From a virus (taxonomy: Duplodnaviria > Heunggongvirae > Uroviricota > Caudoviricetes), in the IMG/VR virus record IMGVR_UViG_2974695582_000001, positions 46,918 to 110,917 of that record: a DNA stretch of 64,000 nt. One strand, 5' to 3'. Below the pieces are notes generated by a model. The model was not told where the DNA came from. It did not search any database and saw only the letters and a list, made by a program, of their open reading frames with translations. Below are positions 1 to 64,000 of this stretch, in pieces (position 1 is the first letter of the stretch; the number at the start of each line of letters is the position of its first letter). Position numbers and translations under genes: made by a program.

Positions 1-1
1 C

Positions 2-382
2 CAGCACAAGCCGGACCTGGTAATCTGTGATTACCACCAGCTATTCCAGTGCAATAGTAAGTCTAATAGCCCTACCGAGCGTGGTATGGCGGTTTCGCGA
101 GAGTTTAAGATGCTCGCTGTTACCAATAATATCCCGCTGATTGATATTACGGCGGCTACTCAGTCTGACCTTTCCGACCGTGACTCTCCTCCGATGATGA
201 GTCAGGTTGCTTGGTCCAAGGCTATCGAATATGATGCCGATATGGCTTTCGCTGTCCACCGTCATGAGGAATCTGACCTGGTGGAGATTGTATGCCGAAA
301 GAATCGTCACGGTAGCATGTTCGACTTCTATCTTGACTGGGATATTGACCGTGGTGTCGTGAACGAGAAGTTTAATCTTTGA
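2..382 (+). CDS. replicative DNA helicase (DnaB-like), C-terminal part; 5' end lies upstream of the window
   Basis: The open frame runs from the window edge. The C-terminal motifs ...EIVCRKNRHGSMFDFYLDWDIDRG... are typical of the DnaB C-terminus. A primase gene lies immediately downstream. Confidence 0.65.
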   Translation, partial: QHKPDLVICDYHQLFQCNSKSNSPTERGMAVSREFKMLAVTNNIPLIDITAATQSDLSDRDSPPMMSQVAWSKAIEYDADMAFAVHRHEESDLVEIVCRKNRHGSMFDFYLDWDIDRGVVNEKFNL

Positions 383-385
383 GAC

Positions 386-706
386 ATGCACAAGACGATT
401 AAGAGATTCGGGCTTGAGGGCAAAATTGGCGACGATGCTGATTTTGCCCGGCTCCGTTCTCAATACGAGAGTATGATTGTTAAAGAAATGAGGGAGCTTG
501 GTTATGTACCTGTACTAGACCTTGGTCCCTATTGGTCAACATCCTATATTCGAGAGGAATCTAGTTACGACTTTATCCTGTCGGTATATGGAATTTACGT
601 CGGAAGGAGGCGTTCATGGGAGGTAGAGGGGATTTCGAATGGGACAGAACTAGGGAGACCTACACCCCCAACCAAGTCGAAGCCACAATCCGGGCCTGCG
701 GAGTAG
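386..706 (+). CDS. hypothetical protein (overlaps the primase start in another frame; uncertain)
   Basis: 106-aa ORF with no strong SD. Its 3' 90 nt overlap the primase ORF. Confidence 0.25.
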   Translation: MHKTIKRFGLEGKIGDDADFARLRSQYESMIVKEMRELGYVPVLDLGPYWSTSYIREESSYDFILSVYGIYVGRRRSWEVEGISNGTELGRPTPPTKSKPQSGPAE

Positions 707-1713
707 ATGTTGAGGGCGAAACACATAACGACTTCCTGTGCTTCTGCCCCTTTCACGGAAATCGATTCAGTCCATCATTTAGTGTTTCCAAGACAAGTGG
801 TGCTTATATCTGCTTCAACCACTCTTGTGGAATGAGCGGAACTCTAATTGACCTAGTCAAGAAGATTCCAAAGAGAGATGGTACATTCAGAAATGAATTT
901 GCTGCTCGTAGGCTTATACTTAAGAAGGGTAGCGAAACGGAACAGGCTTTTGTAGACCAGATTGAAAAGTTGCTTGAGCCTGTTGTGGAGTTTCCTGAAT
1001 TTCCTCAAAAGACGTTGGACCGAATGTATGATGACTTCTGGCAAAATCCGGAGGCGGTTCGGTACATGGTTGAAGAAAGAGGATTTGAAGAGGAGACTCT
1101 AGAATATTTTCGCATCGGATTCTCTGCAAAGAAGGATATTATTGCGGTTCCTATGCATTCTCCTAAGGGAATTCCGGTGGGTGTTATTGGCAGACCAGCC
1201 GACAAAGAGAACAAGTTCTTCAAGAACTCTCAAGGTCTCCCAACAAGTAAGACTCTCTGGAATATCCATAGGGCTAAGAAGCATGGAGAAGTTGTTGTTG
1301 TATGCGAAGCGTCTTTTGATGCAATGAGAATTCATCAGGCGGGCTTTCCGAATGTCGTTGCCTGTCTTGGTGGTAACTTTAGTCCATATCACTTTGAGCA
1401 ATTGAATCGTCACTTTAGTCGAATCATCATCATGACCGACTTTGATAAGAAGGAAAAGCACATCTACAGAAATTGTAGAAAGTGTAAGAGAAAGGGTTTG
1501 AACCTTTGCGTGGGACACAATCCAGGCCGTGACCTTGGTGCTACAATTGCGGCGGGTCTTCACAGAAAAGATGTCCTTTGGGCTTCTTACGAAGAGGGAA
1601 TGGTATACCCTGGTATGGCTAAGGATGCAGGAGATATGACGGATGCAGAAATCCGGCAATGCCTCAAGAATGCAGTCCAGAACTTTGTTTACGAAGGCTG
1701 GCAACTGTACTGA
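616..1713 (+). CDS. DNA primase (DnaG-like, CHC2 zinc finger + TOPRIM)
   Basis: Strong SD (GGAAGGAGG) 7 nt upstream. CHC2 zinc finger C-x-x-H...C motif (FLCFCPFHGNRFSPSFSVSKTSGAYICFNHSCG). TOPRIM-like EASFDAMRIHQAG, and DxD in MTDFD. Confidence 0.85.
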   Translation: MGGRGDFEWDRTRETYTPNQVEATIRACGVDVEGETHNDFLCFCPFHGNRFSPSFSVSKTSGAYICFNHSCGMSGTLIDLVKKIPKRDGTFRNEFAARRLILKKGSETEQAFVDQIEKLLEPVVEFPEFPQKTLDRMYDDFWQNPEAVRYMVEERGFEEETLEYFRIGFSAKKDIIAVPMHSPKGIPVGVIGRPADKENKFFKNSQGLPTSKTLWNIHRAKKHGEVVVVCEASFDAMRIHQAGFPNVVACLGGNFSPYHFEQLNRHFSRIIIMTDFDKKEKHIYRNCRKCKRKGLNLCVGHNPGRDLGATIAAGLHRKDVLWASYEEGMVYPGMAKDAGDMTDAEIRQCLKNAVQNFVYEGWQLY

Positions 1714-1823
1714 GGTATGGGAGGAACCTTCCTCCCAAGCTTGCCTTTGCGGAAGCGAAGGTGGTACAATAGTAAGTAGAAGCCTCGGTAGTAGGCTCAA
1801 ATATATAGGAGATTATAAAACAA

Positions 1824-2531
1824 ATGGCAAAGACGATTAAGGGACTTGCGTCCATTCAGGCAAACCAGAAGGCACAGCAGGAGCGTGCTGAGGCAGGTAA
1901 CCGCCCCAAGGCGGATTGGTTCAAGTTTCCAAAGGGACAGCCGAATGTAGTTGTTCGATTCCTTCAGGAGCTTGACCCTGGTATGGAGAATTACCGTGAG
2001 GACCGTGGTATTGGCTTCATTGCAACCGAGCACAATGCGCCTGGCCCTGATGGCTGGAAGCGTCGTGGACTCTGCACTGTTGATGATGGTGCGTGCTACG
2101 CTTGTGAGCGTCACAAGTTGGATTACAAGGCCGGTTGGAGGCAGAAGCAGAACCTTTACATCAACGTTCTTGCTGACCTAGGCGATGGCCCAAAGGTTTA
2201 CATTCTTACTCGTAATGCGAATTCCGTTTTCGCTCAGAACCTTATTCAGGAGGCTCTTGATGAGGGAAGCATTACGAATGCAAATTACCGTCTGACCAAG
2301 ACTGGTGAGGGAACTCAGACTCAGTGGTCGTTGAAGCGTCTTAAGGACGAGCCTTTCAATGACGAGAAGGCTGAGGTTTGGGACCTTGACCAGGCTGCCG
2401 TCCGTGAGGTAGAGTACGAGAAGCAGCCCGAGTATTACGGTGCTGTTGCGTCTGAGGACGATGCACCTGCTTCGGCTTCTTCTTCACCTTCTATGGCGAA
2501 GCCACAGTCTAACGCTGACGACGAGTGGTGA
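1824..2531 (+). CDS. putative ssDNA-binding protein with acidic C-terminal tail
   Basis: Sits between primase and polymerase. Ends ...SEDDAPASASSSPSMAKPQSNADDEW, an SSB/gp2.5-like acidic tail with terminal aromatic. Has an internal Cys/His cluster CTVDDGACYACERH. Confidence 0.45.
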   Translation: MAKTIKGLASIQANQKAQQERAEAGNRPKADWFKFPKGQPNVVVRFLQELDPGMENYREDRGIGFIATEHNAPGPDGWKRRGLCTVDDGACYACERHKLDYKAGWRQKQNLYINVLADLGDGPKVYILTRNANSVFAQNLIQEALDEGSITNANYRLTKTGEGTQTQWSLKRLKDEPFNDEKAEVWDLDQAAVREVEYEKQPEYYGAVASEDDAPASASSSPSMAKPQSNADDEW

Positions 2532-2532
2532 T

Positions 2533-2578
2533 GTGATTTAGCTGGAACCCCCGCTGTTGATTCGGCGGGGGTTCTTTG
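2533..2578 (+). terminator. Rho-independent terminator hairpin overlapping a promoter
   Basis: aaCCCCCGCtgttgattcGGCGGGGGttctttg: GC stem plus T-rich tail. Confidence 0.55.
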
Positions 2579-2585
2579 CTATGAT
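2557..2585 (+). promoter_or_regulatory. sigma70/HrdB-like promoter (TTGATT-N17-TATGAT), leaderless onto the HNH gene
   Basis: -35 TTGATT at 2557-2562. -10 TATGAT at 2580-2585. The ATG at 2591 is 6 nt downstream. Confidence 0.5.
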
Positions 2586-2590
2586 AGAAC

Positions 2591-2887
2591 ATGTTCGAAT
2601 TTACACCAGAGTACAAGAGGTACATTGAGAGTGACAGATGGAAGCTGGTCTGTGCTCGGTATTGGGCTGTGTACGGCAAAAAGTGCCAGGCATGTGGCTC
2701 ACGTAAAAACCTGCACGTTCATCATAATACGTATGAGCGGTTTGGTCGGGAAGTATTGAAAGACCTCACAGGAGTTTGCCAGGCATGTCACAGAGAGATT
2801 CATAGACTTCATCGGCGGGATAGACGAAAGAGCCTGAGGTCTGTTACACTAAGCTTCGTAAACGCAAAGAAAATTAGACGTCTGTGA
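2591..2887 (+). CDS. HNH endonuclease
   Basis: HNH/zinc motif CQACGSRKNLHVHHNTYERFG...CQACHREIH. Confidence 0.8.
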   Translation: MFEFTPEYKRYIESDRWKLVCARYWAVYGKKCQACGSRKNLHVHHNTYERFGREVLKDLTGVCQACHREIHRLHRRDRRKSLRSVTLSFVNAKKIRRL

Positions 2888-2915
2888 CCCATTAGCCTAG
2901 AAGTGTCACAGCAGA

Positions 2916-5900
2916 TTGTTAGGAGAAAAGGCTTTGGCTTATACAGAACTGCATTTGCACGATTACTATTCAACTCTGGACGGATTGAATTCTCCAGACG
3001 AGTACATGATTCGTGCCAAGGAGTTGGGAATGACCCATCTCGCACAGACAAATCACGGTACCCTGCTTGGTCACCGTGAATTCCAGAAGTCTGCAAAGAA
3101 CGCTGGAATTGTTCCGATTCTCGGTGTTGAGGCGTACATTTCGCCTACCGACCGATTCGACCGACGCGCAAAGAATAAGCGTACTGACGGAACGAACGTG
3201 TACAATCACCTTATCATTCTTGCTCAGGGTGAGACGGGAATGAAGACTCTTCAGACTCTCAATGAGAAGGCGTGGACTGAGGGATTCTATAACAAGCCAC
3301 GTATTGATATGGAGCTTCTTGAAGAGCACAATGATGGCCTTATCATTCTTTCTGGCTGTCTTAACTCGATGCTGTGCAAGGCAATTGAGGCGGGTAACGT
3401 TGAAGAGGCTCACAGGATTGCCCTTGAATTTCGGCGGATTCTTGGTGACAGGTTTTACATTGAAGTTCAGGCTCACAACCCTGTGTATATGAACCAGGCT
3501 CTATTCGAGATTGCTGACAAGAATGGAATCAAGCCTGTTGTTACTTCTGACTGTCACTATGCTCGTAAGGAAGACCTTTGGATTGAAGAGGCTATGCTCA
3601 TTCTGTCTACGAATCCAAAGTTCAGTCGAGACTTTGACTTTACCAAGTCTCAGAAGATGGACATGCTTGAGCGGTTCAATTATCTGTATCCAGACAGGGT
3701 CATGACCTTTGAGGAAATCCAGATTTACCTAAAGTCTGCTGAGGAGCAGCTTACGGATTTCTCAAGGAATGGTTTCGAGCGAGAGGATATTGTCAAGAAT
3801 ACAGAGGAAATTGCTTCTCGAATTGAGGAATACGCTTTCCATCAGAACCTTGACCTTCTTCCTAAGCCTAAGAATGGTAATCCAGACGAGTTGCTAGAAA
3901 AGAAGGCTCGGGCGGGTTTGCGTAATCGTGGTCTGGATAAGGACCCGGTATATGTAGAAAGGCTTGAGGAAGAGCTTGAAATCATCAAGTCAAAGGATTT
4001 CTCGACGTACTTCCTTGTTGTGGCTAATACGATTAAGTGGGCAAAGGACAATGAGATTCTTGTTGGTCCCGGCCGTGGTTCTGGTGCTGGCTCTCTTGTG
4101 AACTATGCTCTTGGAATTACAGAAGTTGACCCGATTAAGTGGGGTCTTCTGTTCTTCCGATTCATTAACCCAGAGCGAAATGACTTCCCTGACATTGATA
4201 CCGACTTTGAGGACCGTAGGCGTAACGAAATCAAGGACTATCTTACGAGAAAGTTCAAGCACGTTGCCTCTATTGCCACGGTTGGTTATTTCAAGGATAA
4301 GGGTGTTGTTCGAGACGCAGCACGAGTGTTCCGAATTGACCCGGCTGAAACAGATGAGGCGTTGAAGACCATCGCCACTTTTGAGGAGTATCAGACTTCA
4401 AAGGCTACTGAGGGGTATCGTAAGAAGTATCCTGAGGTAGAGAAGTTGGCGAATGAGCTTCGTGGTCGTATTCGTCAGACTGGTATGCACGCTGCTGGTA
4501 TTGTTATCTCTAAGGAGCCGATTGCTAACTTTGCTCCGATTGAGACTGCTGCTGACCCAAAGGATAAGACGGCTCCCCGTAGGGCTCTTGTGGCTCTGGA
4601 TATGAATGAGGCTGCTGACCTTGGTCTGATTAAGTTGGATGCACTTGGGCTTAAGACCCTTTCCGTGATGGGTGATGCGGTGAAGATGATTGAGCAGCGT
4701 ACTGGTCGAAAGATTGTCCTGACTGACATTCCTCTTGAGGATAAGAAGGTTTATGACATGATTTCGGCGGGTCACACAAAGGGTATCTTCCAGTGTGAGG
4801 CTGGTCCGTATACAGGACTCATCATGAATATGGGTGGTATCTCCTCCTTCGCTGAACTTGCAGCCTCTAACGCTCTTGTTCGTCCGGGTGCGATGAATAC
4901 CATTGGTGCTGAGTATATCGCTCGAAAGAATGGTGAATCTCCGGTTACGTATCCTCACGAGGATATGAAGTGGTTTACTGAAGAGACTTATGGTGAGATT
5001 CTTTATCAGGAGCAGGTTATGCTTACGATGACCGAACTTGCCGGAATGTCTATGGCAACCGCTGATAAGGTTCGTAAGATTATTGGTAAGAAGAAGGATG
5101 TCAGTGAATTTGAGCAGTACAAGGCTGAATTCGTTGAGGGTGCTTCAAAGAAGGTTTCTAAGGCTGTGGCTGAAAAGCTGTGGCACGACTTTGAGGCTCA
5201 CGCTGGTTACTCCTTTAACAAGAGTCACGCCGTGGCTTATTCCATGATTTCTTACTGGACTGCATGGCTCAAGACGTACTACCCAATTGAGTTCGTTTAC
5301 GCTATGATGAAGAACGAGAACGATAAGGATGTCCGTACCACTTACCTCATTGAGGCTAAGCGAATGGGTGTGAAGGTCAAGTTGCCTCACGTTAACCATT
5401 CCGACCTTGACTTCTCTGTGGAAGAGGATGGTATTCGATTCGGTCTTGCCAACATCAAGTTCATTTCGACCAATCTTGGTACCAAGTTGATTGAGGCTCG
5501 TCCTTATGAAAACTATGCTGCGCTTGAGGCGAAGGTTACTGAGAAGGGCAATGGGCTTAACATCAGGGTTCTCAAGGCTCTGAATGCAATTGGTGCAGCC
5601 ACGTTTGCTGATAATCCTAAGCGAGGAGATGAGCGACACTTCTTCTATGAGTATCTGAGTATTCCCGCTTTCGAAATTCCTGACATGCCTGAGGGTGTTC
5701 GTAATCAGTTCACTCCATTGAGCGCTTTCCGTGAAGATGAAACCAGTATCATTATGGGAATGGTCAAGAATGTGAAGCGTGGAAAGGGATGGTCTCGTAT
5801 TGAAGTTGTTGATGAAACTGGTGAGGCTTCATTCTTCCATAAGGAAGATACTCTGATTGCACCAGGTAATATGTACGCAATGCTGATTGCCAATAAGCGA

Positions 5901-6224
5901 TTGGCTCGGTATGTTGAAATCAGTGATTTCGTGCGGGGTTCTTCGAATACATTCGTAAGATATGTATATTCAAAGAATCTGTCCCATGTGACAGAAGGCT
6001 TCTACTATGTAGTTTCCAATCAGACTCGTAAGACGAGGGCTGGAAAGAACATGGCCGACCTAGTCCTTGCGGATGGGGAAAAGAACCTGTATCCTGTACT
6101 AGTGTTCCCACAGATGTTCCACAAGGCTTATGGCTTCTGCAAGGAAGGTGGAGTTATTGAGGCAACTCTAAAGGAGACTCAGGACGGAGACAGTTACTTC
6201 CTTGACGAAGTAATTCCGCGCTAA
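2916..6224 (+). CDS. dnaE: DNA polymerase III alpha subunit (DnaE-type, PHP + pol domains)
   Basis: 1102 aa. N-terminal PHP motif ELHLHDYYSTLDG. GxGSGAGS finger region. Pol III alpha-like length. TTG start inferred. Confidence 0.9.
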   Translation: MLGEKALAYTELHLHDYYSTLDGLNSPDEYMIRAKELGMTHLAQTNHGTLLGHREFQKSAKNAGIVPILGVEAYISPTDRFDRRAKNKRTDGTNVYNHLIILAQGETGMKTLQTLNEKAWTEGFYNKPRIDMELLEEHNDGLIILSGCLNSMLCKAIEAGNVEEAHRIALEFRRILGDRFYIEVQAHNPVYMNQALFEIADKNGIKPVVTSDCHYARKEDLWIEEAMLILSTNPKFSRDFDFTKSQKMDMLERFNYLYPDRVMTFEEIQIYLKSAEEQLTDFSRNGFEREDIVKNTEEIASRIEEYAFHQNLDLLPKPKNGNPDELLEKKARAGLRNRGLDKDPVYVERLEEELEIIKSKDFSTYFLVVANTIKWAKDNEILVGPGRGSGAGSLVNYALGITEVDPIKWGLLFFRFINPERNDFPDIDTDFEDRRRNEIKDYLTRKFKHVASIATVGYFKDKGVVRDAARVFRIDPAETDEALKTIATFEEYQTSKATEGYRKKYPEVEKLANELRGRIRQTGMHAAGIVISKEPIANFAPIETAADPKDKTAPRRALVALDMNEAADLGLIKLDALGLKTLSVMGDAVKMIEQRTGRKIVLTDIPLEDKKVYDMISAGHTKGIFQCEAGPYTGLIMNMGGISSFAELAASNALVRPGAMNTIGAEYIARKNGESPVTYPHEDMKWFTEETYGEILYQEQVMLTMTELAGMSMATADKVRKIIGKKKDVSEFEQYKAEFVEGASKKVSKAVAEKLWHDFEAHAGYSFNKSHAVAYSMISYWTAWLKTYYPIEFVYAMMKNENDKDVRTTYLIEAKRMGVKVKLPHVNHSDLDFSVEEDGIRFGLANIKFISTNLGTKLIEARPYENYAALEAKVTEKGNGLNIRVLKALNAIGAATFADNPKRGDERHFFYEYLSIPAFEIPDMPEGVRNQFTPLSAFREDETSIIMGMVKNVKRGKGWSRIEVVDETGEASFFHKEDTLIAPGNMYAMLIANKRLARYVEISDFVRGSSNTFVRYVYSKNLSHVTEGFYYVVSNQTRKTRAGKNMADLVLADGEKNLYPVLVFPQMFHKAYGFCKEGGVIEATLKETQDGDSYFLDEVIPR

Positions 6225-6263
6225 AATGGCGGCCCTTCGGGGCCGCAAGCTTTAAGGAGGAAA

Positions 6264-6443
6264 ATGGAAGAAACATTTGAGGTTGACCTTTCTCAATTCC
6301 TGGCTGCTATTATTGAGTCTATGGGTGGAGAAGTCAGGATTCCTTATGACACCCTGCAAAGTGATGCGAAGGGTATTGCCATCGATTTTGAAGAAGATGG
6401 CGCAATTCTTGTTCTAAGTCTAGTTGAGGAGATTCCATCATGA
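6264..6443 (+). CDS. hypothetical small acidic protein
   Basis: 59-aa ORF with AAGGAGG SD 4-10 nt upstream. Its stop overlaps the dut start (ATGA). Confidence 0.45.
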   Translation: MEETFEVDLSQFLAAIIESMGGEVRIPYDTLQSDAKGIAIDFEEDGAILVLSLVEEIPS

Positions 6444-6877
6444 TGGTCGAGTATAAGTTGCTGAGTGAAAAGGCTCAGGCTCCCGTTTTTATGCGGGATG
6501 GGGATGCAGGTGCAGATATCTGTACGACGGAGGCATTTGTTCTAGCCCCTGGTGAGCGCAAGATGGTTCATACTGGGGTGGCTATTGCTGTCCCCGATGG
6601 GTATGCTGCTTTCGTACATCCACGCTCCAGTCTTGCAGCTATACATGGTATCTCTGTTGTAAATGCGCCTGGCACAATTGACGCCGGGTATCGTGGTGAG
6701 GTTTGTGTAATTCTCATCAATCACGGAGATGTTTCTATGGAATTCTCTGAGGGTCAGCGTATTGCCCAGCTTGTATTTCAGCGTGTTGAGCATCCAAGTT
6801 TTGTATTTGTTCGTGAATTTACTGATGACCGAACAGAGCGTGGAACTGGCGGATTTGGCTCGACGGGCACGGTCTGA
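6440..6877 (+). CDS. dut: dUTP diphosphatase (dUTPase)
   Basis: Conserved dUTPase motifs: AGADI, HPRSSLA, VVNAPGTIDAGYRGEV, RIAQLV, GGFGSTG. Confidence 0.9.
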   Translation: MMVEYKLLSEKAQAPVFMRDGDAGADICTTEAFVLAPGERKMVHTGVAIAVPDGYAAFVHPRSSLAAIHGISVVNAPGTIDAGYRGEVCVILINHGDVSMEFSEGQRIAQLVFQRVEHPSFVFVREFTDDRTERGTGGFGSTGTV

Positions 6878-6894
6878 CGTAGTACAATAGAAGT

Positions 6895-7095
6895 ATGATG
6901 AACGGCTACTTCCTCAGGGGAATCACAGAAGACAATATTCTTGTTTTCAGAAGTGATGACCCTGAGGAGCTTCTACGTATTATCAAGCGACTATGCGCCA
7001 GCCGCGATAAACAAATTAGAGCGCTAGCAGAACAACTAGAAATTGACTGGAACAGTCGAGAAAATACAAGAAAAGGTAATAATAAAACTAGATGA
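6895..7095 (+). CDS. hypothetical protein
   Basis: 66-aa ORF in operon context. Confidence 0.4.
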   Translation: MMNGYFLRGITEDNILVFRSDDPEELLRIIKRLCASRDKQIRALAEQLEIDWNSRENTRKGNNKTR

Positions 7096-8117
7096 GTTTC
7101 GAAGATTTTGTTTCCAAACTGGACCCCAAGACAGCTAAGCGTCTTCAGGTTGCTCAGGAGATTGAGACTACTCAGCTCCCATTGGCAAGTATTGGTCTAA
7201 CTCATGCTCTGAATGGAGGAATTGGCCAAGGTCGCGTTTCGACATTCTACGGCAATCAGAGTAGTGGTAAGTCCCTTGTTCTTATGCAGACGATTGGTCA
7301 GCTACAGAAGCAAGGATTTGTATGTGCCTATGGAGACGCAGAGGGCACCTATACAAAGGAATTTGGAAAGCGTCTCGGAATCAACAATGATGAGTTGATT
7401 TACGTTCGTAAGAAGTCTACTGGTGCAATGACGGATAAGATTATTCCGCTAATTGAGGCTGGTGTAGACTTCCTTGTGGTCGATAGTATCAGTGACTTGC
7501 TTCCAGAAGTATTTGTTGGAACTGATGGTAATGTCAAGGAATTTGCTGATATGAAGCAGATTGGTGCTCACGCAAAGTCTATTACAGCAATGTTGAATGC
7601 TATTCACTATGCTAACGAAAAGACGGCGGTGGCCCTTATCAGTCAGACCACAACAAAGATTGAGAACACCTACGTTCAGCAGGTTCCTCACGGAGGCCAG
7701 AAGGTTTTGTTTGGCTCTTCCCAGATTGTTAAGTTGACATCTAGTAATACGGATGCCAAGCAGATTAAGGGAATGGTCCAGCAGGGTGATAGGCTTGTTG
7801 AGAAGCCAATTGGTCGAAAGGTTGATTTGCTTGTAGAGAAGAACAAGTTGGGTCCTCAGCATCGTCGTTGTTCATACGACATGTATTACGACGGCCCGGC
7901 TGTAGGTGTTGACCTTGCTGGTGAGGTCTTTGATATGGCTGTAGACTTTGGTGTTGTAAACAAGTCTGGAGCATGGTACGATTACCAGGATAAGACAATT
8001 TACACTCAGGGTCGTCCAGCGTTCCTTGAGGAGATTAAGAAGGATGATGAGCTGTACTCTCAGTTGAAGAAGGAGGTTAACATCGCTCTAAATGGTGGTG
8101 TTATTGACGACGAGTGA
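7092..8117 (+). CDS. RecA/UvsX-like recombinase
   Basis: Walker A GNQSSGKS in a RecA-like context (GGIGQGRVSTFYGNQSSGKSLV). 341 aa. Confidence 0.75.
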   Translation: MSFEDFVSKLDPKTAKRLQVAQEIETTQLPLASIGLTHALNGGIGQGRVSTFYGNQSSGKSLVLMQTIGQLQKQGFVCAYGDAEGTYTKEFGKRLGINNDELIYVRKKSTGAMTDKIIPLIEAGVDFLVVDSISDLLPEVFVGTDGNVKEFADMKQIGAHAKSITAMLNAIHYANEKTAVALISQTTTKIENTYVQQVPHGGQKVLFGSSQIVKLTSSNTDAKQIKGMVQQGDRLVEKPIGRKVDLLVEKNKLGPQHRRCSYDMYYDGPAVGVDLAGEVFDMAVDFGVVNKSGAWYDYQDKTIYTQGRPAFLEEIKKDDELYSQLKKEVNIALNGGVIDDE

Positions 8118-8305
8118 AGTTTAGTGATTTCGTTGCTCAGGAACAAGAGGCAGAGGCTCCGAAGGGAATTCCTGTTGATGGTGGCTTTAGCTGTCAGACA
8201 TGTTATGAGCAATGCGACGAGGCGGAGTATTTCCGCATTGAAAAGATTTTGAAGTGGAAGTGTTCGGAGGGACACATTTCCTATGTTGAGGACTTTATTC
8301 TCTGA
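8114..8305 (+). CDS. hypothetical Cys-rich protein
   Basis: 63-aa ORF with C-x2-C...C motifs. Confidence 0.4.
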   Translation: MKFSDFVAQEQEAEAPKGIPVDGGFSCQTCYEQCDEAEYFRIEKILKWKCSEGHISYVEDFIL

Positions 8306-8416
8306 GATAGTGGAGAATGTCAGTTTGTTTCTCAGCGGTATGCTTTTGGGGGTGGCTTTGGGAATCATTGCCACCCTCATTGGTGTTACGGCATATATGA
8401 ATAGAGATAAAGAATA

Positions 8417-8644
8417 ATGTGGTGGTCGTGGGTTTTGACCGCAGTAGGTGTCACAGGTCTATATTTTGCTGGCAAGAACAATAAGCTCGGATGGGCTATT
8501 GGAATCTTTGCCCAGACCTTGTGGACAGCATATGCTCTGACTACAGAGCAGTATGGTTTCCTAGTATCAGCCTTTGCGTATGGCTGGGTGTATGTGAAGA
8601 ACTATCTAGCTTGGAGGAAAATTGAGCGAAGCGGAAGAGATTAA
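8417..8644 (+). CDS. hypothetical membrane protein
   Basis: 75 aa with two hydrophobic helices. Confidence 0.45.
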   Translation: MWWSWVLTAVGVTGLYFAGKNNKLGWAIGIFAQTLWTAYALTTEQYGFLVSAFAYGWVYVKNYLAWRKIERSGRD

Positions 8645-8930
8645 GCGAGATGGCGCTATCCCGGTAAAGAATTCCGGCCGGGGTATTCAAAAGGGCGATG
8701 CCATCCTTGAGCCATTTCTGGTAGACTATAAGGAATACAGCAAGTCCTTTGGTGTAACTCAGGAAATGTGGGCAAAGGTTTCTACAGATTCAATCAAGAA
8801 TGGTCGTAGGCAGCCAGCCCTTAAGTTGGTCATCGGTAAGGAAGGCGAAGTTAGAACCCGCCTTTGGGTTATTGGTGACAAGATGTTTCATGAGATGCTT
8901 GAGGCATGGAGGGAAAAGTATGACGTGTGA
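8622..8930 (+). CDS. hypothetical protein
   Basis: 102-aa ORF. Confidence 0.45.
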   Translation: MSEAEEIKRDGAIPVKNSGRGIQKGDAILEPFLVDYKEYSKSFGVTQEMWAKVSTDSIKNGRRQPALKLVIGKEGEVRTRLWVIGDKMFHEMLEAWREKYDV

Positions 8931-9135
8931 GTATGAAGATGGTTGCTGTGATACTTGCGACGGAAAGGGAACATCATATGATGAGCAAACAGGGGGCAAG
9001 TGTTGGGATTGCTATGGCACTGGCCACGTTCATGAGATTGAGGTAACCTTTAAGCAGAGTGGAGTAATTACAGCAGAGCAAATTAACCGAGCAATCGGAC
9101 GTAGTATTCAGCAGAGTCGGAGGTTCCAGGGTTGA
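8920..9135 (+). CDS. DnaJ-type zinc-finger mini-protein
   Basis: ATG after GGAGGG SD. Repeated CxxCxGxG motifs (CCDTCDGKGTSY...CWDCYGTGHV). Confidence 0.45.
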   Translation: MTCEYEDGCCDTCDGKGTSYDEQTGGKCWDCYGTGHVHEIEVTFKQSGVITAEQINRAIGRSIQQSRRFQG

Positions 9136-9461
9136 GTGACGAAAACCCCCTAGAGACTGTGTCGGTCATTACTGAATTCAATGACCTGACTGAGTTTATG
9201 CAGGATGACCAGCTAGATAGAGCACTAGAGCTAGCCATTCGATGCATTGCGCAACCAGATGTTGCAGCGGTAAAGGCTCCGAAGTTGATTGTTGAACTAC
9301 AGGCAATCTCTTTCAAGTTTGCGGTAAAGGCTGTTGAGTATGCGACCATTAAGAAGGACCGGGCTGGTACTGATAACAACCATCGAAAGAACGTTTATTA
9401 TTCAACCAAGGAAGCGCTAGACCGATTGGTTGATGCGCTGAAGTACGCGGCTAGAGCTTAA
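9132..9461 (+). CDS. hypothetical protein
   Basis: 109-aa ORF. Confidence 0.45.
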   Translation: MSDENPLETVSVITEFNDLTEFMQDDQLDRALELAIRCIAQPDVAAVKAPKLIVELQAISFKFAVKAVEYATIKKDRAGTDNNHRKNVYYSTKEALDRLVDALKYAARA

Positions 9462-9524
9462 ACTAGTCAACCAGGATTATGCGTGTTATAATGGTTGTAC
9501 AATAAATAACATTAAGGAAACAAA

Positions 9525-10307
9525 TTGAAGCGAGAGATTGTACAGGGTCTCAAGTTTCGTAAGCAGCCTAAGGGATTTGACGCCAATGAGTTGGCCGATA
9601 TCCTTGAGGCTGCTTATCTGAAGCAGCGACGCCCTGATAAGCATACACAAAAGAAGACCTTTTCCCCGAGTACAATTGGTTATGGGCATGGAACATGTCC
9701 TCGATATTGGTTCTTGGCATTTACTGGCGGGATGTTCATTGATTCCGTTGATGCTCTAGGGATTGCCAATATGTCCAATGGTACTCAGGCTCACGAACGT
9801 ATTGAGAAGTTGTTCGATGATTCAGGTATCCGCCTTGGTAATGAAATTGAAGTCACGATGTCTGACCCGCCTATTCGTGGGTTTGCTGATGTTGAAATCA
9901 ATTGGAAGGGCGAAGAGATTATTGGTGAAATCAAGACAACAAGGCAGGAAGCGTTCCTTGTTCGTCAGGCTACAATGAAGCCTACACCGAATCACCTGTT
10001 TCAGATTCTCATTTACATGAAGGCCCGTGAGCGTAGAATGGGATTCCTTTTGTATGAGAATAAAAATTCTCAGGAATTCCTTATTCTCCCAATTGAGATG
10101 AATGAAGCCAATTCAAAGATTATTGATAATGCACTGAATTGGATGCGAGAAACTTATAAGGCATACACAGAGGGAACGGTTCCTAATCGGCCGTTGCAGA
10201 AGCGCAGCAAGATTTGTAAGGCGTGCCCCTTCTATGAGTGGTGCTGGAGTGACGATTCTCCTGAGGGAACTATTGATATTCCTGTAATGGAGGTTCCAAA
10301 GATTTGA
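9525..10307 (+). CDS. PD-(D/E)xK nuclease, Cas4/RecB-like exonuclease with C-terminal Cys cluster
   Basis: TTG start after AAGGAAA. Motifs GFADVEI / EIKTT / QILIYMKA. C-terminal CKACPFYEWC cluster (Fe-S type). Confidence 0.6.
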   Translation: MKREIVQGLKFRKQPKGFDANELADILEAAYLKQRRPDKHTQKKTFSPSTIGYGHGTCPRYWFLAFTGGMFIDSVDALGIANMSNGTQAHERIEKLFDDSGIRLGNEIEVTMSDPPIRGFADVEINWKGEEIIGEIKTTRQEAFLVRQATMKPTPNHLFQILIYMKARERRMGFLLYENKNSQEFLILPIEMNEANSKIIDNALNWMRETYKAYTEGTVPNRPLQKRSKICKACPFYEWCWSDDSPEGTIDIPVMEVPKI

Positions 10308-10585
10308 GACCGTGTGCATATGCTGAGTGTGGTCGTTTGTTTGAGGCAAAGACGCATAATCAGCGATATTGTTCAGACGAATGCTGCCGCAAGGCAACCA
10401 ATGCTCGCTTGATGGAGCAGTATTATGAAAAGAAGGCTCGAAGGCAGGGCCACATTCGTGTATGCAAGAACGTTGGCTGCGAAACGAGACTGTCTAGATA
10501 TAACGATGACAGTGAATGTCAACGTTGTGCTGCGGCTAAGGAAACAGAGCGCCGTAAGCAGTTGCTGAATCTTGTAGGAATTTAA
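10304..10585 (+). CDS. hypothetical zinc-ribbon protein
   Basis: 93 aa with multiple CxxC pairs. Confidence 0.45.
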   Translation: MRPCAYAECGRLFEAKTHNQRYCSDECCRKATNARLMEQYYEKKARRQGHIRVCKNVGCETRLSRYNDDSECQRCAAAKETERRKQLLNLVGI

Positions 10586-10586
10586 T

Positions 10587-11174
10587 ATGTCACTTTTGGA
10601 TTTGAAGAAAACCAAGGCGAGTAAGGTTATGGGCATCGACTGCTCAACCCACTCGCTGGCTTTTACAATCTTCTTTAATAGGAGACCTGTGAAGTGGGGC
10701 AAGATTAATTTTGAGGGCTCCGACGTTTTTGAGAGGCTGGAGGATGCAGCAAATAAGCTGCGGGCTGTGAAGGACGAGTTTGATGTGGACTACATCGCGT
10801 TCGAGAGCGCCATCCTAGCCAGAACCAAAAATGCTGACGTGACAATCAAACTAGCGATGGTGTATGGTGCTTGTATCGCTGAGCTGATGAGAAAGAACGT
10901 TAAGGTGGTTACGGTGAAGCCGCTAACGTGGCAGTCGTACATTGGTAATCCAAACTTCAAGCCTGCTGAGAAGCTAGCTTTGAAGAAGGAGTTCCCGGAC
11001 AAGTCTGCTTCATGGTATTCTACGAAGATTAGAGAGATGCGTAAGCAGCGTACGATGGACTACTTCAATAAGAAGTGGCCTCACATGGAGCTAACGGATA
11101 ATGATGTTGGTGACAGTGCGGGAATTGCTTACTACGCCTACTACTCCTTGACCACTCGTGGTAGAGTAGATTAA
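10587..11174 (+). CDS. RuvC-like Holliday junction resolvase
   Basis: N-terminal MGIDCSTHSLAFTIF (RuvC motif I-like) and DYIAFE. Lies in the recombination cluster. Confidence 0.55.
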   Translation: MSLLDLKKTKASKVMGIDCSTHSLAFTIFFNRRPVKWGKINFEGSDVFERLEDAANKLRAVKDEFDVDYIAFESAILARTKNADVTIKLAMVYGACIAELMRKNVKVVTVKPLTWQSYIGNPNFKPAEKLALKKEFPDKSASWYSTKIREMRKQRTMDYFNKKWPHMELTDNDVGDSAGIAYYAYYSLTTRGRVD

Positions 11175-11211
11175 AGGTGCTGGGGCTCGTCCCCAAGCTT
11201 TAGGAGGAGAA

Positions 11212-11421
11212 ATGTCAGATTACATGGATTGTGATGCCTGTGACTGGGTTGACATTGAGGTAGGGATGCAAATGGTTCGTCCCGACCATTTTTGCCGGGT
11301 TAAGGCTCATAGAATCGATGCTTATGCATATTATGATAATCTTAGGGGCCAAGAGCTGATTGATGCCGTTGAAGAAAATTGGCCACCGTTTTGGGATGAG
11401 TCATTGGAGAGTATCGAATGA
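11212..11421 (+). CDS. hypothetical protein
   Basis: 69-aa ORF after AGGAGGAG SD. Confidence 0.45.
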   Translation: MSDYMDCDACDWVDIEVGMQMVRPDHFCRVKAHRIDAYAYYDNLRGQELIDAVEENWPPFWDESLESIE

Positions 11422-11927
11422 TTATTGTGGGAACGGGTCATCGGCCCGAAAAGATTACCGATAGAGATTGGCTTCTGGAGCAGATTACCTATGTGTACAT
11501 GCTTGCCGGGGCTGAAAAGGTAATTCAAGGTTGTGCTGCTGGTGCAGACCTTCTTTTGGCCAGGGTTGCATATGTTATGGGAATCCCTTACGTCGCAGCT
11601 AAGCCTTGGGAGAATCATAAGGCCAGAATGGGCGGGTCTTCTGGATTCAAGAATGAAGATGCTGTCGTTTATGACAAGATGATTAAGTATGCTTCTGAGG
11701 TTGTTAATGTGACTGGGGAAATTGACTATCCCGGTCCGTGGGCGTACTTCCGTCGAAATGAATGGATGGTTGACCAAATTACTCCAGAGACGGGAATCGT
11801 TTTGGCTGTATGGGATGGAACCCCTAGTGGTACGTCTCATTGTCTTGAGTATGCTAAGAAAAAGGGGATTCGAGTCTTCCAACTTGACCCCAAAAACAAT
11901 AAGGTGATTGGATGGCTAAAGCAGTAA
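11418..11927 (+). CDS. Rossmann-like DprA/SLOG (DUF2493-type) family protein
   Basis: GTGHRP...GCAAGADLLLARVA...AVWDGTPSGTSH: SLOG/DprA-like nucleotide-binding fold. Confidence 0.4.
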   Translation: MIIVGTGHRPEKITDRDWLLEQITYVYMLAGAEKVIQGCAAGADLLLARVAYVMGIPYVAAKPWENHKARMGGSSGFKNEDAVVYDKMIKYASEVVNVTGEIDYPGPWAYFRRNEWMVDQITPETGIVLAVWDGTPSGTSHCLEYAKKKGIRVFQLDPKNNKVIGWLKQ

Positions 11928-12063
11928 AGAAGTACCTTTCCGAAAAGTGGCTCTATAGACAGCATGTCGTTTTGCGCAGAAGCCCAGAGTCCATTGCGGA
12001 AGAGTGCAGAGTTGCGGTAAGAACTATTTACCGCAAGCTCGAAGACCTAGAGAGAAAGAATAA

Positions 12064-12690
12064 ATGAGATATACAATTTTTAGTGTAGACAATTCACGTC
12101 AACACTATATTGAAAAGATGAGACATCAACTTCGTAACGAGGAATATGTTGAAACGGAAGTTGTTGATGGTCGTGACCCTGACCAATTGAGGCGGGCGAT
12201 GAAGAAGTATCCTTATGAAATTAACTACGATGCCAAGGTAGGTCATCTAGGTATTTGGTACACAGTTCTCAATGCTATGGAACATGCACCAATTGTAACC
12301 TTTGAAGATGATGCTATTCTGAATGATGAGTTTATGACTCATTTTAATTGGCGGATTGGTGAGCTTCCCGGAGACACAGATTTCTTCTCGCTGTTTCTTC
12401 CTAGAGACAGTGACCATCTGTACACTGAAGACAAGTCTAGAGGCAATTTCATTTGTGAGACATATCAGAGATATGGTGGAGTTTCTATGCTTCACACAAT
12501 GCATGGTCGAGATATGATTAAGGAATTGCTCAAGAGGGATGGCATTACGGGACAGTATGATGACACTCTCTATATGTACGCCAAGAAGGGCGAATTGCGC
12601 GGGTATTGTTCAAAGCCTAAATATCCGGACCTAGTTTACATCTCAGGCTTTGAAGAAAGCATTGTTCAGGAAACGGAGAATTATAGATGA
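12064..12690 (+). CDS. putative glycosyltransferase (GT25-like)
   Basis: 208 aa with weak GT25-type N-terminus. Adjacent to a second GT-like gene and a cytidylyltransferase. Confidence 0.3.
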   Translation: MRYTIFSVDNSRQHYIEKMRHQLRNEEYVETEVVDGRDPDQLRRAMKKYPYEINYDAKVGHLGIWYTVLNAMEHAPIVTFEDDAILNDEFMTHFNWRIGELPGDTDFFSLFLPRDSDHLYTEDKSRGNFICETYQRYGGVSMLHTMHGRDMIKELLKRDGITGQYDDTLYMYAKKGELRGYCSKPKYPDLVYISGFEESIVQETENYR

Positions 12691-13343
12691 GAATGCTTGT
12701 AATTGTTCCTACACGTGGTAGGCCAGAGAACATTGTTCGTTTGGACAAGGCCATGCTTGACACAGAGGTCGATGTTGAGGTAATGTACTGTGTTGATGAA
12801 GACGACCCGCGACTGGCAGATTATGTCAGGACCGGAATTCCTCTAGTGGTTGGACCCAGAAAGCGACTCGTTGGAACACTGAATGATGTTGCCACACAGT
12901 TTGCTGACGATTATGATATTGTTGCCTTCCTTGGTGATGATGTTCTTCCTAAGACTCATCGTTGGGACAACATCCTTCGTGACAACTTCAAGCCAAACAT
13001 GGTAGCCTACGGAAACGATGGTCACCAGGGAGAGGGTCTTCCTACGGGAGTGTTTTTGGATGCTCGCATCGTAACTGGACTTGGCTACATGGTTCCGCCA
13101 ACATTTATTCACCTCTTCGCAGATAATTACTGGAAGACGTTGGGTGAGGCTCTTGGAACCTTGACGTATCTTCCGGGGGTTGACATGGAGCATCTGCACC
13201 CTTACGCTGGTAAGGCAGAGCACGACGAAACTTATGCACAGGCGAATGCTGGTCCTGTGTGGGAGAATGATGAGCGTGCATTTAATGAATACGTCAAGAA
13301 TGAATTGGCGTTCGATGTGGAGATTCTACAGCTTAATGAGTAA
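12687..13343 (+). CDS. putative nucleotide-diphospho-sugar glycosyltransferase
   Basis: N-terminal LVIVPTRGRPENI (GT-A-like), with a DD-containing segment. Confidence 0.35.
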   Translation: MRMLVIVPTRGRPENIVRLDKAMLDTEVDVEVMYCVDEDDPRLADYVRTGIPLVVGPRKRLVGTLNDVATQFADDYDIVAFLGDDVLPKTHRWDNILRDNFKPNMVAYGNDGHQGEGLPTGVFLDARIVTGLGYMVPPTFIHLFADNYWKTLGEALGTLTYLPGVDMEHLHPYAGKAEHDETYAQANAGPVWENDERAFNEYVKNELAFDVEILQLNE

Positions 13344-13782
13344 CATTGTTTATACAGGTGGAACATTTGATTTGTTCCATGAAGGACATATTGAGCTTCT
13401 TCGCTCTTGTCATCGAATTGCGGCGGGTGGAGAAGTTATCGTTGGTTTGAATACCGACGAATTTATTGCAGCATTCAAGAACAATCCGCCAATTCAGTCA
13501 TATCGGGAAAGAGCGCTTATGCTTGAATCTTGCCGATATGTTGATAGGGTTGTTCCCAACATCGGAAATGGTAGTTCGACTGTGACTATTCAGGACCAGA
13601 TTGATAATGGTTCTGTAATTGACATTGTGGCTATTGGTTCTGATTGGGCTGGTCGTGATTATTATGGCCAAATGGGGTTTACAAAGAAATGGCTTGATGA
13701 TAGAGATATCATCTTGATTTACATTGACAGAAGGACAGGAATGTCCACAACCAAGATTAAGGATAAGTTGAAGAATGCCTGA
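13336..13782 (+). CDS. cytidylyltransferase (HxGH nucleotidyltransferase, TagD/RfaE-domain-II-like)
   Basis: YTGGTFDLFHEGHIELL is the canonical (T/H)xGH motif. Start chosen at ATG 13336, overlapping the upstream stop. Confidence 0.7.
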   Translation: MSNIVYTGGTFDLFHEGHIELLRSCHRIAAGGEVIVGLNTDEFIAAFKNNPPIQSYRERALMLESCRYVDRVVPNIGNGSSTVTIQDQIDNGSVIDIVAIGSDWAGRDYYGQMGFTKKWLDDRDIILIYIDRRTGMSTTKIKDKLKNA

Positions 13783-13939
13783 AAAGGGACAACACTACGC
13801 TCCCTGGCCTGAGGATGATAACTGGACGTATCGCGGAATTCCAGTTCCGGGTCGTCTAAAGGCTACATGGAATAACGTTTCTGGCCGGTGGTGGAGACAA
13901 GGCGTTGATGACGCTCTTGATAGGGAGGATTCAGAATGA
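13775..13939 (+). CDS. hypothetical small protein
   Basis: 54 aa. ATGA overlaps at both ends. Confidence 0.3.
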   Translation: MPEKGQHYAPWPEDDNWTYRGIPVPGRLKATWNNVSGRWWRQGVDDALDREDSE

Positions 13940-14424
13940 AAGAACTTGTATTTGTTGACACTGAGACTACGGGTCTTGATGCATCGTCTGATAAGTTGGT
14001 AGAGCTTTCTTATGCCACGCTTAACAGTGACATTAAGACTCTGTACTTTGGTGTAACTGAGGTTCCGAGTTTTATTGATGACCTCACTCAATTCTTTAAG
14101 CGTGGTGTTGATAAGATGCCTCGCGCAACGAATGGAGAATTGCTTGAGTTTTCGATGGTTTTGGGAAATAACACAATGGTTGCGGCTAATCCAGCATTCG
14201 ACCAGAGTTTCTTGAAGGTAAATGGGCTTTGGAATGCCCACTACCGAATGCTTGACATTGAGTCTTATGCTATGTCAAAGTTGGACCTGGACCAAATTCC
14301 CTCAATGTTCCAGATTGTTCAGGAACTTGAGAAGCGCGGTTACAGCTTGACACAGCCCGACCATTCGTCATACAATGACGTTAAGGCCCTACGTGAGGCG
14401 TACAACATTTTGAGGTATATGTAA
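13936..14424 (+). CDS. DnaQ-like 3'-5' exonuclease (DEDD family)
   Basis: Exo I motif FVDTETTGLD. Confidence 0.75.
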   Translation: MKELVFVDTETTGLDASSDKLVELSYATLNSDIKTLYFGVTEVPSFIDDLTQFFKRGVDKMPRATNGELLEFSMVLGNNTMVAANPAFDQSFLKVNGLWNAHYRMLDIESYAMSKLDLDQIPSMFQIVQELEKRGYSLTQPDHSSYNDVKALREAYNILRYM

Positions 14425-14973
14425 ATGATTATTGGCTTGGCTGGATATGCTAGGTCAGGTAAGGATTCGGCTGCCGATGCTCTAGAGAGCATCGGCTTTC
14501 GCCGTATTGCCTTCGCTGACAAGTTGAGAGAATTCATGTACGAGATGAATCCCCCACTGAATTGCAATGGAATGATTGTAAGTTTGCGGGATGTCATTGA
14601 TAAGCATGGATGGAATGGATACAAGGAGACCATTTGGGCTCAGGATATTAGAAGGTGGATGCAGATAGTTGGTACTAACTGTGTTCGTGGTATTCTCGGA
14701 AATGAAATTTGGGCGGATGCTACATTTAATTCCATGTATATGGATAAGAATTATGTGGTGACAGATGTTCGTTTCATTAACGAAGCCAATGGTATTAGGC
14801 AGCGTGGTGGAAGAATGTATAGGATTGTTCGAGAAGGCATTGGTCCTGCGAATAATCACGTTTCCGAAACTGCCCTCGACAATTACGATTACGATGGATT
14901 CATTCATAATGATGGAACTCTTGAGGAGTTTCACGATAGTGTAAGGAGAAGGATTCTTGAGGGTAGGAGTTGA
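14425..14973 (+). CDS. P-loop kinase, putative deoxynucleoside monophosphate kinase
   Basis: GLAGYARSGKDS P-loop. Lies in a nucleotide-metabolism cluster. Confidence 0.45.
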   Translation: MIIGLAGYARSGKDSAADALESIGFRRIAFADKLREFMYEMNPPLNCNGMIVSLRDVIDKHGWNGYKETIWAQDIRRWMQIVGTNCVRGILGNEIWADATFNSMYMDKNYVVTDVRFINEANGIRQRGGRMYRIVREGIGPANNHVSETALDNYDYDGFIHNDGTLEEFHDSVRRRILEGRS

Positions 14974-15526
14974 CCTAGATGGAGTGTGCTACGACTTTGC
15001 ACACTCTTTTCGCCGGGCTCTATTTGAGCTAGGCGTATACAATGACTATAAGGTAGTAGAAGGAGAGCCTGACAATTGGCACTTCTACCTTGACTGGGGA
15101 CTGACGCAAGACGAATTTGTACAGTTTTGCCATCAGGGTGTAGACCGTGGTACAGTCTTTGGGTATGGCGGACCAAGGGATGATGCTCCAGCAGCTCTCA
15201 GCTTTTTGAGGGCGATGGGACATTCTATCCATATCGTTACCGACCGCTCTTTTGGTACGGTCCCTGAGAATTCCCACGATGTCACTAGAAAGTGGCTCTC
15301 CCACTTTGGGTTTGAGTATGATACACTTACCTTCTCAGCAGACAAGACGTGTGTTCCTACTGATGTCTTCATTGAGGATAAGTTGGAAAACTATGATGCG
15401 CTTGTTGCTGCGGGTGTTGACTGCTATCTTGTTGACCGACCCTGGAATCAAGATGGTGATGATGGTCGTAAGAGGATTAAGAGCATTCAGCAGTTTGCCA
15501 CTATTGTGGGAAACATGACTGTTTGA
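14957..15526 (+). CDS. 5'(3')-deoxyribonucleotidase (HAD superfamily)
   Basis: VDLDGV HAD motif I at the N-terminus. About 189 aa. Confidence 0.6.
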   Translation: MRVGVDLDGVCYDFAHSFRRALFELGVYNDYKVVEGEPDNWHFYLDWGLTQDEFVQFCHQGVDRGTVFGYGGPRDDAPAALSFLRAMGHSIHIVTDRSFGTVPENSHDVTRKWLSHFGFEYDTLTFSADKTCVPTDVFIEDKLENYDALVAAGVDCYLVDRPWNQDGDDGRKRIKSIQQFATIVGNMTV

Positions 15527-15569
15527 CTTTTCAGTCAACTAAGATTACAATTGTATCAGAAAGGATAAT

Positions 15570-15746
15570 ATGCCAATTTATACATACTGGTGTCAGTGTT
15601 GTGATGATGACCAAGAAAAGATTGTCAGCATTGATGACCGTGATAATCAGAAGTGCGAGGCTTGTGGCAATCGGCTTGTTCGAGCCATTGATAAGCCAGG
15701 CGCAGTTTGGGCACCGACTAGCACAGGCGGAGGTTTGAGGGTATAA
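15570..15746 (+). CDS. FmdB-family zinc-ribbon protein
   Basis: MPIYTYWCQCCD...CEACGN is a classic FmdB CxxC...CxxC ribbon. 58 aa. Confidence 0.55.
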   Translation: MPIYTYWCQCCDDDQEKIVSIDDRDNQKCEACGNRLVRAIDKPGAVWAPTSTGGGLRV

Positions 15747-16054
15747 TGGCACCTAGAGCAAAGCAGCTTGCCAATCCGAATGCGTGGTGGGAGCAAGCAT
15801 ACAAGAATCATCCTGACATTGAGGCTTCATTCGAATACGATTTCAATGGTGATGTGATGGTTCCTGGCACAAAGTTTAAGGTCAAATACCACAGAGGAGA
15901 GTTTAAGTTTCGTTGTTTGGCAACCAATAAGAGGACTGGTAAGGTCTGGATTGATTGTATGGAGATTGGCTCTGCATTCAGGAGCTTCTATCCCGAATCA
16001 ATCAAGGGAGTTGTAAAGCCTAAGGTTAGGCGACGACGAACAAAGAAGGCATGA
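15746..16054 (+). CDS. hypothetical protein
   Basis: 102-aa ORF. Confidence 0.45.
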   Translation: MAPRAKQLANPNAWWEQAYKNHPDIEASFEYDFNGDVMVPGTKFKVKYHRGEFKFRCLATNKRTGKVWIDCMEIGSAFRSFYPESIKGVVKPKVRRRRTKKA

Positions 16055-16269
16055 GGCGTTTTAACCTAGTAAGAAATGAAGATGAGTCCGGTGTCTCAGG
16101 CACCGGAACCGTCGCACAGGGAGTCCAGTTTGGTGATGGAACTTGTGCGATGCGGTGGCTAACCGAAACTGCTTCTACGGCAGTTTATGATAGCATCAGT
16201 GACCTTGAGAAGATTCATGGTCATGGCGGTAAGACCGTCGTAGAATGGATTGATACTGTAAATGTCTAA
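16051..16269 (+). CDS. hypothetical protein
   Basis: 72-aa ORF. Confidence 0.4.
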   Translation: MRRFNLVRNEDESGVSGTGTVAQGVQFGDGTCAMRWLTETASTAVYDSISDLEKIHGHGGKTVVEWIDTVNV

Positions 16270-16804
16270 TGAAATCGAATTGCTCGATAGATACGAGCAA
16301 ATCAACAAGGTAGCCCAGATGTATATCAAGGGCACGACGAACCCAACTACTATTTCTAAGGAGTTGGGTATTAAGCGTGCTCAGGCAATTGAACTCATTG
16401 AAGAGTGGCGTGAAATTGCCAAGAGTAATGATGATATTAAGGACCAGGCTGCGGAAGCGTTGCAGGCTGGTATTCAGCATTACGCCATGATTACAGAGAA
16501 GTTGTGGGAAACCGTTGAGCAGGCTGATGCCGCATTCGATTACAAGACAAAGAATGCTGTGCTTAAGAATGTAGCAGACATTGAGGCTAAGAAGATTGAT
16601 ATGCTTCAAAAGGCCGGGCTTTATGATGATGCTGCCATTGGTGATGAGCTTGCAGAGATGGAAGAAAAGCAGGCTATCCTTATTTCCATTCTTAAGGAAG
16701 TTACCAGTGATTGTGAGCACTGCAAGTATGAAGTAGCCAGACGCCTAGCAAAGGTAACTGGTAAGACTGAACCAGTGAACATTCCTGGGGAGGTGATTAG
16801 CTAA
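16262..16804 (+). CDS. putative terminase small subunit
   Basis: 180 aa with HTH-like N-terminus and coiled coil. Immediately upstream of the terminase large subunit. Confidence 0.4.
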   Translation: MSNEIELLDRYEQINKVAQMYIKGTTNPTTISKELGIKRAQAIELIEEWREIAKSNDDIKDQAAEALQAGIQHYAMITEKLWETVEQADAAFDYKTKNAVLKNVADIEAKKIDMLQKAGLYDDAAIGDELAEMEEKQAILISILKEVTSDCEHCKYEVARRLAKVTGKTEPVNIPGEVIS

Positions 16805-16844
16805 TACCCTGCCACCGAAAGGTGGTGGGGATATTGGCGTTTCT

Positions 16845-18659
16845 ATGTCGAACTTTGATTTTAATGAGCTTCTGAATATGCTGGACGGAGAGGACTTCGA
16901 ACAGCGTCCAGTCTCCATTGAGGAATTTGTACAGAGCGAGGATTACCTTAATCTACCTCCGCTTTCAGAAAATCAGTACAAGCTTATCAAGGCAAGCAGT
17001 CAAATTTACAAGAAGTCAACTTTGGCGGCTTTGTATGGTGAAGAGGCAGCCGAGAAAAGATTTGCCGAAACGATGAATGAGGTCATTTTCCAGCTCGGTA
17101 AGGGAAGTGGTAAGGGATACACGTCCTCTATTGCTTGTGCATATATTGTGTATCTTTTGCTGTGTCTAAAGGACCCGGCCAAGTATTATGGCAAGCCACC
17201 TGGTGACCACATTGCTATTCTGAACATCGCTATTAATGCTGCGCAGGCTCAGAACGTCTTCTTTAAGTATTTCAAGCAGCGTATTACCTCAAGCCCCTGG
17301 TTTGTAGGAAAGTATACTGAGAAGTCTGGAGAGTTCCAGTTCGATAAGAATATCTTTGTTTATTCTGGTCACTCTGAGCGTGAGGCTTGGGAGGGTTATA
17401 ACGTAATCTTCGTAATTCTTGATGAGATTTCCGGTTTTGCTCTTGATTCAACTTCTGGAAATGAGCAAGCCAAGACGGCTTCCGCAGTTTACAAGATGTA
17501 CAAGCAGTCTGTCACTTCACGATTCCCTGAGTTTGGTAAGGTAGTCTTGCTTTCCTTCCCACGATTCAAGAACGACTTTATCCAGCAAAGGTACGCTGAT
17601 GTTATTGCGGAGAAGGAAGTAATTATCAGAAGCCACCGTTTCAAGGTTGACCCTGCACTTCCGGATGGAACTGAGGGCAATGAGTTTGAAATTGAGTGGG
17701 AAGAAGACCAGATTATTTCTTACCGAATTCCTAAGATTTTTGCTCTGAAGCGACCAACTTGGGAAATCAATCCTCTCATCAAGCTTGACGATTTGATGGC
17801 GGCGTTCTACGATGACCCCATTGACTCACTCTCTCGTTTCGCATGTATGCCACCTGACGCGATTGACGCGTTCTTCAAGGACCGTGCGAAGATTGAGCTA
17901 GCTTTTTCTAAGCAGTCCACTCTAAATGAGGACAACAGTTTCCGCCCGAACTTTATTCCGGACCCTGAGAAAAGGTACTACGTCCACGTAGACCTTGCTC
18001 GTGTCCATGACCATGCGGCGGTTGCTCTGGCTCACGTAGAAAAGTGGGAGCAGAGAAATATCGGTGGTAAGATGACGGAACCGGCTCCGGTTGTTGTGGT
18101 GGACCAGGTTCGTTACTGGACGCCTAGCAAGACGAAGAACGTAGACTTTACTGAGATTCGTGAATATATCCTGAGCCTGAAGAGACGCGGGTTCAATATC
18201 CGTCTCGTTACATTTGACCGATGGGAGTCTGCTGACACCATGCAGTACCTTAACGACCGGGGTTTGAAGGCTGAGCGTCTATCTGTAGCAAAGAAGCACT
18301 ATGAAGACTTTGCGATGGTTATTGCTGAGCAAAGAGTAGTCGGTCCTAGTATTGAATTGCTTATCGATGAGCTTCTTCAGCTTAGGATTATGAAGAATGA
18401 CAGAGTTGACCACCCAAGAAAGGGAAGTAAGGACCTTTCTGACGCGGTTTGTGGAGCAATCTATAACGCAATTGCCCATACACCTAGAAACCTAGATGAA
18501 ACAGTTGAAGTGAAGACTCTTGAATCTGTCAGAAAGGAAATCAGAAGAAATTCTATCGAAGAGTATGAGCAGATGAAGAATGATGGAGTCATCCGACCAC
18601 CAAAGAGGAAAATGCCTCAGGAGCTTGAAGAATTTCTTGCCAGAATCTCTACCGTCTAG
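16845..18659 (+). CDS. terminase large subunit
   Basis: ATPase Walker A (LGKGSGKGYTS) and Walker B (VIFVILDEIS). C-terminal RNaseH-like nuclease motifs (YVHVDLARVHDHAA, DLSDAVCGAIY). Confidence 0.8.
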   Translation: MSNFDFNELLNMLDGEDFEQRPVSIEEFVQSEDYLNLPPLSENQYKLIKASSQIYKKSTLAALYGEEAAEKRFAETMNEVIFQLGKGSGKGYTSSIACAYIVYLLLCLKDPAKYYGKPPGDHIAILNIAINAAQAQNVFFKYFKQRITSSPWFVGKYTEKSGEFQFDKNIFVYSGHSEREAWEGYNVIFVILDEISGFALDSTSGNEQAKTASAVYKMYKQSVTSRFPEFGKVVLLSFPRFKNDFIQQRYADVIAEKEVIIRSHRFKVDPALPDGTEGNEFEIEWEEDQIISYRIPKIFALKRPTWEINPLIKLDDLMAAFYDDPIDSLSRFACMPPDAIDAFFKDRAKIELAFSKQSTLNEDNSFRPNFIPDPEKRYYVHVDLARVHDHAAVALAHVEKWEQRNIGGKMTEPAPVVVVDQVRYWTPSKTKNVDFTEIREYILSLKRRGFNIRLVTFDRWESADTMQYLNDRGLKAERLSVAKKHYEDFAMVIAEQRVVGPSIELLIDELLQLRIMKNDRVDHPRKGSKDLSDAVCGAIYNAIAHTPRNLDETVEVKTLESVRKEIRRNSIEEYEQMKNDGVIRPPKRKMPQELEEFLARISTV

Positions 18660-18662
18660 GGG

Positions 18663-18691
18663 TTGACACAATCTGTGAGAGGAGTTAAACT
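18663..18691 (+). promoter_or_regulatory. sigma70/HrdB-like promoter TTGACA-N17-TAAACT
   Basis: -35 at 18663-18668. -10 at 18686-18691. Confidence 0.45.
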
Positions 18692-18723
18692 AGAAACTAA
18701 TTAACCAAATTAGTTGCAAAGAG

Positions 18724-18963
18724 ATGAAGATTACTCTAATTAATACTAATGAAGTATGTGAGTGCGTGAGCAAGCACATCCCGAAGCCCAATAAGATGTA
18801 CAGGGTTGACTACAGCGATGGATACGTGTACGTTTGTCCTACTGCCTACTACAACCTGGTGGCTTTGGAAGAGGAGTACGTCAAGTATGGTGGACTTCCG
18901 CCCGGCTCTGTTCGTAAGCACTTCTCTGAGTTCACACATGACCTATACAGACTCTTGACATGA
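18724..18963 (+). CDS. hypothetical protein
   Basis: 79-aa ORF. Confidence 0.45.
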   Translation: MKITLINTNEVCECVSKHIPKPNKMYRVDYSDGYVYVCPTAYYNLVALEEEYVKYGGLPPGSVRKHFSEFTHDLYRLLT

Positions 18964-19017
18964 GACCCCGTCCGGGGTTAAGCTTCTAGCAAGTCAAACA
19001 ACGGAAGGAATCAAGAA

Positions 19018-19308
19018 ATGTCTAGTGTGGAAGAACGATTCGAGCTTGCACGCAATGCTGTTGAGGCTGTATCTCAGGTTACGAAGGACATGCACGCTAT
19101 TGGTGTGTATGATGAGCCTGAGTATCGAGCGGCTGCGGTATTGCTCATCACCTTGAGTCGTGCTATGGTTGTTCTTGACCCCGAGAAGACGCGGGATTAC
19201 AGCAAGCAGGCTCTTGAAGAGGCTAAGTCTGATATCCTGAAGACTCGTCCTGACCTTGCCGGTTTGCTTGATGGTAAGAAGGACGTTGGGCTTGGTCAGT
19301 ACCTCTGA
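19018..19308 (+). CDS. hypothetical protein
   Basis: 96-aa ORF with GGAAGGAA SD. Confidence 0.45.
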   Translation: MSSVEERFELARNAVEAVSQVTKDMHAIGVYDEPEYRAAAVLLITLSRAMVVLDPEKTRDYSKQALEEAKSDILKTRPDLAGLLDGKKDVGLGQYL

Positions 19309-19371
19309 TTGCGCAAAGCGCGGGGTTGTGGTAGACTAAAAACATGAGAAGGCCACTCAACAAAGGCCACT

Positions 19372-19442
19372 GTGGATATAGTGAAGTGGTATAACGGGTG
19401 TTTTGGGAACATCTGACGTCGGTTCGATTCCGGCTATCCGCA
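19372..19442 (+). tRNA. tRNA-Pro (anticodon TGG)
   Basis: Manual cloverleaf. Acceptor gtggata/tatccgc. Anticodon stem ggtgt/acatc with loop tttggga. T-arm gtcgg-ttcgatt-ccggc. Confidence 0.5.
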
Positions 19443-19569
19443 CGATGGGGGATGTAGAAGACCTCCAGGAGTATCGAAGGCCCCTAAATTAATGGGGAGC
19501 GCACCTGAGGATACGAAAACGATACACAGGGGACGCCCATCGCAGTATTGTGTCTCTTCTACAAGCTTC

Positions 19570-19644
19570 CGGGATGTAGCTCAGCTTGGTCAGAGCGCGC
19601 CGTTTGGGGCGGTGAAGTCGAAGGTTCGAATCCTTTCATCCCGA
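19570..19644 (+). tRNA. tRNA-Pro (anticodon TGG), second copy or variant
   Basis: Acceptor cgggatg/catcccg. D tagctcagcttggtcagagc. Anticodon loop tttgggg. T-loop ttcgaat. AAGCTT lies immediately 5' of the gene. Confidence 0.45.
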
Positions 19645-19679
19645 CTTCCTGAAATAAATGCCATGCAAAGGAAAGAGAA

Positions 19680-20183
19680 ATGAATGACATAATGACACGC
19701 GAGGACCTAATCCTTGCGATTGAGGCTAGAGACGGTTTAGACTGTTTCTTGTGTAAGAAGCCTTTTCTTGAAGGTGAAGAGGTTACTATTGACCACTGGT
19801 ACCCACAGTCTGTAGCATATGCAGAGGGTTGGACGTATGAGCAGGTTAATGACCTTTCTAACCTTAGGAAGGCTCACAGACTCTGCAACACTCAAAAGAG
19901 TGACCTTGTTCCAAATCCTGATGGTACGCTTCCTGAGCGTCCACGCAAGGATAGAACAATCAGGGTGCCTCGTCCAATGTCATGTGATACCTGCATGAAT
20001 GGTAGGATTCTTCTTCTTGGAGAATTCTGTCCGGATTGTAATTCTGGACCACAGCCAGCAAAGTTTCCTAAGACTTTGCAGAAGAGACCAAAGGAGTGTG
20101 ACCACTCAAGGTTCCACTGCTGGATGTGTGTAATTGGACATATCCCTCGCAAGTCTGCAATAGAAGCGATAATTACTGGTTGA
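19680..20183 (+). CDS. HNH endonuclease
   Basis: HNH motif TIDHWYPQS...NLRKAHRLCNTQK, with C-terminal CxxC pairs. Confidence 0.7.
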   Translation: MNDIMTREDLILAIEARDGLDCFLCKKPFLEGEEVTIDHWYPQSVAYAEGWTYEQVNDLSNLRKAHRLCNTQKSDLVPNPDGTLPERPRKDRTIRVPRPMSCDTCMNGRILLLGEFCPDCNSGPQPAKFPKTLQKRPKECDHSRFHCWMCVIGHIPRKSAIEAIITG

Positions 20184-20185
20184 GC

Positions 20186-20213
20186 TTGACACCCCAGTCG
20201 TCAAGTGATAAGG
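20186..20213 (+). promoter_or_regulatory. promoter TTGACAC-N-TGaTAAGGT (extended -10)
   Basis: -35 at 20186-20191. Extended -10 TGATAAGGT. Precedes tRNA-Gln. A near-identical promoter sits at 21168. Confidence 0.45.
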
Positions 20214-20286
20214 TAGTAACACGCCTTAAGGAACCGGCGATAATGTTCCTCGCAGTTACATCTCTGCGACAGCAAAAGATGGCAAT

Positions 20287-20359
20287 GCTCGCTAGCACAA
20301 TTGGCAGTTGCACTCCGCTCTGGACGGAGAGGTTCCAGGTTCGAATCCTGGGCGGGCAG
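20287..20359 (+). tRNA. tRNA-Gln (anticodon CTG)
   Basis: Acceptor tgctcgc/gcgggca. Anticodon stem ctccg/cggag with loop ctctgga. T-arm ccagg-ttcgaat-cctgg. Confidence 0.5.
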
Positions 20360-20387
20360 CAAGGTTGGTGAACCTTAAAATCACTTA

Positions 20388-20458
20388 TGCGTCCGTAGTG
20401 TAGTGGTAGCACACGAGCTTCCAAACCTCTTAGTCCGGGTTCGATTCCTGGCGGGCGT
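20388..20458 (+). tRNA. tRNA-Trp-like (anticodon CCA, weak anticodon stem)
   Basis: Acceptor gcgtccg/cgggcgt. D gtgt-agtggta-gcac. Loop ttccaaa. T-arm ccggg-ttcgatt-cctgg. Confidence 0.4.
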
Positions 20459-20589
20459 GCTTGTAAGGAGGTGTTACGATGAGGCGTATCAAAGCGCTAA
20501 TCAAGACACTAGTTGCTTCTAAGTTGTTCAAGGTAGCCCTTGACAAGTGGAAGCAAAGGAAGTATCGTAGTAATAAGTAAGAACAACGT

Positions 20590-20713
20590 TTTCGGGTCGG
20601 CAGGATGAGGGTTATCTAACCTACTATAAATTACACGCAATGGTAATTCCTGGTGGATTCCAGGGAGTGTGGTGACTATAACACTATCTCCCTCGCCAAT
20701 CACATATCCGAAT
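20590..20713 (+). ncRNA. Y RNA-like ncRNA (Ro60-binding type), locus 1
   Basis: 5' ttCGGGTCGGcaGGATGAGGGTTATCTAACc resembles the hY RNA GGUCCGAUGGUAGUGGGUUAUC motif. 3' cCCTCgccaatcaCATATCCGaat can pair with the 5' end. A TTGACA-N-TAGTAA promoter sits at 20550-20578. Confidence 0.5.
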
Positions 20714-20717
20714 ACAT

Positions 20718-20792
20718 TGGGGTATAGCTCGGTCTGGTGAGAGCACTCCGCTGATAACGGAGCGGTCGTGGGTTCAAATCCCACTGCCCCAA
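20718..20792 (+). tRNA. tRNA-Ile (anticodon GAT)
   Basis: Acceptor tggggta/tgcccca. Anticodon stem ctccg/cggag with loop ctgataa. T-arm gtggg-ttcaaat-cccac. Confidence 0.6.
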
Positions 20793-20793
20793 C

Positions 20794-20897
20794 TTTATGG
20801 GTCGGATGGAAACCTTTATCATAAGTTCAACTCTTATTATTCCCGCTCATGGGAATAGGGCGTGGTGCCCACTGGTTTACTGCAACATACCCATTAT
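20794..20897 (+). ncRNA. Y RNA-like ncRNA, locus 2
   Basis: 5' tttATGGGTCGGATGGaaacctttatca. 3' cATACCCATtat is complementary to the 5' end. Lies between tRNA-Ile and tRNA-Ser. Confidence 0.4.
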
Positions 20898-20984
20898 GGA
20901 AGGTCAATCCGATTGGCGACGGAACTTGTCTTGAAAACAAGCGAGGTGTGAAAGCCCTTAGGAGTTCGACTCTCCTACCTTCCG
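20898..20984 (+). tRNA. tRNA-Ser (anticodon TGA), type II
   Basis: Acceptor ggaaggt/accttcc (perfect). Anticodon stem cttgt/acaag with loop cttgaaa. Long variable arm. T-arm aggag-ttcgact-ctcct. Confidence 0.6.
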
Positions 20985-21167
20985 CTTTACCCTAAGGAGT
21001 AAAATTGACTGAGACAGAAAATGTCGGTCCTTCTTCCTATCAGCTAGCAATCATCCTTGCGCTTCAGAGCAAGCATGTGTATGCTAATACGGTAGATGAG
21101 AATGAGATTGCAAGACGACGTAAGGCAAGCAAGAGGGCGCGACTACAGCGCAGAGTAAATAGAAGGC

Positions 21168-21196
21168 TTGACACGACACGTCGCTCATGATAAGGT
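21168..21196 (+). promoter_or_regulatory. promoter TTGACAC-N17-TGaTAAGGT
   Basis: Same architecture as the 20186 promoter. Precedes tRNA-Asp. Confidence 0.45.
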
Positions 21197-21274
21197 TTTA
21201 ACAGTGCTGAGGGACCGGATGATTTCAGGTAGCACGCTGGTTGGGTATTTCCAGTCCTCACAAAATTCCCACAT

Positions 21275-21351
21275 GCCTCGTGGGGTTGCTAGGTTGTGGC
21301 CACTCCCCTGTCAAGGGAGACATCAGGCGGGTTCGATTCCCGTACGGGGCG
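21275..21351 (+). tRNA. tRNA-Asp (anticodon GTC), atypical D and variable regions
   Basis: Acceptor gcctcgt/acggggc. Anticodon stem ctccc/gggag with loop ctgtcaa. T-arm gcggg-ttcgatt-cccgt. Confidence 0.45.
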
Positions 21352-21376
21352 CTTTCGTAAATGAACAAAAGGAGTT

Positions 21377-21586
21377 ATGCTGATGGCAGCACGAGTTAAG
21401 AAGTTTGACCTTGTTGAGCTTGACAAGGACGGCTGGTTCTCTGCTAAGGTTAGTGGAAAGTTCCGGGGTCTGGTCGAGAAGACTGGACGAAGCAATTACA
21501 CACTTCATCTTGGCAAGGATGATGTAACTAACTTCAAGACTAAGAAGGCTCTTGAGACTTGGCTCACCGAGAAGTGGGCAGTTTAA
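21377..21586 (+). CDS. hypothetical protein
   Basis: 69-aa ORF after AAGGAG SD. Confidence 0.45.
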   Translation: MLMAARVKKFDLVELDKDGWFSAKVSGKFRGLVEKTGRSNYTLHLGKDDVTNFKTKKALETWLTEKWAV

Positions 21587-21610
21587 GTAAAACAACAAAA
21601 TATTGAAAGC

Positions 21611-21683
21611 GTTCGGGTCGGATGCATTCGTTTATCACTCATTGGCGACTAAATAACGATTGCTCTAACATATCCGTGCACAA
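21611..21683 (+). ncRNA. Y RNA-like ncRNA, locus 3 (compact, about 70 nt)
   Basis: 5' gTTCGGGTCGGATGcattcGTTTATCACTCATTGg resembles hY1 GUUAUCUCAAUUG. 3' aaCATATCCGtgcac pairs with the 5' CGGAT. Confidence 0.5.
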
Positions 21684-21687
21684 CTTC

Positions 21688-21849
21688 TAGCCCCTAAAGA
21701 TTTCGGGTCGGATGTTCTTTGGTTAACTCAATTGGAATGAAAAGTTCTGGGTTCGAATCCCAGCGGGTCCACTCTTGGGCCTGTAGTTTAACTGGCAAAA
21801 CTAAAACCCGAGGAACGCTTATATATCCGTGATTATCTTTAGGGGCTAA
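21688..21849 (+). ncRNA. YrlA-like Y RNA with embedded tRNA-like module, locus 4
   Basis: 13-bp terminal stem TAGCCCCTAAAGA/TCTTTAGGGGCTA. Inner TTCGGGTCGGATG...GGTTAACTCAATTGGAATG Y motif. tRNA-like T-arm ctgggttcgaatcccag followed by cgggtcc. 3' partner tATATATCCGtga. Followed by AAGCTT. Confidence 0.55.
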
Positions 21850-21874
21850 GCTTTTGTCTAGAAAAGGAGAGACA

Positions 21875-22060
21875 ATGCCTCGCTACGAAAAGAAGCCCAA
21901 GATTAATGCCAACCTGGTTAAGCGCTATGACGAGGAGTATTACCGAGTGCTTGACGACAACGAAATGATGCTGCTAAAGTGTAAGGGCAATGTTCGGCCT
22001 GAGGGTCGGATGCAGGAAACCAAGACGCATATCATCAGCTATTACATTGAGGTGGATTAA
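21875..22060 (+). CDS. hypothetical protein
   Basis: ATG after AAAAGGAGAG SD. 61 aa. Confidence 0.45.
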   Translation: MPRYEKKPKINANLVKRYDEEYYRVLDDNEMMLLKCKGNVRPEGRMQETKTHIISYYIEVD

Positions 22061-22426
22061 ATGTTGAACTGGCTAGGCCAGGATGTTAAGGTTGGCTCTG
22101 TAGTTTTTCGCGGGGCTCGACAAGGAAACTCTTCCAGTCACAAGATTGGTGTGGTAGAGTCTATTAACGAGAAGACGCGAAAGGCTCGGGTTGCCTGGAA
22201 GTACGAATGTGGTGGTCAGTGGATTCGACCTGATGGGGAAAAGCCCTACTTTGTTGAAGGCCCTTACAAGTTGAGTGACAAGTCAAAGGGGAGTCCTGAC
22301 GTTGGTCCTCTTGTGGTTGTACCTCATGGCCTGCTAGCATCAGCAGAGAACATGATTCAGGGAGTCGAAATGGCCAAGGCACAGAATGTTCCCGCTTCCG
22401 AGTTTGACAACTTTGTTCAAATCTAA
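22061..22426 (+). CDS. hypothetical protein
   Basis: 121-aa ORF. Confidence 0.45.
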   Translation: MLNWLGQDVKVGSVVFRGARQGNSSSHKIGVVESINEKTRKARVAWKYECGGQWIRPDGEKPYFVEGPYKLSDKSKGSPDVGPLVVVPHGLLASAENMIQGVEMAKAQNVPASEFDNFVQI

Positions 22427-22498
22427 TTGAATAGCCGGATGGTCTCCGGCAAGCTTCTAACAACAATATGCCCAGTTTGGGCCGAAAGGATATATAAA

Positions 22499-24115
22499 AT
22501 GTCTAATGCACTTGGTAAGTACGCCGGTAGCCAGAAGGCTGCAAAGGTTGCGACTCCTCAGACAAAGCGGACTCCGGGCCGTACGGATGAGGTAAAGAAC
22601 AACGCGGGCGGGTTTGTGTTTAAGGTTGACGACAAGTCTCGACTTGAGCGTTTCCTTATCCTTGGTACTGATAAGGGTACCTACTACGTTGGTGAGCAGA
22701 AGTTGACGGCTCAGAACGTTTCTTTCCTGAAGAACCTGGTTCAGAAGGATGAGCGTCTGGTTGTGGACACGCTTGTTGACGTTTCTGTAAATGGTCGTGC
22801 GCTTAAGAATTCTCCTGCGCTGTTCGCTCTGGCCACGGTTATGACGGAGGGCAAGGATAAGGCTTACGCTCGTGAGGCCGTTCAGAAGGTTGCTCGTACT
22901 TCTACCCACCTTTTCGAGTACGCACAGTACATCGATGACCTGGGTGGTTGGGGTCGTGCAAAGCGTCGTTCTGTCGCTGAGTGGTACGAGAACAAGTCTC
23001 TGGATACGCTTGCGTATCAGGCTGTTAAGTACCGTCAGAGGAATGGTTGGACGCACCGTGACCTGTTCCGTCTGTCTCACCCTCAGGGTGTGGACCAGGG
23101 TGTTGGTAACTTCATCCTTGGTAAGGACGCAGAGTCTGAGGTGGAAATTCTTAAGGGCTTCGCTGAGATGCAGTCTGCGACTTCGGTCAAGGACGTTATC
23201 AAGACGCTGGAGACTTTTAAGAACCTTCCGTGGGAGACCATCCCTACTCAGTTCCTCAAGGACGTGAAGGTGTGGAAGACTCTCTTCTACAATGGTCAGC
23301 TTCGTGGCCAGGCTCTCATTCGCAACATCACTCGACTCGCTCGAATTGGTGCGTTTGATGACATGGTTTTCGCAACTGACTACGCGAATGCAATTGCTAA
23401 CCAGGAAATGATTCAGAAGACTCGTCTTCACCCAATCAACTTCCTGAATGCGGTTGTTGTTCATGAGTACGGTCAGATTGACCGTAACGGCTACAGCATG
23501 TGGAGTGCCGGACGTAAGAAGGATTGGAAGTCTAATGGAAAGATTGTGGATGCTCTCAATGAGGGATTCCACATGGCGTTCAAGGCTGTCGAGCCTTCTG
23601 GCAAGAGGACTCTTGTTGCGACTGACGTTTCTGGCTCAATGAGTCAGAGCGCTATCGGACTCGACCTTTCTTGTGCTCAGGTTTCTGCGGCTGTTGCTAT
23701 GACGGTTGCTCGCACCGAGCCTTACAGTGACATTGTTGGCTTCTCTAGCAGCATTGTTGACTTGGGTATTACCGCAAAGAGTTCTTTTGCCGACGCAATG
23801 CGTAAGGTGAGTAACAGGAACTTCGGTGGTACGGATGCGGCTGCTGCAATTAAGTACGCTGACCAGAAGGGAATTCAGGTTGACACCTTCGTCGTTATCA
23901 CTGATAACGAGACGTGGGGCGGAAGCCAGAAGCCTTTCCAGGCACTTAAGCAGTACCGTCAGAAGACCGGAATCGATGCGCGTCTAGCGGTTCTTGGTGT
24001 TGCGTCTACGGACTTCAGCATCGCTGACCCAACTGACCGTGGTATGATGGACTTCGTTGGTTTCGATGCCAATGCGCCAAGGGCTCTTGCAGACTTCAGC
24101 GCTGGTCGTATCTGA
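22499..24115 (+). CDS. rsr: Ro60/TROVE-domain ribonucleoprotein (Rsr ortholog) with C-terminal vWA/MIDAS
   Basis: Direct similarity to the Ro60 TROVE core: RLERFLILGTDKGTYYVGEQKL versus human [22 protein letters not shown], plus PALFALA. vWA MIDAS motif VATDVSGSMS. About 538 aa from ATG 22499. Confidence 0.9.
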   Translation: MSNALGKYAGSQKAAKVATPQTKRTPGRTDEVKNNAGGFVFKVDDKSRLERFLILGTDKGTYYVGEQKLTAQNVSFLKNLVQKDERLVVDTLVDVSVNGRALKNSPALFALATVMTEGKDKAYAREAVQKVARTSTHLFEYAQYIDDLGGWGRAKRRSVAEWYENKSLDTLAYQAVKYRQRNGWTHRDLFRLSHPQGVDQGVGNFILGKDAESEVEILKGFAEMQSATSVKDVIKTLETFKNLPWETIPTQFLKDVKVWKTLFYNGQLRGQALIRNITRLARIGAFDDMVFATDYANAIANQEMIQKTRLHPINFLNAVVVHEYGQIDRNGYSMWSAGRKKDWKSNGKIVDALNEGFHMAFKAVEPSGKRTLVATDVSGSMSQSAIGLDLSCAQVSAAVAMTVARTEPYSDIVGFSSSIVDLGITAKSSFADAMRKVSNRNFGGTDAAAAIKYADQKGIQVDTFVVITDNETWGGSQKPFQALKQYRQKTGIDARLAVLGVASTDFSIADPTDRGMMDFVGFDANAPRALADFSAGRI

Positions 24116-24167
24116 AACACTGCCCCCTCTTCGGAGGGGGCAAGCTTGTTTAAGGAGAAACATTTGA

Positions 24168-25118
24168 ATGTTTATGTACAATGATGTAATGGTAAATTAT
24201 CAGCAAAGAGTTGAGCATGATTATATGGACTTCTATGGAGATAGCTTTATGTCTCCAATGAAGTTGAATACGATGTCTCGTGTGGTCCACATCCTTGAAG
24301 TGAGAAGCTTGGATGTTGAGGTTACAGTCAACTGTGAGACTGGTTACGGCTTTTCTACGGCGGTGGTAATTTCAACGCTACTGGCAGCCCTGAAAAATAT
24401 TGATGATGGCTTCATTTACAATCTAGCTCGTAAGAAGATGGAATCTCAGATGGGGTTTCAGGTTGACGATTTGATTCCTGGCTATGTTGCTAAGCCAACT
24501 GACGTAAGTTACAGTATGGACGGTGGAACGAGTTGGGATTTCACCATTGTTGCTTCTGTATGTCGTGGCCCCATTCAAAAGCCCAATCTGGTTTTGATTA
24601 AGCAAGAGGACAAGTTCGGTGGCCTTGTTTTGAGACTCGAATATTATTCCGGGGTTCACAAGGGATACATCGAAATGGATGTAGATGAAGACATTATGAT
24701 TAATGGAAGTCAAGCCATGCTTCAGCAGGCTCAAGAGCTTCTATGGATTAGGGCATATGAGAAGATGCCTATGCTTGCACCAGACCTTTCCTATATGAGA
24801 TACACTGAAGGTTTGCTAAATGGAGGAAAGTATCATACTGGAAAGTATCAGGCTCCGAAGGCTGACCCTTATTTCTCAGGTCCACTTGCACAACCGGCCA
24901 AAAAGGCGTATGGTGGTAAGGACAAGAGGGTTGATGAATTGCCGGGTGTCAAGGAAATGGTAAAGCATCCTGTAACTGGTAGTCGTGATACCCTGGAGAG
25001 AGTCATCATTAGTTTGAATGACTCATATGATTGGTCAAGAGAAGAAATCGCGGATTGGCTTGAGACTCTTGACATTGATATTACCTTTAAGACTAAGGAG
25101 ATAAATGAACAAGATTGA
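24168..25118 (+). CDS. hypothetical protein
   Basis: 316-aa ORF with AAGGAGAAA SD. Confidence 0.5.
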   Translation: MFMYNDVMVNYQQRVEHDYMDFYGDSFMSPMKLNTMSRVVHILEVRSLDVEVTVNCETGYGFSTAVVISTLLAALKNIDDGFIYNLARKKMESQMGFQVDDLIPGYVAKPTDVSYSMDGGTSWDFTIVASVCRGPIQKPNLVLIKQEDKFGGLVLRLEYYSGVHKGYIEMDVDEDIMINGSQAMLQQAQELLWIRAYEKMPMLAPDLSYMRYTEGLLNGGKYHTGKYQAPKADPYFSGPLAQPAKKAYGGKDKRVDELPGVKEMVKHPVTGSRDTLERVIISLNDSYDWSREEIADWLETLDIDITFKTKEINEQD

Positions 25119-25311
25119 CGAGAAGGCTGAGGAGCTTAAGAAGACCATTGACGAGATTGGTATGTCGGTATACACTGGCTACACTCTTGCTGATGCTATT
25201 CGTGAAGGTTCTTCTGTTTCCGAGAAGGAACGTGGTTGGGGAGATGGCGCAACTGCATGTGCTCTGACCGCCGCTGTGATTGGTGCTAAGTCTCGTGGCT
25301 ATGTCGATTGA
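25105..25311 (+). CDS. hypothetical protein
   Basis: 68-aa ORF after AAGGAG. Confidence 0.45.
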   Translation: MNKIDEKAEELKKTIDEIGMSVYTGYTLADAIREGSSVSEKERGWGDGATACALTAAVIGAKSRGYVD

Positions 25312-25405
25312 CATTAGCTGGGTCAGATGATAGTATGTAGTTAGTTGGTCGGGTAGCAGTGGTACTGCTCATAAAGTAGTCCCCTTTGGGACATGCCTGA
25401 CTTAT

Positions 25406-25478
25406 GGTCCCGTAGCTCAGTGGATAGAGCAACGGCTTGCGGAGCCGTGTGTCGGAGGTTCGAATCCTCTCGGGACTA
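25406..25478 (+). tRNA. tRNA-Arg (anticodon GCG)
   Basis: Acceptor ggtcccg/cgggact. D tagctcagtggatagagc. Anticodon stem acggc/gccgt with loop ttgcgga. T-arm ggagg-ttcgaat-cctct. Confidence 0.5.
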
Positions 25479-25482
25479 CTTT

Positions 25483-25556
25483 GCCCCTGTATTGGCCCGG
25501 TCTTCTAAACCAGAGGTGCATAACGGATGATGCTGGTTCGAATCCAGTCGGGGGTG
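25483..25556 (+). ncRNA. tRNA-like element (acceptor + T-arm, non-canonical D/anticodon region)
   Basis: Acceptor gcccctg/cgggggt. T-arm gctgg-ttcgaat-ccagt. No canonical anticodon arm could be folded. Confidence 0.3.
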
Positions 25557-25667
25557 CGCTATGAAAATGCTGCGAAAGAACTCTTCTTGGCAAAATTGGT
25601 CCAAGACATATGGCAGTCCTAGAAAAAGAAACGATAGGGCTTTTGAAAAGAGGCAGTGGGTGAGAGA

Positions 25668-25835
25668 ATGCCAGAGCGAAAGCTGACGGTATATTATGAA
25701 CTGAGTGATTCGGTAGATGAAGATGCTTTCTTTGAGCATGTTCATCAATTTTTTTGTAAAAATCCGAATGACCCTGAGGTGGAAGATTGTCCACTTTACG
25801 CAATGACAGCGCAGGACGTAGTTGAGGAAGAATAA
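25668..25835 (+). CDS. hypothetical small acidic protein
   Basis: 55 aa after GGTGAGAG. Confidence 0.3.
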   Translation: MPERKLTVYYELSDSVDEDAFFEHVHQFFCKNPNDPEVEDCPLYAMTAQDVVEEE

Positions 25836-25848
25836 TAGGCGTGCTATC

Positions 25849-26442
25849 ATGAGACTAAGAAAGTTTCATGGAGGTTGGATGCCAAAGAGAAAGTTTTTCT
25901 ACGATACTGAATTTCATGAAGACGGAAATACCATTGACCTAATTTCAATTGGTATTGTTCGTGGAGATGGAAAAGAATATTATGCAGTATCGTCAGAGGC
26001 AAATTATAAGCGGGTTTATGAGAACAGTTGGCTCATGAATCATGTAATGAATACTATCCCATACATCGTGGTAGAAATTCCAAATGATGGTGGATATACA
26101 ATTATTCCAACTGGTCCTAATGTGAAGACTCGTGCTCAGATTAGGGATGAGATTCTTGACTTCATCGGTGAAAGCCGAGGAGAATTTAATGACCCACATG
26201 GAGAACCGAAGGCAGAGCTTTGGGCGTGGTATGCTGATTATGACCACGTTGCTTTGTGTCAGTTGTTTGGTAAGATGATTGACCTTCCCGAAACCTTGCC
26301 GATGTTCACCAGAGATTTGCGTCAACATTGGGAGTACAAGGGGTATCCTGAGCTTCCAAGACAGCCTGAAGGAGAGCACAATGCTCTTGACGATGCTAGA
26401 CACAATCTGGTAATGTGGAAGTATCTGGAAGGGCTTGATTGA
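25849..26442 (+). CDS. DEDDh 3'-5' exonuclease (RNase T/oligoribonuclease-like)
   Basis: Exo I motif FFYDTEFHEDG. Exo III motif HNALDDARHN (H-x4-D). Confidence 0.7.
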   Translation: MRLRKFHGGWMPKRKFFYDTEFHEDGNTIDLISIGIVRGDGKEYYAVSSEANYKRVYENSWLMNHVMNTIPYIVVEIPNDGGYTIIPTGPNVKTRAQIRDEILDFIGESRGEFNDPHGEPKAELWAWYADYDHVALCQLFGKMIDLPETLPMFTRDLRQHWEYKGYPELPRQPEGEHNALDDARHNLVMWKYLEGLD

Positions 26443-26570
26443 TGTGGAAGAGTACACGCTGACTTTGCAGTTGACTGTTAAGGTCGAAGCACCTAGTCTA
26501 GGAGATGCGCTAGACGCTGTGATGGACACTTTTGGTCCGGGTAGCACATGTGGCGCAGATGTGGTAGAGT

Positions 26571-26795
26571 ATGAGGTACTTAAGCATGTTGAATCTAAGT
26601 GACCTTGAGAAGTCTGGACTGACTGTAAAGAAGTTCTGTGGACTAGACATTCAAGAAAATGTGGGTTGCACGGGAGAGGCTGTTGGTGATATGATTATTG
26701 AGATGGAAGACGAGAAACAAGTATCCATCCCAGTATGTCAGCAACACCTAGACCTGATTCAATCCGAGTTTGACGTCGAGAACCTAAGTATTTGA
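26571..26795 (+). CDS. hypothetical protein
   Basis: 74-aa ORF. Confidence 0.4.
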   Translation: MRYLSMLNLSDLEKSGLTVKKFCGLDIQENVGCTGEAVGDMIIEMEDEKQVSIPVCQQHLDLIQSEFDVENLSI

Positions 26796-26821
26796 CAAGA
26801 CGTACGGACTCTTGCTATGAT
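26792..26821 (+). promoter_or_regulatory. promoter TTGACA-N18-TATGAT
   Basis: -35 at 26792-26797. -10 at 26816-26821. Precedes tRNA-Ala. Confidence 0.45.
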
Positions 26822-26833
26822 AGAAGAGTTCCT

Positions 26834-26908
26834 GGGGGTTTAGCTCATCGTAGGTAGAGCATCTGATTTGCAATCAGAAGGTGGCCGGTTCGAGCCCGGC
26901 AATCTCCA
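26834..26908 (+). tRNA. tRNA-Ala (anticodon TGC)
   Basis: Acceptor gggggtt/aatctcc with G3:U70. Anticodon stem tctga/tcaga with loop tttgcaa. T-arm gccgg-ttcgagc-ccggc. Confidence 0.6.
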
Positions 26909-27012
26909 CTGACCATATTTGGTCTACAAAGGGGGTGTACAGAATGTTGTACACACTACTAGTAATCTTGGTAATCATCGTTATCTTGATGCTTATCTTC
27001 TAAGGAGGTAAG

Positions 27013-27102
27013 ATGAGAGGCAGCGATGTAGTATGGACAATTGCAGGTGTGCTGTTCGCAATTGCTTTGATTGTATGGCTTGCGGACAACGTAAGCTTCT
27101 GA
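27013..27102 (+). CDS. hypothetical 29-aa membrane peptide
   Basis: ATG 6 nt after AAGGAGG. A single hydrophobic helix. Confidence 0.3.
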   Translation: MRGSDVVWTIAGVLFAIALIVWLADNVSF

Positions 27103-27181
27103 TACAGCGAAGCTTGGCTGGACCGATACGAACCCCATCGTATCCTACGAAAGTAGCCCGAGGGTTAGGGACCAGCATTTT

Positions 27182-27254
27182 GCTCCGGTAGCTCAGTTGG
27201 CAGAGCAGGCGGCTCTTAACCGTCGTGTCGGGAGTTCAAGTCTCCCTCGGAGTA
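27182..27254 (+). tRNA. tRNA-Lys (anticodon CTT)
   Basis: Acceptor gctccgg/tcggagt. D tagctcagttggcagagc. Anticodon stem ggcgg/ccgtc with loop ctcttaa. T-arm gggag-ttcaagt-ctccc. Confidence 0.55.
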
Positions 27255-27270
27255 CGTATAATATAATATG

Positions 27271-27302
27271 CCCCCGTTAGAATAATCTGGCGGGGGTTTT
27301 CT
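27271..27302 (+). terminator. Rho-independent terminator
   Basis: CCCCCGttagaataatctggCGGGGGttttctttt. Confidence 0.6.
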
Positions 27303-27324
27303 TTTAACCAAAGGAGAAGTAAAC

Positions 27325-28131
27325 ATGTTTGGTCGTCGTAACAAGCCTGCCTTCGTTGCTGATAACACTAAGCGAGTTCTGAAGACTGTCAAGGTTATTA
27401 AGCGTGACCCTTCTACGGCTGCTGCGCCTGTTGACATGATTAAGAAGGTTGGCGTTTCCTTCGAGAAGAAGGTTGAGTCTGCTGTCAATCTGAATAAGAA
27501 TGTCAGTGGTCCTTCTCGCGGTGTTGTTTGGAATGTAATTGGTCTGCTTGATGAGTCTTACTCTATGGACCCGTTTTTCTATGATGGCACTGTTCAGGAA
27601 ATTGTTGACCGCGTCCTTGCTTGGTCTGCATCCGTTGATGCTGATGGTCTGGTGCCTTTCGGCGGGTTTGCTAACAGTCACGTTTGGCATGGTGACGTTG
27701 ACCTGACGAACGTTAATAACGTCGTTGCTACAAATGGCTGGTCCCCGTGGGGTGGTACCAACCTTGCTGACTCTCTGAAGGCTATCCTTGACATGGTTAA
27801 GGACATGGGAGATGCTTGGCAGGAGAACCCCATCCTTCTGTTCATTGTGACGGATGGTATGCCTCAGAACCAGGCTCTTGTGAAGCAGTACATTCAGGAG
27901 CTTTCTCAGTATCCTGTGTTCATCAAGATTCTGCGGGTTGGAAATGACCCTGGCGCTAAGGCTTTTGTTGAGGACCTTGACAACATGAACACTGGTCGTC
28001 TGGTTGACAATGTTGAGGCTCCGGATGATGGTCTGCACAAGGGTATGTCTGATGACAAGTTCAATGCTGCTATGATTCACGACATGGACAAGTACGTCAA
28101 TGAGGCTACTGCGGCGGGGCTGCTTAGCTGA
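27325..28131 (+). CDS. von Willebrand factor A (vWA) domain protein (TerY-like)
   Basis: MIDAS motif LLDESYSM. Also GGTNLADSL and FIVTDG. Confidence 0.7.
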   Translation: MFGRRNKPAFVADNTKRVLKTVKVIKRDPSTAAAPVDMIKKVGVSFEKKVESAVNLNKNVSGPSRGVVWNVIGLLDESYSMDPFFYDGTVQEIVDRVLAWSASVDADGLVPFGGFANSHVWHGDVDLTNVNNVVATNGWSPWGGTNLADSLKAILDMVKDMGDAWQENPILLFIVTDGMPQNQALVKQYIQELSQYPVFIKILRVGNDPGAKAFVEDLDNMNTGRLVDNVEAPDDGLHKGMSDDKFNAAMIHDMDKYVNEATAAGLLS

Positions 28132-28301
28132 TGACAAACGAGCGACTTGATGATATGGTAGAAGCATGGCATACATCAGGTGATGAAGAAACTCGTAGTC
28201 TCCAGGAGTATCTTGGGATGAACGACTACGAGTTTCGCATCTGGGTTGTCACTGCAAAGATTCCACAGTCTTACCTTGACAGACATCCTGAGATGATGTA
28301 A
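28131..28301 (+). CDS. hypothetical small protein
   Basis: 56 aa. ATGA overlap with the vWA stop. Confidence 0.3.
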   Translation: MTNERLDDMVEAWHTSGDEETRSLQEYLGMNDYEFRIWVVTAKIPQSYLDRHPEMM

Positions 28302-28332
28302 GATATAAGAACAAGGCGTCGAAAGACGCTAT

Positions 28333-28406
28333 GGCGGCTTAGCTCATCTGGTTAGAGCGTTCCCCTCATAAGGGAAAGGCAACTGGTTCGAATCCAGTAG
28401 CCGCTA
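28333..28406 (+). tRNA. tRNA-Met (anticodon CAT; elongator or Ile-lysidine type)
   Basis: Acceptor ggcggct/agccgct. D tagctcatctggttagagc. Anticodon stem ttccc/gggaa with loop ctcataa. T-arm actgg-ttcgaat-ccagt. Confidence 0.6.
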
Positions 28407-28407
28407 C

Positions 28408-28480
28408 TGCGCGGTAGTGGAGTTCGGTTCCACGCAGGGCTCATAATCCTGAAACACCGGTTCGAATCCGGTCTGCGCCA
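28408..28480 (+). tRNA. tRNA-fMet-like initiator (anticodon CAT)
   Basis: 1:72 mismatch (T·C). GGG/CCU-type anticodon stem caggg/tcctg with loop ctcataa. T-arm accgg-ttcgaat-ccggt. Confidence 0.45.
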
Positions 28481-28481
28481 C

Positions 28482-28553
28482 GGTCCTTTAGCTTAGTTGG
28501 TAAAGCGCGGGTGTGAAGTACCTGAGTCTGCGGTTCGATTCCGTGATGGACCA
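28482..28553 (+). tRNA. tRNA-Phe (anticodon GAA)
   Basis: Acceptor ggtcctt/atggacc. D tagcttagttggtaaagc. Anticodon stem cgggt/acctg with loop gtgaagt. T-loop ttcgatt. Confidence 0.55.
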
Positions 28554-28704
28554 CGTGGTAAATACAAAGAAGAATCCATTGCACAAGGCTCAATCAAGAA
28601 TTGAAGCCGAAGCATGGATTGACAGCACTGGTAAGAGTAAGTATCCTGGTGAGAAGCTAATTATTCATCGTCAGGGTTCCGAGTGGCACGTATATAAGGG
28701 GTAA
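28513..28704 (+). CDS. hypothetical protein (5' end overlaps tRNA-Phe; true start may be internal)
   Basis: 63-aa ORF. Confidence 0.3.
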   Translation: MKYLSLRFDSVMDHVVNTKKNPLHKAQSRIEAEAWIDSTGKSKYPGEKLIIHRQGSEWHVYKG

Positions 28705-28840
28705 AGATGGGAATCTTCAGCAAGAGTCCGAAGCCTGTTTCTTCAGGTGATGATTCAACTGAGGAGGAGAAGGCAGACCAGAAGTTGAAGTTTGCTACGG
28801 CATCTGTTAGGTTTGGTCCTGTTGGTAAGAGGGAGAAGAC

Positions 28841-29056
28841 ATGGAAGACATCAGAACAGTAAGTGATGAGCGTCTTAATCGTCCTGGTCCGGGTTCTCTG
28901 ACAGACGAGCGAGCGGCTGAAGCCCTTGGTCTTGACATGGATGAACTTATCCGTATCATGGATGTATGGATGGAGTTCGCTGGTGAGAACGCCAAGGAAC
29001 GAATGAGGCGTCGCAACGAACGACTTGCAAACGCTCAGCGAACTGTGGTAAGGTAA
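28841..29056 (+). CDS. hypothetical protein
   Basis: 71-aa ORF. Confidence 0.4.
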   Translation: MEDIRTVSDERLNRPGPGSLTDERAAEALGLDMDELIRIMDVWMEFAGENAKERMRRRNERLANAQRTVVR

Positions 29057-29060
29057 TCAC

Positions 29061-29222
29061 ATGAGTTGCTTCAAGGTCAGTCAAGAGAAGTTGAAGGAAA
29101 AGATTCCGGCCATCAAGGATATCTTTCTATACATGAAGAGTGAAGAGTTTCAGCGAGAGATGGAAGAAACTCTGAAACATCCGTCAACAAGAGTCAATTA
29201 TCTTGAGTTGATGAAGCGATAA
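29061..29222 (+). CDS. hypothetical small protein
   Basis: 53-aa ORF. Confidence 0.35.
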   Translation: MSCFKVSQEKLKEKIPAIKDIFLYMKSEEFQREMEETLKHPSTRVNYLELMKR

Positions 29223-29244
29223 GTAAGACGCCCGAAAGGGCAAT

Positions 29245-29330
29245 GGATGTATAACACGTAATTGGTAGCGTCGCGGCCTGTAAAGCCGTTGTCCGAAAGG
29301 GCTCTGGGGGTTCAAGTCCCTCTGCATCCA
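29245..29330 (+). tRNA. tRNA-Tyr (anticodon GTA), type II
   Basis: Acceptor ggatgta/tgcatcc. Anticodon stem gcggc/gccgt with loop ctgtaaa. Long variable arm. T-arm ggggg-ttcaagt-ccctc. Confidence 0.55.
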
Positions 29331-29332
29331 CT

Positions 29333-29406
29333 GTGACTGTAGCATAACTGGCTAATGCACTACGTTGTGGTCGTAGCAAATGCGGGTTCAAATCCCGTCA
29401 GTCACC
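29333..29406 (+). tRNA. tRNA-His (anticodon GTG)
   Basis: Acceptor gtgactg/cagtcac. D tagcataactggctaatgc. Anticodon stem ctacg/cgtag with loop ttgtggt. T-arm gcggg-ttcaaat-cccgt. Confidence 0.6.
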
Positions 29407-29408
29407 CC

Positions 29409-29480
29409 GGTCCTTTGTTGCGAGTGGTTAGCAATCGGTCTGCAAAACCGAATACGTCGGTTCGAATCCGACAAGGGCCT
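29409..29480 (+). tRNA. tRNA-Cys (anticodon GCA)
   Basis: Acceptor ggtcctt/aagggcc. Anticodon stem tcggt/accga with loop ctgcaaa. T-arm gtcgg-ttcgaat-ccgac. Confidence 0.5.
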
Positions 29481-29859
29481 CTATACATTCCCCACCTGAA
29501 TGTAGAGGGTAACCGAAAGTGTAAAAGTCAGCTAACTGACTGCCTGTGTAAGTGGAACGGGACGCTTCTAGCAGAGCGATTTGTCTAAAGGGATAGCCCG
29601 TAAAATCCTTTAGTGCCAGAGACTACAATGTGCTAGCATTGCTGGTAGTTCCGGGGAAGAGCCTAGTCAGCTTCAGCCGGTTTTGTTATAGTAGCAATAA
29701 AAGTAATAAGGTGTTTCACCAGTCGTCACCTTGTAAATCTAGGCTGGAGTAGCTAATCAAAGTTAGGGGCGTGGAGCCCAAACCTTTGAGAATGGCCGGG
29801 GATGGTTCTCCCTGCTGCGAATGAACCCTAGAGCGTAAGCTAGTTAATCTTACGCACAT

Positions 29860-29931
29860 TCCCTCGTAGCTCAACGGCAGAGCAGAGAGCTGTTAACTCT
29901 AAGGTTGTTGGTTCGAGTCCAGCCGGGGGAG
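29860..29931 (+). tRNA. tRNA-Asn (anticodon GTT)
   Basis: Acceptor tccctcg/cggggga. D tagctcaacggcagagc. Loop ctgttaa. T-arm gttgg-ttcgagt-ccagc. Confidence 0.5.
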
Positions 29932-30040
29932 CTTGGTGGTATCGGTTGAATACCCACAAAGGATAATCCGTATATCCTGGTAGACGCGCTTTCGCGGCGG
30001 GTTATCTGAATGTAAAGGAGTCACGTCCAATCAACCACTT

Positions 30041-30111
30041 GCCTCTATGGTGTAAAGGATGCACAATAGTCTTCGGAACTATTAGTCCGGGTTCGAATCC
30101 TGGTGGGGGTA
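30041..30111 (+). tRNA. tRNA-Arg (anticodon TCG)
   Basis: Acceptor gcctcta/tgggggt (G·U rich). D gtgt...gcac. Anticodon stem atagt/actat with loop cttcgga. T-arm ccggg-ttcgaat-cctgg. Confidence 0.5.
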
Positions 30112-30131
30112 CTTTAATAGAAGGAGATGAG

Positions 30132-30308
30132 ATGCCGACTGTAAGAGTTGGAGAAATCGTCAAGATTACTGGTGGACAGCGTTCAGGCAACAAGGCTAAG
30201 GTCTTGGCTAACCTGAACGCTTTTGCAATTAAGGCGCAAGTTATCGGTGGTAAGCATGATGGTCAGATTTTAGAAAACGTCAGATTCAACCATTACGAGA
30301 AGGCTTGA
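30132..30308 (+). CDS. hypothetical small protein
   Basis: ATG after AGGAGATGAG. 58 aa. Confidence 0.4.
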   Translation: MPTVRVGEIVKITGGQRSGNKAKVLANLNAFAIKAQVIGGKHDGQILENVRFNHYEKA

Positions 30309-30333
30309 CACCAATCTTGGGCTGAGTTACACT
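30305..30333 (+). promoter_or_regulatory. promoter TTGACA-N17-TACACT
   Basis: Upstream of tRNA-Arg(CCT). Confidence 0.4.
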
Positions 30334-30343
30334 TGGCTCATGA

Positions 30344-30415
30344 GCTTCTGAAGTTCAACGGATGAACAACTCCCTCCTAAGGAGTAGGCTGCTGGTTCGA
30401 ATCCAGTCAGGAGCA
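30344..30415 (+). tRNA. tRNA-Arg (anticodon CCT)
   Basis: Acceptor gcttctg/caggagc. D aagttcaacggatgaac. Anticodon stem actcc/ggagt with loop ctcctaa. T-arm gctgg-ttcgaat-ccagt. Confidence 0.55.
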
Positions 30416-30720
30416 CTTCAGTTCTGGTAAAAATCCAGTCTGAGTTTATACAGAGTTTGGAAGGTAAGCCGGTTCGATTCCGGCAGACTGATGGGTCAGG
30501 GCGCGGTTCGAGTCCGCTATATAAATATGGGTGCAAATAGGGTAGCTCCCGCCGAGTCAGGTTCGAATCCTGGCACTCTGTATAAAGCTTACAAGACACG
30601 GGGGCTTGGCCCGTCCTCCAATCATGAGTCTTGGGTCTCAGTCCAATCGAGATTTAGAGTTAACGGGCTTGCCAGGGGTAGCTTGGTTTCGACTTTGCTG
30701 GATGACATATGAACGCAACC
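30416..30720 (+). other. cluster of degenerate tRNA fragments / T-arm-like hairpins (no intact cloverleaf)
   Basis: Four GGTTCGA(A/T/G)TCC T-arm hairpins, at 30470, 30497, 30560 and about 30690. One has a perfect 7-bp acceptor-like pairing (cagtctg/cagactg) but only about 25 nt between acceptor and T-arm. Confidence 0.4.
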
Positions 30721-30883
30721 CTTCTTGGTCAAAGAAGTAAAACGGGCCAAAACAATAAATGCAAACTCTAAGAATGCATCTGCATACGCCCTTGCGGCGT
30801 AAGAGCCGGGTTTGTCGTTGACCTAGGAACAGAACAACGACTAGACAAAATGTGTAGATAATGTGTAAGACCCTTCAGTGTGA

Positions 30884-30912
30884 TTGACATGGTTGTGTAA
30901 CGGTTATATGCT
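30884..30912 (+). promoter_or_regulatory. promoter TTGACA-N17-TATGCT
   Basis: Drives the downstream small ORF. The 5'UTR contains a T-arm-like hairpin gcgggttcgactcccgc. Confidence 0.45.
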
Positions 30913-30968
30913 AGATAGTAAAGGACGCGGGTTCGACTCCCGCCTACTCCACACAGAAAGATAAGGTA

Positions 30969-31148
30969 ATGAAAGTAAGCAATCTCTACATCTACGGTTC
31001 CAGTGAGTTCCTAAGTAGACTGGAAGAAGAGTACGTATTCATGGGTAGACAAGTGAGGCTTGAGGATGGTAGGCTTATCGTATTCGCTCTTCCAAAGAAG
31101 CGAAAGAAGCGTAATGGTCCTCAGAAGGGTCGTCAGCGGAGACGTTGA
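30969..31148 (+). CDS. hypothetical small basic protein
   Basis: 59 aa. C-terminus is KKRKKRNGPQKGRQRRR. Confidence 0.35.
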   Translation: MKVSNLYIYGSSEFLSRLEEEYVFMGRQVRLEDGRLIVFALPKKRKKRNGPQKGRQRRR

Positions 31149-31595
31149 CAGGCAGGGTCGAAACCTGCTAAGGTATAATCAAGAGGTCAGGCAGTCGGAC
31201 AAGGCTTAGGCGGGTGAGAGTAGTTCAAGCGGTGGTAACTTAAATGCCCACTTAATGATGCTCAACAAACCGGTGGGATGCGAGTGGACTAGTCCTGACC
31301 TCTTAAGCTTCAATCTGTGGATAACGAAAGGGGTCCGGCGTTCTGTGAACTGGCAGTCGGGTAGCCTGGCATGATACAATAAGCCTCTAGCGGGGCTAGT
31401 CACCCAAGAGTAAAGTTCATTGAGGGTGAGCAGATTGAAACCTCGGTTGCGAGAGGGCCAACGGGTATGCTAAGGTGGTGTACAACACCAAAGCACAAAG
31501 GAGATAGGAGCACCAATTAAATGGGTGCTGTGTATCGCAACCAAGCTTCCTTCGTAAGCTGTAATGTAGTAAACAAAAACACGAAGGGTATTAAA

Positions 31596-32483
31596 ATGGG
31601 TTACATTGTTTTCGCTAGCATCTTTATCCTTATTGGACTGATTGCTTTTGGAGTCAGCTTCGCTGCACGAAATGAGCCGGGGGTTCGTAAGGGTGCATAT
31701 GGTGTAGTTGCGGGAATGTTTGTACTGCTTCTGGTTACAACTGCTTTCAATTCTGTTACTAGTGTCGGTGCTCGTAGTGTTGGTATTCAGACCGCTTTTG
31801 GTCGATACCAGGGAACGCTTGACAATGGTCTTCAGATTGTTGCTCCGTGGTCCGAGCATGAGGATTTCTCTACTCGAATGCAGTACCTTGACCTTGACGG
31901 AGAAAAGTGGAGTGATGGTGCTCCGGTAACTTTTAGCGACGGTGGTTCTGGTGTTGTGTTCGCTACTCCTCGTTGGGAGATTAGCGAGAATGGTGCTGGT
32001 GACCTCTGGAAGAAGTACAAGAACTTTGATGCTGTTCGTGACCAGCTCGTTAAGTCTTCCGCTAAGGATTCTTTCCGTGCAGTCATGACTGACTACAGCC
32101 CGAATGAGGCTCGTGCGAAGGTGCGTGAGGTTACTGCTAAGGTGAAGGATGACCTTCAGAGTACCCTTGGCAAGTACGGTATCAAGGTTGACTCCATTAG
32201 CATTCGTGACATCGGTCTGAACAAGCGTGCTCAGGATTCTCTTGACAAGGTCGTAGAGGCTAAGAACAAGATTGAGCGTGCAAAGGCAGAGCAGGAGCAG
32301 GCCAAGATTGAGGCTGAGACTGTGAAGATTCGCGAGAAGAGTGGTCAGCTTACTCCTGAGGCTCTTGCTAACAGGTGTCTTGACATCATGGACAAGTGGA
32401 GTAAGAACAACAACGGTACTGCTCCCGCTGCTGGCTTCGGCTGTGGTAGTGTGGGTGTTCCGTTCACTGTCACCAACAAGTGA
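31596..32483 (+). CDS. SPFH/Band-7 (prohibitin/HflK-like) domain membrane protein
   Basis: N-terminal TM helix. SPFH core VGIQTAFGRYQGTLDNGLQIVAPW. Ala/Glu-rich coiled coil. Confidence 0.7.
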   Translation: MGYIVFASIFILIGLIAFGVSFAARNEPGVRKGAYGVVAGMFVLLLVTTAFNSVTSVGARSVGIQTAFGRYQGTLDNGLQIVAPWSEHEDFSTRMQYLDLDGEKWSDGAPVTFSDGGSGVVFATPRWEISENGAGDLWKKYKNFDAVRDQLVKSSAKDSFRAVMTDYSPNEARAKVREVTAKVKDDLQSTLGKYGIKVDSISIRDIGLNKRAQDSLDKVVEAKNKIERAKAEQEQAKIEAETVKIREKSGQLTPEALANRCLDIMDKWSKNNNGTAPAAGFGCGSVGVPFTVTNK

Positions 32484-32531
32484 CGGGTGCGGGCTTCGGC
32501 CCGCAAGCTTATTACTAACGAGGGAGTTGAA

Positions 32532-32825
32532 ATGGCTACCGGTAAGGAACGCGGCTTTAAGGACTGGCACGGAAGTAAGGGTTTCCGTCGTAGCGCTCGT
32601 AATTACACTGAGCCTGACGAAATTACTCGCTCTCCTTCTAAGCCCAAGAACACTAAGAAGTGGTGTAAGGGTGTTGTAGGACGTAAGCACACGCTTGCTC
32701 TTTACAACAAGTACACCTTTACTCACAACTACAAGTGCCTGAAGTGCGGAAAGGAATTCTGGGGTAAGCTTAACCTGGACAATTTCGATATGGTTGAAAT
32801 GACCTGGGAACAGGTCAATGGCTGA
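32532..32825 (+). CDS. hypothetical zinc-ribbon protein
   Basis: ATG after GAGGGAG. Contains CKG...CLKCG. Confidence 0.45.
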   Translation: MATGKERGFKDWHGSKGFRRSARNYTEPDEITRSPSKPKNTKKWCKGVVGRKHTLALYNKYTFTHNYKCLKCGKEFWGKLNLDNFDMVEMTWEQVNG

Positions 32826-32904
32826 TTTCCTAGTTGACTAGTTGGACATGGATTTCCTCCCAAGATATAATGGTTATACAATCCATCAAAGTTGGGAGGA
32901 AATT

Positions 32905-33321
32905 ATGAGCGATACTTTCCTAGAACAAATGGGATTTAAGTTCATCTCCGACCTTTTGACGGAAATCCGAGATGGCCAAAAGAGATTGGAGGATAAAATG
33001 GCAGACCTACAGACTGAAGTTGTAGAACTTCGTGAAGCAGTTTCAGGCGTTTCAGCACGTGTTGACGCTCTCGTTGGTCCACTCACGGACGCCGTTAGAG
33101 AGGCACAGGATGCTCTAGCAGCCGAAAGAGAGGCAGCAGCTAATCTTGCAGCAGCGGAGGACCAGGAGGACGTTGAGCAGAACCAGGCTCTTGCAGACGC
33201 CAAGGCAGCGACAGACGCAGCCCTAGCAAATGCTCAGCAGGCCGCTGATGAAATCAGTGCCGAGACTGACCGCCTTAATGCAGTTGCTCAGCCAACAACC
33301 CCAGAAGAGCCTCAGGCTTGA
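32905..33321 (+). CDS. hypothetical coiled-coil protein (Ala/Gln/Glu-rich)
   Basis: ATG after GGAGGAAA. Low-complexity coiled coil. Confidence 0.45.
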   Translation: MSDTFLEQMGFKFISDLLTEIRDGQKRLEDKMADLQTEVVELREAVSGVSARVDALVGPLTDAVREAQDALAAEREAAANLAAAEDQEDVEQNQALADAKAATDAALANAQQAADEISAETDRLNAVAQPTTPEEPQA

Positions 33322-33348
33322 TTCTGATACGATAACTAAATAGCTTGG

Positions 33349-33372
33349 GAACCCCGCTTCGGCGGGGTTTTC
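33349..33372 (+). terminator. Rho-independent terminator
   Basis: CCCCGCttcgGCGGGGtttt. Confidence 0.6.
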
Positions 33373-33390
33373 CTGTTCTAAGGAGAATTT

Positions 33391-33648
33391 ATGAAGAGTC
33401 GTAAGAAGTTTCTCTGCCTTGATTGTAAGGTGGACACGGGTAAGATTGGTGAGCACTACATGCTTGTTGATGAGACCTGGCACTTGACTGGTCTCCGAAA
33501 GTATGGGATGCTCTGTATTGAACACGTTGAGAGCCGGATTGGAAGAGAGCTTGTTCCGTCTGACTTCAACAACAGTTATTTGAACAATGCCCGAACGGGC
33601 ATCATTAGCCAGAAGCTTGCTAGCAGGATGGGCCTTCTGGTATCATAG
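33391..33648 (+). CDS. hypothetical protein
   Basis: 85-aa ORF after AAGGAGAA. Contains CLDCK. Confidence 0.45.
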   Translation: MKSRKKFLCLDCKVDTGKIGEHYMLVDETWHLTGLRKYGMLCIEHVESRIGRELVPSDFNNSYLNNARTGIISQKLASRMGLLVS

Positions 33649-33656
33649 ATTTATCG

Positions 33657-33810
33657 TCCCTGTAGCTTAAAAGGAAGAGCGCAGTAAAAACGGAGACTGG
33701 TCATGATAGGATGGTTGCAGAAGCACCGAATGGCTTTAGCGGGTCTGTAGGGAAGCGCGTTATCCAAGCCTATCTAACATTGGGTGTGAGTTCGAATCTC
33801 ACCAGGGACA
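33657..33810 (+). ncRNA. tRNA-like RNA with about 80-nt insertion (YrlA-like Y RNA candidate, or intron-containing tRNA)
   Basis: Perfect 7-bp acceptor gtccctg/cagggac. D-arm tagcttaaaaggaagagc. T-arm gtgag-ttcgaat-ctcac. The insert carries GATAGGATGG and CCTATCTAACATTGG, which are Y-motif-like. Confidence 0.45.
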
Positions 33811-33981
33811 CATGGGTATTTTAAGAGTTGGTGCACAGGTAATTGTATGTGAAAATCATACACACAATGGTAGAAATTGGAAGGACGTAACGGGATACGT
33901 TTTGATGATTACCCGCAAGACAGTGACAATTTCAACTTCTCATGGTCAGATTAACCTTCCTAGAAATAAGGTGGTTGCAGT

Positions 33982-34260
33982 ATGAGTTACATTGTTTACC
34001 GAGATGTATTTGGAATGGAACAGGAAGATACTCTTCTGGATAAGATTGATAAGCTGGATGACGAAATCATCAAGAGGTATCAGCAAGGATATGTTGATGA
34101 TGAATTCGGGCCGGGTATGAGTCTTGAAGAGGCTGAGGCTTATGTAAAGGAGAAGGGTTATCATTGCTATCCATTCCCTGAGCCTCGTAGTTTTGATACT
34201 CTTCTCATCCTGTATAAGATGATTGAGAATGGAGAGATTAATTTTGAATTTCCGAAGTAA
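33982..34260 (+). CDS. hypothetical protein
   Basis: 92-aa ORF. Confidence 0.45.
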   Translation: MSYIVYRDVFGMEQEDTLLDKIDKLDDEIIKRYQQGYVDDEFGPGMSLEEAEAYVKEKGYHCYPFPEPRSFDTLLILYKMIENGEINFEFPK

Positions 34261-34264
34261 GACA

Positions 34265-34846
34265 ATGATTGGTTTGAGTGCACTGGTTGCTGCTGTTATT
34301 CCGGCAACATTTATGGCTACTGCTGAAGGTGCAACTCCCAAGACGTTGAAGGCTTATACGACTGGGTATTCGTGGTATGATAATACTCCTGCGGGTTCTG
34401 GTGATATCAGCCACCCTGTTCTGCATAGGAAGGCTGGTGGTAAGGGAACATATACCGACCCTGTAACTATTGCGGTTGGTCATTCCATTATTAATGGAAA
34501 GGATATTCTGGATTACCCCAAGGGTACTAAGTTTTATATTCCAAATGTTCGCAAGTATTTCATTGTTGAAGATACTTGCGGGGACGGAAGGACTCCTCAA
34601 AATGGGCCATGTCACAGCTTGACCAAGGCTCCAAAGGGTGTTACAGTATGGCTAGACCTTTGGATTGGTGGTGGGTCTTCTACTCGCAAGCAGGCAGATG
34701 ACTGTATGTCCAAGGTGACAGATGGAAACGGAGCAATCCACACAGCCATCTTGAATCCTCGCAAGGACTATGTTACAGTCAGTGGAGACATTCTTCTCAA
34801 TGGCAAGTGTCGTGCTAGTTACGGAAACACAGCAAAGGTGAGGTAA
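34265..34846 (+). CDS. secreted protein, possible RlpA/3D-domain-like cell-wall binding or hydrolase
   Basis: Signal peptide MIGLSALVAAVIPATFMATAEG. Mature region YTTGYSWYDNTPAGSG...CGDG (DPBB/3D-like). Confidence 0.35.
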   Translation: MIGLSALVAAVIPATFMATAEGATPKTLKAYTTGYSWYDNTPAGSGDISHPVLHRKAGGKGTYTDPVTIAVGHSIINGKDILDYPKGTKFYIPNVRKYFIVEDTCGDGRTPQNGPCHSLTKAPKGVTVWLDLWIGGGSSTRKQADDCMSKVTDGNGAIHTAILNPRKDYVTVSGDILLNGKCRASYGNTAKVR

Positions 34847-35014
34847 TGGGACTCTTTAATCGTACTGGTTTTAGCAAGGGTCAGAAGGTTTATGTTGTAA
34901 AGAAGGCCGAATACGGCCGGATTACCGAAATCAAGCGTGATGGCATGATTAAGGTAGATGGATACAAGACTGGGGAGATGTGGGTTCGAGCAACCGACAT
35001 TGAGTCAGGTAATT
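34847..35014 (+). CDS. hypothetical small protein (KOW-like)
   Basis: 55 aa. ATG overlaps the upstream stop. Confidence 0.35.
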
Positions 35015-35034
35015 GATAAAGCCCTTCGGGGCAT

Positions 35035-35124
35035 GGAAGTGTGGCTGAGTCCGGTTTAAGGCGCTTCACTGCTAATGAAGTGGTTTCGTAAAGAGGCCCG
35101 CAGGTTCGAATCCTGTCACTTCCG
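35035..35124 (+). tRNA. tRNA-Ser (anticodon GCT), type II
   Basis: Acceptor ggaagtg/cacttcc. Anticodon stem cttca/tgaag with loop ctgctaa. Long variable arm. T-arm gcagg-ttcgaat-cctgt. Confidence 0.6.
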
Positions 35125-35143
35125 CGTATTGTATAATAGTTCC

Positions 35144-35455
35144 ATGAGTCTATTTCAAGGAACACCTAAGTATCAGCAGAGCGGGTTCATCAAGAAACAT
35201 TCCTTGAGCCTTGCTCTGCTGACTCTTTTTGTGGTACAGTCAATCATTGTCTGGTGCAGTGGCTACTCCGACTGGAGAGCTGACCAGATTACACACAAGC
35301 AGGATGTTGCAATCTGGCCGGGGTTCGTGGTTTACTATCTCTACCAGATGTCAGTCAGCATCGTAGCTGATACATACGGGGCTCTCCTTCTGGTACTATT
35401 TGCTAAATGGTTCTATGAAAAGGGAAGCCCAGAGTCAAACGACGAGGAGAAGTAA
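35144..35455 (+). CDS. hypothetical membrane protein
   Basis: 103 aa with three predicted TM helices. Confidence 0.45.
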   Translation: MSLFQGTPKYQQSGFIKKHSLSLALLTLFVVQSIIVWCSGYSDWRADQITHKQDVAIWPGFVVYYLYQMSVSIVADTYGALLLVLFAKWFYEKGSPESNDEEK

Positions 35456-35734
35456 TTGCTAACATGGCTTTTGAGCAGCGCCGTACTCGGTGTTATGCTA
35501 GCCATTCTTAGGTTGGGTTGGAAGGTTATTCGCGGATATGATAAGGCTCGAAAAGAGCTTATTCCGGCAGTTTCTTCAAATAGAGCTGGGGTAACCATTC
35601 TAAGACGCAAAAAGTTCAGAGCGGTTAAAACAGCTCTAGGCTTCAAAGAGCTTGCTGGGGGTCATATCAACTATAAAGAATATGAACCTCAACGCAATAT
35701 GAGCATTATGGAATACAACCTTACACTCAAGTGA
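35456..35734 (+). CDS. hypothetical membrane protein
   Basis: 92 aa with an N-terminal TM helix. Confidence 0.45.
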   Translation: MLTWLLSSAVLGVMLAILRLGWKVIRGYDKARKELIPAVSSNRAGVTILRRKKFRAVKTALGFKELAGGHINYKEYEPQRNMSIMEYNLTLK

Positions 35735-35770
35735 TTTGCATTTTAACTACACGGCATGTATAGTTAAAGT

Positions 35771-36232
35771 ATGACAGAGAAAAGATGTAGCTTTCCAGAT
35801 TGCGAATACCCCTTCCTAGCGAAGGGGTATTGCAACAATCACTATCAGCAATCAAGGTCTGGTAGAGAGCTTGTTCCAGTAAGGCCAAGGTCAAAAAATG
35901 GTTCTGGAACGATTAACACAGATGGCTATAGAATCGTCTATAAGCCTGGCCATCCCAATTGCCAATCAAATGGTAGGATTGCCGAACATCGTTGGGTCAT
36001 GTCGGAAAGTCTTGGAAGACCTCTTGAGGAGTATGAAGAGGTTCATCACAAGAATGGTGACAGACTTGACAATCGCCTTGAGAATCTGGAACTATGGGTT
36101 CGTAGGCAGCCGCCTGGACAACGGGCGGAAGACTTGCTAGAGTGGGCATACGAAATCATTAGACGATATGGAGATGAAAATGACTCACGTTTCAGCAATC
36201 TTTTCAGTGGACGACCTGAACAAGGCAATTGA
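35771..36232 (+). CDS. HNH homing endonuclease (HNH_3-like)
   Basis: GYRIVYKPGHP...GRIAEHRWVM...EVHHKNGDRLDNRLENLEL. Confidence 0.65.
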   Translation: MTEKRCSFPDCEYPFLAKGYCNNHYQQSRSGRELVPVRPRSKNGSGTINTDGYRIVYKPGHPNCQSNGRIAEHRWVMSESLGRPLEEYEEVHHKNGDRLDNRLENLELWVRRQPPGQRAEDLLEWAYEIIRRYGDENDSRFSNLFSGRPEQGN

Positions 36233-37247
36233 GGACGGTTGGGTCAGGGTCCAGACGAATGAGGATAATACCCTCTCTATTTACAATTATACAGAAGCGA
36301 GCCAGTATAAGCGTTACTGGAATGATGTGACGCTGAATTGTCGGGGTTTGATTCTCGACAGCTACAATCACATTGTGGCACGTCCTTGGAAGAAGTTCTT
36401 CAATTTCGGTGAGCGTCCGCTTCTGTTTTCTACGGATGACCCAGTTGAGGTAACGGATAAGAAGGATGGCTCATTGGGTATTCTTTACCAGCACCCAATG
36501 ACTGGTGATTACCGAATTGCAACTCGTGGCTCTTTTCTTTCTGACCAGGCAATTCACGCAACAAACGTCTGGGATAACAAGTACAGCCACATTGCAGACC
36601 CGTGGCACGGAGTAACCTTCTTGTTTGAGATTGTGTACCCTGAGAACCGCATTGTTTTGGATTATGGTGAGACTGATGACCTTATCCTTCTTGGTGCAGT
36701 TCAGAATCAGTACGGTTGGTACTACGGTCCCAACGAGGCTGCGGGTATGCTCAACTGGACTGGCCCGGTCACAGAGGTCTTTGAGTACCGCACCACGAAC
36801 GACTGCTTCAAGGTGCATCGCTCAAATGCTGAGGGTCTGGTAATTCGGTGCGGTAGTGAGATGGTCAAGTTGAAGCAGGAGGACTACGTAGCTTTGCACA
36901 AGCTAGTTACGGGTCTGAACGAGCGGGCTGTGTGGGAGCGCTTGATGGCAGGTGAGAGTCGTGATACTATCTGTTCATCGCTTCCGGATGAGTTCCACGG
37001 ATTTGTTGACAAGGTGGCCGATGAGCTGGAGACTCAGTTCAAGGAGATTTACCACTCTTCTCACGTGAGTTACTGCGAGATTCTTAACAAGATGCCTGGA
37101 AAGTCGGCACTTCCTAAGAATGAGTGGCGTAAGTTGTTTGCATCATATGCGGTAAAGATGCCCAACTACGACCTTATATTCAATTACTTGGACAACCGTC
37201 CGGTTGCTGAGTCAATTTGGAAGATGATTCGTCCGAAGGGTGAGTAA
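36180..37247 (+). CDS. ATP-dependent RNA ligase, Rnl1 (T4 RnlA)-like
   Basis: Nucleotidyltransferase motif I VTDKKDGSLGILY (KxDGSL as in T4 Rnl1). 355 aa. A Pnk-like kinase lies downstream. Confidence 0.6.
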   Translation: MTHVSAIFSVDDLNKAIEDGWVRVQTNEDNTLSIYNYTEASQYKRYWNDVTLNCRGLILDSYNHIVARPWKKFFNFGERPLLFSTDDPVEVTDKKDGSLGILYQHPMTGDYRIATRGSFLSDQAIHATNVWDNKYSHIADPWHGVTFLFEIVYPENRIVLDYGETDDLILLGAVQNQYGWYYGPNEAAGMLNWTGPVTEVFEYRTTNDCFKVHRSNAEGLVIRCGSEMVKLKQEDYVALHKLVTGLNERAVWERLMAGESRDTICSSLPDEFHGFVDKVADELETQFKEIYHSSHVSYCEILNKMPGKSALPKNEWRKLFASYAVKMPNYDLIFNYLDNRPVAESIWKMIRPKGE

Positions 37248-37269
37248 TTAAATGTGGTCCCTGATTCCC

Positions 37270-37310
37270 CCGGCATATCTGTTACTTGGAATTGCCGGGG
37301 GTTCTTGGGT
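37270..37310 (+). terminator. Rho-independent terminator
   Basis: CCCCCGGCAtatctgttacttggaatTGCCGGGGGttctt. Confidence 0.55.
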
Positions 37311-37406
37311 TAACTTTTCGTTCTGGTCTGGTCTACTGACACTATGTGTGGTAGGGTGGGTCAAGTTAAGTTAACCGCTGCGGGCTAGTCCCGCAAGCTT
37401 GGAGGT

Positions 37407-37679
37407 ATGATGGATTACGAAAAGATTATTGATGGATATAACGACCTTCGTGAAACATGTCTTGTAATTGCTAAGCTTAACGATGAATTGATGGGTCCAG
37501 ATAGATGGCTGAAGTTTGCCATTCAGGATTCTGACATCACGCTGATGTTTACAGAGCGAGGCATCGTGTGCTATGGTAGTGCTTACACGACACAGACTAT
37601 GGACAACGAACACTTCAGTTTCATGATTCCGTTTGAATACATAGAGGAGTTTGAGGCAAATGCTAGAGCTGGTGATTAA
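37407..37679 (+). CDS. hypothetical protein
   Basis: 90-aa ORF after GGAGG. Confidence 0.45.
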   Translation: MMDYEKIIDGYNDLRETCLVIAKLNDELMGPDRWLKFAIQDSDITLMFTERGIVCYGSAYTTQTMDNEHFSFMIPFEYIEEFEANARAGD

Positions 37680-38085
37680 CCGGGGGATTCCGGGAAGCGG
37701 TAAGTCAACGTATGCTCGCAAGTGGGTATTCGATGGAACTCCGCTCAATCGTCGTGCTAGAGTTAACCGTGATGACATCCGTAAGCAGCTTTACGGAGTT
37801 GACTTCGGGGTTCCAGTTGAGGAGACTGCTGTAACTGCTGTCGAGTACGCTATGATTCGCTCTTTGCTTGAGCGCGGAGTGTCTGTTATTGTTGACGACT
37901 GCAACATCAGTCAGCGATACATTACTGCATTTACAAAGATTGCAAAGGAGTTTGATGCTGAGGTGAGGGTAAACCTTATCGATGTTGAGCTTGATGTTGC
38001 AATCCAGCGTAATCAGGGCAGGGAGCGTTTCGTTCCTGTCCATGTAATTGAGGACATGTATAGGCGACTTCAGGAGCAACTGTGA
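37651..38085 (+). CDS. polynucleotide kinase-like P-loop kinase (Pnk/zeta-toxin fold)
   Basis: Walker A GIPGSGKST. Walker B-like IVDDCN. 144 aa. Confidence 0.55.
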   Translation: MRQMLELVINRGIPGSGKSTYARKWVFDGTPLNRRARVNRDDIRKQLYGVDFGVPVEETAVTAVEYAMIRSLLERGVSVIVDDCNISQRYITAFTKIAKEFDAEVRVNLIDVELDVAIQRNQGRERFVPVHVIEDMYRRLQEQL

Positions 38086-38276
38086 TGATTCTTGGAATTC
38101 TCGGCGGGATTCTGGTAACATGGTTTCTCGCCGGGTTTGTCCTTGCAGGAGTATGGACTATTCTTGCAAGTGAACCTGCTGACAAGTTTATCGGAGTAGT
38201 TGTAATCGTAGTTGCTTCTGTGATATGGTGGTTCCTAGTAGGAACACACATTAATTGGGATGGTCTAATTGAATAA
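38082..38276 (+). CDS. hypothetical membrane protein
   Basis: 64 aa with two TM helices. Confidence 0.4.
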   Translation: MMILGILGGILVTWFLAGFVLAGVWTILASEPADKFIGVVVIVVASVIWWFLVGTHINWDGLIE

Positions 38277-38493
38277 TATTCCAGAAGCAGATTATTTCGA
38301 TTCGATTGAGGTCCTTCCACACGAAGAAGATTTCACCATGTGGAAGGTTGTTGGAATCAGAATTGATATGGACAACATCAAGTCCACCATCTTGAAGGAT
38401 TACATCGCGAACAAGGCCCTTGCGGAAGCGTTCGTAAGATGGTACACTGATAAGTATTGGTTGGACATGTTCGGTGGGGCGCAAGACTGCTGA
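38269..38493 (+). CDS. hypothetical protein
   Basis: 74-aa ORF. Confidence 0.4.
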   Translation: MNNIPEADYFDSIEVLPHEEDFTMWKVVGIRIDMDNIKSTILKDYIANKALAEAFVRWYTDKYWLDMFGGAQDC

Positions 38494-38515
38494 ACGATGC
38501 GGCTTCGGCCGCAAG

Positions 38516-38546
38516 CTTGACAACATCTGATGTTGTCTGTTAAGAT
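38516..38546 (+). promoter_or_regulatory. promoter TTGACA-N19-TAAGAT with operator-like inverted repeat
   Basis: AAGCTTGACAACATCtgaTGTTGTC: the -35 lies within a 9-bp inverted repeat. Precedes tRNA-Leu. Confidence 0.4.
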
Positions 38547-38561
38547 AGAATACATAAGCAA

Positions 38562-38644
38562 GCCCGTGTGGTGGAATTCGGCAGACACGCTAGTCTTAGG
38601 AACTAGTCTCTTCGGGGGTGCAGGTTCAAGTCCTGTCACGGGTA
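38562..38644 (+). tRNA. tRNA-Leu (anticodon TAG), type II
   Basis: Acceptor gcccgtg/cacgggt. Anticodon stem ctagt/actag with loop cttagga. Long variable arm. T-arm gcagg-ttcaagt-cctgt. Confidence 0.6.
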
Positions 38645-38673
38645 CGTAAAGATTAACAATCAAGGAGTTAATA

Positions 38674-38868
38674 ATGGGTTACAAGTTTGGTCAGGGCGCT
38701 AAGGTTAAGTCTAAGAAGACTGGCAATGAGAGCACTGTCCGGATGCGAGACAATTCGCATCCCAAGGGAAATCGATATATTCTCGCTAATGGTGAGAATC
38801 TTTTCGAGAGTGAAGTGACTGTTCCCGACCCGCCTGCGAAGAAGAAGGGTCTTTTCCGCAGGAAGTGA
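38674..38868 (+). CDS. hypothetical protein
   Basis: 64-aa ORF after AAGGAG. Confidence 0.45.
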   Translation: MGYKFGQGAKVKSKKTGNESTVRMRDNSHPKGNRYILANGENLFESEVTVPDPPAKKKGLFRRK

Positions 38869-38906
38869 TAAATCTGGGGCTTCGGTCCCAAGCTTAGGAG
38901 GTCATA

Positions 38907-39107
38907 ATGGCTAGAAAAGTTGCTAACGAAACTCCAGTCAGAGTTCATGACCCAAGACAACTAAATGCAGCTCATAGAAATAAGCTAGGAATCATCAAGG
39001 ATAGTGAAAAGAAAATCGGTGGTGTCTGGTCATATAAGGTGAAGTTGAACAATGGTCCTGAACTTTGGTTTGATGAGGGAGAGCTAAGAGTTCTCAAGAA
39101 CACATGA
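38907..39107 (+). CDS. hypothetical protein
   Basis: 66-aa ORF after TAGGAGG. Confidence 0.45.
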   Translation: MARKVANETPVRVHDPRQLNAAHRNKLGIIKDSEKKIGGVWSYKVKLNNGPELWFDEGELRVLKNT

Positions 39108-39292
39108 AACTACCACATTATATTAGTAGGAAGTCTTGGTCTCAGGGAGACCGAGTTGTTGTAGCAGTTGGACAACACAAGGGTAAGCATGGTACAGTGA
39201 AGCTGTTCGCCACGAAGCACAATTACTTGGTGCTTCTTGATGGTGAAGATAGACCAAGACAATTTCATAAAGGTGCTCTAGACCCAGAATAG
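39104..39292 (+). CDS. hypothetical protein
   Basis: 62-aa ORF. Confidence 0.4.
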   Translation: MKLPHYISRKSWSQGDRVVVAVGQHKGKHGTVKLFATKHNYLVLLDGEDRPRQFHKGALDPE

Positions 39293-39306
39293 GGGGATAA
39301 ATTAAT

Positions 39307-39468
39307 ATGGCTAACGAAAAGAATCCAGTACCCAAGTCAGCTAAGTATTCCGTGAAGTGCGAAAAGTCTAATACGGGCAAGCACAAGCCACAGACATATG
39401 AGGGCAAGTACCAGGGTAAGGCTATTAAGTGGAAGGCTTGCACTGAGTGCGGCGGTACGCTAAAGTAA
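39307..39468 (+). CDS. hypothetical small zinc-ribbon protein
   Basis: 53 aa. Contains CEKS...CTECGG. Confidence 0.35.
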   Translation: MANEKNPVPKSAKYSVKCEKSNTGKHKPQTYEGKYQGKAIKWKACTECGGTLK

Positions 39469-39489
39469 CACCAAGCCCTTCGGGGCAAT

Positions 39490-39561
39490 GCCGGTTTAGC
39501 TCAGCGGAAGAGCGTCTGCCTTACAAGCAGAGGGCCGGGGGTTCAACTCCCTCAACCGGTA
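39490..39561 (+). tRNA. tRNA-Val (anticodon TAC)
   Basis: Acceptor gccggtt/aaccggt. D tagctcagcggaagagc. Anticodon stem tctgc/gcaga with loop cttacaa. T-arm ggggg-ttcaact-ccctc. Confidence 0.6.
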
Positions 39562-39653
39562 CGCTATGAGAAAGTTTAAGATTGAGGAATGGTGTGGCCC
39601 ATTCCTCATCATCTTTGTAGCTATAATGATTATCTATAGTGAAAACAAATAAT

Positions 39654-39727
39654 GGCGGTGTAGCCCAATGGCAGGAGGCGGCAGATTCAAAACCTGTACA
39701 GTGTGGGTTCGAATCCCACCACCGCTA
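39654..39727 (+). tRNA. tRNA, class I, apparent anticodon CAA (Leu-like, unusual)
   Basis: Acceptor ggcggtg/caccgct. T-arm gtggg-ttcgaat-cccac. Best anticodon fold gcaga/cctgt with loop ttcaaaa and a short variable arm. Confidence 0.4.
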
Positions 39728-39831
39728 CATGTCTCTTGGAAGACCACCGGGCGAAGTCCCGAATCCAAGTGGTGGTACAAAACCACGACAGCCGCGACCT
39801 TCTACAGGTCCTAAAAGATAAAAGGAGAATC

Positions 39832-40020
39832 ATGATGAAGTTTGTTAAGGTTGATGAAGACGCTTACGAGGTTACCGTTAATCTCGACACCATTCGTAGG
39901 ATTGGTGAACTTCAGGGTGATGAGCGAAATGAGGTCATTGGTACCAGTTTCCAAAATGCCCATGAGCGACTTTCGCAGCCTGAGGCAACTGAGGTTGCTG
40001 AGGAAGTAACCGCAGCATGA
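39832..40020 (+). CDS. hypothetical protein
   Basis: ATG after AAAAGGAGAA. About 62 aa. Confidence 0.45.
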   Translation: MMKFVKVDEDAYEVTVNLDTIRRIGELQGDERNEVIGTSFQNAHERLSQPEATEVAEEVTAA

Positions 40021-40067
40021 TGAACGGCCCCGGAAACGGGGCCAAGCTTTTGAGAGAAGGTGGTTAA

Positions 40068-40292
40068 ATGTCCAAGTGGATTCAGCCGGGTAACCGGATT
40101 ATGGACAAGGCGTATTTGCGCGATGGCAGCGTGACATATACTGGTGAGCAGCTAGTGCTAGCACTTTTGTTGCACACCAAGGGTCGAACTAAGCGAGGCT
40201 CTGGTGAGCTTGAGCAAGTTGCTAAGATGCTTGATGACCCAAACATCAATCGAAAGAGGACACCCCGTAGGAAGCCTAAGAAGGCAGCCTGA
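40068..40292 (+). CDS. hypothetical protein
   Basis: 74-aa ORF after GAGAAGG. Confidence 0.45.
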   Translation: MSKWIQPGNRIMDKAYLRDGSVTYTGEQLVLALLLHTKGRTKRGSGELEQVAKMLDDPNINRKRTPRRKPKKAA

Positions 40293-40327
40293 CGGGGTTT
40301 TCCCGTTTTACGATAAAGGAGAATGAA

Positions 40328-40681
40328 ATGGCACAGATAATTATTAACCGTTCTGAATCCCGCTGCGGTAATTGTGGAAGGCAAGCCTTTATGGAAGAGA
40401 CTGGCCATTATACAGTTGCTGGATATAAGGACAATGGTGAGCCTGGTTGCGGAGAGGTCTGGGATAGTGTAAGCTCTGACTATCTGAACATTCCGGCGAT
40501 GCTTGTTGCTGGTGAAGATGGATACTGGTTCGCAGAAAATTTGCGAGGGCTTCCTGTTTATGATGCTAGCAGTCCAGAACCGATTGGAGTTTATGGTGGC
40601 CCGTCAAGAAAGGATGCGGAAGTGTCAGCGCTGCGGCGTCAAGCGGATATCCCCGTTTCTTCAGACGACGATTTGCGGTGA
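40328..40681 (+). CDS. hypothetical protein
   Basis: 117-aa ORF after AAAGGAGAA. Confidence 0.45.
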   Translation: MAQIIINRSESRCGNCGRQAFMEETGHYTVAGYKDNGEPGCGEVWDSVSSDYLNIPAMLVAGEDGYWFAENLRGLPVYDASSPEPIGVYGGPSRKDAEVSALRRQADIPVSSDDDLR

Positions 40682-40716
40682 ATGCAAGGCTCTCGATATT
40701 ATTTTGGAGGTAACTA

Positions 40717-40884
40717 ATGGCAGATTGGTACAGGACACACAATGTGAGTCCGGAAGCAGTGAGTGAAGAAGAGTATCGTGATTGGCTTGCTGTGAATGTG
40801 AGTGTTGAAGAGGCAGACCGTTTCTGGTATGGTGTTGAAGACGCAGAGTTTCTAGGGGATGATGACTATGGCCGGACTTCCTAA
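40717..40884 (+). CDS. hypothetical small acidic protein
   Basis: 55 aa after GGAGG. Confidence 0.35.
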   Translation: MADWYRTHNVSPEAVSEEEYRDWLAVNVSVEEADRFWYGVEDAEFLGDDDYGRTS

Positions 40885-41095
40885 GAAACTGTACTATGTT
40901 CTTATCAAGCCTGGTGGTAAGCCTCTTGGGTATGGTAAGAAGGGTGGCGGTAAGTACACAAGTCGTTCCGCTGCTGAATCTCAGGCAGAAGATTTGAAGA
41001 AGCAAGGTGTCAATGTGACTTTGTGGGAATCTTCAGAGATTGATTGGACTGAAGTTCCAATTTCGGTTCCAGAGAACCAGGAACCTCTATGGTAA
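40859..41095 (+). CDS. hypothetical protein
   Basis: 78-aa ORF. Confidence 0.4.
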   Translation: MMTMAGLPKKLYYVLIKPGGKPLGYGKKGGGKYTSRSAAESQAEDLKKQGVNVTLWESSEIDWTEVPISVPENQEPLW

Positions 41096-41772
41096 AGGTA
41101 CTATTCGTAACTGGTGCCGGGATTTCTGCTAATGCGGGAATCCCAACATACCGTGACGGAGGTTCATCATGGAAGGATGCCGACCTTGAGAAAAAGTCTC
41201 ACGCGTCCCGTTATGGCAACCACCTAGATGAGCTGTGGGATAAGCATTGGGGGCCTGTAGCAAAGGCTATGGGGCAGGCTGAGCCGACACAGACTCATCG
41301 TGCGATTGCTGAGTTTCAGAAGGACAACCCCAGCATCGTAGCAACTCAGAACATCGATGACTTGCACGAACGGGCGGGGTCTGATAACGTAGCTCATGTG
41401 CACGGAAGTATGGTCATTAAGTGCATCCGATGTAAGCGAAGCCACCTTGAAACAAAGTGGTTTGGCAAGGGTGCACCTGTATGTCCTCACTGTGGAAAGT
41501 CTAAGACTCGTCCAGATGTGGTACTCTTTGGTGAGAAGTTGGACCTGAAGATGTTTGCTGCACTTGAGTCTTTCGCTAAGCATGATGCAGATGTTATTGT
41601 TGCTGTTGGAACCTCACTGAATGTGTTTCCTGCGGCGGGTTTGGTAATGGATAATATCGCAAAGTCTGTCATCATCAATAAGGAGAAGACACCTTTCGAC
41701 AAGTTCGCGTACAAGGTCTACAATGATGATTGTGATTCCGTAATTGATGAAGTCCTAGGAGGACTAAACTAA
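41089..41772 (+). CDS. Sir2-family NAD-dependent protein deacylase / ADP-ribosyltransferase (sirtuin)
   Basis: Sir2 family motifs: GAGISANAGIPTYR, QNIDDLHERAG, catalytic HG (AHVHGS). Zn ribbon CIRC...CPHC. Also RPDVVLFGE. Confidence 0.85.
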   Translation: MVKVLFVTGAGISANAGIPTYRDGGSSWKDADLEKKSHASRYGNHLDELWDKHWGPVAKAMGQAEPTQTHRAIAEFQKDNPSIVATQNIDDLHERAGSDNVAHVHGSMVIKCIRCKRSHLETKWFGKGAPVCPHCGKSKTRPDVVLFGEKLDLKMFAALESFAKHDADVIVAVGTSLNVFPAAGLVMDNIAKSVIINKEKTPFDKFAYKVYNDDCDSVIDEVLGGLN

Positions 41773-42249
41773 ATGGTAACGTATGTCAAGGGTGATGCGA
41801 CCAATCCTCAGGGTGATGGTCCAAAGATTATCGCTCACGTCTGCAATGATGAGGGCGGATGGGGAGCAGGATTTGTTCTGGCAGTTGATAAGTTGTCTCC
41901 GCGCCCGAAGAATTTTTACAAGAATGAGTACGCGTTCTATATGAACGCTGGTTATGCATTCATGCCTCTTGGCGTGATTGACGTTGTTCCTGTTGGTGGG
42001 GATGTTTATGTGTGCAATATGGTTGCCCAACATCGCACAATTCGTTCAGTTGAAAAGCCTATCTGTTACAAGTCTCTTGAGATTTGCCTGACTAAGTTGG
42101 CTGAGTATGCTGTTGCTGAAAACGCAACAGTTCATATGCCTCGCATTGGCTGCGGTCTTGCGGGTGGCAACTGGGATGTGGTAGAGTCAATTATCAACCG
42201 CACACTGACTCTTCGAGATGTGGATGTCACTGTGTATGACCTTCCGTAA
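41773..42249 (+). CDS. macrodomain protein (ADP-ribose binding/hydrolase)
   Basis: Macro-fold motifs: VKGDATNPQGDGPKIIAHVCNDEGGWGAGF and IGCGLAGGNW. Lies immediately after the sirtuin gene. Confidence 0.65.
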   Translation: MVTYVKGDATNPQGDGPKIIAHVCNDEGGWGAGFVLAVDKLSPRPKNFYKNEYAFYMNAGYAFMPLGVIDVVPVGGDVYVCNMVAQHRTIRSVEKPICYKSLEICLTKLAEYAVAENATVHMPRIGCGLAGGNWDVVESIINRTLTLRDVDVTVYDLP

Positions 42250-42306
42250 GGAGGGTGCGGGGAAACCCGCAAGCTTCATTGGTTCGAAAACAAAGGAGAA
42301 TAACCA

Positions 42307-44232
42307 ATGCGACCTAATGCAAATGTTGCTGAACGCCAGGGTGACCTTGGTGGACAGAAGATTGCAATGACGTTCGACCAGAATAGCCTTGCGCATCTTA
42401 TGAGGGTTATGACTGACCTGTATTCTGACCCTGAGCTTGCAGTTATTCGCGAGTATAGCACAAATGCGTGGGATTCCCACAAGGCCGCTGGTGTTACCCG
42501 CCCAATTGAGGTTACGCTTCCTAATGGTCTCTCGCCTTTCTTCAAGGTGAAGGACTTCGGTCTTGGTATGGATATCTCTGATATTGAGAATATCTATTCT
42601 CAGTATGGTGCTTCTACTAAGCGTGACACTGATGACCAGGTTGGTATGCTTGGGCTTGGTTGTAAGTCTGCTCTTTCTTACACTCAGCAGTTCAATGTTG
42701 TTGCTGTAAAGAATGGCCGGAAGTACAATGTGGCTGTAAGTCGTACCGAAGATGGTTCTGGAATGATGGAAATTGTTCTGGACACTGAAACTGATGAGCC
42801 AAATGGTGTTGAAATTATTGTTCCGGTAAAGCGTGGACATAACTTTCAGCGGAAGGCCATTGAGTTCTATCAGTTCTGGGAAAAGGGCAGTGTCCTGGTT
42901 GATGGAACTGAGCCGAATTACATTTCTGGCCGGGAGGTCAAGGATGGTATTCTGATGGTTCCTGACCTGTCCAAGGATTATCTTGTTATGGGTAATGTTG
43001 GATACCCTCTAGCTGATAATTATCAGCTTGGTAATCGTAACTACTACTCAAAGTATGGTGTTGTGGCTCGTGTGGACATTGGAGATGTGAATTTCACTCC
43101 TTCCCGTGAGTCTCTGCACTACACTAAGATGACTGAGGCAACGATTAACCGGATTCGTGAGGAATTCAAGGCTGGTTTGGACGGAATCGTTGAGCGTGAT
43201 GTTGCTGCATGTAAGTCTCAGGAAGAGGCTCTGAATACTTATCTTGAGTGGTACAATCTTCTTGGTGGTGGCTATAATCGCTATCCATTCCCTGACTGTG
43301 AGTACCAGGGTAAGAAGGTTCCTCTGAAGATTAACCATCCGTTCCTGTCTTACAAGGTGAATCACACGCGGTATGCTGTTGATTCTCATGCATGGATTGA
43401 CATTAAGACTGCCCGCGATACTCCGATTATTTATGGATTCGCTGGAGAAAAGATTAGTGGTCATCAGCGTGAGAAGATGCGTACATGGCGAACGATGAAT
43501 GGCTTTGAGTCCAACAACATTCTTATTTGCGACGAGCTTCCTGAGATTCTTGAGGAAGACTGGATTCCTGAGTCTAAGATTTATTCTTGGGAGGATGTTA
43601 AGAAGGCTAAGGCTCCGGGACAGAAGACTGGTCGTCCGAAGGCTATGTTTGATGTGTGGCTTCCGGGGGCTGTCAGAATCAAGTCGGTAACGGCTGACGA
43701 TTTTCCTGACGACGCTAGGATTGCTCTGGTGGCTCCGAGGGACGTTCCTAATAACAAGGTGGTTCTAAAGTTTATTGAAGAGCATGACGATGTCATGATT
43801 GTTCGCCTTCAGTCTTATCGTTGGGAGAAGTTCAGGAAGTCGTACCCGCAGGCATTGAATCTTGGTGACATGCTTGCTAAGATGTACAACGAGTCGGTAG
43901 AAGCACTGACCGATGATGACAAGTTCAACTTGGGCCTTGACTATCGGGTGCGAAGTCTGCTACAGTCACTTAATGAGGCAGAAATCAATGACCCTGAGCT
44001 TGTGAAGGCTATCATTGCTGCAAAGGAGGTCACTCCTAGTGCTACGCTCAAGCGATATGAGCAGATGAATGACCTGTTTTCCGGGCATTACTTTGTCCGA
44101 AGGTCTAGTCTGAACATCAATAGGATTAACCCGCTTGAGAAGTACACTCTGCTTCAGAATTCGTACTACAATTACGATGTGAAGCACGCTACTGTTTACA
44201 TTAATGCCGCTTATGAGGCTTTCGTAAAGTGA
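42307..44232 (+). CDS. GHKL-family ATPase domain protein (possibly rIIA-like)
   Basis: GHKL motifs: N-box EYSTNAWDS, G1 DFGLGMD, G2 GMLGLGCKSALSY. 641 aa. Followed by a 336-aa partner ORF. Confidence 0.6.
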   Translation: MRPNANVAERQGDLGGQKIAMTFDQNSLAHLMRVMTDLYSDPELAVIREYSTNAWDSHKAAGVTRPIEVTLPNGLSPFFKVKDFGLGMDISDIENIYSQYGASTKRDTDDQVGMLGLGCKSALSYTQQFNVVAVKNGRKYNVAVSRTEDGSGMMEIVLDTETDEPNGVEIIVPVKRGHNFQRKAIEFYQFWEKGSVLVDGTEPNYISGREVKDGILMVPDLSKDYLVMGNVGYPLADNYQLGNRNYYSKYGVVARVDIGDVNFTPSRESLHYTKMTEATINRIREEFKAGLDGIVERDVAACKSQEEALNTYLEWYNLLGGGYNRYPFPDCEYQGKKVPLKINHPFLSYKVNHTRYAVDSHAWIDIKTARDTPIIYGFAGEKISGHQREKMRTWRTMNGFESNNILICDELPEILEEDWIPESKIYSWEDVKKAKAPGQKTGRPKAMFDVWLPGAVRIKSVTADDFPDDARIALVAPRDVPNNKVVLKFIEEHDDVMIVRLQSYRWEKFRKSYPQALNLGDMLAKMYNESVEALTDDDKFNLGLDYRVRSLLQSLNEAEINDPELVKAIIAAKEVTPSATLKRYEQMNDLFSGHYFVRRSSLNINRINPLEKYTLLQNSYYNYDVKHATVYINAAYEAFVK

Positions 44233-44292
44233 GTAGTGGCCCCCGAATGGGGGCAAGCTTCTGCAAATAACTAATATTAGGAGAAAATACAG

Positions 44293-45303
44293 ATGAAGTA
44301 TAATCTCGTTCAGGTTGAGGATGGCGGAGAAGCGAACCTTACCGTCGTTCACGATGGAGAGATGTACGTCGCTACGGACAGTCACCCCAATTTTCAGCGA
44401 ATTGTTGCTGGTCTGGCTGTAGGAGATGAAAGTGTAGTCGAACTCTTTGATGTTCAGAAGACTGCACAGAGGCGATTCGACCGGCTTTCCGAGCGGGTTA
44501 CTGTCGCAAATGGCAAGGTGTACCTTGATGGTGAAGAGGCTGACAATGCTCTTACTCAGCAGGTTATTCACTTTGTAAATCAGGGTGTTGAGGATTTCAA
44601 GCCTCTTGTTGCCTTCTTTGAGAAGGTTGAGACTAACCCAAACAGTCACAGTCGAGAGCAGCTTTACACTTGGCTTCGTGACCGCAACATTACCCTTACT
44701 GAGGATGGTAACTTCATTGCTTACAAGGGTGTTCGTGTTGAGAACGATGAGTATTTCAGCATTTCTACCGGAAAGGCTATTTCGAATGGCGTAGAGTACA
44801 ATGGCGCAATTCCTAACCCTCTCGGTGCTATCGTTGAGATGCCTCGTTCTGAGGTTCAGCACAATCCTGCGGTTGGCTGTCACACTGGTCTGCACGCTGG
44901 TACGTGGGGTTACGCGTCCGGGTTTGCTCGTGGTGCTGTTCTGACCGTTGAGATTAATCCTCGCGACGTGGTTTCTGTTCCTACGGACTGTGATGCTGCT
45001 AAGTTGAGGGTCTGTCGATACATTGTCAAGGACGTTACTGAGACTGAGCTTGACGCAGCAGTCTACAGCACGTACCCTGACCTTGATGGTTACGACGACG
45101 AAGAGTATGACGACTACGGCTATGAGGACGACGACGAGCCGGATGTTGACACGGAAGAGACTCCTCAGGTACAGTCTGAGGAGAAGGAAGTAACCGAGTC
45201 AACTGGTGTCGTGACTGCTGATGTGTCTAGTGCAATTACCTGGCGTCCTGTAGAGTCCAACTGGGCTCCGGAGGACCCTGACGCACCTTGGAACCGAGTC
45301 TAA
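44293..45303 (+). CDS. hypothetical protein (putative rIIB-like partner), acidic C-terminus
   Basis: 336 aa. Acidic C-terminal region (DLDGYDDEEYDDYGYEDDDEPDVD), lying about 60 residues before the end. Adjacent to the GHKL gene. Confidence 0.3.
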   Translation: MKYNLVQVEDGGEANLTVVHDGEMYVATDSHPNFQRIVAGLAVGDESVVELFDVQKTAQRRFDRLSERVTVANGKVYLDGEEADNALTQQVIHFVNQGVEDFKPLVAFFEKVETNPNSHSREQLYTWLRDRNITLTEDGNFIAYKGVRVENDEYFSISTGKAISNGVEYNGAIPNPLGAIVEMPRSEVQHNPAVGCHTGLHAGTWGYASGFARGAVLTVEINPRDVVSVPTDCDAAKLRVCRYIVKDVTETELDAAVYSTYPDLDGYDDEEYDDYGYEDDDEPDVDTEETPQVQSEEKEVTESTGVVTADVSSAITWRPVESNWAPEDPDAPWNRV

Positions 45304-45345
45304 TCGGTTCGGCCCTTCGGGGCCAAGCTTTGAAAGGAGAATGTC

Positions 45346-45513
45346 ATGTTTGACCCTGAAGACTGGTTTCCTGAGGATGTTCTAGAGGAGCTTGAGGAAA
45401 GCGACACAAGCCTTGTTGACATTCTCCCTGAGGAACTGCTACAGTATCTGCAAGACGAAGATGATGACCGAAATCATTGGGACCGATACGACGAGATGCC
45501 TTGGAATGGGTGA
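45346..45513 (+). CDS. hypothetical small acidic protein
   Basis: 55 aa after AAAGGAGAA. Confidence 0.4.
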   Translation: MFDPEDWFPEDVLEELEESDTSLVDILPEELLQYLQDEDDDRNHWDRYDEMPWNG

Positions 45514-45518
45514 TATTA

Positions 45519-46298
45519 ATGTCTAAGATTATGATTCTTGGTGACGTTCATGGCGAGACTAAGTGGCTTGTCAACATGATTAACAAGGCAAAGCGGGCGG
45601 GTGTCAAGAAGATTGTTCAGGTTGGTGACTTCGGAATGTGGACTCACGAGGCTGAGGGTCACCGGTTCCTTGACCGCTCGAATGAGGAGCTTCGTAAGCA
45701 TGGAATTAAGCTCTATTTCGTTGGCGGTAACCATGAGAACTGGGACCACCTAAATTGGCATGAGAAGAATGGCGCAAAGGACTGGAATGGACATACGTTC
45801 ATTCGGTCTCACATCCTTTACACTGGTCGAGTTAATCGCTGGGTTTGGGGTGAGAAGGGTGAGGAGAAGGTTTTCCAGGCCGTTGGTGGCGCATGGTCAA
45901 TTGACCGTCGTCGGCGGGTTGTGGGAAAGACTCTTTGGCTTGATGAGACTATTCCAGACCAGGTTGTTTATGGACTGGAGAAGGCCAATCGTAAGTGTGA
46001 CTATCTGTTCACTCATGATGGTCCTACCTGTCTTCCCTATGCCAATCTGAAGCCTGACCCTGACTCTCATATCCATCGTCAGAAGATGGACCGAATTGGA
46101 CTTGCAACCCGGCCGAATCTGTGGTTTCATGGTCACTATCACAAGTGGATGGAGTACAGCTTTGAGCACACGCAGAGGAGCGATTTCGCCTTTGTGTATG
46201 GTCTTGACCGGGATTACCAGTTCTATTCTTATGTGATTCTGGACACAGTTTCCGATGATGTGGAGACTGCAACAGGTAAGGTTATTGAGCACAGTTAA
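45519..46298 (+). CDS. calcineurin-like metallophosphoesterase (Ser/Thr phosphatase fold)
   Basis: Motifs ILGDVHGE, VGDFG, GGNHE and HGHYH. Confidence 0.75.
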   Translation: MSKIMILGDVHGETKWLVNMINKAKRAGVKKIVQVGDFGMWTHEAEGHRFLDRSNEELRKHGIKLYFVGGNHENWDHLNWHEKNGAKDWNGHTFIRSHILYTGRVNRWVWGEKGEEKVFQAVGGAWSIDRRRRVVGKTLWLDETIPDQVVYGLEKANRKCDYLFTHDGPTCLPYANLKPDPDSHIHRQKMDRIGLATRPNLWFHGHYHKWMEYSFEHTQRSDFAFVYGLDRDYQFYSYVILDTVSDDVETATGKVIEHS

Positions 46299-46387
46299 GT
46301 CATTTGCCATTTGAAAGTATTTCCAATACAATAAAATGTATGGAGGTCAAAGCCTCCGACAGATTTTTGAGGAGGTGTACAATTCAA

Positions 46388-46825
46388 ATGGCAAATGAAG
46401 AGAAGAACGAGCCTCGTATCCTTTCTGATGACGAGCGTGCTGCTTCCCTAAAGGAGGCTGACGCAAAGGCTGCAAAGGCAGATTACAAGCCTGTTACTGC
46501 TCAGTCTGCTGTTGCGGTTCACGGACCACACGGTGTTGAGGAGGCTGCTGCTAAGCGTGCGAAGGATGCTGGGGTTACTGACCCTGCCTTCGTTAATTAC
46601 GCTGAGGCTCTGGAGAATTACCAGGCCCGTCCAGACGTTGAGCCACTAGATGAGCGTCGCGCTCGTGAGGGTGGACGTGATTTCCAGGCTGCTGCATTCC
46701 GTCGTGAAATCGGTGGAACTGACAATTCTGGAGTTACCACTTCTGAGGACGTTACTACTGGTGCGGCTGAGGATAACAAGGACAACAACAAGACTGTTGC
46801 TGCTCGTAAGCCTGCTTCCAAGTAA
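46388..46825 (+). CDS. hypothetical Ala/Lys-rich protein
   Basis: ATG after GAGGAGG. 145 aa. Confidence 0.45.
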   Translation: MANEEKNEPRILSDDERAASLKEADAKAAKADYKPVTAQSAVAVHGPHGVEEAAAKRAKDAGVTDPAFVNYAEALENYQARPDVEPLDERRAREGGRDFQAAAFRREIGGTDNSGVTTSEDVTTGAAEDNKDNNKTVAARKPASK

Positions 46826-46837
46826 GGTTAACGATTT

Positions 46838-46883
46838 TGCTAAAAACCCGGTGTTGACAAAACACCGGGTTTTTGCTTATACT
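46838..46883 (+). promoter_or_regulatory. terminator hairpin overlapping promoter TTGACA-N18-TATACT
   Basis: aaaaACCCGGTGTTgacaAAACACCGGGTttttg. -35 at 46854-46859. -10 at 46878-46883. tRNA-Lys(TTT) lies downstream. Confidence 0.55.
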
Positions 46884-46894
46884 AGGTAAACAAT

Positions 46895-46967
46895 GATTCG
46901 TTAGCTCAGTTGGCAGAGCGGGGAACTTTTAATTCCACGGTCCTCGGTTCGAGTCCGAGACGAATCA
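46895..46967 (+). tRNA. tRNA-Lys (anticodon TTT)
   Basis: Acceptor gattcgt/acgaatc. D tagctcagttggcagagc. Loop cttttaa. T-arm ctcgg-ttcgagt-ccgag. Confidence 0.6.
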
Positions 46968-47037
46968 CTATTGACACAGCAGTGTCAAGAATGTTAAGAT
47001 GTTTGTATAATGCAACTTAAGCGAAAGGTAAGGACTA

Positions 47038-47271
47038 ATGCCTAATCTCGATTACAAGGCAGCACACCGATTTGTTCGTGAGCAGCGTAGGGCTGGTAAT
47101 GATGTCAGGTGGGAGCAGTGGGACATGGTTTTCTGGAAGCCCACTCGTCATGGATTTACTAGCACTAATGGTGCTTTTCGGAATGGGCGTTGGGGCGTAG
47201 AGTCTCGAATTGCCGTCAATTCTGATGGAGTGTGGATGGTCCCTAAGAAGAATGTCAAGACTACTCGATGA
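47038..47271 (+). CDS. hypothetical protein
   Basis: 77-aa ORF. Confidence 0.45.
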   Translation: MPNLDYKAAHRFVREQRRAGNDVRWEQWDMVFWKPTRHGFTSTNGAFRNGRWGVESRIAVNSDGVWMVPKKNVKTTR

Positions 47272-47560
47272 ACTAGGTCTGGACCCTGAAGATTTTGAAT
47301 GGCAAGACTTGGCTCTGTGCTCTAATATGCCGACGAGTTTCTTTTATGACCAGTATGAGTCAGACCAAGAAACGGCAAGAGCTACAGACCAAGTCTGTCT
47401 TCATTGTCCAGTTCAGAAGCAGTGCTTTTTCGCAGGAGCCGAAGGAGAGCACGGTGTTTGGGGCGGGGTATACTGGAATGGCGCTGGTAAACCCGACAAG
47501 AACAGAAACTCACATAAGACTGAAGAAGTGTGGGAAGATATACGGAATAAGGTAGCATGA
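47252..47560 (+). CDS. WhiB-like (Wbl) Fe-S transcription factor
   Basis: C-x26-C-x2-C-x5-C (ALC...VCLHCPVQKQC) followed by a GVWGG turn. Actinobacteria/actinophage-specific family. Confidence 0.75.
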   Translation: MSRLLDELGLDPEDFEWQDLALCSNMPTSFFYDQYESDQETARATDQVCLHCPVQKQCFFAGAEGEHGVWGGVYWNGAGKPDKNRNSHKTEEVWEDIRNKVA

Positions 47561-47817
47561 GTCTATACACAAACAATGTAAGAAAGATTTTCAAGACCAT
47601 GCGAGCCCCGTATCCCAACTTTGTGGTTGACATTGTTGAATATCCTGACTACCTCTCTTTGAGAGTGTACAAGGACAATATCGAATCTTTCAGTGAGCCA
47701 CAGAAGGTGGCACTTGCTGAATATCTCTATCAAGTAAGAGATGCAATTAGGTCCGAATGTAAATGTCACATTGAAGGAGTCGAGAATGCGCCACCGTCTA
47801 GAGGAAGACAGGGATAA
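47557..47817 (+). CDS. hypothetical protein
   Basis: 86-aa ORF. Confidence 0.45.
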   Translation: MSLYTNNVRKIFKTMRAPYPNFVVDIVEYPDYLSLRVYKDNIESFSEPQKVALAEYLYQVRDAIRSECKCHIEGVENAPPSRGRQG

Positions 47818-47983
47818 CTATCCTCTGATTTACATCATTCAGGAGGGTGTTTGGGGGTTTCTCGTTCAAGAGAACGCCTTCTACTCTCAGGTGAAGTATA
47901 GCGTTGACGGATTTGAATATAATACCAGTTTGGACAATGATGAGTTCATCATTCCAAACCAGATTGGATACGAGAGAGGTTAA
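47786..47983 (+). CDS. hypothetical protein
   Basis: ATG after AAGGAG. 65 aa. Confidence 0.4.
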   Translation: MRHRLEEDRDNYPLIYIIQEGVWGFLVQENAFYSQVKYSVDGFEYNTSLDNDEFIIPNQIGYERG

Positions 47984-48222
47984 TGAGCCAAGCGGAATGC
48001 AGTTCTTGCGGGAAGCAGCACAATGACCTGAGAGCACATAAGTCGAAATTGCTAGTTGGTACTACGTTTCTTATGTGCCCTACCTGTCGCGCTGGGAAGA
48101 TGGAGCCTAGATTTGCCATCATCCTTGCTGGCAGGTCTCAGGGAGTGGATGTTGTTTCAGAGTATGTTAGGAATAGGCGATATTGTGGCGCTGATATCCT
48201 GGCTAAGGAACTAATGGTCTAA
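47983..48222 (+). CDS. hypothetical Cys-rich protein
   Basis: 79 aa. Contains CSSCG...CPTC. Confidence 0.45.
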   Translation: MSQAECSSCGKQHNDLRAHKSKLLVGTTFLMCPTCRAGKMEPRFAIILAGRSQGVDVVSEYVRNRRYCGADILAKELMV

Positions 48223-48261
48223 CAACTAAAAATGGGCGGGTTTGGAGACAAATCCCGCTGA

Positions 48262-48334
48262 CCCTGGTTAGTTTAATTGGTAAAACGGTCGATTTATAGT
48301 CGGCTATATACAGGTTCGAATCCTGTACTGGGGA
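48262..48334 (+). tRNA. tRNA-Ile (apparent anticodon TAT, AUA-reading)
   Basis: Acceptor ccctggt/actgggg. D tagtttaattggtaaaac. Anticodon stem gtcga/tcggc with loop tttatag. T-arm acagg-ttcgaat-cctgt. Confidence 0.45.
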
Positions 48335-48385
48335 CTTTCAAAAGGCAAATTGGACTTTTAAGTTCTACAGATATATACTTTAAAC

Positions 48386-48817
48386 ATGTCCAGACTAGTG
48401 AATCTAGCTAAGACTGCGGCTGAAAGACCAACGGAGACAATTGAGGGTATCATTGGTACTGCGGTTCTCTTGGTTGGTCTTTGGTTCGTAAGTCCATTTT
48501 ACAAGGCATCTACGTCCGTTTCGGCACAGGCTTGGGCAAGTGGAACTATTCCACAGTACATTGGTGCTGCTCAAGCAATTGTAGGTGCTTTGCTTCTTTA
48601 CGCACTGGTCAGAAAGAATTGGACAAGGAGGCAAGCGGTTCGTCGTCAGACAACGTTTGCCATTTTTGTTCTCTACCTCTTTTATGGATTCTCTTCTACA
48701 ATCATCCTAGGGATGGGGAGGGTGTCATGGATTGCCACATTCGCGCTTGCGCTAATTTCAGGTGTGGCACATCTGAGGTTGAAGTGGGAGGAGGGTGAAG
48801 CTAATGCCCGAAATTAG
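48386..48817 (+). CDS. hypothetical membrane protein (4 TM)
   Basis: 143 aa, hydrophobic. Confidence 0.45.
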   Translation: MSRLVNLAKTAAERPTETIEGIIGTAVLLVGLWFVSPFYKASTSVSAQAWASGTIPQYIGAAQAIVGALLLYALVRKNWTRRQAVRRQTTFAIFVLYLFYGFSSTIILGMGRVSWIATFALALISGVAHLRLKWEEGEANARN

Positions 48818-49106
48818 TCAGGCTTGGCTTGCCCTGCTAGGTGCTGTCATTGGTGGTTCGGGTCTTAAATTCGTTGAACATTGGCTAAGTCGCTCTAAGG
48901 TTAGAGAAGATGCCGCTCTACAAATGCGTACTGAACTTAGGGATGAAATTAAGGTCCTTCGTGAAGAATTGCGCACAGTAGAAGATGAGCTTGATAAGTG
49001 GCGAGGCAAGTATTACGAATTGATGGATGAGTTCATGAAGGCCAAGGGTGACCTAGCGGAAGCTTTGCGTAAAGCGCAGAGTAAAATCAATAATGAGGAT
49101 TCCTGA
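48795..49106 (+). CDS. membrane-anchored coiled-coil protein (holin/lysis-accessory-like)
   Basis: N-terminal TM helix plus a charged coiled coil. Confidence 0.4.
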   Translation: MKLMPEISQAWLALLGAVIGGSGLKFVEHWLSRSKVREDAALQMRTELRDEIKVLREELRTVEDELDKWRGKYYELMDEFMKAKGDLAEALRKAQSKINNEDS

Positions 49107-49176
49107 CCGGTACTCAATGCGAGCGGGGCGCAATATCCCCGCACCCTAAACGATTGTGTAGTACAATGGTTACGGA

Positions 49177-49467
49177 TTGGAGGTGTCGAATTTGGCATTT
49201 TTTGTTGTAAACTCATTTTACTACAATGAGGAAACTGGGAACATGTTTCTCTATCTGACTAAGCCAACAGAGGTTTCATACGAACACTCTGCTGAATATG
49301 CTGCTGAGGATATTTACGAAGCTCAGATTTTCCTAGATGGTGGAATTAGTCTTATTGGTAAGAACAGACCACCTTCTGAGGATGGTACGATTCCTGGTGG
49401 AATGTACGGTCGTACTGCTAACCCTTCCGGTACAGTCACGGCCCCTCTCGAAGAGGCTCCCGAGTAA
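49177..49467 (+). CDS. hypothetical protein
   Basis: 96-aa ORF. Confidence 0.4.
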   Translation: MEVSNLAFFVVNSFYYNEETGNMFLYLTKPTEVSYEHSAEYAAEDIYEAQIFLDGGISLIGKNRPPSEDGTIPGGMYGRTANPSGTVTAPLEEAPE

Positions 49468-49470
49468 GAC

Positions 49471-49500
49471 TTGACAGAGGCTTGACGCTTCTGGTAAGGT
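49471..49500 (+). promoter_or_regulatory. promoter TTGACA-N18-TAAGGT (tandem -35 boxes)
   Basis: Upstream of the tRNA-Glu pair. Confidence 0.4.
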
Positions 49501-49608
49501 ATTAAGTACAAGGTAAGGCAACCGCCCAAGAGTTGCCGACTGTGTTGGACTAAGGAACCAACATAGAGGGTGCGGCATCACTACTTTATCTACATGCATG
49601 GCACTCAT

Positions 49609-49684
49609 GCTCCGGTGGTCTAGTCTGGTCTAGGATACTTGACTCTCAATCAAGAGGGCACGGGTTCGAATCCCGTTCGGAGTA
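49609..49684 (+). tRNA. tRNA-Glu (anticodon CTC)
   Basis: Acceptor gctccgg/tcggagt. D gtctagtctggtctagga. Anticodon stem cttga/tcaag with loop ctctcaa. T-arm acggg-ttcgaat-cccgt. Confidence 0.55.
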
Positions 49685-49789
49685 CAAGCATTGACAATCG
49701 AGCGTACTAGCGCTAGTATTGAGAGAAACCGCAAGATTGTTAATGACTAGGTTGAGTAGCTACCATTACGAACGCTCAATAACCGACAT

Positions 49790-49864
49790 GCCCCGTTAGT
49801 CTAGTGGCCTAGGATTCCGGATTTTCACTCCGCGAGAACATCGGTTCGAATCCGATACGGGGTA
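49790..49864 (+). tRNA. tRNA-Glu (anticodon TTC)
   Basis: Acceptor gccccgt/acggggt. D gtctagtggcctagga. Loop ttttcac. T-arm atcgg-ttcgaat-ccgat. Confidence 0.55.
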
Positions 49865-49865
49865 C

Positions 49866-50054
49866 ATGGGTATTACAGGAAACACACCAAAGTATAAGCG
49901 TGGAGACAGAGTTTACTCAAAGACTTATGGCAGCAATGCTACGGTAGTCGCGGTAGACAACGACAACGCTGTACCGATTTACATTATCAGAATTGACGGC
50001 TCAAAGAAGGACAGCTACAATATTTACGAGCGTCAACTAGGTAATGCACGATAA
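49866..50054 (+). CDS. hypothetical small protein
   Basis: 62-aa ORF. Its start abuts the tRNA-Glu 3' end. Confidence 0.4.
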   Translation: MGITGNTPKYKRGDRVYSKTYGSNATVVAVDNDNAVPIYIIRIDGSKKDSYNIYERQLGNAR

Positions 50055-50258
50055 AATTATTGGGCTTCGGCCCAAGCTTTGTAAGTGGATGGAATGCGAT
50101 AGAGATAAAGGCCGTAAGTAACGTACGTATCTTCAGCGGTGGGGACTCTAACGATGCTGTTCTCCCGTCCCCAAGGGTCCAGATTGGCAGCGAAACTTAC
50201 AAATGTGAGGTTGCATCACGGCTTCGGGCCTCCAAAAATAATCATGAAACCGTGACCC

Positions 50259-50332
50259 TCCGTAGTAGTGAAATGGTATCACTTCTGCTTGCCAAGCAGA
50301 CAGCGCGAGTTCGATTCTCGTCTACGGGACCA
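50259..50332 (+). tRNA. tRNA-Gly (anticodon GCC), genomically encoded CCA
   Basis: Acceptor tccgtag/ctacggg. D gtga-aatggta-tcac. Anticodon stem tctgc/gcaga with loop ttgccaa. T-arm gcgag-ttcgatt-ctcgt. 3' ACCA. Confidence 0.6.
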
Positions 50333-50335
50333 TGA

Positions 50336-50378
50336 ACAGGCACACCGGGTAAAGCCGCACTGCCTGTCTTTTTTATCC
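50336..50378 (+). terminator. Rho-independent terminator
   Basis: ACAGGCAcaccgggtaaagccgcacTGCCTGTcttttttat. Confidence 0.55.
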
Positions 50379-50400
50379 ATAAACAAAGTTAGGATTAGCA

Positions 50401-50922
50401 ATGATTCAGATTGGTATTCGCGTCCGAGTTCTCGATAACTATTCTGGTGGTCTTGGAAATACGATTGGTCGTACTGGCAAGGTTCTTCGTGCTAGCTCGG
50501 AAGGTCTCTACCTCCTTGACATCAAGGGCAGTCGTAAGGCTTCCTGGGGTGACTACACCTACGAGCGAGACGTTATTGTGAAGGCTGACGAAATTGAGCC
50601 GGTCTCCTTCGACCTGAAGGATGCTCAGGGACGTAAGATTGAGCTTGGCGACAAGGTTGCTTACGGTCCTCTCGGTGGTGGTGTTACTATCGGTACTGTT
50701 GTTGATATCGATGAGCGCGAGGGGCGATACGGTTACAAGACTACGAAGTTCCGTCTTGAGACTAATGGTAAGGATTATTTCAACGATGGTGGTGACCGAA
50801 CGATTTCGGGCGGTCACCTTAAGACTTATCGTTGGTATGAGCACTCTGGACGATGTGTTATCATCGAAAAGAATCCGATTAATGCGGATGTGTTTGAACT
50901 GCGCTCGGTTCCTATGCCATGA
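50401..50922 (+). CDS. hypothetical protein (tandem KOW/SH3-like repeats)
   Basis: 173-aa ORF. Confidence 0.5.
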   Translation: MIQIGIRVRVLDNYSGGLGNTIGRTGKVLRASSEGLYLLDIKGSRKASWGDYTYERDVIVKADEIEPVSFDLKDAQGRKIELGDKVAYGPLGGGVTIGTVVDIDEREGRYGYKTTKFRLETNGKDYFNDGGDRTISGGHLKTYRWYEHSGRCVIIEKNPINADVFELRSVPMP

Positions 50923-51086
50923 AGAAGCCAAAGCCACTAGGAAAGGGAAACTACAGAGTTTGCCCTACTTGCGGAGGCCAAGGCGTTAAGGCTAATATGC
51001 GTAAGTATCCAAAGAGTCCAACAAATGATGCTGTCGTTTGGGAAGACTGCAAAACTTGCAAGACTGTTGGTTGGATTGAGGCTTGA
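50919..51086 (+). CDS. DnaJ-type zinc-finger mini-protein
   Basis: ATGA overlap. Contains CPTCGGQG...CKTCKTVG. Confidence 0.45.
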   Translation: MKKPKPLGKGNYRVCPTCGGQGVKANMRKYPKSPTNDAVVWEDCKTCKTVGWIEA

Positions 51087-51112
51087 CAGCCCTGGTCTGA
51101 CTGTGTTACAGT
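51084..51112 (+). promoter_or_regulatory. promoter TTGACA-N17-TACAGT driving a Y RNA plus tRNA-Gly
   Basis: -35 at 51084-51089. -10 at 51107-51112. The Y-RNA motif begins about 10 nt downstream. Confidence 0.45.
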
Positions 51113-51121
51113 AGATATATC

Positions 51122-51224
51122 GGGTCGGACGGATAGGGTTATCTAACAATCAATTGATGATGAGCCTTCGGGCAACCCTGCGGCGGGTATAGCCGCATCT
51201 CCCTTCCTCAACATATCCGATGTA
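51122..51224 (+). ncRNA. Y RNA-like ncRNA, locus 5
   Basis: atCGGGTCGGACGGATAGGGTTATCTAACAATCAATTGATGatgag resembles hY4 GGUCCGAUGGUAGUGGGUUAUC and hY1 ...AAUUGAUUG. Has an internal gcc-ttcg-ggc hairpin. 3' ACATATCCGATG pairs with the 5' TCGGA. Confidence 0.55.
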
Positions 51225-51227
51225 TTT

Positions 51228-51298
51228 GCGGGTGTAGTTTAATGGTAGAACAACAGACTTCCACTCTGTTAGCGGGGGTTCGATTCCCCCTACCCGCT
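51228..51298 (+). tRNA. tRNA-Gly (anticodon TCC)
   Basis: Acceptor gcgggtg/tacccgc. D tagtttaatggtagaac. Anticodon stem acaga/tctgt with loop cttccac. T-arm ggggg-ttcgatt-ccccc. Confidence 0.6.
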
Positions 51299-51310
51299 CG
51301 AAACGAATGT

Positions 51311-51345
51311 CCCCGCTGGTAAAAACTGGCGGGGCTTCGTTGTTT
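51311..51345 (+). terminator. Rho-independent terminator
   Basis: CCCCGCtggtaaaaactgGCGGGGcttcgttgtttc. Confidence 0.5.
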
Positions 51346-51363
51346 CTATGGTAAGATGGAGTC

Positions 51364-51561
51364 ATGGAAGAAATCGTATCCTACAGCTTTGCTGTAGACA
51401 TCTACAAGAATGATTCTGGAACCTTCACCTATGGTGTCTTCCAGGAGATTGAGTCAGATGAGGATGACGAGCTACAGTTGCTTGAGACTGGTGAAGCTGA
51501 TACACTTGCTGAAGCAGCCGAGATTGCTGGTCGTAGCATCAAGACATTGTTCGTCGTCTGA
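51364..51561 (+). CDS. hypothetical acidic protein
   Basis: 65-aa ORF. Confidence 0.4.
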   Translation: MEEIVSYSFAVDIYKNDSGTFTYGVFQEIESDEDDELQLLETGEADTLAEAAEIAGRSIKTLFVV

Positions 51562-51604
51562 ATTTTATGGCAAATTTTGACGAGGGTTCGTAAAGGGCCT
51601 TCTA

Positions 51605-51676
51605 TCCCCCTTAGTGTAATTGGCAGCACGACTGTCTTTGGAACAGTTAGTTCGAGTTCGAGTCTCGCCGGGGGAG
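51605..51676 (+). tRNA. tRNA-Gln (anticodon TTG)
   Basis: Acceptor tccccct/cggggga. D gtgt-aattggca-gcac. Anticodon stem actgt/acagt with loop ctttgga. T-loop ttcgagt. Confidence 0.5.
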
Positions 51677-51700
51677 CAACCATAACAAAAGGAGAAGTTA

Positions 51701-51937
51701 ATGGTTATCGCAGCAACTATCATTTGGATTATCGGAATGGTAATGGTTCTTGTCTTCGGATTTGCAGTTGCCCTTACTGGGGAACTTCATGAAGAGGAAC
51801 CTCTTGATGGGCTTTTCAAGAGTTGGGGCGGAACGAGGTTTTACAGTCTGTACTTCCTTATCCTGATTCTTTGTCTGCCCATTTGGCCACTCATCCTGGT
51901 TTCTATCTGGATTGTTGCCCTGGTTAGGGGATGGTAA
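51701..51937 (+). CDS. hypothetical membrane protein
   Basis: 78 aa with 2-3 TM helices. Confidence 0.45.
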   Translation: MVIAATIIWIIGMVMVLVFGFAVALTGELHEEEPLDGLFKSWGGTRFYSLYFLILILCLPIWPLILVSIWIVALVRGW

Positions 51938-51938
51938 G

Positions 51939-52154
51939 ATGATTTTCCTGTGGATTTATCTGGCCGGGTTGACGTTCTGCTTGCTCGGTGGTACAGTTAC
52001 TGCATTCATTGAGAAGCGTAGGTTCAAGGAAGACAGGGTTTCTGCTACCGCATGGGCTTCAATTGCTCTTTATTCTATCTGGTGGCCGTTCATTGTCGTT
52101 CTTAATATTATCTGTCTTCCATTCGAATTCTTCGACAGAAGGAATGGTCGATAA
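51939..52154 (+). CDS. hypothetical membrane protein
   Basis: ATG after AGGGGATGG. 71 aa with two TM helices. Confidence 0.4.
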   Translation: MIFLWIYLAGLTFCLLGGTVTAFIEKRRFKEDRVSATAWASIALYSIWWPFIVVLNIICLPFEFFDRRNGR

Positions 52155-52204
52155 GATTTCGGGGAGTTTACTCCCCAAGCTTCCATTACAAAAAGGAGAA
52201 GATA

Positions 52205-52663
52205 ATGGATATTCTGTTCTGGATTTGGGTAGTACCGGCAGGATTTTTCACCGCTCTGTTCTTGCTGATTGTACTATTCGCATCACTGATTAACATTCAG
52301 ACAGGAGCGGTGGTTGGTGGACTTGCAATTGGTGTTTTCGGTCCGCCTGTTGCTGTAGTTCTTGGCGCTCTTTGGCCAGTTACTTGGCCTCTCTTCTCTC
52401 TGTTTGGTCGTCTCGATGACAAGCGAACTGAGAAGAGGAATGCTGAATATGAGAAGCGTCTTTCTGAAGGGGAGGGTTATGGTAAGCTGATGAAGATTAC
52501 TGAAGTTTACTCTCACCTTGAGGACAAGGGTTATCTCGGTTCGGTGGTCAAGGTTATTCAGTGGAATGACCCCGCCAAGGAAAAGGCTTACGTCGAGTTT
52601 GTTGACCAGAGCATTCGTTCTGGCCGATTCTATTGGTCGCATGACATGATGGAAGAGGTCTGA
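52205..52663 (+). CDS. hypothetical membrane protein
   Basis: 152 aa. N-terminal TM helices plus a soluble C-terminus. Confidence 0.45.
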   Translation: MDILFWIWVVPAGFFTALFLLIVLFASLINIQTGAVVGGLAIGVFGPPVAVVLGALWPVTWPLFSLFGRLDDKRTEKRNAEYEKRLSEGEGYGKLMKITEVYSHLEDKGYLGSVVKVIQWNDPAKEKAYVEFVDQSIRSGRFYWSHDMMEEV

Positions 52664-52705
52664 TACAGTTGGGGCGAAAGCCCCAAGCTTTCGTAAAGGA
52701 GGACA

Positions 52706-53017
52706 TTGATGAATGTGCTGATTGGTCTTGCGATTCTGGCTGTCATCCTGTACAGTTATGAACGCAACCGAGGAGTCCAGGCGGCTCGAAAGTCTCGCGA
52801 GAGGTTGGAAGCTCTGAAGAAGGGTGAGAATTATGGCCGGTGGTTTACCATCGCTAGCTCCCTTGACTCAGACCGAGTGTACTATGGTAAGGTAATCAGG
52901 TGGGAAGTTCCTGAAGACCCTAATGATGTTGCCGAACTGTACTGCGTAGAAGGTTCTAACCCTGATGGCTGGACTCCTTCGTTTGTTTGGCCGAAGGATG
53001 ACCTTATTCTTCAGTAG
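52706..53017 (+). CDS. hypothetical membrane-anchored protein
   Basis: 103 aa after AAAGGAGG. Confidence 0.45.
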   Translation: MMNVLIGLAILAVILYSYERNRGVQAARKSRERLEALKKGENYGRWFTIASSLDSDRVYYGKVIRWEVPEDPNDVAELYCVEGSNPDGWTPSFVWPKDDLILQ

Positions 53018-53058
53018 TATCTCTGCCCGAAAGGGCAAGCTTTCAAAAAGGAGGAAGT

Positions 53059-53259
53059 ATGATTGCGCTTCTCATGACTATTTATCTCATCGGATTCCTT
53101 GGCATGGCAGGCTTTATTCTGTTCGCCTTGGGTGTTGGTGCGATGTTCGGTAGTTTTCCCACATCAGATGTTTGGAAGGCTTTCGCTTATGCTTCCGTCT
53201 GGCCAGTTCTTATTGTGTGGGGTTTTTGCAATTTCGTTATTTACAAGATTAGGAACTAA
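53059..53259 (+). CDS. hypothetical membrane protein
   Basis: 66 aa after AAAGGAGG. Confidence 0.45.
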   Translation: MIALLMTIYLIGFLGMAGFILFALGVGAMFGSFPTSDVWKAFAYASVWPVLIVWGFCNFVIYKIRN

Positions 53260-53874
53260 ATGGATTTCAATCAACTGCGTGAAATGATTCCTCTTGCAAC
53301 TGGAGAGAAACTTCACGTAATGGAAATGAAGCCATATCCAAACATTACCCTCGCTATGCCGGGTAGGCATCAGAATGATACTACTCCAATTGGCGGGGAT
53401 TTTGTTGTTATGGTGGACGATGATTCAATGGGTTGGGTCAGGCATCAGTTCACTCACGGTGACCTTTGGGATGACCTTGAAAAGAAGATGCAAACGGACC
53501 TTGAAGGTGCTACAGTGCTTATGCGGGACTACGCAAAGGTGGTTCGTGGCTCTGACCCTGTAATGCCTGGTTGGGATTTTCAGCGGGGTGGTTATGATGG
53601 AGAGGGCTCAGACCCTTGGGAAACTACCATGCATCCTCAGACTTTTCTCTACGCAGTTCAGTGTCTTGCTGTAGCTGAGCATCGTCGGTACTGGCAGCAT
53701 GAGTGTCAGGGTGGTGGAAGGTACTTGCCAGCACGGTTCTCTATGGGTATCATAGAACGCAAGTGGACAGCAGCAGACGCTAAGTCTTATCAGTATCGTG
53801 GTCGTCAAGGTCTTGAGAATCTGATTAAGGAGAAGGGTCGTCCTACGCCACTTAAGAAGTTTGCTGAGTCGTAA
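53260..53874 (+). CDS. hypothetical protein
   Basis: 204-aa ORF. Confidence 0.5.
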   Translation: MDFNQLREMIPLATGEKLHVMEMKPYPNITLAMPGRHQNDTTPIGGDFVVMVDDDSMGWVRHQFTHGDLWDDLEKKMQTDLEGATVLMRDYAKVVRGSDPVMPGWDFQRGGYDGEGSDPWETTMHPQTFLYAVQCLAVAEHRRYWQHECQGGGRYLPARFSMGIIERKWTAADAKSYQYRGRQGLENLIKEKGRPTPLKKFAES

Positions 53875-53931
53875 AACCCGGCAAAATTTGGGGGCCTTTC
53901 GTAAAGGCTCTCAAGCTTGTATACTAGACCT

Positions 53932-54195
53932 ATGAGAGAAATTTGCGAAGAACTAGCGCACTGGTTTTTGGTGCATGACTATAAATGGAAGTTTGATTAT
54001 GGCCACGGAAATCCGGATGCGGATGACATTGAGGCTGTAGTTAACCGAGCAATGCAATTGCTGAGTGTTGAAGATACTGATACCAGACTTGAAGTTGGTC
54101 GTCTTATCTTCATGAAGAATGCTGAGCTGGGTTTGGTAGACATCTTTGTCCACGCTGGAACAATTGGAGAAAATGATGAAGACAGCAACGTTTGA
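53932..54195 (+). CDS. hypothetical protein
   Basis: 87 aa. Confidence 0.4.
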   Translation: MREICEELAHWFLVHDYKWKFDYGHGNPDADDIEAVVNRAMQLLSVEDTDTRLEVGRLIFMKNAELGLVDIFVHAGTIGENDEDSNV

Positions 54196-54598
54196 TTACA
54201 CTGAGATGGCCGTAGTTGACAGCAGCTTTATTGACGCTGTTTACTACAACGACAAGACGAGTGAACTTGCGGTAAGTATGCTTAACGGAGACACGCATTT
54301 CTATGGCGCTGTCCCCGCCCGCACCTTCTACAGCCTTGTTGATGGTCCATCCGCTGGTGCTGCTTACAACCGTGAGGTTAAGGACCAGTTCACGAACCTT
54401 GGCAACGGGCCAGTTCATGAGGTACAGTTTATTTCATACGAGCCTGGCGTTAACAAGCGCTTCCAGGTTCATGCTACAGTAAAGTATCAGCAGTTCTTTG
54501 ACGCTGAGACTGCTGCGGACGCTGCCAAGCAGATGGAGAAGTACATGGCTCCAAACTATGGTAACGTATCAATCACGGAGGTAAAGGAAATTGGGTGA
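54173..54598 (+). CDS. KTSC-domain protein
   Basis: SSFIDAVYYNDKTSELAVSMLNGDTHFYGAVPARTFYSLVDGPSAGAAYN matches the KTSC (lysyl-tRNA synthetase C-terminal-like) signature. Confidence 0.55.
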   Translation: MMKTATFDYTEMAVVDSSFIDAVYYNDKTSELAVSMLNGDTHFYGAVPARTFYSLVDGPSAGAAYNREVKDQFTNLGNGPVHEVQFISYEPGVNKRFQVHATVKYQQFFDAETAADAAKQMEKYMAPNYGNVSITEVKEIG

Positions 54599-54902
54599 CG
54601 TTCGTAAGGTCCGTACACTAACGGAACTTCACGAAATTATGAACAACCATGATAAGGTTGTTCTTGACTTGGCTGCACCTTCTTGGTGTGTTCCTTGTCA
54701 GAGACTTTCCCCGCATTTTAAGAAGGCTGCGGAAAAGTCGGACGCTGCTTTTGTTGAGGTAGATATTGAGGATGCTGAAGAGGATATTCTCAACACCTAT
54801 CCAACTCAGTCGGTTCCTACGGTTCTCCTCTTGCAGAAGGGTGAACCAACGGTTACACTGAAGGGACGAACTTCGGTCGCACTGCTTAAGGAGATTGCAT
54901 AA
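54591..54902 (+). CDS. thioredoxin
   Basis: WCVPC active site in a roughly 100-aa thioredoxin-fold context. Confidence 0.8.
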   Translation: MGDVRKVRTLTELHEIMNNHDKVVLDLAAPSWCVPCQRLSPHFKKAAEKSDAAFVEVDIEDAEEDILNTYPTQSVPTVLLLQKGEPTVTLKGRTSVALLKEIA

Positions 54903-54954
54903 TCTCGGCGGGTATCGTAAGGTACCCGCAAGCTTCCAACAAAGGAGAAATGAC

Positions 54955-55134
54955 ATGACCGCTCAGGACCTTGGTGCTACTCCTCAGCAGCTCATTAATA
55001 AGGCTGAAGGAATGCTCAATCAGATTTCGGAATATCCCACAGAGCGTGATGAGCCTCGAATTATTAAGGCTCGTGCTCTTATCGAACTGGCTCAAGCTAA
55101 GATTGCTCTAAAGGAATTCCACAGGGCTCGATAA
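54955..55134 (+). CDS. hypothetical small protein
   Basis: 59 aa after AAAGGAGAAA. Confidence 0.4.
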   Translation: MTAQDLGATPQQLINKAEGMLNQISEYPTERDEPRIIKARALIELAQAKIALKEFHRAR

Positions 55135-55191
55135 AGAGCCGGGCCGAAAGGCCCAAGCTTCCTACCAACTAAACAGAAAAGGATTAGGAAA

Positions 55192-55428
55192 ATGGTTGAG
55201 ATTACCGCTGAGCAGGAGAAGCAGAGCCGGGATTTCGTTAAGGCTGCGACTCTCCTTGCCGTTCATGTTCACGCTGTGAATGAGGCAATTGCTCTTAACG
55301 ATATGGACCTTCTTAAGGGCAGTGTTGAGTTTGGCACTGAGTTCTCTCAGAAGATTCTTGCTCAGGTTCCTGAGGACATTCAGATGGAAGTTATGCTCGA
55401 AGTTCTCGCGGGTGCGATGGGTCTCTGA
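55192..55428 (+). CDS. hypothetical protein
   Basis: 78-aa ORF after AGGAAA. Confidence 0.45.
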   Translation: MVEITAEQEKQSRDFVKAATLLAVHVHAVNEAIALNDMDLLKGSVEFGTEFSQKILAQVPEDIQMEVMLEVLAGAMGL

Positions 55429-55485
55429 TGTACAATTAGGCTAGGGGAGAAATCCCCTAGCTTTTTTGTATTGGAGGAAGCTTGT

Positions 55486-55710
55486 ATGTCCATTGAATCA
55501 TGGGAGAATGAAGGAGGTTTTATCCAGATGACTCATTCATACATTGATGGAATGGGTTTTGAAGAGATGCACGAGGGTAGCCAGCAAGATTGTCTAACTA
55601 AGCAGTGTCGTAGGGAGCGACGGTATTACCGCAGCATCCCGTCAATCGACCCGTGGCCCGAGGGTTCAGGACCCTACGGAACTGACCCGTGGATGCAGGA
55701 AGGTATCTGA
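55486..55710 (+). CDS. hypothetical protein
   Basis: ATG after GGAGGAAG. 74 aa. Confidence 0.4.
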   Translation: MSIESWENEGGFIQMTHSYIDGMGFEEMHEGSQQDCLTKQCRRERRYYRSIPSIDPWPEGSGPYGTDPWMQEGI

Positions 55711-55714
55711 GAAA

Positions 55715-56209
55715 ATGCATGTCGTACCTAAATTTGAAGGTGACCATAGATTCCTCAGCAACTTTTACCACGCGCCTACACGTTTTGTTTTGGCCGATGA
55801 CATCATAGTCATGCCGACTGGCGAACACGCTTTCCAGGCTGCCAAGTGCAACGCGATGCTTGACAAGTCGGAAAAGTTGGAGTACGTTCGTCGTGTTGCA
55901 ACTGCTGAAACTCCCGGCATCGCCAAGCAGGAAGGGCAGAAGGTCAAGATTGACCTTGACCATTGGGAGTCGGTTCGTGTAGATTGTATGCGTGAAGTTG
56001 TCTTCCAAAAGTTCTTGCAGCATCCTGACTTAAGAACACAGCTTCTTAAAACAGGCGATGCTATGCTTGTGGAAGGAAATACCTGGGGTGATAAATTCTG
56101 GGGAAGAGTAGATGGCAAGGGTTTTAATAAGCTCGGTGTCATTTTGATGGAAGTGCGTGGATACTGGCTTTGGCAGACACGCAGAAATAGCCCGGAGATG
56201 GGGTCATGA
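55715..56209 (+). CDS. NADAR-domain protein (YbiA-like; putative ADP-ribose processing / DNA-ADP-ribose glycohydrolase)
   Basis: FLSNFY, EHAFQAAK, W..VR...M, LLKTGDAMLVE, DKFWGRVDGKGFNKLGVILMEVR: canonical NADAR/DUF1768 signature. Confidence 0.8.
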   Translation: MHVVPKFEGDHRFLSNFYHAPTRFVLADDIIVMPTGEHAFQAAKCNAMLDKSEKLEYVRRVATAETPGIAKQEGQKVKIDLDHWESVRVDCMREVVFQKFLQHPDLRTQLLKTGDAMLVEGNTWGDKFWGRVDGKGFNKLGVILMEVRGYWLWQTRRNSPEMGS

Positions 56210-56367
56210 GCGACAGACAACCTAATTTTGCTGTGCGAGATGAAGTAGTGTATCTGGGAATGCTTGGTATTGTAAGACGAGTTCTTCTTGGCAAGAATAT
56301 CAGATACGTTGTGGAATTTGAGCATGGCAGACAGACAATTCCCGAAGGAAAGTTGAAGAGGGCATGA
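56206..56367 (+). CDS. hypothetical small protein
   Basis: 53 aa. ATGA overlap. Confidence 0.35.
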   Translation: MSDRQPNFAVRDEVVYLGMLGIVRRVLLGKNIRYVVEFEHGRQTIPEGKLKRA

Positions 56368-56489
56368 GTCAGAGGTATCGTAAGGCTCAGCGTCTTATTG
56401 CATCCCGCCGTTATTTTCGGCGGGTTCGTAATAGATGGCGCAAATATGGATGTTCGTGTGGAAAGCACAACATGAGAGGCAATAAGTAA
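56364..56489 (+). CDS. hypothetical small basic Cys-containing peptide
   Basis: 41 aa. ATGA overlap. Confidence 0.25.
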   Translation: MSQRYRKAQRLIASRRYFRRVRNRWRKYGCSCGKHNMRGNK

Positions 56490-56491
56490 AT

Positions 56492-56650
56492 ATGGAACCG
56501 AAATACAAGGTCGGGCAAAGAGTAAAGTATGACAATCGAACAGGCATCATTCGTAAGGTCTGGACTACAGACCCCAATGAGACTAAGTATACTGTTGACT
56601 TTTTGCCTGGTAAGCACATTCTGAAGGAAACTCAGATTACAAAGGCTTAA
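56492..56650 (+). CDS. hypothetical small protein (KOW-like)
   Basis: 52-aa ORF. Confidence 0.35.
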   Translation: MEPKYKVGQRVKYDNRTGIIRKVWTTDPNETKYTVDFLPGKHILKETQITKA

Positions 56651-56668
56651 AAATCTTGTTGGGAGGGG

Positions 56669-56697
56669 TTGACAACTTCTCCCAAGCTCGTTAAACT
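56669..56697 (+). promoter_or_regulatory. promoter TTGACA-N17-TAAACT
   Basis: Lies within a gggaggGGTTGACAACTTctccc hairpin context. Confidence 0.45.
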
Positions 56698-56773
56698 AGA
56701 AAAAGAATAAATAATTAATAGCAAAGAGAAGAATATCTAATAACTAAACAATTAGGATAACTGGGGATAAATA

Positions 56774-56962
56774 ATGAGTCTATCAGTAATCGTGATTCTG
56801 GCTATTGCTCTTGTCATCTTCATCACCAAGGACGGAATGAATAAGATTCATGCGTTCATCGCTGTTCTTTTTGGTGTATATCTTGGTGGAACAGAATGGG
56901 GTGGCAACCTTAAGGGTTGGACAGACAGTTTTGCGGAAATGATTTCTCAGATTCAATTCTGA
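56774..56962 (+). CDS. hypothetical membrane protein
   Basis: 62 aa with two TM helices. Confidence 0.45.
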   Translation: MSLSVIVILAIALVIFITKDGMNKIHAFIAVLFGVYLGGTEWGGNLKGWTDSFAEMISQIQF

Positions 56963-57037
56963 GAAAATTATGGCAGATTTTCGGGAGGGTTCGTAAAGGA
57001 CCCTCCTAAGCTTTTGTACCTAACAAAGGATAATAAC

Positions 57038-57286
57038 ATGAATGAAACTGTTACTCTCGACAAGGAATTGGTTGTCGATATGTTTTCCGCTCTCCTTGCA
57101 ACTAAGTCTTTGCTTGAGTCTATCTTTGCAGGAGAAAGGCCCGGCCCTGAGCTTGGTCAGGCTGTGGTAAACACGATTCAGCAGGCTCTTGACAGCACCC
57201 CTGAGGATGTGAGAGGGTTGGTCATCGAAGCAATCGTCAAGAACATCGGTAGTGACAACCTGCTTGAAACTGTTGAGCCTGAGTGA
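57038..57286 (+). CDS. hypothetical protein
   Basis: ATG after AAAGGA. 82 aa. Confidence 0.45.
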   Translation: MNETVTLDKELVVDMFSALLATKSLLESIFAGERPGPELGQAVVNTIQQALDSTPEDVRGLVIEAIVKNIGSDNLLETVEPE

Positions 57287-57335
57287 TACAGTTGGCCTTC
57301 GGGCCAAGCTTCCAATTAGGAAAAGGAGAGATAAG

Positions 57336-57983
57336 ATGCGTGAGTATTCAAAGACCGATAACCTTTACAAGCGCAACCCGAAGAAGAAGTCTGAGCTGCT
57401 TGTTGGAGAGTACACCCGTCCTGAGTTCGCTCTTATCAATTCTTGGTGGGTTACTGAGAAGGTTGACGGTACCAACGTACGTCTTTGGTTTGACAAGGAC
57501 GAGAACACCAATTATGGTGGTCGCACAGACAATGCACAGTTCAGCCCGGTTCAGCAAGAGTTTATGTCTAACCTTGTTGATTCTATCAAGGAGGATGCGG
57601 TAAGTCTTATTCATCGTCATGGATTGAATGAGCTGCTTATCTTCGGTGAGCTTTATGGACCGAAGATTCTTTCTGGCGGGAATTATTCTGACAGTCTAGA
57701 CTTTCGAGCGTTTGACATGATGGTCAATAACCGGGTATGGTTGAATCCTGATTCGGTGAACCAGAATGCGTCAGACCTTGGTCTGAAGATGGTTCCTAAT
57801 TTTGGAATGATGACCACTGCTCAGATTTTCTTGATGGTTGCGGGTGGCTTTAAGTCCACCTTTGCGAAGAACCCTGAGTTTGATGCTGAGGGTGTAATTG
57901 CTCAACCTCCAGTTAATCTTTATGACCAGCGTGGTGAGCGTGTTAAGTTCAAGTTGAAGACAAAGGATTTGAGGCACGTCTAA
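57336..57983 (+). CDS. RNA ligase Rnl2-like nucleotidyltransferase domain protein
   Basis: N-terminal YSKTDNLY...WVTEKVDGTNVRLWF parallels T4 Rnl2 YSSLENHY...REKIHGTNFSL, with a KxDG motif I. 215 aa (no C-terminal domain). Confidence 0.5.
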   Translation: MREYSKTDNLYKRNPKKKSELLVGEYTRPEFALINSWWVTEKVDGTNVRLWFDKDENTNYGGRTDNAQFSPVQQEFMSNLVDSIKEDAVSLIHRHGLNELLIFGELYGPKILSGGNYSDSLDFRAFDMMVNNRVWLNPDSVNQNASDLGLKMVPNFGMMTTAQIFLMVAGGFKSTFAKNPEFDAEGVIAQPPVNLYDQRGERVKFKLKTKDLRHV

Positions 57984-58031
57984 GGTCTTAATGCCCCGAA
58001 AGGGGCAAGCTTCCCAACTGATGGAGAGATA

Positions 58032-58304
58032 ATGAATTACATTCAGGAAATGCTTGATGAGCTTTCCGAAACTTTGCCGGGTCTGCCTGATGAGCTTCTT
58101 GACCTCTACGCTTTGCTTGTGGCTGTCAAGGGTGATAAGGTGACTCTGAAGGATGTGCATGAGGCTTGGGCCATCTGGAAGAATCGTATTCGACCCGACC
58201 ATAAGTCACTCATTCCATTTGATGAGCTGACTTTTGAAGTGCAAGAGCTTGACCGTAAGTATGCTGATGGAATCGCAAAGGTGAGTGAGAATTACAATGG
58301 CTGA
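58032..58304 (+). CDS. hypothetical protein
   Basis: 90-aa ORF. Confidence 0.45.
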   Translation: MNYIQEMLDELSETLPGLPDELLDLYALLVAVKGDKVTLKDVHEAWAIWKNRIRPDHKSLIPFDELTFEVQELDRKYADGIAKVSENYNG

Positions 58305-58503
58305 GATGCCCGAAGAGATGAAGAATCTCGGTGTTCTTATCGCAGTATCCAAGATTATTGAGGTCTTCAGTGACCTTGTTCAGGCTGCTGACAAGGCTAG
58401 CCCTGAAATTAAGGCTTTCGTAAAGCCGTTCGAGAATGAAGTTGACAAGACTGCAAAGGCTCTTGAGTCTCTGTTTGGCAAGGATTTTCTCGAAGGTAAG
58501 TGA
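58285..58503 (+). CDS. hypothetical protein
   Basis: 72-aa ORF. Confidence 0.4.
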   Translation: MRITMAEMPEEMKNLGVLIAVSKIIEVFSDLVQAADKASPEIKAFVKPFENEVDKTAKALESLFGKDFLEGK

Positions 58504-58547
58504 AATTCTGGCGGGTTCGTAAGAGCCTGCCAAGCTTAGGAGGAATC

Positions 58548-58751
58548 ATGGAATCTAACTATAAGTATGAGATTACCGTAATGGAATCTGAAAGGGGTTG
58601 GGGTCGGAATTCTTGGACAGAAGAATTCGATACCCCAGAAAAGGCACAGGAACGCATTGATGAAATCAATGGTCGTAATAAGCCTGGTCCTGCCCCTGAC
58701 TATTACATGCAGGCGTATGCAGAGATTCGTGCCGTCCTGAAGACAGCTTGA
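58548..58751 (+). CDS. hypothetical protein
   Basis: ATG after AGGAGGAA. 67 aa. Confidence 0.45.
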   Translation: MESNYKYEITVMESERGWGRNSWTEEFDTPEKAQERIDEINGRNKPGPAPDYYMQAYAEIRAVLKTA

Positions 58752-58776
58752 CACAACCATGGAAGGTTGGTAGTAT
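58748..58776 (+). promoter_or_regulatory. promoter TTGACA-N17-TAGTAT, leaderless onto the next ORF
   Basis: The ATG at 58784 is 8 nt after the -10 element. Confidence 0.45.
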
Positions 58777-58783
58777 CTGAATC

Positions 58784-58963
58784 ATGAGATACGAAGTGAA
58801 AGAAGAGGTTACAAAGGATGGCCGAAAGGCAATAGTCAATTGGGTCATCTGGGATAACATCGAAGGACGCGTTTTTGCCCGGTTTAAGGACAAGGAGACG
58901 CCTGACAGCATCCTTGCAAAGTGGTATGCTGCTCAAGAGGCAGCCGAAGCAAAGGGAGAGTAA
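58784..58963 (+). CDS. hypothetical small protein (probably leaderless)
   Basis: 59-aa ORF. Confidence 0.4.
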   Translation: MRYEVKEEVTKDGRKAIVNWVIWDNIEGRVFARFKDKETPDSILAKWYAAQEAAEAKGE

Positions 58964-58966
58964 AGC

Positions 58967-59347
58967 ATGATTGAGTACAACACTACATGTAATGTAAACG
59001 GAACTAACATTCTTTGTGATTTGAAGTATGACAAGGCGAATCCGGCCGAAGTCAGCTTTACATTCCATGTTAACGAGAACTCTCCCGAATGGGTCTTTTC
59101 CAGGGACCTTCTTGGTGAGGTAATGTCTAGTCGTGGTAAGGCTGGTCAGGGTGACGTTCTTCTTTATGACCACGGTGACGCAGTTAGCTTGCTTTTGCGT
59201 TCACCTGAGGGAAAGGGTCTCGCTATTTTCCAGCGAGAGGTCATTAAGGAATTCGTTGATGAGATGTACAATGAAGTTCCAAAGCATGATGATGTCCTTC
59301 CTCTCGATGATGACAGCTTGCAGGAATGGCTAGAGGGTTTGGTTTAA
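58967..59347 (+). CDS. hypothetical protein
   Basis: 126-aa ORF. Confidence 0.5.
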   Translation: MIEYNTTCNVNGTNILCDLKYDKANPAEVSFTFHVNENSPEWVFSRDLLGEVMSSRGKAGQGDVLLYDHGDAVSLLLRSPEGKGLAIFQREVIKEFVDEMYNEVPKHDDVLPLDDDSLQEWLEGLV

Positions 59348-59365
59348 TAAGCTCTTGGGGGTACA

Positions 59366-59551
59366 ATGAACTCAGGAGGAAATATGTATCTGGATTTCAG
59401 CATGAACCCCGGCCTAGATGTTTGGCTAGGCATTCGTCCACCTGAGTGGGACGAAGATGATTTCGATGATTGGGAGGACGAAGAGTTCAAAGTAAACCAG
59501 AAGCGTCGAATCATTCGGATTCGGAAGTCAAATTTCCGGCGAGAATTTTAG
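59366..59551 (+). CDS. hypothetical acidic protein
   Basis: 61-aa ORF. Confidence 0.4.
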   Translation: MNSGGNMYLDFSMNPGLDVWLGIRPPEWDEDDFDDWEDEEFKVNQKRRIIRIRKSNFRREF

Positions 59552-59613
59552 AGGGTTCGTAAAGGACTCTTTTGCCCCTTCGGGGGCAAGCTTACTAGGG
59601 TTGAGGTGAAGGG

Positions 59614-59642
59614 TTGACAACAGGTCCCCGCTCCCCTAGAGT
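59614..59642 (+). promoter_or_regulatory. promoter TTGACA-N17-TAGAGT
   Basis: Streptomyces-type -10 TAGAGT. Confidence 0.45.
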
Positions 59643-59657
59643 ATGTGAGGTAGGCGC

Positions 59658-59843
59658 ATGAAGATTGAAGAGGGAGACTACCGTTTCAAGGATGGTGTGG
59701 ACATGCGCATCGTCGGGTTTGAGCGGCGGGTCTTGACAACCTACGTAAAGTTTGTTCCACTACATAACGGCAAGGTGTGCGGTCCAGTACGGGTCATCAC
59801 TCTTGAGTACGCGAGAGAGCGACTGGAGAGGTTGACAGGCTAG
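59658..59843 (+). CDS. hypothetical protein
   Basis: 61-aa ORF. Confidence 0.4.
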   Translation: MKIEEGDYRFKDGVDMRIVGFERRVLTTYVKFVPLHNGKVCGPVRVITLEYARERLERLTG

Positions 59844-59892
59844 ACAGACTCAGGTAAGGTAGTAACCACAACGACAGCCAAGGAGGCAAAAA

Positions 59893-60243
59893 ATGAAGGT
59901 TTCGACTCGCGTTTCTCGCAACGGTGGCATCTCCATTAAGAAGCTTGGCCGTGACAATCAGTCGCACAAGGCTGGTACGGTGGTCATGCGTAACGTGCGC
60001 TTCAACGGCTCCATCCTGGGTGACCTGATTGAGGAGTCCAAGAACCGCTACGTGCCTCGCGTCAAGTCCAGCGTTGGTTTCTCTTCTGATGGTGACCTGG
60101 TGGTTACTCAGGGTATCTCTGACTGGGGTCAGGCTCGTTACATCAAGTCTCTTGGTGGTTACTACAACATCAAGAACGGTCAGCGTGTCGAGTCTGCTGC
60201 TTACGTCTACATCGTTGGCTCCAAGATTTACTACACCAACTGA
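59893..60243 (+). CDS. hypothetical protein
   Basis: 116-aa ORF after AAGGAGG. Confidence 0.5.
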   Translation: MKVSTRVSRNGGISIKKLGRDNQSHKAGTVVMRNVRFNGSILGDLIEESKNRYVPRVKSSVGFSSDGDLVVTQGISDWGQARYIKSLGGYYNIKNGQRVESAAYVYIVGSKIYYTN

Positions 60244-60273
60244 TTGACAGTTCTGGCAAGCATCCTGTAGAGT
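60244..60273 (+). promoter_or_regulatory. promoter TTGACA-N18-TAGAGT
   Basis: Upstream of the Lsr2-like gene. Confidence 0.45.
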
Positions 60274-60302
60274 CTTAACTACCAACCAAGAGGGAGAACA
60301 AA

Positions 60303-60875
60303 ATGACTGAGCGTGAGTACCTGATTTCACTCGGACTGGCCAAGGCTGGTCGTGGCCGATACTCCAAGGATGCCCGTGAGGCTCTGGACAAGGCAAAGGC
60401 TGATGGTATGCAGTTTGACCTTACCCCGGCCGATGTCGCCAAGCTGGAGCGCAAGAACAAGCCTACCCGTAAGGCGGTAGCTGTTGCTCCGAAGGAGTCT
60501 CGTCCGTCTCAGGATTCGTACAACGCTAAGGCGGTTCGGGCATGGGGTGAGCAGACTGGAGCCATCGAAAAGGGCAAGCGTGGTAAGCTGCCTACGGCTC
60601 TCATCAACGCTTACCTTGCAGCGAACAAGTCTGAGCCTGCGAAGAAGGTGGTGCGGGTTTCTGGTAGTCGTCAGAAGGTCCGTGACGTGGCTGTGGGCTA
60701 CACTTACGCTCGTCGTGGCCCGAAGGACCCTGCCTTTGTTTCTGAGCCTCTGGTAGCTGTACAGAGCTGCGGCGGGTGCTCTAAGGGTATCTCGTTCTGT
60801 GGCTGCAAGTCTGGCCCGACTGCCCCGAAGTACCTTGGTGGTGAGGTTCTGCTGTTGACTCGACCGTCTGAGTGA
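60303..60875 (+). CDS. Lsr2-like nucleoid-associated DNA-binding protein (tandem RGR DNA-binding motifs)
   Basis: AKAVRAWGEQTGAIEKGKRGKLPTALINAYLAANK matches the Lsr2 C-terminal AT-hook-like domain (...IREWAR.NG..VS.RGRIP...AY). There is a second AGRGRYS motif near the N-terminus. Confidence 0.65.
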   Translation: MTEREYLISLGLAKAGRGRYSKDAREALDKAKADGMQFDLTPADVAKLERKNKPTRKAVAVAPKESRPSQDSYNAKAVRAWGEQTGAIEKGKRGKLPTALINAYLAANKSEPAKKVVRVSGSRQKVRDVAVGYTYARRGPKDPAFVSEPLVAVQSCGGCSKGISFCGCKSGPTAPKYLGGEVLLLTRPSE

Positions 60876-60884
60876 TGTACAGTA

Positions 60885-61256
60885 GTGGTCAGTGGGGGAG
60901 AGAAAAGCTCTCCCCCCAACCTAAGGAGATTTATGTACGACTCTTCAGCACGTCGTCGCGGTGAGGATACTGGCGTTCGTCTTGCCAATTCAAATCACCG
61001 GGCAGACCGACTTTATCGCGCGGTGGCCAATAAGCTGCTTGACGCTATGGAAAACTACACTTTCAATGTCCAGACGTTCGCTAATTTCCTGGTAAAGACT
61101 TCTCCTGATGTCATTAAGCACCGACTTATGCAGTTCGCACTCGCTATTGCAGATGCAAATGCTGATGAGTACATGGGCGGTAACATGACTGATGGACCTA
61201 TCAATGGTATGCGTGTGAAGGAAGCTGTAGAAGTGTACAACCTTCCCAGGGGTTGA
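60885..61256 (+). CDS. hypothetical protein
   Basis: 123-aa ORF. Confidence 0.45.
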   Translation: MVSGGEKSSPPNLRRFMYDSSARRRGEDTGVRLANSNHRADRLYRAVANKLLDAMENYTFNVQTFANFLVKTSPDVIKHRLMQFALAIADANADEYMGGNMTDGPINGMRVKEAVEVYNLPRG

Positions 61257-61282
61257 CAGAAGCTTCTCCAGCCTGCTAGTCT
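61253..61282 (+). promoter_or_regulatory. promoter TTGACA-N18-TAGTCT
   Basis: Upstream of the DUF932-like gene. Confidence 0.35.
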
Positions 61283-61323
61283 TTAGACATCGAGCAAGAC
61301 ACACCAACTAAGGAGACGTAAGA

Positions 61324-62346
61324 ATGCCCGCTGGTATCGAGACGTACAAGGAAATGGCCGCTTTCGCTTCTCTCCGTCAGCCTGCATGGCATGACCTCGG
61401 AACGGTTTTTGACAAGCCTGTTTCGACTGAGGAAATGCTTAAGCTGGCTCACATGCACAACTGGAATCTGCGATTTGAGGATGCATCCGACTGGATGCCT
61501 GGCTTCACTTTCGTGGATGAGACGCTTCACGTGGTTCGTGATAATCCGTTCATTCCCGGTCAGAAGGATGTTCTGGGAACTGTCGGTGGTCGGTATAACA
61601 TCTTCTCGAATGAGCAGATTTTCGACTTCGCTGACACTCTGACGGATGGTCGGCGTCGGTGGGAAACGGCCGGAAGCATTAAGAATGGTCAGAAGGTTTT
61701 CGCTACTCTTGTGGCAACTGATGACCTTGTCCTTGACCCGAATGGTTCTGCTGACACCATCAAGCGCTATATCATGCTGGTTTCCAGCCATGACGGTTCT
61801 ACCACCATGATTATCAAGATGGTGAATACCCGAGTGGTTTGCCAGAATACCCTTAACATTGCTCTTGGTGAGAAGGGTGCTGAGTTCAAGATTCGCCACA
61901 CTCAGGGAATGGAAACCAAGATTCAGGATGCTAAGAAGGCTCTGAGTCTGGCGACTGTTTACGACGAGGCTTTCGAAAAGGGAATGCAGGCTCTCTTTGA
62001 GGCTGAGATGACTCTTACTCAGTTTGAGAAGATTGTTATGGATATCTTCCCGGAGCCGGAAGAGGATGTTCGTGGAAGCCAGAAGAAGTGGGACACCAAG
62101 ATGGACACCATTCTGAACATCTGGCAGAATTCCACTGGTGAGGTTGAGAATCTGCCGAATTCCGCTTACAAGGGATTCAATGTTCTCACTGGATGGAACC
62201 AGTGGCACCGTGGAATCCGAAAGGACAAGAGCGGTAACCCGAACACGGAGAACTTCCTTGCGGCTGGTGCTGGATTCGATGTCAAGACGAACGAATTCCG
62301 CACTGAGGTTTTTGAGCGTATGCAGGAATTCGCTCTGACTGTCTGA
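61324..62346 (+). CDS. phage/plasmid-like protein, possibly DUF932 (TIGR03299) family
   Basis: 340 aa. The N-terminal PAWHDLG-like segment recalls the DUF932 VPWHGLG motif. Tentative. Confidence 0.3.
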   Translation: MPAGIETYKEMAAFASLRQPAWHDLGTVFDKPVSTEEMLKLAHMHNWNLRFEDASDWMPGFTFVDETLHVVRDNPFIPGQKDVLGTVGGRYNIFSNEQIFDFADTLTDGRRRWETAGSIKNGQKVFATLVATDDLVLDPNGSADTIKRYIMLVSSHDGSTTMIIKMVNTRVVCQNTLNIALGEKGAEFKIRHTQGMETKIQDAKKALSLATVYDEAFEKGMQALFEAEMTLTQFEKIVMDIFPEPEEDVRGSQKKWDTKMDTILNIWQNSTGEVENLPNSAYKGFNVLTGWNQWHRGIRKDKSGNPNTENFLAAGAGFDVKTNEFRTEVFERMQEFALTV

Positions 62347-62398
62347 GGCTTTACGGCGGCCCCTTCGGGGGCCGCAAGCTTTTATCTAAGGAGATAAC

Positions 62399-62563
62399 AT
62401 GAATGAATTCGGCTGGTCTGTTTTCGGTTCTGCTGCGATTGGCGGGATTTCGACGGCAGTTGCCAATGGAGCTTTTGACCAACACTGGAATTTCTTTGTA
62501 GTATGGATTCTGTTGTTCTTGCTGTATTGGGCTATCCGATTCGGTCTTGACTTGGATTGGTAA
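62399..62563 (+). CDS. hypothetical membrane protein
   Basis: 54 aa after AAGGAGATAA. Two TM helices. Confidence 0.4.
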   Translation: MNEFGWSVFGSAAIGGISTAVANGAFDQHWNFFVVWILLFLLYWAIRFGLDLDW

Positions 62564-62576
62564 GGAGGTAGGATAT

Positions 62577-62825
62577 ATGGAAATGATTAACCTGTCCAAG
62601 GCAATGCGGACAGAGGTGGTTGACGGTAGGATTTATTTCGACCTTGAGCAGTTGCTAGGAATCATGTACGACGTTTGCAATAAGTCGGCTGTCATGGCAA
62701 CAGACCACCAAGACCCTGTCTTGGGCACGATGACTCTAGGCGTAGCCAACATGTGTAAGGCTCTGGACGACGTTCTGACGCTCCAGAAGGAAGCACATGG
62801 GCTGACTCACCCGAAGGCTACTTGA
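62577..62825 (+). CDS. hypothetical protein
   Basis: ATG after GGAGG. 82 aa. Confidence 0.45.
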   Translation: MEMINLSKAMRTEVVDGRIYFDLEQLLGIMYDVCNKSAVMATDHQDPVLGTMTLGVANMCKALDDVLTLQKEAHGLTHPKAT

Positions 62826-63047
62826 AGCGCTCACAGAGCGATTTTCGGGGGTTGCCCTGACCAAGCAAACATGCTACACTAATTACATGTTCGTTAGGTG
62901 ATAAGGACACCTTTTCTCTTAAAGGATTCCGGTACCTCTATCAGTCAGGTCAGGCGAGAGGCTAAGTAACAGTCGGCAGTTATGCCGGAATCCCTTCACA
63001 ATTAGATAGTTGTTTACAAATGTCCAATTAACAGAAGGAGAATTAAG

Positions 63048-63152
63048 ATGCCTGAGGTTTACGATTACGATGACGAGTCGCAGGATGTTTTCGTTGAATC
63101 GGATTCTCCTGTTGACAGCGTTTACATTCCGGATGGACTGACCGATTTTTAG
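63048..63152 (+). CDS. hypothetical small acidic peptide
   Basis: 34 aa after GAAGGAGAA. Confidence 0.3.
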   Translation: MPEVYDYDDESQDVFVESDSPVDSVYIPDGLTDF

Positions 63153-63162
63153 GAGTTAACTT

Positions 63163-63432
63163 ATGCGCACCGGACTTGAGAACACTAAGCAAGAGACGCT
63201 TGAAATCTTGATTACAAACCTTAAGTCCGGTGTGCTTAAGGTTATTGATATGGGTCCGGCCGCTTTGGTTTCCGACAATCCAAAGGAATGCCCGCCCGCA
63301 GCAGCTTTTGAAACCAACATGATGATTCTTCAAGCCTTTGAGGCGGAATGCCTCAGGCGTGGAATCGATTTTGATTCCATTGGTCCAAACATTCGAGAAA
63401 TTGAGGACCGCTGGCTTGAAGCCCGACAATAA
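63163..63432 (+). CDS. hypothetical protein
   Basis: 89-aa ORF after AGGAG. Confidence 0.45.
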   Translation: MRTGLENTKQETLEILITNLKSGVLKVIDMGPAALVSDNPKECPPAAAFETNMMILQAFEAECLRRGIDFDSIGPNIREIEDRWLEARQ

Positions 63433-63448
63433 GGAATAGGTAAAGACA

Positions 63449-63658
63449 TTGGCAATTGTTCGTATCAGCACTGTACTTAAGAATGCTCCGTCCGTTGGCA
63501 TTCAGGCTTGCGTCTATGGCGTTGAGTGTGAAACCATTGAGTCTAAGGACCCGGCTGGAATTGTTTTTGAACTAATGGGAAGCCGTGAGAAGATTGCCAA
63601 CGTCGTTGGCCGCACTGGTTCCCGCATTCTGAGTATCGCTGAGCCTGTAGGTAAGTAA
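63449..63658 (+). CDS. hypothetical protein (TTG start)
   Basis: 69-aa ORF. Confidence 0.35.
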   Translation: MAIVRISTVLKNAPSVGIQACVYGVECETIESKDPAGIVFELMGSREKIANVVGRTGSRILSIAEPVGK

Positions 63659-63663
63659 GAGAT

Positions 63664-63692
63664 GCCCCGTCAGAAATGGCGGGGTTTTCTCG
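63664..63692 (+). terminator. Rho-independent terminator
   Basis: CCCCGtcagaaatggCGGGGttttctcg. Confidence 0.55.
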
Positions 63693-63762
63693 TCCCTGGT
63701 AGCTTCTTGACAGGGCTACCAAGCTTGATGTACAGTCTTAGCAGAAGGAAGGGAGAGCCAGA

Positions 63763-64000
63763 GTGGCTAAGGCAGGGTCTACCATCGAAAAGGTTTTTGT
63801 CAAGGACAGGGGAATTTGCTGGCTATGCCGCAAGCTTGTTGACAAGGAAGAGGCTACGCGTGACCATGTCATTCCGTACTCTCTTGGTGGTCCGAACAAT
63901 GAGCCTAATCTAAGGCTGGCACACAGGAAGTGTAACGAGAAGCGAGCGAATCAAATCAGGATTTCTAAGAAGGAAAGCCTGAAGATTCTTATTGAATGTC
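63763..64000 (+). CDS. HNH endonuclease (partial, continues beyond the window; GTG start inferred)
   Basis: CWLCRKLVDKEEATRDHVIPYSLGGPNNEPNLRLAHRKCNEKRANQ is an HNH motif. The overlapping 63662 ORF in another frame is judged spurious. Confidence 0.5.
   Translation, partial: MAKAGSTIEKVFVKDRGICWLCRKLVDKEEATRDHVIPYSLGGPNNEPNLRLAHRKCNEKRANQIRISKKESLKILIEC

Follow-up and report, generated by a model that had tools for sequence, protein, structure and literature searches.

Adjacent sirtuin and macrodomain genes on one strand, both engaged in NAD+/ADP-ribose chemistry, have been described for the SirTM/Zn-Macro system of Staphylococcus and Streptococcus (Rack et al. 2015; Ariza et al. 2024), whose extended operon additionally comprises GcvH-L and LplA2. 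The class M sirtuins of this system are defined by the change of the catalytic HG to QG, by a GVGx[NT]TP motif and by linkage to a special macrodomain subclass (PMC4518038). In SpySirTM, the catalytic-motif glutamine is Gln137, and its replacement by histidine abolished ADP-ribosylation (PMC4518038). The partner macrodomain is of the MacroD type and carries a Cx4HxC zinc loop as well as an N-terminal three-helix bundle (PMC11490716). A phage-borne sirtuin-macrodomain pair was reported for Moab (Iyer, Burroughs, Anantharaman and Aravind 2022, Viruses 14:1977, Fig. 5d) and interpreted, on the model of SirTM, as an ADP-ribosylation system resembling type II toxin-antitoxin pairs (PMC9503650, section 3.7.1).

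A different macrodomain subclass is represented by SCO6735 of S. coelicolor and BT1257 of B. thetaiotaomicron. Its criteria are Gln85 at the position of the catalytic Lys of TARG1/DarG, Val/Ile25, Asn27 and Gly126/Gly128, while K34 and K89 of SCO6735 are residues helping in DNA binding (PMC9411070). The hydrolase SCO6735 has T-ADPr in DNA, U-ADPr in RNA and Glu/Asp-ADPr in proteins as substrates (PMC9411070; PMC13036486), and TARG1 cleaves O-acetyl-ADPr, too (PMC9411070). Stand-alone phage macrodomains of about 160 aa are also known, namely AdfM (PhiKZ gp104, anti-DarT2) and Adpp (Vibrio phage Gary, an ADPR-1''P phosphatase), which act on ADP-ribose adducts or derivatives and thereby defeat host immunity (PMC13309987; bioRxiv 10.64898/2026.01.28.702374).

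The gene pair of Streptomyces phage Comrade and its surroundings

The window, i.e. the whole stretch of 64,000 nucleotides that was analysed, matches Streptomyces phage Comrade (NC_048728) at 100% identity, so the placement of the pair in a phage by an earlier, sequence-only reading was correct. The Sir2-family protein (Comrade gene 161; positions 41089-41772, + strand, 227 aa; Pfam SIR2) and the macrodomain protein (Comrade gene 162; 41773-42249, + strand, 158 aa; SCO6735/BT1257 subclass according to phmmer against the PDB) are encoded exactly where that reading had put them, as judged from the ORF list. The TAA of the sirtuin gene is followed without gap by the ATG of the macrodomain gene, i.e. 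the two genes abut on the same strand. At the other end, a small ORF with no assigned function (Comrade gene 160; 40859-41095, + strand, 78 aa; ORF list and annotation) terminates with a TAA that overlaps the sirtuin start codon. Both junctions carry a short repeat: its left copy, the 8 bp ATGGTAA(A/C) at 41089-41096 (+ strand), combines sirtuin start codon and upstream-ORF stop, and the right copy, ATGGTAAC at 41773-41780 (+ strand), forms the macrodomain start immediately 3' of the sirtuin TAA.

Downstream of the pair, an rIIA-like protein (42307-44232, + strand; PHROG 612, 4.6e-102) and an rIIB-like protein (44293-45303, + strand; PHROG 609, 1e-62) are encoded. About 4 kb upstream lies the gene of a T4 Rnl1-type RNA ligase (36207-37247, + strand; annotation and Pfam RNA_lig_T4_1, 4e-16), followed by a polynucleotide kinase (37660-38085; annotation, AAA_33), and tRNA genes are located between the latter and the pair. 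Comrade also carries a second RNA ligase, Ro60, three metallophosphoesterases, a tmRNA and about 35 tRNAs. A promoter and terminator scan around the pair performed no better than on shuffled sequence and found no transcription-unit boundary; a search of the window with Rfam returned tRNAs and one tmRNA only, with no match inside the pair. Gene 227 ('hydrolase', 157 aa) was considered as a second macrodomain and rejected, being an NlpC/P60 peptidase.

Family placement of sirtuin and macrodomain

All Sir2 motifs listed in the earlier reading are present in the translation of gene 161: GAGIS (residues 9-13), GIPTYR (17-22, including Y21-R22), QNIDDLH (87-93, including Q87-N88-I89-D90), the catalytic H105-G106 within AHVHGS (H105 codon at 41401-41403) and the zinc cysteines C112/C115/C132/C135 (CxxC...CxxC). 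Further key residues are F147-G148-E149, G174-T175-S176 (AVGTSLNVFP) and N197. Loss of the HG histidine or of a zinc-binding cysteine had been named as a possible objection to that reading, but His105 and the four cysteines are intact. Among 40 clade members, His105-Gly106 is invariant, and hardly any or no variation is seen in Q87-N88-I89, the four zinc cysteines, the FGE loop and GTS. The protein matches Pfam SIR2 over model positions 1-180 of 180 (E 1.9e-36; 126 bits at a cut-off of 24) and PHROG 2162 with 5e-34. NCBIfam models of CobB-like deacylases give 1e-28 to 5e-51, each under its naming cut-off; as the best CobB score is 173 bits at a cut-off of 243, the sirtuin is a CobB relative and not a nameable orthologue. 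Best matches in the PDB are the biochemically established deacylases Sir2-Af1 (1e-30), CobB (7e-26) and SIRT5 (2e-24), and cellular deacylases score higher against the protein (about 110 bits) than proteobacterial phage sirtuins do (56-83 bits). In a Foldseek search with the AF2 model (pLDDT 87.7), the top 50 structures are all deacylase sirtuins (TMq 0.71-0.85). For CobB, Sir2-Af1/Af2, Sir2Tm and SIRT5, TMq is 0.74-0.85 and the identity over the alignments 26-33%, and structures of Sir2Tm, CobB and SIRT5 with bound peptide share the fold. By its sequence, the protein is thus a sirtuin of the canonical, His-containing type with a predicted, deacylase-like activity. The class III YxxR motif is missing, which speaks against a SIRT5/CobB-type desuccinylase; the WYAWR segment of Sir2-Af1 has its counterpart in H53-W54-G55-P56. 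As the YxxR region is replaced by a clade-specific invariant block (residues 28-56), the acyl or acceptor specificity could be non-protein.

The sequence-only reading had described the pair as a SirTM-like ADP-ribosylation module and had proposed to classify the sirtuin as class M or other. This classification yields canonical deacylase relatives and no class M enzyme: HG stands in place of QG and GTS (AVGTSLN) in place of GVGx[NT]TP, Arg192 is missing, and GcvH-L and LplA2 are not present in Comrade. Likewise, the macrodomain is no Zn-macro of the MacroD type, since it is an ALC1-like, SCO6735-type protein of 158 aa that contains neither the Cx4HxC zinc loop nor an N-terminal extension with the three-helix bundle. 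The third class M feature, a macrodomain gene linked in the same operon, is found, but in one phage lineage only. Adjacency of sirtuin and macrodomain genes by itself does not make a SirTM system; the published toxin-antitoxin prediction rests on that analogy. What stands of the earlier description is a Sir2 gene followed by a macrodomain gene with a common NAD+/ADP-ribose theme; a module of the SirTM type is not supported, and each gene also occurs alone in close relatives. A link to defence-type Sir2 proteins of Thoeris or DSR had been raised as well. PADLOC, however, gives the sirtuin only a partial match to PDC-S65 (0.00088) where ThsA, DSR or SIR2-HerA were looked for, and no defence Sir2 appears among the Foldseek top 50, which are canonical deacylases only. 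With zinc ribbon and FGE loop present, a defence-type Sir2 NADase was therefore rejected.

That a macrodomain directly follows the sirtuin, as originally read, is borne out by the abutting ORFs and by matches to BT1257 and SCO6735, to which the protein is about 50% identical over its full length. Pfam Macro is matched weakly (E 0.003, below cut-off), and PHROG 335, labelled 'phosphatase', with 1e-29. Searching the PDB with phmmer gave BT1257 (4e-40), S. coelicolor SCO6735 (6e-37), ALC1 (1e-14), TARG1 (1.5e-6) and, for the N-terminus only, Poa1p (4e-6). The profile search retained this order, with BT1257 at 3e-64, SCO6735 at 2e-61, ALC1 at 1e-23, TARG1 at 2e-12 and DarG at 3e-3; yeast Poa1p (5e-9) was matched over residues 2-58 only and far more weakly than SCO6735. 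The residues H22, V23, N25, Q86 and G126-C-G128 correspond to H24, V25, N27, Q85, G126 and G128 of SCO6735, and in a residue table of 120 homologues (77 of the phage clade and 43 others) these hallmarks are invariant, with V or I at position 25. Together with a long mobile loop and the GCGLAGG phosphate loop, also shared with SCO6735 and BT1257, they assign the macrodomain, at the level of sequence, to the SCO6735/BT1257 subclass of ALC1-like macrodomains. It differs from SCO6735 in being phage-encoded and in the replacement of K34 by A32 and of K89 by I90, the latter flanked by R88 and R91, and its hydrolase activity is a prediction. Within the phage clade, the K34 site is Ala or Ser in 73 of 77 macrodomains and the K89 site Val or Ile in 69 of 77. 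This loss might speak against DNA as substrate, but the argument is weakened and not decisive because AdfM, a proven DNA-ADPr hydrolase, also has GAG at the K34 site.

Other assignments of the macrodomain were less convincing. A DarG antitoxin was rejected: Gln replaces the catalytic Lys80, the protein is a single domain of 158 aa, the NCBIfam DarG model scores 21.6 bits (cut-off 250) over the C-terminal 55 residues only, and PADLOC gives DarG at 1.4e-5. A protein of the Poa1p/Adpp type does not fit either, given the partial Poa1p match and the missing NARP1 operon genes; a search of the whole Comrade genome for NAD+ salvage genes (NAMPT, NMNAT-Nudix) found none, hence no NARP1 or NARP2. The known phage macrodomains belong to other sub-branches, AdfM being DarG2-like with a catalytic Lys and Adpp Poa1p-like, and pairwise BLAST of AdfM against the Comrade macrodomain gave no detectable similarity (E 1.6).

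Distribution of the two genes among phages

Among Streptomyces phage records, 38 carry the macrodomain and 14 the sirtuin. Synteny in the relatives shows that, throughout this phage subfamily, the macrodomain gene immediately precedes rIIA/rIIB whether a sirtuin gene is present or not. In roughly two thirds of the records of related Streptomyces phages it stands in that place with no sirtuin, as seen, for instance, in Gilson, Francob, Forrest, Sham, TunaTartare and BillNye. In Loccivirinae-type phages, it is found directly or closely downstream of the sirtuin in all 12 of 12 loci, as would be expected for a type II toxin, whose gene should not be found without that of its antitoxin. Same-clade sirtuins (54-68% identity), on the other hand, are encoded at 13 loci without a macrodomain within 6 kb, and in L025 the sirtuin lies directly upstream of rIIA/rIIB. 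None of the macrodomain-less sirtuin contigs is named among the best 80 of 133 macrodomain-bearing viral contigs, which is at most suggestive of contigs that have no macrodomain elsewhere. Hence, sirtuin and macrodomain are separable genes and not an obligate two-gene module, and their pairing is confined to one phage lineage. Annotations of a true ADP-ribosyltransferase in the sirtuin slot of Faust and Francob proved to be quirks, the Faust protein being a sirtuin orthologue (87%) and that of Francob a macrodomain orthologue (70%).

The pair of phage Moab, a sister phage of the same genus, is orthologous to that of Comrade (sirtuin 89%, macrodomain 92% identical) and has the same position upstream of rIIA. 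Its classification as a toxin-antitoxin-like system is opposed by the same observations, namely a sirtuin outside class M, a macrodomain that is no Zn-macro and the occurrence of each gene alone in relatives.

Further afield, 72 more distant viral contigs encode this macrodomain type with no sirtuin nearby. On 13 of them, NMNAT-Nudix precedes the SCO6735-type macrodomain by no more than about 2.3 kb, and 12 of these 13 contain NAMPT (the NARP2 salvage genes) upstream as well, mostly abutting the macrodomain. The only cellular setting found with an SCO6735-type macrodomain near a CobB-like sirtuin is an island of Chryseobacterium (15 of 80 cellular loci, one genus), which unites the two with a MacroD-type macrodomain, KptA, ADP-ribosylglycohydrolase and DUF4291. 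It differs from Comrade in that the macrodomain is upstream of the sirtuin at varying spacing, the sirtuin has the class III YxxR, and many more ADPr enzymes are present. Taken together, these neighbourhoods point to small-molecule NAD/ADPr handling. Among the same-clade sirtuins without macrodomain, one (L121) abuts an RNA ligase (PF09414), others are near cREC and RNA ligase (L014, L015, L120) or near Ro60/TROVE (L019, L022-L024), a context which hints at an RNA-related role instead of protein deacylation.

Gene 160 is kept in all relatives (56-71% identity), whether the sirtuin is next to it or not. At its downstream junction, the string CT(A/G)TGGTAA occurs in every phage examined; in phages without sirtuin, the repeat ATGGTAA(A/C) joins gene 160 directly to the macrodomain, and an ATGGTAA start/stop overlap is present at both sirtuin ends. 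The sirtuin is an optional, ORF-sized cassette with clean boundaries between gene 160 and the macrodomain. It is 79-89% identical where the macrodomain is 55-66% and rIIA 43-45% identical. Recent transfer as cause of this high identity across genera was rejected: dS (0.9-1.35) is near saturation and only slightly below that of the neighbours, and purifying selection (dN/dS about 0.08-0.10) therefore explains the identity better. The sirtuin is under strong purifying selection and presumably functional. The locus as a whole is mosaic, as seen in Blueeyedbeauty, where the macrodomain is 92% but rIIA only 47% identical, and in Forrest, where an HNH insertion left a duplicated 3' fragment of the macrodomain.

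Possible functions of the pair

The explanation favoured here, which we give about an even chance, is that sirtuin and macrodomain are accessory genes of a large lytic Streptomyces phage which are separable from each other, were juxtaposed in one lineage and do not form a writer-eraser system of the SirTM type: a deacylase sirtuin and a resident hydrolase macrodomain that clears its by-product. The resident gene would be the macrodomain, a predicted SCO6735-type ADP-ribosyl hydrolase with intact catalytic core that is kept upstream of rIIA/rIIB across the subfamily. Most likely, it removes base- or ester-linked ADP-ribose or trims a soluble ADP-ribose derivative, and candidate substrates are thymidine- or uridine-ADPr on nucleic acids (by comparison with SCO6735) and O-acyl-ADPr or ADPR-1''-phosphate (by comparison with TARG1 and Poa1p/Adpp). 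Such a role would serve the phage with the macrodomain alone, probably in counter-defence or NAD-metabolite housekeeping, and a function as cleaner of ADP-ribose derivatives or as counter-defence enzyme is plausible. The sirtuin most likely uses NAD+ for lysine deacylation of host or phage proteins, which would yield nicotinamide and O-acyl-ADP-ribose. In phages that have both, the macrodomain, translated directly after the sirtuin, could hydrolyse this O-acyl-ADP-ribose to ADP-ribose. Both the substrates and this product-clearance coupling we infer, while the analysis itself shows what the two genes are, where they belong by family, that their catalytic residues are intact, that they are separable and that selection acts. 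Against the favoured view, it may be noted that the constant co-occurrence in the Loccivirinae-type phages and the translational abutment would also be expected of a dependent pair.

Such dependence is assumed if the sirtuin ADP-ribosylates a protein of the host or of a rival phage and the macrodomain reverses or restrains this modification, as proposed in the earlier reading and in the Moab prediction; we regard this as unlikely. Some His-containing sirtuins do possess ADP-ribosyltransferase activity. The genes are adjacent and translationally coupled, the macrodomain is always downstream of the sirtuin in this phage lineage, SCO6735-type macrodomains remove Glu/Asp-linked protein ADPr, and the mechanism was explicitly predicted for the closely similar Moab proteins (PMC9503650). 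Yet the class M features and the Zn-macro partner are lacking, the very exchange of Gln137 for His deprived SpySirTM of ADP-ribosylation, and the nearest relatives of the sirtuin are deacylases. In addition, the 13 sirtuin loci without nearby macrodomain argue against a toxin needing an antidote, although those genomes may carry a macrodomain elsewhere, and most relatives lacking the sirtuin have retained the macrodomain.

Alternatively, the macrodomain might be specialised in counter-defence, either against host DNA ADP-ribosylation of the DarT kind or against a RES defence producing ADPR-1''P, with the sirtuin unrelated and placed next to it by a recombination hot spot. SCO6735 protects cells against DarT, DarTG occurs in some Streptomyces (PMC9411070), and AdfM (PMC13309987) and Adpp (bioRxiv 10.64898/2026.01.28.702374) are proven counter-defence enzymes of phages. 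Moreover, with 47% G+C, the phage DNA contains about 34 TNTC sites per kb, compared to about 14 expected at 72% G+C, and thus many DarT targets; the mosaic nature of the locus (Blueeyedbeauty, Forrest) and the position next to rIIA/rIIB fit as well. For the macrodomain, however, this proposal overlaps with the favoured explanation and differs only by denying the coupling, and chance alone does not explain a precise, coupling-preserving insertion of the sirtuin before the macrodomain in several genera. The DNA-positioning K34/K89 of SCO6735 are also absent in the phage clade, and AdfM has no detectable pairwise similarity to the macrodomain. We consider the proposal rather improbable.

Of similarly low probability is a joint function in RNA repair, in which the sirtuin would remove 2'-phosphates at RNA ends in an NAD+-dependent manner like KptA/Tpt1 and the macrodomain would process the ADP-ribose phosphate as Poa1p does, beside the RNA ligases, kinase, Ro60, tmRNA and tRNAs of the phage. 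This idea, already published for proteobacterial phage sirtuins (PMC9503650), agrees with same-clade sirtuins beside RNA ligase, cREC or Ro60/TROVE genes. It also agrees with the Rnl1 and kinase genes 4 kb upstream in Comrade, its second RNA ligase, Ro60 and metallophosphoesterases, with the N-terminal profile match to the ADPR-1''P phosphatase Poa1p and the label of PHROG 335, and with the combination of SCO6735-type macrodomain, sirtuin and KptA in Chryseobacterium. To our knowledge, however, action on an RNA 2'-phosphate has been shown for no sirtuin, and repair by T4-type Rnl1 and kinase leaves no 2'-phosphate behind. Loose proximity of sirtuin and RNA genes is partly expected because all genes for RNA metabolism lie in a single region of these phage genomes, and the loci are phylogenetically related, representing about four independent architectures. 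The macrodomain resembles SCO6735 far more than Poa1p, and the sirtuin clade keeps its FGE peptide-binding loop without variation. A more speculative variant, to which still less weight is given, is that Comrade-type sirtuins with the invariant pocket block (28-56, HWGP for YxxR) act on RNA, and not on protein lysines, in an NAD+-dependent manner, for instance in tRNA repair, where they might take off a 2'-phosphate or a group in acyl or aminoacyl linkage, the SCO6735-type macrodomain finishing the ADP-ribose-phosphate or O-acyl-ADP-ribose by-product; if true, this would constitute a sirtuin-based RNA repair pathway in phages.

The novelty of the pair is modest since it was described and predicted for Moab in 2022. 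No biochemically characterised phage sirtuin was found in the literature searched, and more than 600 phage records contain a sirtuin. Relatives with sirtuin and macrodomain, macrodomain only or sirtuin only offer a natural, isogenic-like comparison, which could reveal the benefit of a canonical sirtuin to a phage. The same comparisons could also show whether SCO6735-type macrodomains of actinophages counter DarT-like DNA ADP-ribosylation or NAD+-derived metabolites.

The sirtuin-macrodomain locus of phage Comrade

The window belongs to Streptomyces phage Comrade (NC_048728; Stanwilliamsviridae, Loccivirinae, Gilsonvirus), a lytic phage of 129 kb with S. griseus as host, positions 40800-42400 being 100% identical to NC_048728 87717-89317. 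The sequence-only reading had recognised adjacent sirtuin and macrodomain genes at 41089-42249, and indeed exactly two ORFs, both on the plus strand, occupy this interval: gene 161 (sirtuin, 227 aa, 41089-41772) and gene 162 (macrodomain, 158 aa, 41773-42249), the TAA of the former abutting the ATG of the latter with zero gap. Upstream, a small ORF (40859-41095) ends just inside gene 161, with stop and start codons overlapping in the string ATGGTAA; rIIA-like (42307-44232) and rIIB-like (44293-45303) genes follow downstream. All genes in the region lie on the plus strand, and a scan for consensus promoters and terminators around the pair yielded none above shuffled background. The 5′ side is formed by tRNA genes, a polynucleotide kinase and a T4 Rnl1-type RNA ligase.

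Both genes are additions to families already known. The same pair was described in the sister phage Moab and predicted to form a sirtuin-Macro toxin-antitoxin-like system (Iyer et al. 2022; PMC9503650), and no experimental work on any phage sirtuin was found in the literature searched. The 'ADP-ribosyltransferase' annotated at this locus in phages Faust and Francob is the sirtuin orthologue in the former and the macrodomain orthologue in the latter.

Family placement and active sites

Gene 161 covers the full Pfam SIR2 model (E 1.9e-36) and also matches PHROG 2162 and the NCBIfam CobB-like deacylase models at E 1e-28 to 5e-51, with every score under the naming cut-off of the latter. Its nearest solved relatives, Sir2-Af1 (1e-30), Sir2-Af2, E. 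coli CobB (7e-26), SIRT5 and Sir2Tm, are proven deacylases. When a confident AlphaFold2 model (40 clade sequences; pLDDT 87.7, pTM 0.86) was compared with the PDB by Foldseek, the 50 best matches were all canonical sirtuins (TMq 0.71-0.85), with neither SirTM nor defence-type Sir2 among them. PADLOC gave no meaningful match to gene 161 either, and the proposed link to defence-type Sir2 proteins thus finds no backing.

The canonical motifs claimed for the protein are all in place, and its functional residues are invariant or nearly so across the clade: the GAGIS motif, Tyr21-Arg22 of the cofactor loop, Gln87-Asn88-Ile89-Asp90, catalytic His105-Gly106, zinc cysteines 112, 115, 132 and 135, the Phe-Gly-Glu peptide-binding loop (147-149), Gly-Thr-Ser (174-176) and Asn197. 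The YxxR motif of class III sirtuins is absent, HWGP standing where Sir2-Af1 has YAWR. The region bearing this acyl-specificity motif is replaced by an invariant block specific to the phage clade (residues 28-56, window 41170-41256; W28...E34-K36-S37...Y42-G43-H45-L46-E48-L49-W50-H53-W54-G55-P56), which suggests a specific substrate pocket; hence, acyl or acceptor specificity is not readable from sequence. Gene 161 is under strong purifying selection, with dN/dS of about 0.08-0.10 at a synonymous divergence near saturation (dS 0.9-1.35). Between phage genera, sirtuins share 79-89% identity, compared with 55-66% for the macrodomain and 43-45% for rIIA.

For gene 162, Pfam Macro is marginal (E 0.003), while the full-length protein is about 50% identical to BT1257 of B. 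thetaiotaomicron (4e-40) and SCO6735 of S. coelicolor (6e-37). A profile built from 43 homologues ranked the solved structures in the order BT1257 (3e-64), SCO6735 (2e-61), ALC1 macro (1e-23), TARG1/OARD1 (2e-12), yeast Poa1p (5e-9, N-terminal part only) and DarG (3e-3). Because of this ranking, the protein is assigned, within the ALC1-like macrodomains, to the SCO6735 subclass. Mutagenesis has defined the features that mark this subclass (PMC9411070) as Gln85 (replacing the catalytic lysine of TARG1/DarG), Val/Ile25, Asn27 and Gly126/Gly128 in SCO6735 numbering; they are complete in gene 162 and invariant over 120 homologues, position 25 being Val or Ile.

The sequence-only reading had further called the pair a SirTM-like ADP-ribosylation module. 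The definition of class M sirtuins comprises QG in place of HG, Arg192, a GVGx[NT]TP motif and linkage to a particular macrodomain subclass, and changing Gln to His abolished the activity of SpySirTM (PMC4518038). Their partner is of MacroD type; it contains a Cx4HxC zinc loop and carries a three-helix bundle at its N-terminus (PMC11490716). In contrast, the Comrade sirtuin carries HG and GTS, its relatives and residues being of canonical type, and its neighbour, 158 aa long, consists of an ALC1-like domain alone and has no zinc loop. Of the class M features, gene adjacency is the single one shared, and the pair is not a SirTM module.

Separability of the two genes

Among GenBank Streptomyces phage records, 38 carry the macrodomain and 14 the sirtuin. 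In Gilson, Francob, Forrest, Sham, TunaTartare, BillNye and Blueeyedbeauty, the macrodomain occupies the same slot upstream of rIIA without a sirtuin. The ATGGTAA overlap is found on both sides of the sirtuin in Comrade, Moab, Faust and Annadreamy, and the same overlap joins upstream gene and macrodomain in sirtuin-less phages; hence, the sirtuin is a cleanly delimited, ORF-sized cassette. Conversely, same-clade sirtuins (54-68% identity) have no macrodomain within 6 kb in 13 metagenomic or viral loci, and in locus L025 such a sirtuin directly precedes rIIA/rIIB, the macrodomain being absent. No sirtuin lies within 6 kb of an SCO6735-type macrodomain in any of 72 more distant viral contigs. 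Taken together, these observations confine the pairing to Loccivirinae-type phages, where the macrodomain follows the sirtuin in 12/12 loci examined. Adjacency of the two genes is not obligate. We consider the published prediction of a writer-eraser or toxin-antitoxin system unlikely.

Several local rearrangements were also observed. In the more distant phage of L025 (1193-2412), a deoxycytidylate-deaminase-like ORF precedes the sirtuin, and a 70-aa Cys-rich (zinc-ribbon-like) ORF takes the macrodomain's position. In Forrest (L006 3039-3595), macrodomain and rIIA are separated by an inserted HNH endonuclease gene. Behind it lies a second copy of the macrodomain 3′ end (residues 127-158), sharing 94% identity with the Comrade allele versus 72% for Forrest's own macrodomain, a pattern that resembles the footprint of endonuclease-driven gene conversion. 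Blueeyedbeauty (L037) is mosaic relative to window 41773-44232, and the contrast between its macrodomain (92% identical) and adjacent rIIA (47%) indicates a recombination breakpoint between the two genes.

Neighbourhoods and possible roles

Macro-less sirtuins of the Comrade clade have RNA-metabolism genes as neighbours: an abutting RNA ligase (L121 6001-7355), cREC plus RNA ligase (L014 883-5687; L015 980-5705; L120), or Ro60/TROVE 1-2 kb downstream (L019, L022-L024, about 6000-9600). A 3′-5′ exoribonuclease is additionally seen in L020 and L022. Comrade itself encodes two RNA ligases, a kinase, Ro60, a tmRNA and roughly 35 tRNAs. In the window, about 28 tRNA hits are densely spaced over 19372-51676, one of which (20898-20983) scores as tRNA-Sec and is annotated as tRNA-Ser; the tmRNA lies at 30675-30954, a permuted model also matching 30560-30802, and the Ro60/TROVE-vWA gene at about 22499-24115, with no Y-RNA-like family reported by Rfam over the window. 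A role of both genes in RNA repair is considered improbable. The macrodomain's neighbourhoods tie it to enzymes making or consuming soluble NAD+/ADP-ribose derivatives and not to a dedicated protein-modifying partner.

In 13/72 distant viral contigs an SCO6735-type macrodomain follows NMNAT-Nudix at a distance of no more than about 2.3 kb, and in 12 of these 13 NAMPT is also upstream, mostly abutting the macrodomain; PTH2, HD and PD-(D/E)XK genes come next. The conserved block comprises NMNAT-Nudix, NAMPT, macrodomain, a 130-aa protein, PTH2 peptidyl-tRNA hydrolase and a PD-(D/E)XK nuclease, in many cases together with an HD_4 domain protein (L050, L054, L060, L061, L091 832-7250, L093, L094, L101, L106, L107, L115). 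Neither NAMPT nor NMNAT-Nudix was found in Comrade, and a limited look at NARP-related literature gave no description of a macrodomain attached to this NARP2 NAD+ salvage pathway, as opposed to NARP1. Among 80 bacterial genomes that encode an SCO6735-type macrodomain, a CobB-like sirtuin lies within 4 kb of it in 15, all Chryseobacterium, and in none of the actinobacterial ones. These islands (L144 2860-7354; L126 2621-5851) combine both macrodomain types (SCO6735 and MacroD), two DUF4291 genes, a class III sirtuin and ADP-ribosylglycohydrolase, with KptA/Tpt1 in L126.

SCO6735 removes ADP-ribose from ssDNA thymidine (the DarT product), ssRNA uridine and protein Glu/Asp, and is inactive on guanine-linked and 2′-OH-linked ADPr (PMC9411070, PMC13036486). 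Its relative TARG1 also deacylates O-acetyl-ADP-ribose (PMC9411070), and the more distant Poa1p, like the phage-encoded Adpp, acts as an ADPR-1''-phosphate phosphatase (bioRxiv 10.64898/2026.01.28.702374). In the phage clade, the DNA-positioning lysines K34 and K89 of SCO6735 are replaced by Ala/Ser (73/77) and Val/Ile (69/77); this is not taken to exclude nucleic-acid substrates, because AdfM of PhiKZ, a proven DNA-ADPr hydrolase (PMC13309987), likewise has GAG at the first site. That the adjacency is purely coincidental and the macrodomain an anti-DarT or anti-RES enzyme is doubtful, even though some Streptomyces carry DarTG (PMC9411070) and the phage DNA, at 47% G+C, offers about 34 TNTC sites/kb versus about 14 expected at a host-like 72% G+C.

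The likeliest reading, to which we give about an even chance, is a resident, independent macrodomain joined by an optional sirtuin. The macrodomain would be useful by itself as an ADP-ribosyl hydrolase, serving either counter-defence or the housekeeping of NAD metabolites. The sirtuin would act as a canonical NAD+-dependent deacylase whose by-product, O-acyl-ADP-ribose, may be cleared by the macrodomain translated right behind it. The analysis establishes what the genes are, that their active sites are intact, where they belong by family, the selection and the separability; substrates and coupling are inferred. New here are the departure from the SirTM definition, the separability of the genes in both directions, the sirtuin as a precise, optional and yet strongly constrained cassette, and the placement of the macrodomain in a subclass whose phage members have lost both DNA-positioning lysines. 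The main value of the locus is that it affords a tractable natural system to learn what canonical sirtuins do for phages.

What the first reader, a model, noticed from the sequence alone, without database searches (positions are those of the whole stretch)
51084..51298. Promoter-driven Y-RNA-like gene co-transcribed with tRNA-Gly(TCC)
A TTGACA-N17-TACAGT promoter is followed within about 10 nt by atCGGGTCGGACGGATAGGGTTATCTAACAATCAATTGATG. This is the clearest match to the human Y RNA 5' consensus in the window, including the AAUUGAU segment. The 3' strand ACATATCCGATG ends 4 nt before tRNA-Gly. So Y RNAs here appear to be made as Y-tRNA dicistrons, which links their biogenesis to RNase P/Z processing.
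Basis: seen in the sequence. Interest (0 to 1): 0.8.

Follow-up and report, generated by a model that had tools for sequence, protein, structure and literature searches.

The report
Phage Y RNA fused to tRNA-Gly
A Streptomyces phage that encodes its own Ro60 protein also carries an unannotated Y RNA gene with its own promoter, placed 4 bases before a glycine tRNA so that tRNA processing probably cuts it free; it is one of five such RNAs in the genome.

Summary
The window is Streptomyces phage Comrade (cluster BE2), bases 46918-110917.

- **Transcription unit.** Bases 51083-51344 form a compact unit: a sigma-70-type promoter, a ~107-nt stem-bulge-stem RNA (51117-51223), a 4-nt AUUU spacer, tRNA-Gly(UCC) and an intrinsic terminator.
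- **Family.** The RNA is one of exactly five paralogues in the Comrade genome. All share a closing module: 5' CGGGUCGGA-N-G, a covarying upper stem, UUAUC, and 3' CAACAUAUCCG.
- **Link to Ro60.** The other four paralogues lie 0.7-1.9 kb upstream of the phage's Ro60 gene (TROVE plus Ro60-vWA domains). One of them carries a YrlA-type tRNA-like domain.
- **Independent test.** A covariance model built without any ortholog of the finding still finds it (33.8 bits, E 9.5e-6).
- **Same module elsewhere.** It sits directly upstream of Ro60 genes in a BE1 phage and in an actinobacterial chromosome.
- **Conservation.** The promoter-Y-tRNA-Gly(UCC) unit is kept across BE2 and BE1 phages even though the apical domains differ completely. 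Y modules abut tRNAs at 0-4 nt in many relatives.

I conclude it is a real phage Y RNA, probably released from a Y-tRNA precursor by RNase P. Expression, Ro60 binding and cleavage are inferred, not shown. It is a new variant of a known kind and moderately interesting.

The parts
51083..51088 (+). -35 hexamer TTGACA. It overlaps the TGA stop codon of gp183 (51084-51086).
   Evidence: Promoter scan. A -35-like hexamer is present upstream in every ortholog.
51104..51112 (+). Extended -10, TGT-TACAGT. The spacer to the -35 is 18 nt.
   Evidence: In nine of the ten BE2 orthologs the -10 ends exactly 8 nt before CGGG. This predicts a start at about A51117-A51119.
51117..51227 (+). Y RNA 'Y5' (the finding): the predicted primary 5' end through to the RNase P site.
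   Evidence: R1 hit 51118-51223, 70.4 bits. Independent R2 hit 33.8 bits, E 9.5e-6. Minimum-free-energy fold closes the 5' and 3' ends, z = -2.1. Not annotated in GenBank.
51117..51125 (+). Lower stem, 5' strand AUAUCGGGU. It pairs with 51215-51223.
   Evidence: RNAalifold predicts 9 pairs in all 8 orthologs, with C-G to U-G variation at pair 2. Across paralogues, CG changes to UA at the helix base.
51122..51131 (+). Candidate Ro60-binding motif GGGUCGGACG. Compare the bacterial motif GNCGAAN0-1G and the metazoan motif GGUCCGA.
   Evidence: Motifs are from PMC4201824. The sequence is invariant in the Y-Gly orthologs. BE1 orthologs carry the exact consensus, GUCGAACG or GUCGAAUG.
51131..51138 (+). 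Upper stem, 5' strand GGA(U)AGGG. It pairs with CCCUUCC at 51201-51207.
   Evidence: All 8 upper-stem pairs show compensatory changes across 49 distinct family members. Cognate arm duplexes average -9.7 kcal/mol against -4.3 for non-cognate arms.
51139..51143 (+). UUAUC motif. It corresponds to the YUAY motif that begins the loop in YrlA RNAs.
   Evidence: Invariant in A1, A3 and A5. YUAY is described in PMC4201824.
51144..51200 (+). Apical (effector) domain. It contains an AAUUGAUGA segment, a GCC-UUCG-GGC hairpin (51164-51173) and a GCGGC-N7-GCCGC hairpin (51180-51196). No T arm or D arm is present.
   Evidence: The domain is entirely different in Gilson-type and Annadreamy-type orthologs. 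No YrlA or tRNA hit falls here at E<=10.
51201..51223 (+). 3' strand: upper stem CCCUUCC, linker UCAACAU, and lower stem AUCCGAUGU.
   Evidence: The CA(A/C)CA(U/C)AUCCG block is conserved in the family.
51224..51227 (+). AUUU spacer, which is the pre-tRNA 5' leader. U lies at position -1.
   Evidence: The spacer is 3-8 nt in orthologs and always ends in U.
51228..51299 (+). tRNA-Gly(UCC). No CCA is encoded.
   Evidence: ARAGORN. Rfam tRNA 71.9 bits. Annotated in GenBank as gene 184.
51311..51344 (+). Intrinsic terminator: a 10-bp G+C-rich hairpin followed by a T-rich tail.
   Evidence: Conserved in orthologs, with a compensatory G-C to U-A change in Patelgo and a different hairpin in Beuffert.
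20590..20714 (+). Paralogue Y1. It ends 3 nt before tRNA-Ile(gat).
   Evidence: R1 32.8 bits, not in the seed. R2 30.7 bits. Adjacency.
20795..20897 (+). Paralogue Y2. It fills the gap between tRNA-Ile and tRNA-Ser(tga), with 1 nt and 0 nt to spare.
21611..21680 (+). Paralogue Y3, a short form.
21701..21833 (+). Paralogue Y4. It has the same closing module around a YrlA-type T arm, acceptor-like hairpin and D arm.
   Evidence: R1 28.3 bits, not in the seed. Rfam YrlA RF02553 gives a partial hit of 28.2 bits at 21742-21802, below the gathering score of 69.
22499..24115 (+). Phage Ro60 ortholog (gp103), the presumed protein partner.
   Evidence: Pfam TROVE 2.6e-38 and vWA_Ro60 3.2e-56. Matches D. 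radiodurans Rsr (2NVO, E 2e-99) and Xenopus Ro60 (1YVP, E 1e-88). GenBank note: 'Ro-like RNA binding protein'.

Best explanation
Bases 51117-51227 encode a genuine phage Y RNA. It is a small non-coding RNA whose paired 5' and 3' ends form the binding platform for the phage's own Ro60 protein (gp103). Its variable apical domain presumably engages a partner or gates Ro60.

The proposed pathway has four steps:

1. Host RNA polymerase transcribes the RNA from its own sigma-70-type promoter, starting at the base of the Y stem.
2. The transcript continues into tRNA-Gly(UCC), giving one ~230-nt precursor that ends at the hairpin terminator.
3. RNase P cleaves at G51228. This single cut creates both the mature tRNA 5' end and the Y RNA 3' end (...GAUGUAUUU-OH).
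4. The Y RNA is then free to form an RNP with Ro60. By analogy with D. radiodurans, Salmonella and Thermus phage phiLo, that RNP probably also includes host PNPase, for processing or quality control of structured RNA during infection.

**Shown by sequence analysis:** the conserved module, covariation, family membership, genomic linkage to Ro60, and the conserved promoter-Y-tRNA-terminator layout.

**Inferred:** transcription start, co-transcription, RNase P cleavage, Ro60 binding and downstream function.
For: 1. **Ro60 partner is present.** gp103 has TROVE and Ro60-vWA domains and matches solved Rsr and Ro60 structures at E 2e-99 and 1e-88.
2. **Family membership is not circular.** Model R2, built without any Y-Gly sequence, finds 51118-51223 at 33.8 bits, E 9.5e-6. 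It finds the Y-Gly orthologs in five other BE2 phages at 32-41.5 bits.
3. **The genome has exactly five members.** Four lie 0.7-1.9 kb upstream of Ro60 on the same strand. One of these, Y4, wraps the same closing module around a YrlA-like T/AS/D domain.
4. **The same module sits directly upstream of Ro60 genes elsewhere.** This holds in BE1 phage Genie2, where the exact GNCGAANG motif is present, and in the Spongiactinospora rosea chromosome.
5. **The structure covaries.** 94.5% of cells are paired, against 37-52% in slid controls. All 8 upper-stem pairs show double changes, and 0 of 500 shuffles reach the observed covariation score (seed alignment). RNAalifold recovers both stems independently.
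6. **The YrlA 5' motifs are present.** GUCGGACG corresponds to GNCGAAN0-1G, and UUAUC corresponds to YUAY (PMC4201824).
7. **The transcription unit is conserved.** The layout is -35/-10, a fixed 8 nt, the Y RNA, 3-8 nt ending in U, tRNA-Gly(UCC), then a terminator. It is seen in Comrade, Patelgo, Francob, Gilson, MeganTheeKilla, Forrest, Kenrey, Blueeyedbeauty, Annadreamy and Beuffert and in BE1 phage EGole. This holds despite three unrelated apical domains and two different tRNA-Gly sequences.
8. **Y modules abut tRNAs at 0-4 nt throughout the group**.
9. **There is precedent.** Phage Y RNAs are known (PMC4201824). Thermus phage phiLo Yrl1 and Yrl2 bind phiRo60 and host PNPase (PMC12135203).
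Against: - There are no expression, end-mapping or binding data.
- This copy lies 27 kb from the Ro60 gene. That is outside the within-4-kb criterion used to call bacterial Y RNAs.
- The motif differs from GNCGAA at one position (GUCGGA).
- No Rfam Y-family model reaches its gathering score. RF00019 gives no hit, RF01656 scores 28.7 against 38, and RF02553 gives no hit on this copy.
- The single-sequence fold is only modestly better than shuffles (z = -2.1).
- No terminator separates gp183 from the RNA, so read-through transcription from upstream is also possible.
Confidence: 0.8

Rival explanations
1. The module acts in cis rather than as a free Y RNA. While still attached, it brings Ro60 (and PNPase) to the nascent phage pre-tRNA as a folding or quality-control checkpoint. 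The released stem-loop would then be a by-product.
For: Y modules are glued to tRNAs at 0-4 nt in many phages, and the Y-tRNA-Gly(UCC) pairing is conserved across BE1 and BE2. From established knowledge, Ro60 is known to bind misfolded non-coding RNAs. The phage carries about 35 tRNAs, a tmRNA, an RNA ligase and a PNK.
Against: Two of the five paralogues (Y3, Y4) are not next to any tRNA. Characterised Y RNAs act in trans. RNase P cleavage is normally fast. No data are available.
Confidence: 0.12
2. It is a structured 5' leader or spacer of the tRNA array that has nothing to do with Ro60. For example, it could be a processing or stabilising hairpin that protects the precursor from RNase J or E.
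For: It sits in a tRNA leader position. Three of the five copies are tRNA spacers. No Rfam Y family reaches threshold.
Against: The same closing module encloses a YrlA-like domain next to the Ro60 gene. It lies directly upstream of Ro60 genes in an unrelated bacterium and in a BE1 phage without an adjacent tRNA. It carries the published Ro-recognition and YUAY motifs. In the loci examined here, the module was found only in genomes that encode Ro60.
Confidence: 0.06
3. It is a chance resemblance or a non-functional relic of a duplicated Y RNA.
For: The copy is distant from the Ro60 gene. The apical domain is not conserved between phage lineages.
Against: The closing module, promoter spacing, tRNA linkage and terminator are all maintained across phages whose Ro60 proteins are only about 58% identical. 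Compensatory changes keep both stems intact.
Confidence: 0.02

Closest known systems
Bacterial and phage YrlA-class Y RNAs (Rfam RF02553; Chen et al. 2014, PMC4201824)
   Same: Encoded in a genome with a Ro60 ortholog. The 5' and 3' ends pair. A GNCGAAN0-1G-like motif lies near the 5' end and is followed by a stem and YUAY. A paralogue in the same genome (Y4, 21701-21833) has the T arm, acceptor-like hairpin and D arm. Actinobacteriophages are known hosts of such RNAs.
   Different: This copy has no tRNA-like domain and no RF02553 hit. It lies 27 kb from the Ro60 gene and has its own promoter. It is fused head-to-tail to a real tRNA. The motif is GUCGGA rather than GNCGAA. Both strands of the helix, including the 3' CAACAUAUCCG block, are conserved, whereas only the 5' strand is recognisable in Salmonella and M. 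smegmatis YrlA.
Thermus phage phiLo Yrl1/Yrl2 with phiRo60 (PMC12135203), and Salmonella YrlB
   Same: Phage-encoded or short Y RNAs defined by a 5'-3' stem, an internal bulge carrying the CGAA-type motif, and a stem-bulge-stem layout. They were shown to bind phage Ro60 and to form complexes with host PNPase.
   Different: Those RNAs sit immediately upstream of the Ro60 gene. No linkage to tRNAs is reported for them.
Metazoan Y RNAs (RF00019) and nematode stem-bulge RNAs (RF01656)
   Same: Stem-bulge-stem architecture. A GGUC(C/G)GA motif on the 5' strand. GGGUUAUC immediately after the upper stem. RF01656 gives recurrent sub-threshold hits on three divergent Y-Gly orthologs: 28.7, 33.5 and 29.8 bits.
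   Different: RF00019 gives no hit. RF01656 stays below its gathering score of 38. The gene has a bacterial sigma-70-type promoter rather than Pol III. The 3' end is set by a downstream tRNA rather than by an oligo-U terminator.
tRNA-guided 3'-end formation of non-coding RNAs, such as MALAT1-mascRNA and plant tRNA-snoRNA dicistrons (recalled from established knowledge)
   Same: A non-tRNA RNA is transcribed together with a tRNA or tRNA-like element. RNase P or RNase Z cleavage at the tRNA boundary then defines its end.
   Different: Those systems are eukaryotic and unrelated to Ro60. Here the cleavage is inferred only.

Membership tests
Y RNA (Ro60-associated non-coding RNA) | The genome encodes a Ro60/Rsr (TROVE) protein. 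| tested here: met
   gp103 at 22499-24115: TROVE 2.6e-38 and vWA_Ro60 3.2e-56. Matches 2NVO at E 2e-99.
Y RNA (Ro60-associated non-coding RNA) | The 5' and 3' ends pair into a bulged helix that carries the Ro-recognition motif (GGUCCGA, or GNCGAAN0-1G in bacteria). | tested here: met
   The helix is supported by covariation. The motif is GUCGGACG, one purine transition from the consensus. BE1 orthologs have the exact GUCGAACG or GUCGAAUG.
Y RNA (Ro60-associated non-coding RNA) | Physically bound by Ro60 in vivo or in vitro. | not testable with these tools
   Requires RNA immunoprecipitation or a gel-shift assay with gp103.
Y RNA (Ro60-associated non-coding RNA) | Expressed as a discrete, stable small RNA. 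| not testable with these tools
   No transcriptome data were available. The promoter and terminator are only predicted.
Bacterial Y RNA, by the operational criterion of Chen et al. 2014 | Within 4 kb of the Ro60 gene, on the same strand. | tested here: not met
   The strand is the same, but the RNA lies 27 kb downstream of gp103. The four paralogues at 20590-21833 do meet the criterion.
YrlA (Rfam RF02553) | A tRNA-like domain: T arm, acceptor-like hairpin and D arm. | tested here: not met
   No RF02553 or tRNA hit falls inside 51117-51223 at E<=10. The apical domain has two unrelated hairpins. Paralogue Y4 does have the domain (28.2 bits partial).
YrlA (Rfam RF02553) | A YUAY motif following the 5' stem. 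| tested here: met
   UUAUC at 51139-51143, invariant in the family.
Metazoan Y_RNA (Rfam RF00019) | A match to the family covariance model. | tested here: not met
   No hit at E<=10 in a 501-nt scan.
Nematode sbRNA ceN72-3_ceN74-2 (Rfam RF01656) | A match at or above the gathering score of 38 bits. | tested here: not met
   28.7 bits, E 7.5e-4. Orthologs score 33.5 and 29.8 bits. This is a resemblance, not membership.
Stanwilliamsviridae phage Y-module family (models R1 and R2, defined here) | A significant match to a model built without the candidate. | tested here: met
   R2: 33.8 bits, E 9.5e-6.
tRNA-linked polycistronic non-coding RNA released by RNase P | Directly abuts the 5' end of a tRNA, with no intervening promoter or terminator. 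| tested here: met
   4-nt AUUU spacer. 3-8 nt in all orthologs. No promoter-like site lies between them.
tRNA-linked polycistronic non-coding RNA released by RNase P | Cleavage at the tRNA boundary generates the RNA end. | not testable with these tools
   Requires 3' RACE or an in vitro RNase P assay.

The most novel reading that the evidence does not exclude
The Y modules are more than Y RNAs that happen to sit next to tRNAs. They would be an integrated part of a phage tRNA production line. In this reading, Ro-binding stems interleaved with tRNAs at 0-4 nt recruit phage Ro60 (and host PNPase) co-transcriptionally to monitor or trim the phage's own pre-tRNAs. This interleaved layout would also be the evolutionary source of YrlA-type Y RNAs, whose permuted T arm, acceptor hairpin and D arm look like a captured junction between two tandem tRNAs.
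Probability: 0.15. Interest if true: 0.8.

Novelty: new variant of a known kind. Interest (0 to 1): 0.55.

Why it matters
How Y RNAs are made and what they do in bacteria and phages is still poorly defined. Known bacterial examples were found only next to rsr, and most carry a tRNA-like domain.

This phage group shows a different arrangement in three respects:

- Each genome carries five to seven Y RNA paralogues that share one Ro-binding platform but have different apical domains.
- Many of them are hard-wired into tRNA transcription units, so the tRNA maturation enzymes would define their ends.
- At least one has an independent promoter far from the Ro60 gene.

This matters for three reasons. 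It provides a genetically tractable system (Streptomyces griseus with SEA-PHAGES isolates) for testing Y RNA biogenesis, the division of labour among paralogues, and the long-suspected evolutionary link between Y RNAs and tRNAs. It shows that searches limited to within 4 kb of rsr miss real family members. It also flags about 115 Ro60-encoding Streptomyces phage genomes in which these RNAs are unannotated or mis-called as small ORFs.

Tried and rejected
- **Rfam at gathering thresholds.** This returned only tRNAs and the tmRNA. RF00019 (metazoan Y RNA) gave nothing even at E<=10.
- **Other exact GGGTTATC sites.** Those at 29999, 34155 and 52528 were inspected. They have no 5' motif or 3' partner, and two lie in coding sequence. 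They are absent from the filter-off covariance-model scan.
- **The minus-strand ORF 51150-51365 (71 aa).** Rejected. It is antisense to a tRNA, all annotated genes nearby are on the + strand, and the region varies through RNA-type compensatory changes.
- **Neighbouring proteins.** gp182, gp183 and gp185 gave no informative Pfam hits, apart from a weak CxxC zinc-finger match in gp183.
- **The genome contigs pattern scan.** Only 1 of 80 loci (Spongiactinospora rosea) contained a full module.
- **The second IMG/VR pattern scan.** It was similarly noisy: 8 of 79 loci contained real modules.
- **Alignment limits.** MAFFT mis-registers the upper stem in some members that have bulges or longer linkers, such as L005 7632 and the Annadreamy and Blueeyedbeauty Y3 RNAs. 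These were left out of the seeds, and the model alignment was used instead.
- **Literature access.** Two Y RNA reviews (PMC10870794, PMC6047535) and the supplementary tables of Chen et al. were not available. I therefore could not check whether any Streptomyces phage Y RNA or any Y-tRNA linkage has been listed before.
- **Mycobacteriophage Catera.** It has a YrlA-like hit upstream of its Ro60 gene but no abutting tRNA.
Full report
**Identity of the window.** Bases 50400-52000 are 100% identical to Streptomyces phage Comrade (NC_048728.1; Stanwilliamsviridae, Loccivirinae, Gilsonvirus; cluster BE2). Window position x corresponds to record position x + 46917. The window holds 31 tRNAs and a tmRNA, all on the + strand. 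GenBank annotates nothing between gp183 (window 50919-51086) and tRNA-Gly(tcc) at 51228-51299.

**Checking the observation.**
- TTGACA is at 51083-51088 and overlaps the gp183 stop codon.
- The spacer is 18 nt.
- The -10 TACAGT at 51107-51112 is preceded by TG, making it an extended -10.
- CGGGTCGGACGGATAGGGTTATCTAACAATCAATTGATG starts 8 nt after the -10.
- The 3' strand ACATATCCGATG(U) ends at 51223.
- AUUU follows, and the tRNA begins at G51228.
- A 10-bp G+C-rich hairpin with a T-rich tail lies at 51311-51344, just after the tRNA.

One promoter-like match means little on its own: 15 were found against 6.9 +/- 2.5 expected in 6 kb. The comparative evidence below is what makes it convincing.

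**A protein partner exists.** gp103 (22499-24115, + strand) carries the GenBank note 'Ro-like RNA binding protein'. It has TROVE (2.6e-38) and Ro60-vWA (3.2e-56) domains. It matches D. radiodurans Rsr (2NVO, E 2e-99), Xenopus Ro60 (1YVP, E 1e-88) and human RO60. tblastn finds Ro60 homologues in 357 phage records: 212 from Mycobacterium phages, 115 from Streptomyces phages, and smaller numbers from Gordonia, Microbacterium and others.

**The RNA belongs to a family.** A pattern scan of IMG/VR and inspection of the window turned up many RNAs that share four features: 5' (C/U)GGGUCGG(A/C)NG, a variable stem, (G/U)UUAUC, and 3' CA(A/C)CA(U/C)A(U/C)CC(G/A).

A covariance model (R1; 12 seed sequences; 13 base pairs) finds exactly five members in the whole Comrade genome:
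- Y1, 20590-20714
- Y2, 20795-20897
- Y3, 21611-21680
- Y4, 21701-21833
- Y5, 51118-51223 (the finding)

With filters off, the five score 28-78 bits and the next hit scores 12.5 bits. Y1 and Y4 were not in the seed.

Because Y5 was in the R1 seed, I built a second model (R2) without any Y-Gly ortholog. R2 still finds Y5 at 33.8 bits, E 9.5e-6 in 206 kb. It finds the Y-Gly orthologs of five other BE2 phages at 32-41.5 bits.

**Structure.** The 5' and 3' ends pair into a 9-bp lower stem (51117-51125 with 51215-51223). An asymmetric internal loop follows, with CGGA(C) on the 5' side and UCAACAU on the 3' side. Next comes a 7-9-bp upper stem with a bulged nucleotide (51131-51138 with 51201-51207), then UUAUC and a 57-nt apical domain.

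The covariation evidence is as follows.
- On the seed alignment, 94.2% of cells pair, against 30-53% when the partners are slid. Seven of 13 pairs show changes on both sides, and 0 of 500 shuffles reach the observed covariation score.
- On 49 distinct family members aligned to the model, 94.5% pair against 37-52% for slid partners, and all eight upper-stem pairs show compensatory changes. This alignment leans towards the model.
- An alignment-free check agrees. Duplexes between the two arms of the same RNA average -9.7 kcal/mol. Arms taken from different members average -4.3 +/- 2.8.
- RNAalifold on the eight Y-Gly orthologs recovers both stems independently.

**Why this is a Y RNA and not just a hairpin.**
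- Four of the five paralogues lie 0.7-1.9 kb upstream of the Ro60 gene on the same strand. This is the published hallmark of bacterial Y RNAs (PMC4201824).
- Y4 encloses a T arm (CUGGGUUCGAAUCCCAG), an acceptor-like hairpin and a D arm within the same closing module. Rfam YrlA aligns to these at 28.2 bits, below its gathering score of 69.
- The 5' strand carries the two motifs reported as conserved in YrlA RNAs. GNCGAAN0-1G appears here as GUCGGACG. YUAY appears here as UUAUC.
- In BE1 phage Genie2, two R1 hits with the exact motifs GUCGAAUG and GCCGAAGAG lie immediately upstream of the Ro60 gene.
- In the chromosome of Spongiactinospora rosea, an R1/R2 hit lies about 135 nt upstream of a TROVE/Ro60-vWA gene on the same strand.

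**How far the eukaryotic resemblance goes.** Rfam Y_RNA gives no hit at E<=10. The nematode stem-bulge RNA family RF01656 is regarded as the nematode counterpart of Y RNAs (that statement is from my own knowledge). It gives sub-threshold hits on Comrade (28.7 bits), Blueeyedbeauty (33.5) and Annadreamy (29.8) Y-Gly RNAs, whose apical domains are unrelated to each other. The shared features are the GGUC(C/G)GA strand, the upper stem and GGGUUAUC. Y5 itself has no tRNA-like domain.

**The transcription unit.** Ten BE2 phages from three lineages share one layout. The lineages are the Comrade/Patelgo/Francob type, the Gilson/MeganTheeKilla/Forrest/Kenrey type, and the Annadreamy/Blueeyedbeauty/Beuffert type. 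The layout is:
- a -35/-10 pair whose -10 (TACAGT, TAGTAT, TAAGAT or TATGAT) ends exactly 8 nt before CGGG in nine of the ten (the Kenrey upstream sequence differs)
- the Y RNA
- a 3-8-nt spacer ending in U
- tRNA-Gly(UCC)
- a hairpin terminator, which shows a compensatory G-C to U-A change in Patelgo and is replaced by a different hairpin in Beuffert

The apical domains of the three types cannot be aligned. Two different tRNA-Gly sequences are combined with them in mosaic fashion. The linkage is nevertheless kept.

BE1 phage EGole belongs to a different subfamily, and BE1 Ro60 proteins are only about 58% identical to Comrade's. It has TTGACA-N17-TAAAGT, then 7 nt, then a Y RNA beginning GUGGGUCGAACG..., then 2 nt (model boundary) and tRNA-Gly(UCC).

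A start about 7 nt after the -10 places the 5' end at the first base pairs of the Y stem.

**Y modules and tRNAs are interleaved generally.**
- In Comrade, Y1 ends 3 nt before tRNA-Ile. Y2 fills the space between tRNA-Ile and tRNA-Ser, with 1 nt and 0 nt to spare.
- Gilson has the order Y, tRNA-Ile, Y, Y, Y, tRNA-Ser.
- A metagenomic phage contig (L201) has six Y modules among nine tRNAs, all but one within 10 nt of a tRNA or another Y module.
- Every tRNA that follows a Y module has U at position -1. From my own knowledge, this suits bacterial RNase P.
- Mycobacteriophage Catera has a YrlA-like hit upstream of its Ro60 gene, but no tRNA abuts it.

**Most likely mechanism.** Host RNA polymerase starts at about A51117. 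It transcribes the Y RNA and tRNA-Gly as one precursor that ends at the terminator. RNase P cleavage at G51228 then releases a Y RNA of about 110 nt with a short single-stranded 3' tail. For Y2, the 5' end would come from 3' processing of tRNA-Ile, and no CCA is encoded there. The Y RNA then binds gp103 through the conserved helix.

By analogy with D. radiodurans and Salmonella (PMC4201824) and with Thermus phage phiLo (PMC12135203), the RNP probably recruits host PNPase or gates Ro60. Different apical domains would give the five paralogues different partners or timing.

All steps from transcription onward are inferred.

**Rivals.** Three alternatives were considered: cis-acting recruitment of Ro60 to the pre-tRNA, a Ro-independent leader hairpin, and a relic. 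The last two fit poorly with the module's occurrence upstream of Ro60 genes without tRNAs, and with its maintenance by compensatory change.

**Novelty.** Phage Ro60 proteins and Y RNAs are known from mycobacteriophages, CcrColossus, Bacillus phage G and Thermus phiLo. Genome announcements for BE phages mention the Ro-like protein but no Y RNA. Some phage records annotate small ORFs over Y1.

I rate this a new variant of a known kind. It is a tRNA-domain-less Y RNA paralogue with its own promoter, far from rsr, whose 3' end is set by an abutting tRNA. It belongs to a multi-paralogue family interleaved with tRNAs.

Noticed in passing
window 20590-21833: Four further unannotated Y-like RNAs (Y1-Y4) lie upstream of the Ro60 gene. 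Y1 precedes tRNA-Ile by 3 nt. Y2 exactly fills the tRNA-Ile to tRNA-Ser gap. Y3 is a minimal 70-nt form. Y4 is YrlA-like, with T and D arms.
   Followed up: yes
window 21690-21701 and 21835-21846: Y4 is enclosed by an additional 12-bp outer inverted repeat (GCCCCTAAAGAT / ATCTTTAGGGGC) followed by GCTTTTGT. This could be an RNase III-type processing stem or the terminator of the Y3-Y4 unit. It is conserved in Gilson, L009, L010 and L012.
   Followed up: partly
window 51151-51162; family alignment A4: A semi-conserved A(A/U)UUG(G/A) segment lies 8-13 nt after UUAUC in all Y-Gly orthologs, despite their unrelated apical domains. It occurs in 17 of 48 family members. Its function is unknown.
   Followed up: partly
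window 36207-37247, 37660-38085, 30675-30952: The phage also encodes an RNA ligase, a polynucleotide kinase and a tmRNA, alongside Ro60, the Y RNAs and 31 tRNAs in the window. Together these look like an RNA repair and quality-control toolkit.
   Followed up: no
window 50919-51086: gp183 is a 55-aa protein with CxxC motifs and a weak match to the DnaJ central zinc-finger domain (E 2.4e-4, below threshold). Its stop codon overlaps the -35 of the Y5 promoter. The gene is absent from Gilson-type phages.
   Followed up: partly
L030 4109-4182 (-), Spongiactinospora rosea NZ_QMEY01000008.1: A chromosomal RNA with the same closing module (GCGGGUCGAAUG...GGUUAUC...CCCAUAUCCGCG) lies about 135 nt upstream of a TROVE/Ro60-vWA gene. 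A second weak hit lies at 3927-4066.
   Followed up: partly
L004 6514-6603 (Gilson gp98), and homologous annotations in Stigma, SparkleGoddess, Belfort and Karp: A small 'hypothetical protein' ORF is annotated just upstream of Y1 in Gilson; in other phage records such ORFs lie under the Y1 promoter-and-RNA region. In Comrade the same stretch is left unannotated. These ORF calls may be spurious or may overlap the Y1 promoter.
   Followed up: no
window 20898-20983: tRNA-Ser(tga) is reported by Rfam as tRNA-Sec, at exactly the gathering score (47.1 against 47). ARAGORN and GenBank call it tRNA-Ser. This is probably a long-variable-arm artefact.
   Followed up: no
L026 3563-3636 and 3699-3776 (Mycobacterium phage Catera): A weak R2 hit (19.7 bits) lies next to a partial YrlA hit (36.1 bits), both upstream of the Catera Ro60 gene. 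This suggests tandem Y RNAs in cluster C mycobacteriophages as well.
   Followed up: no
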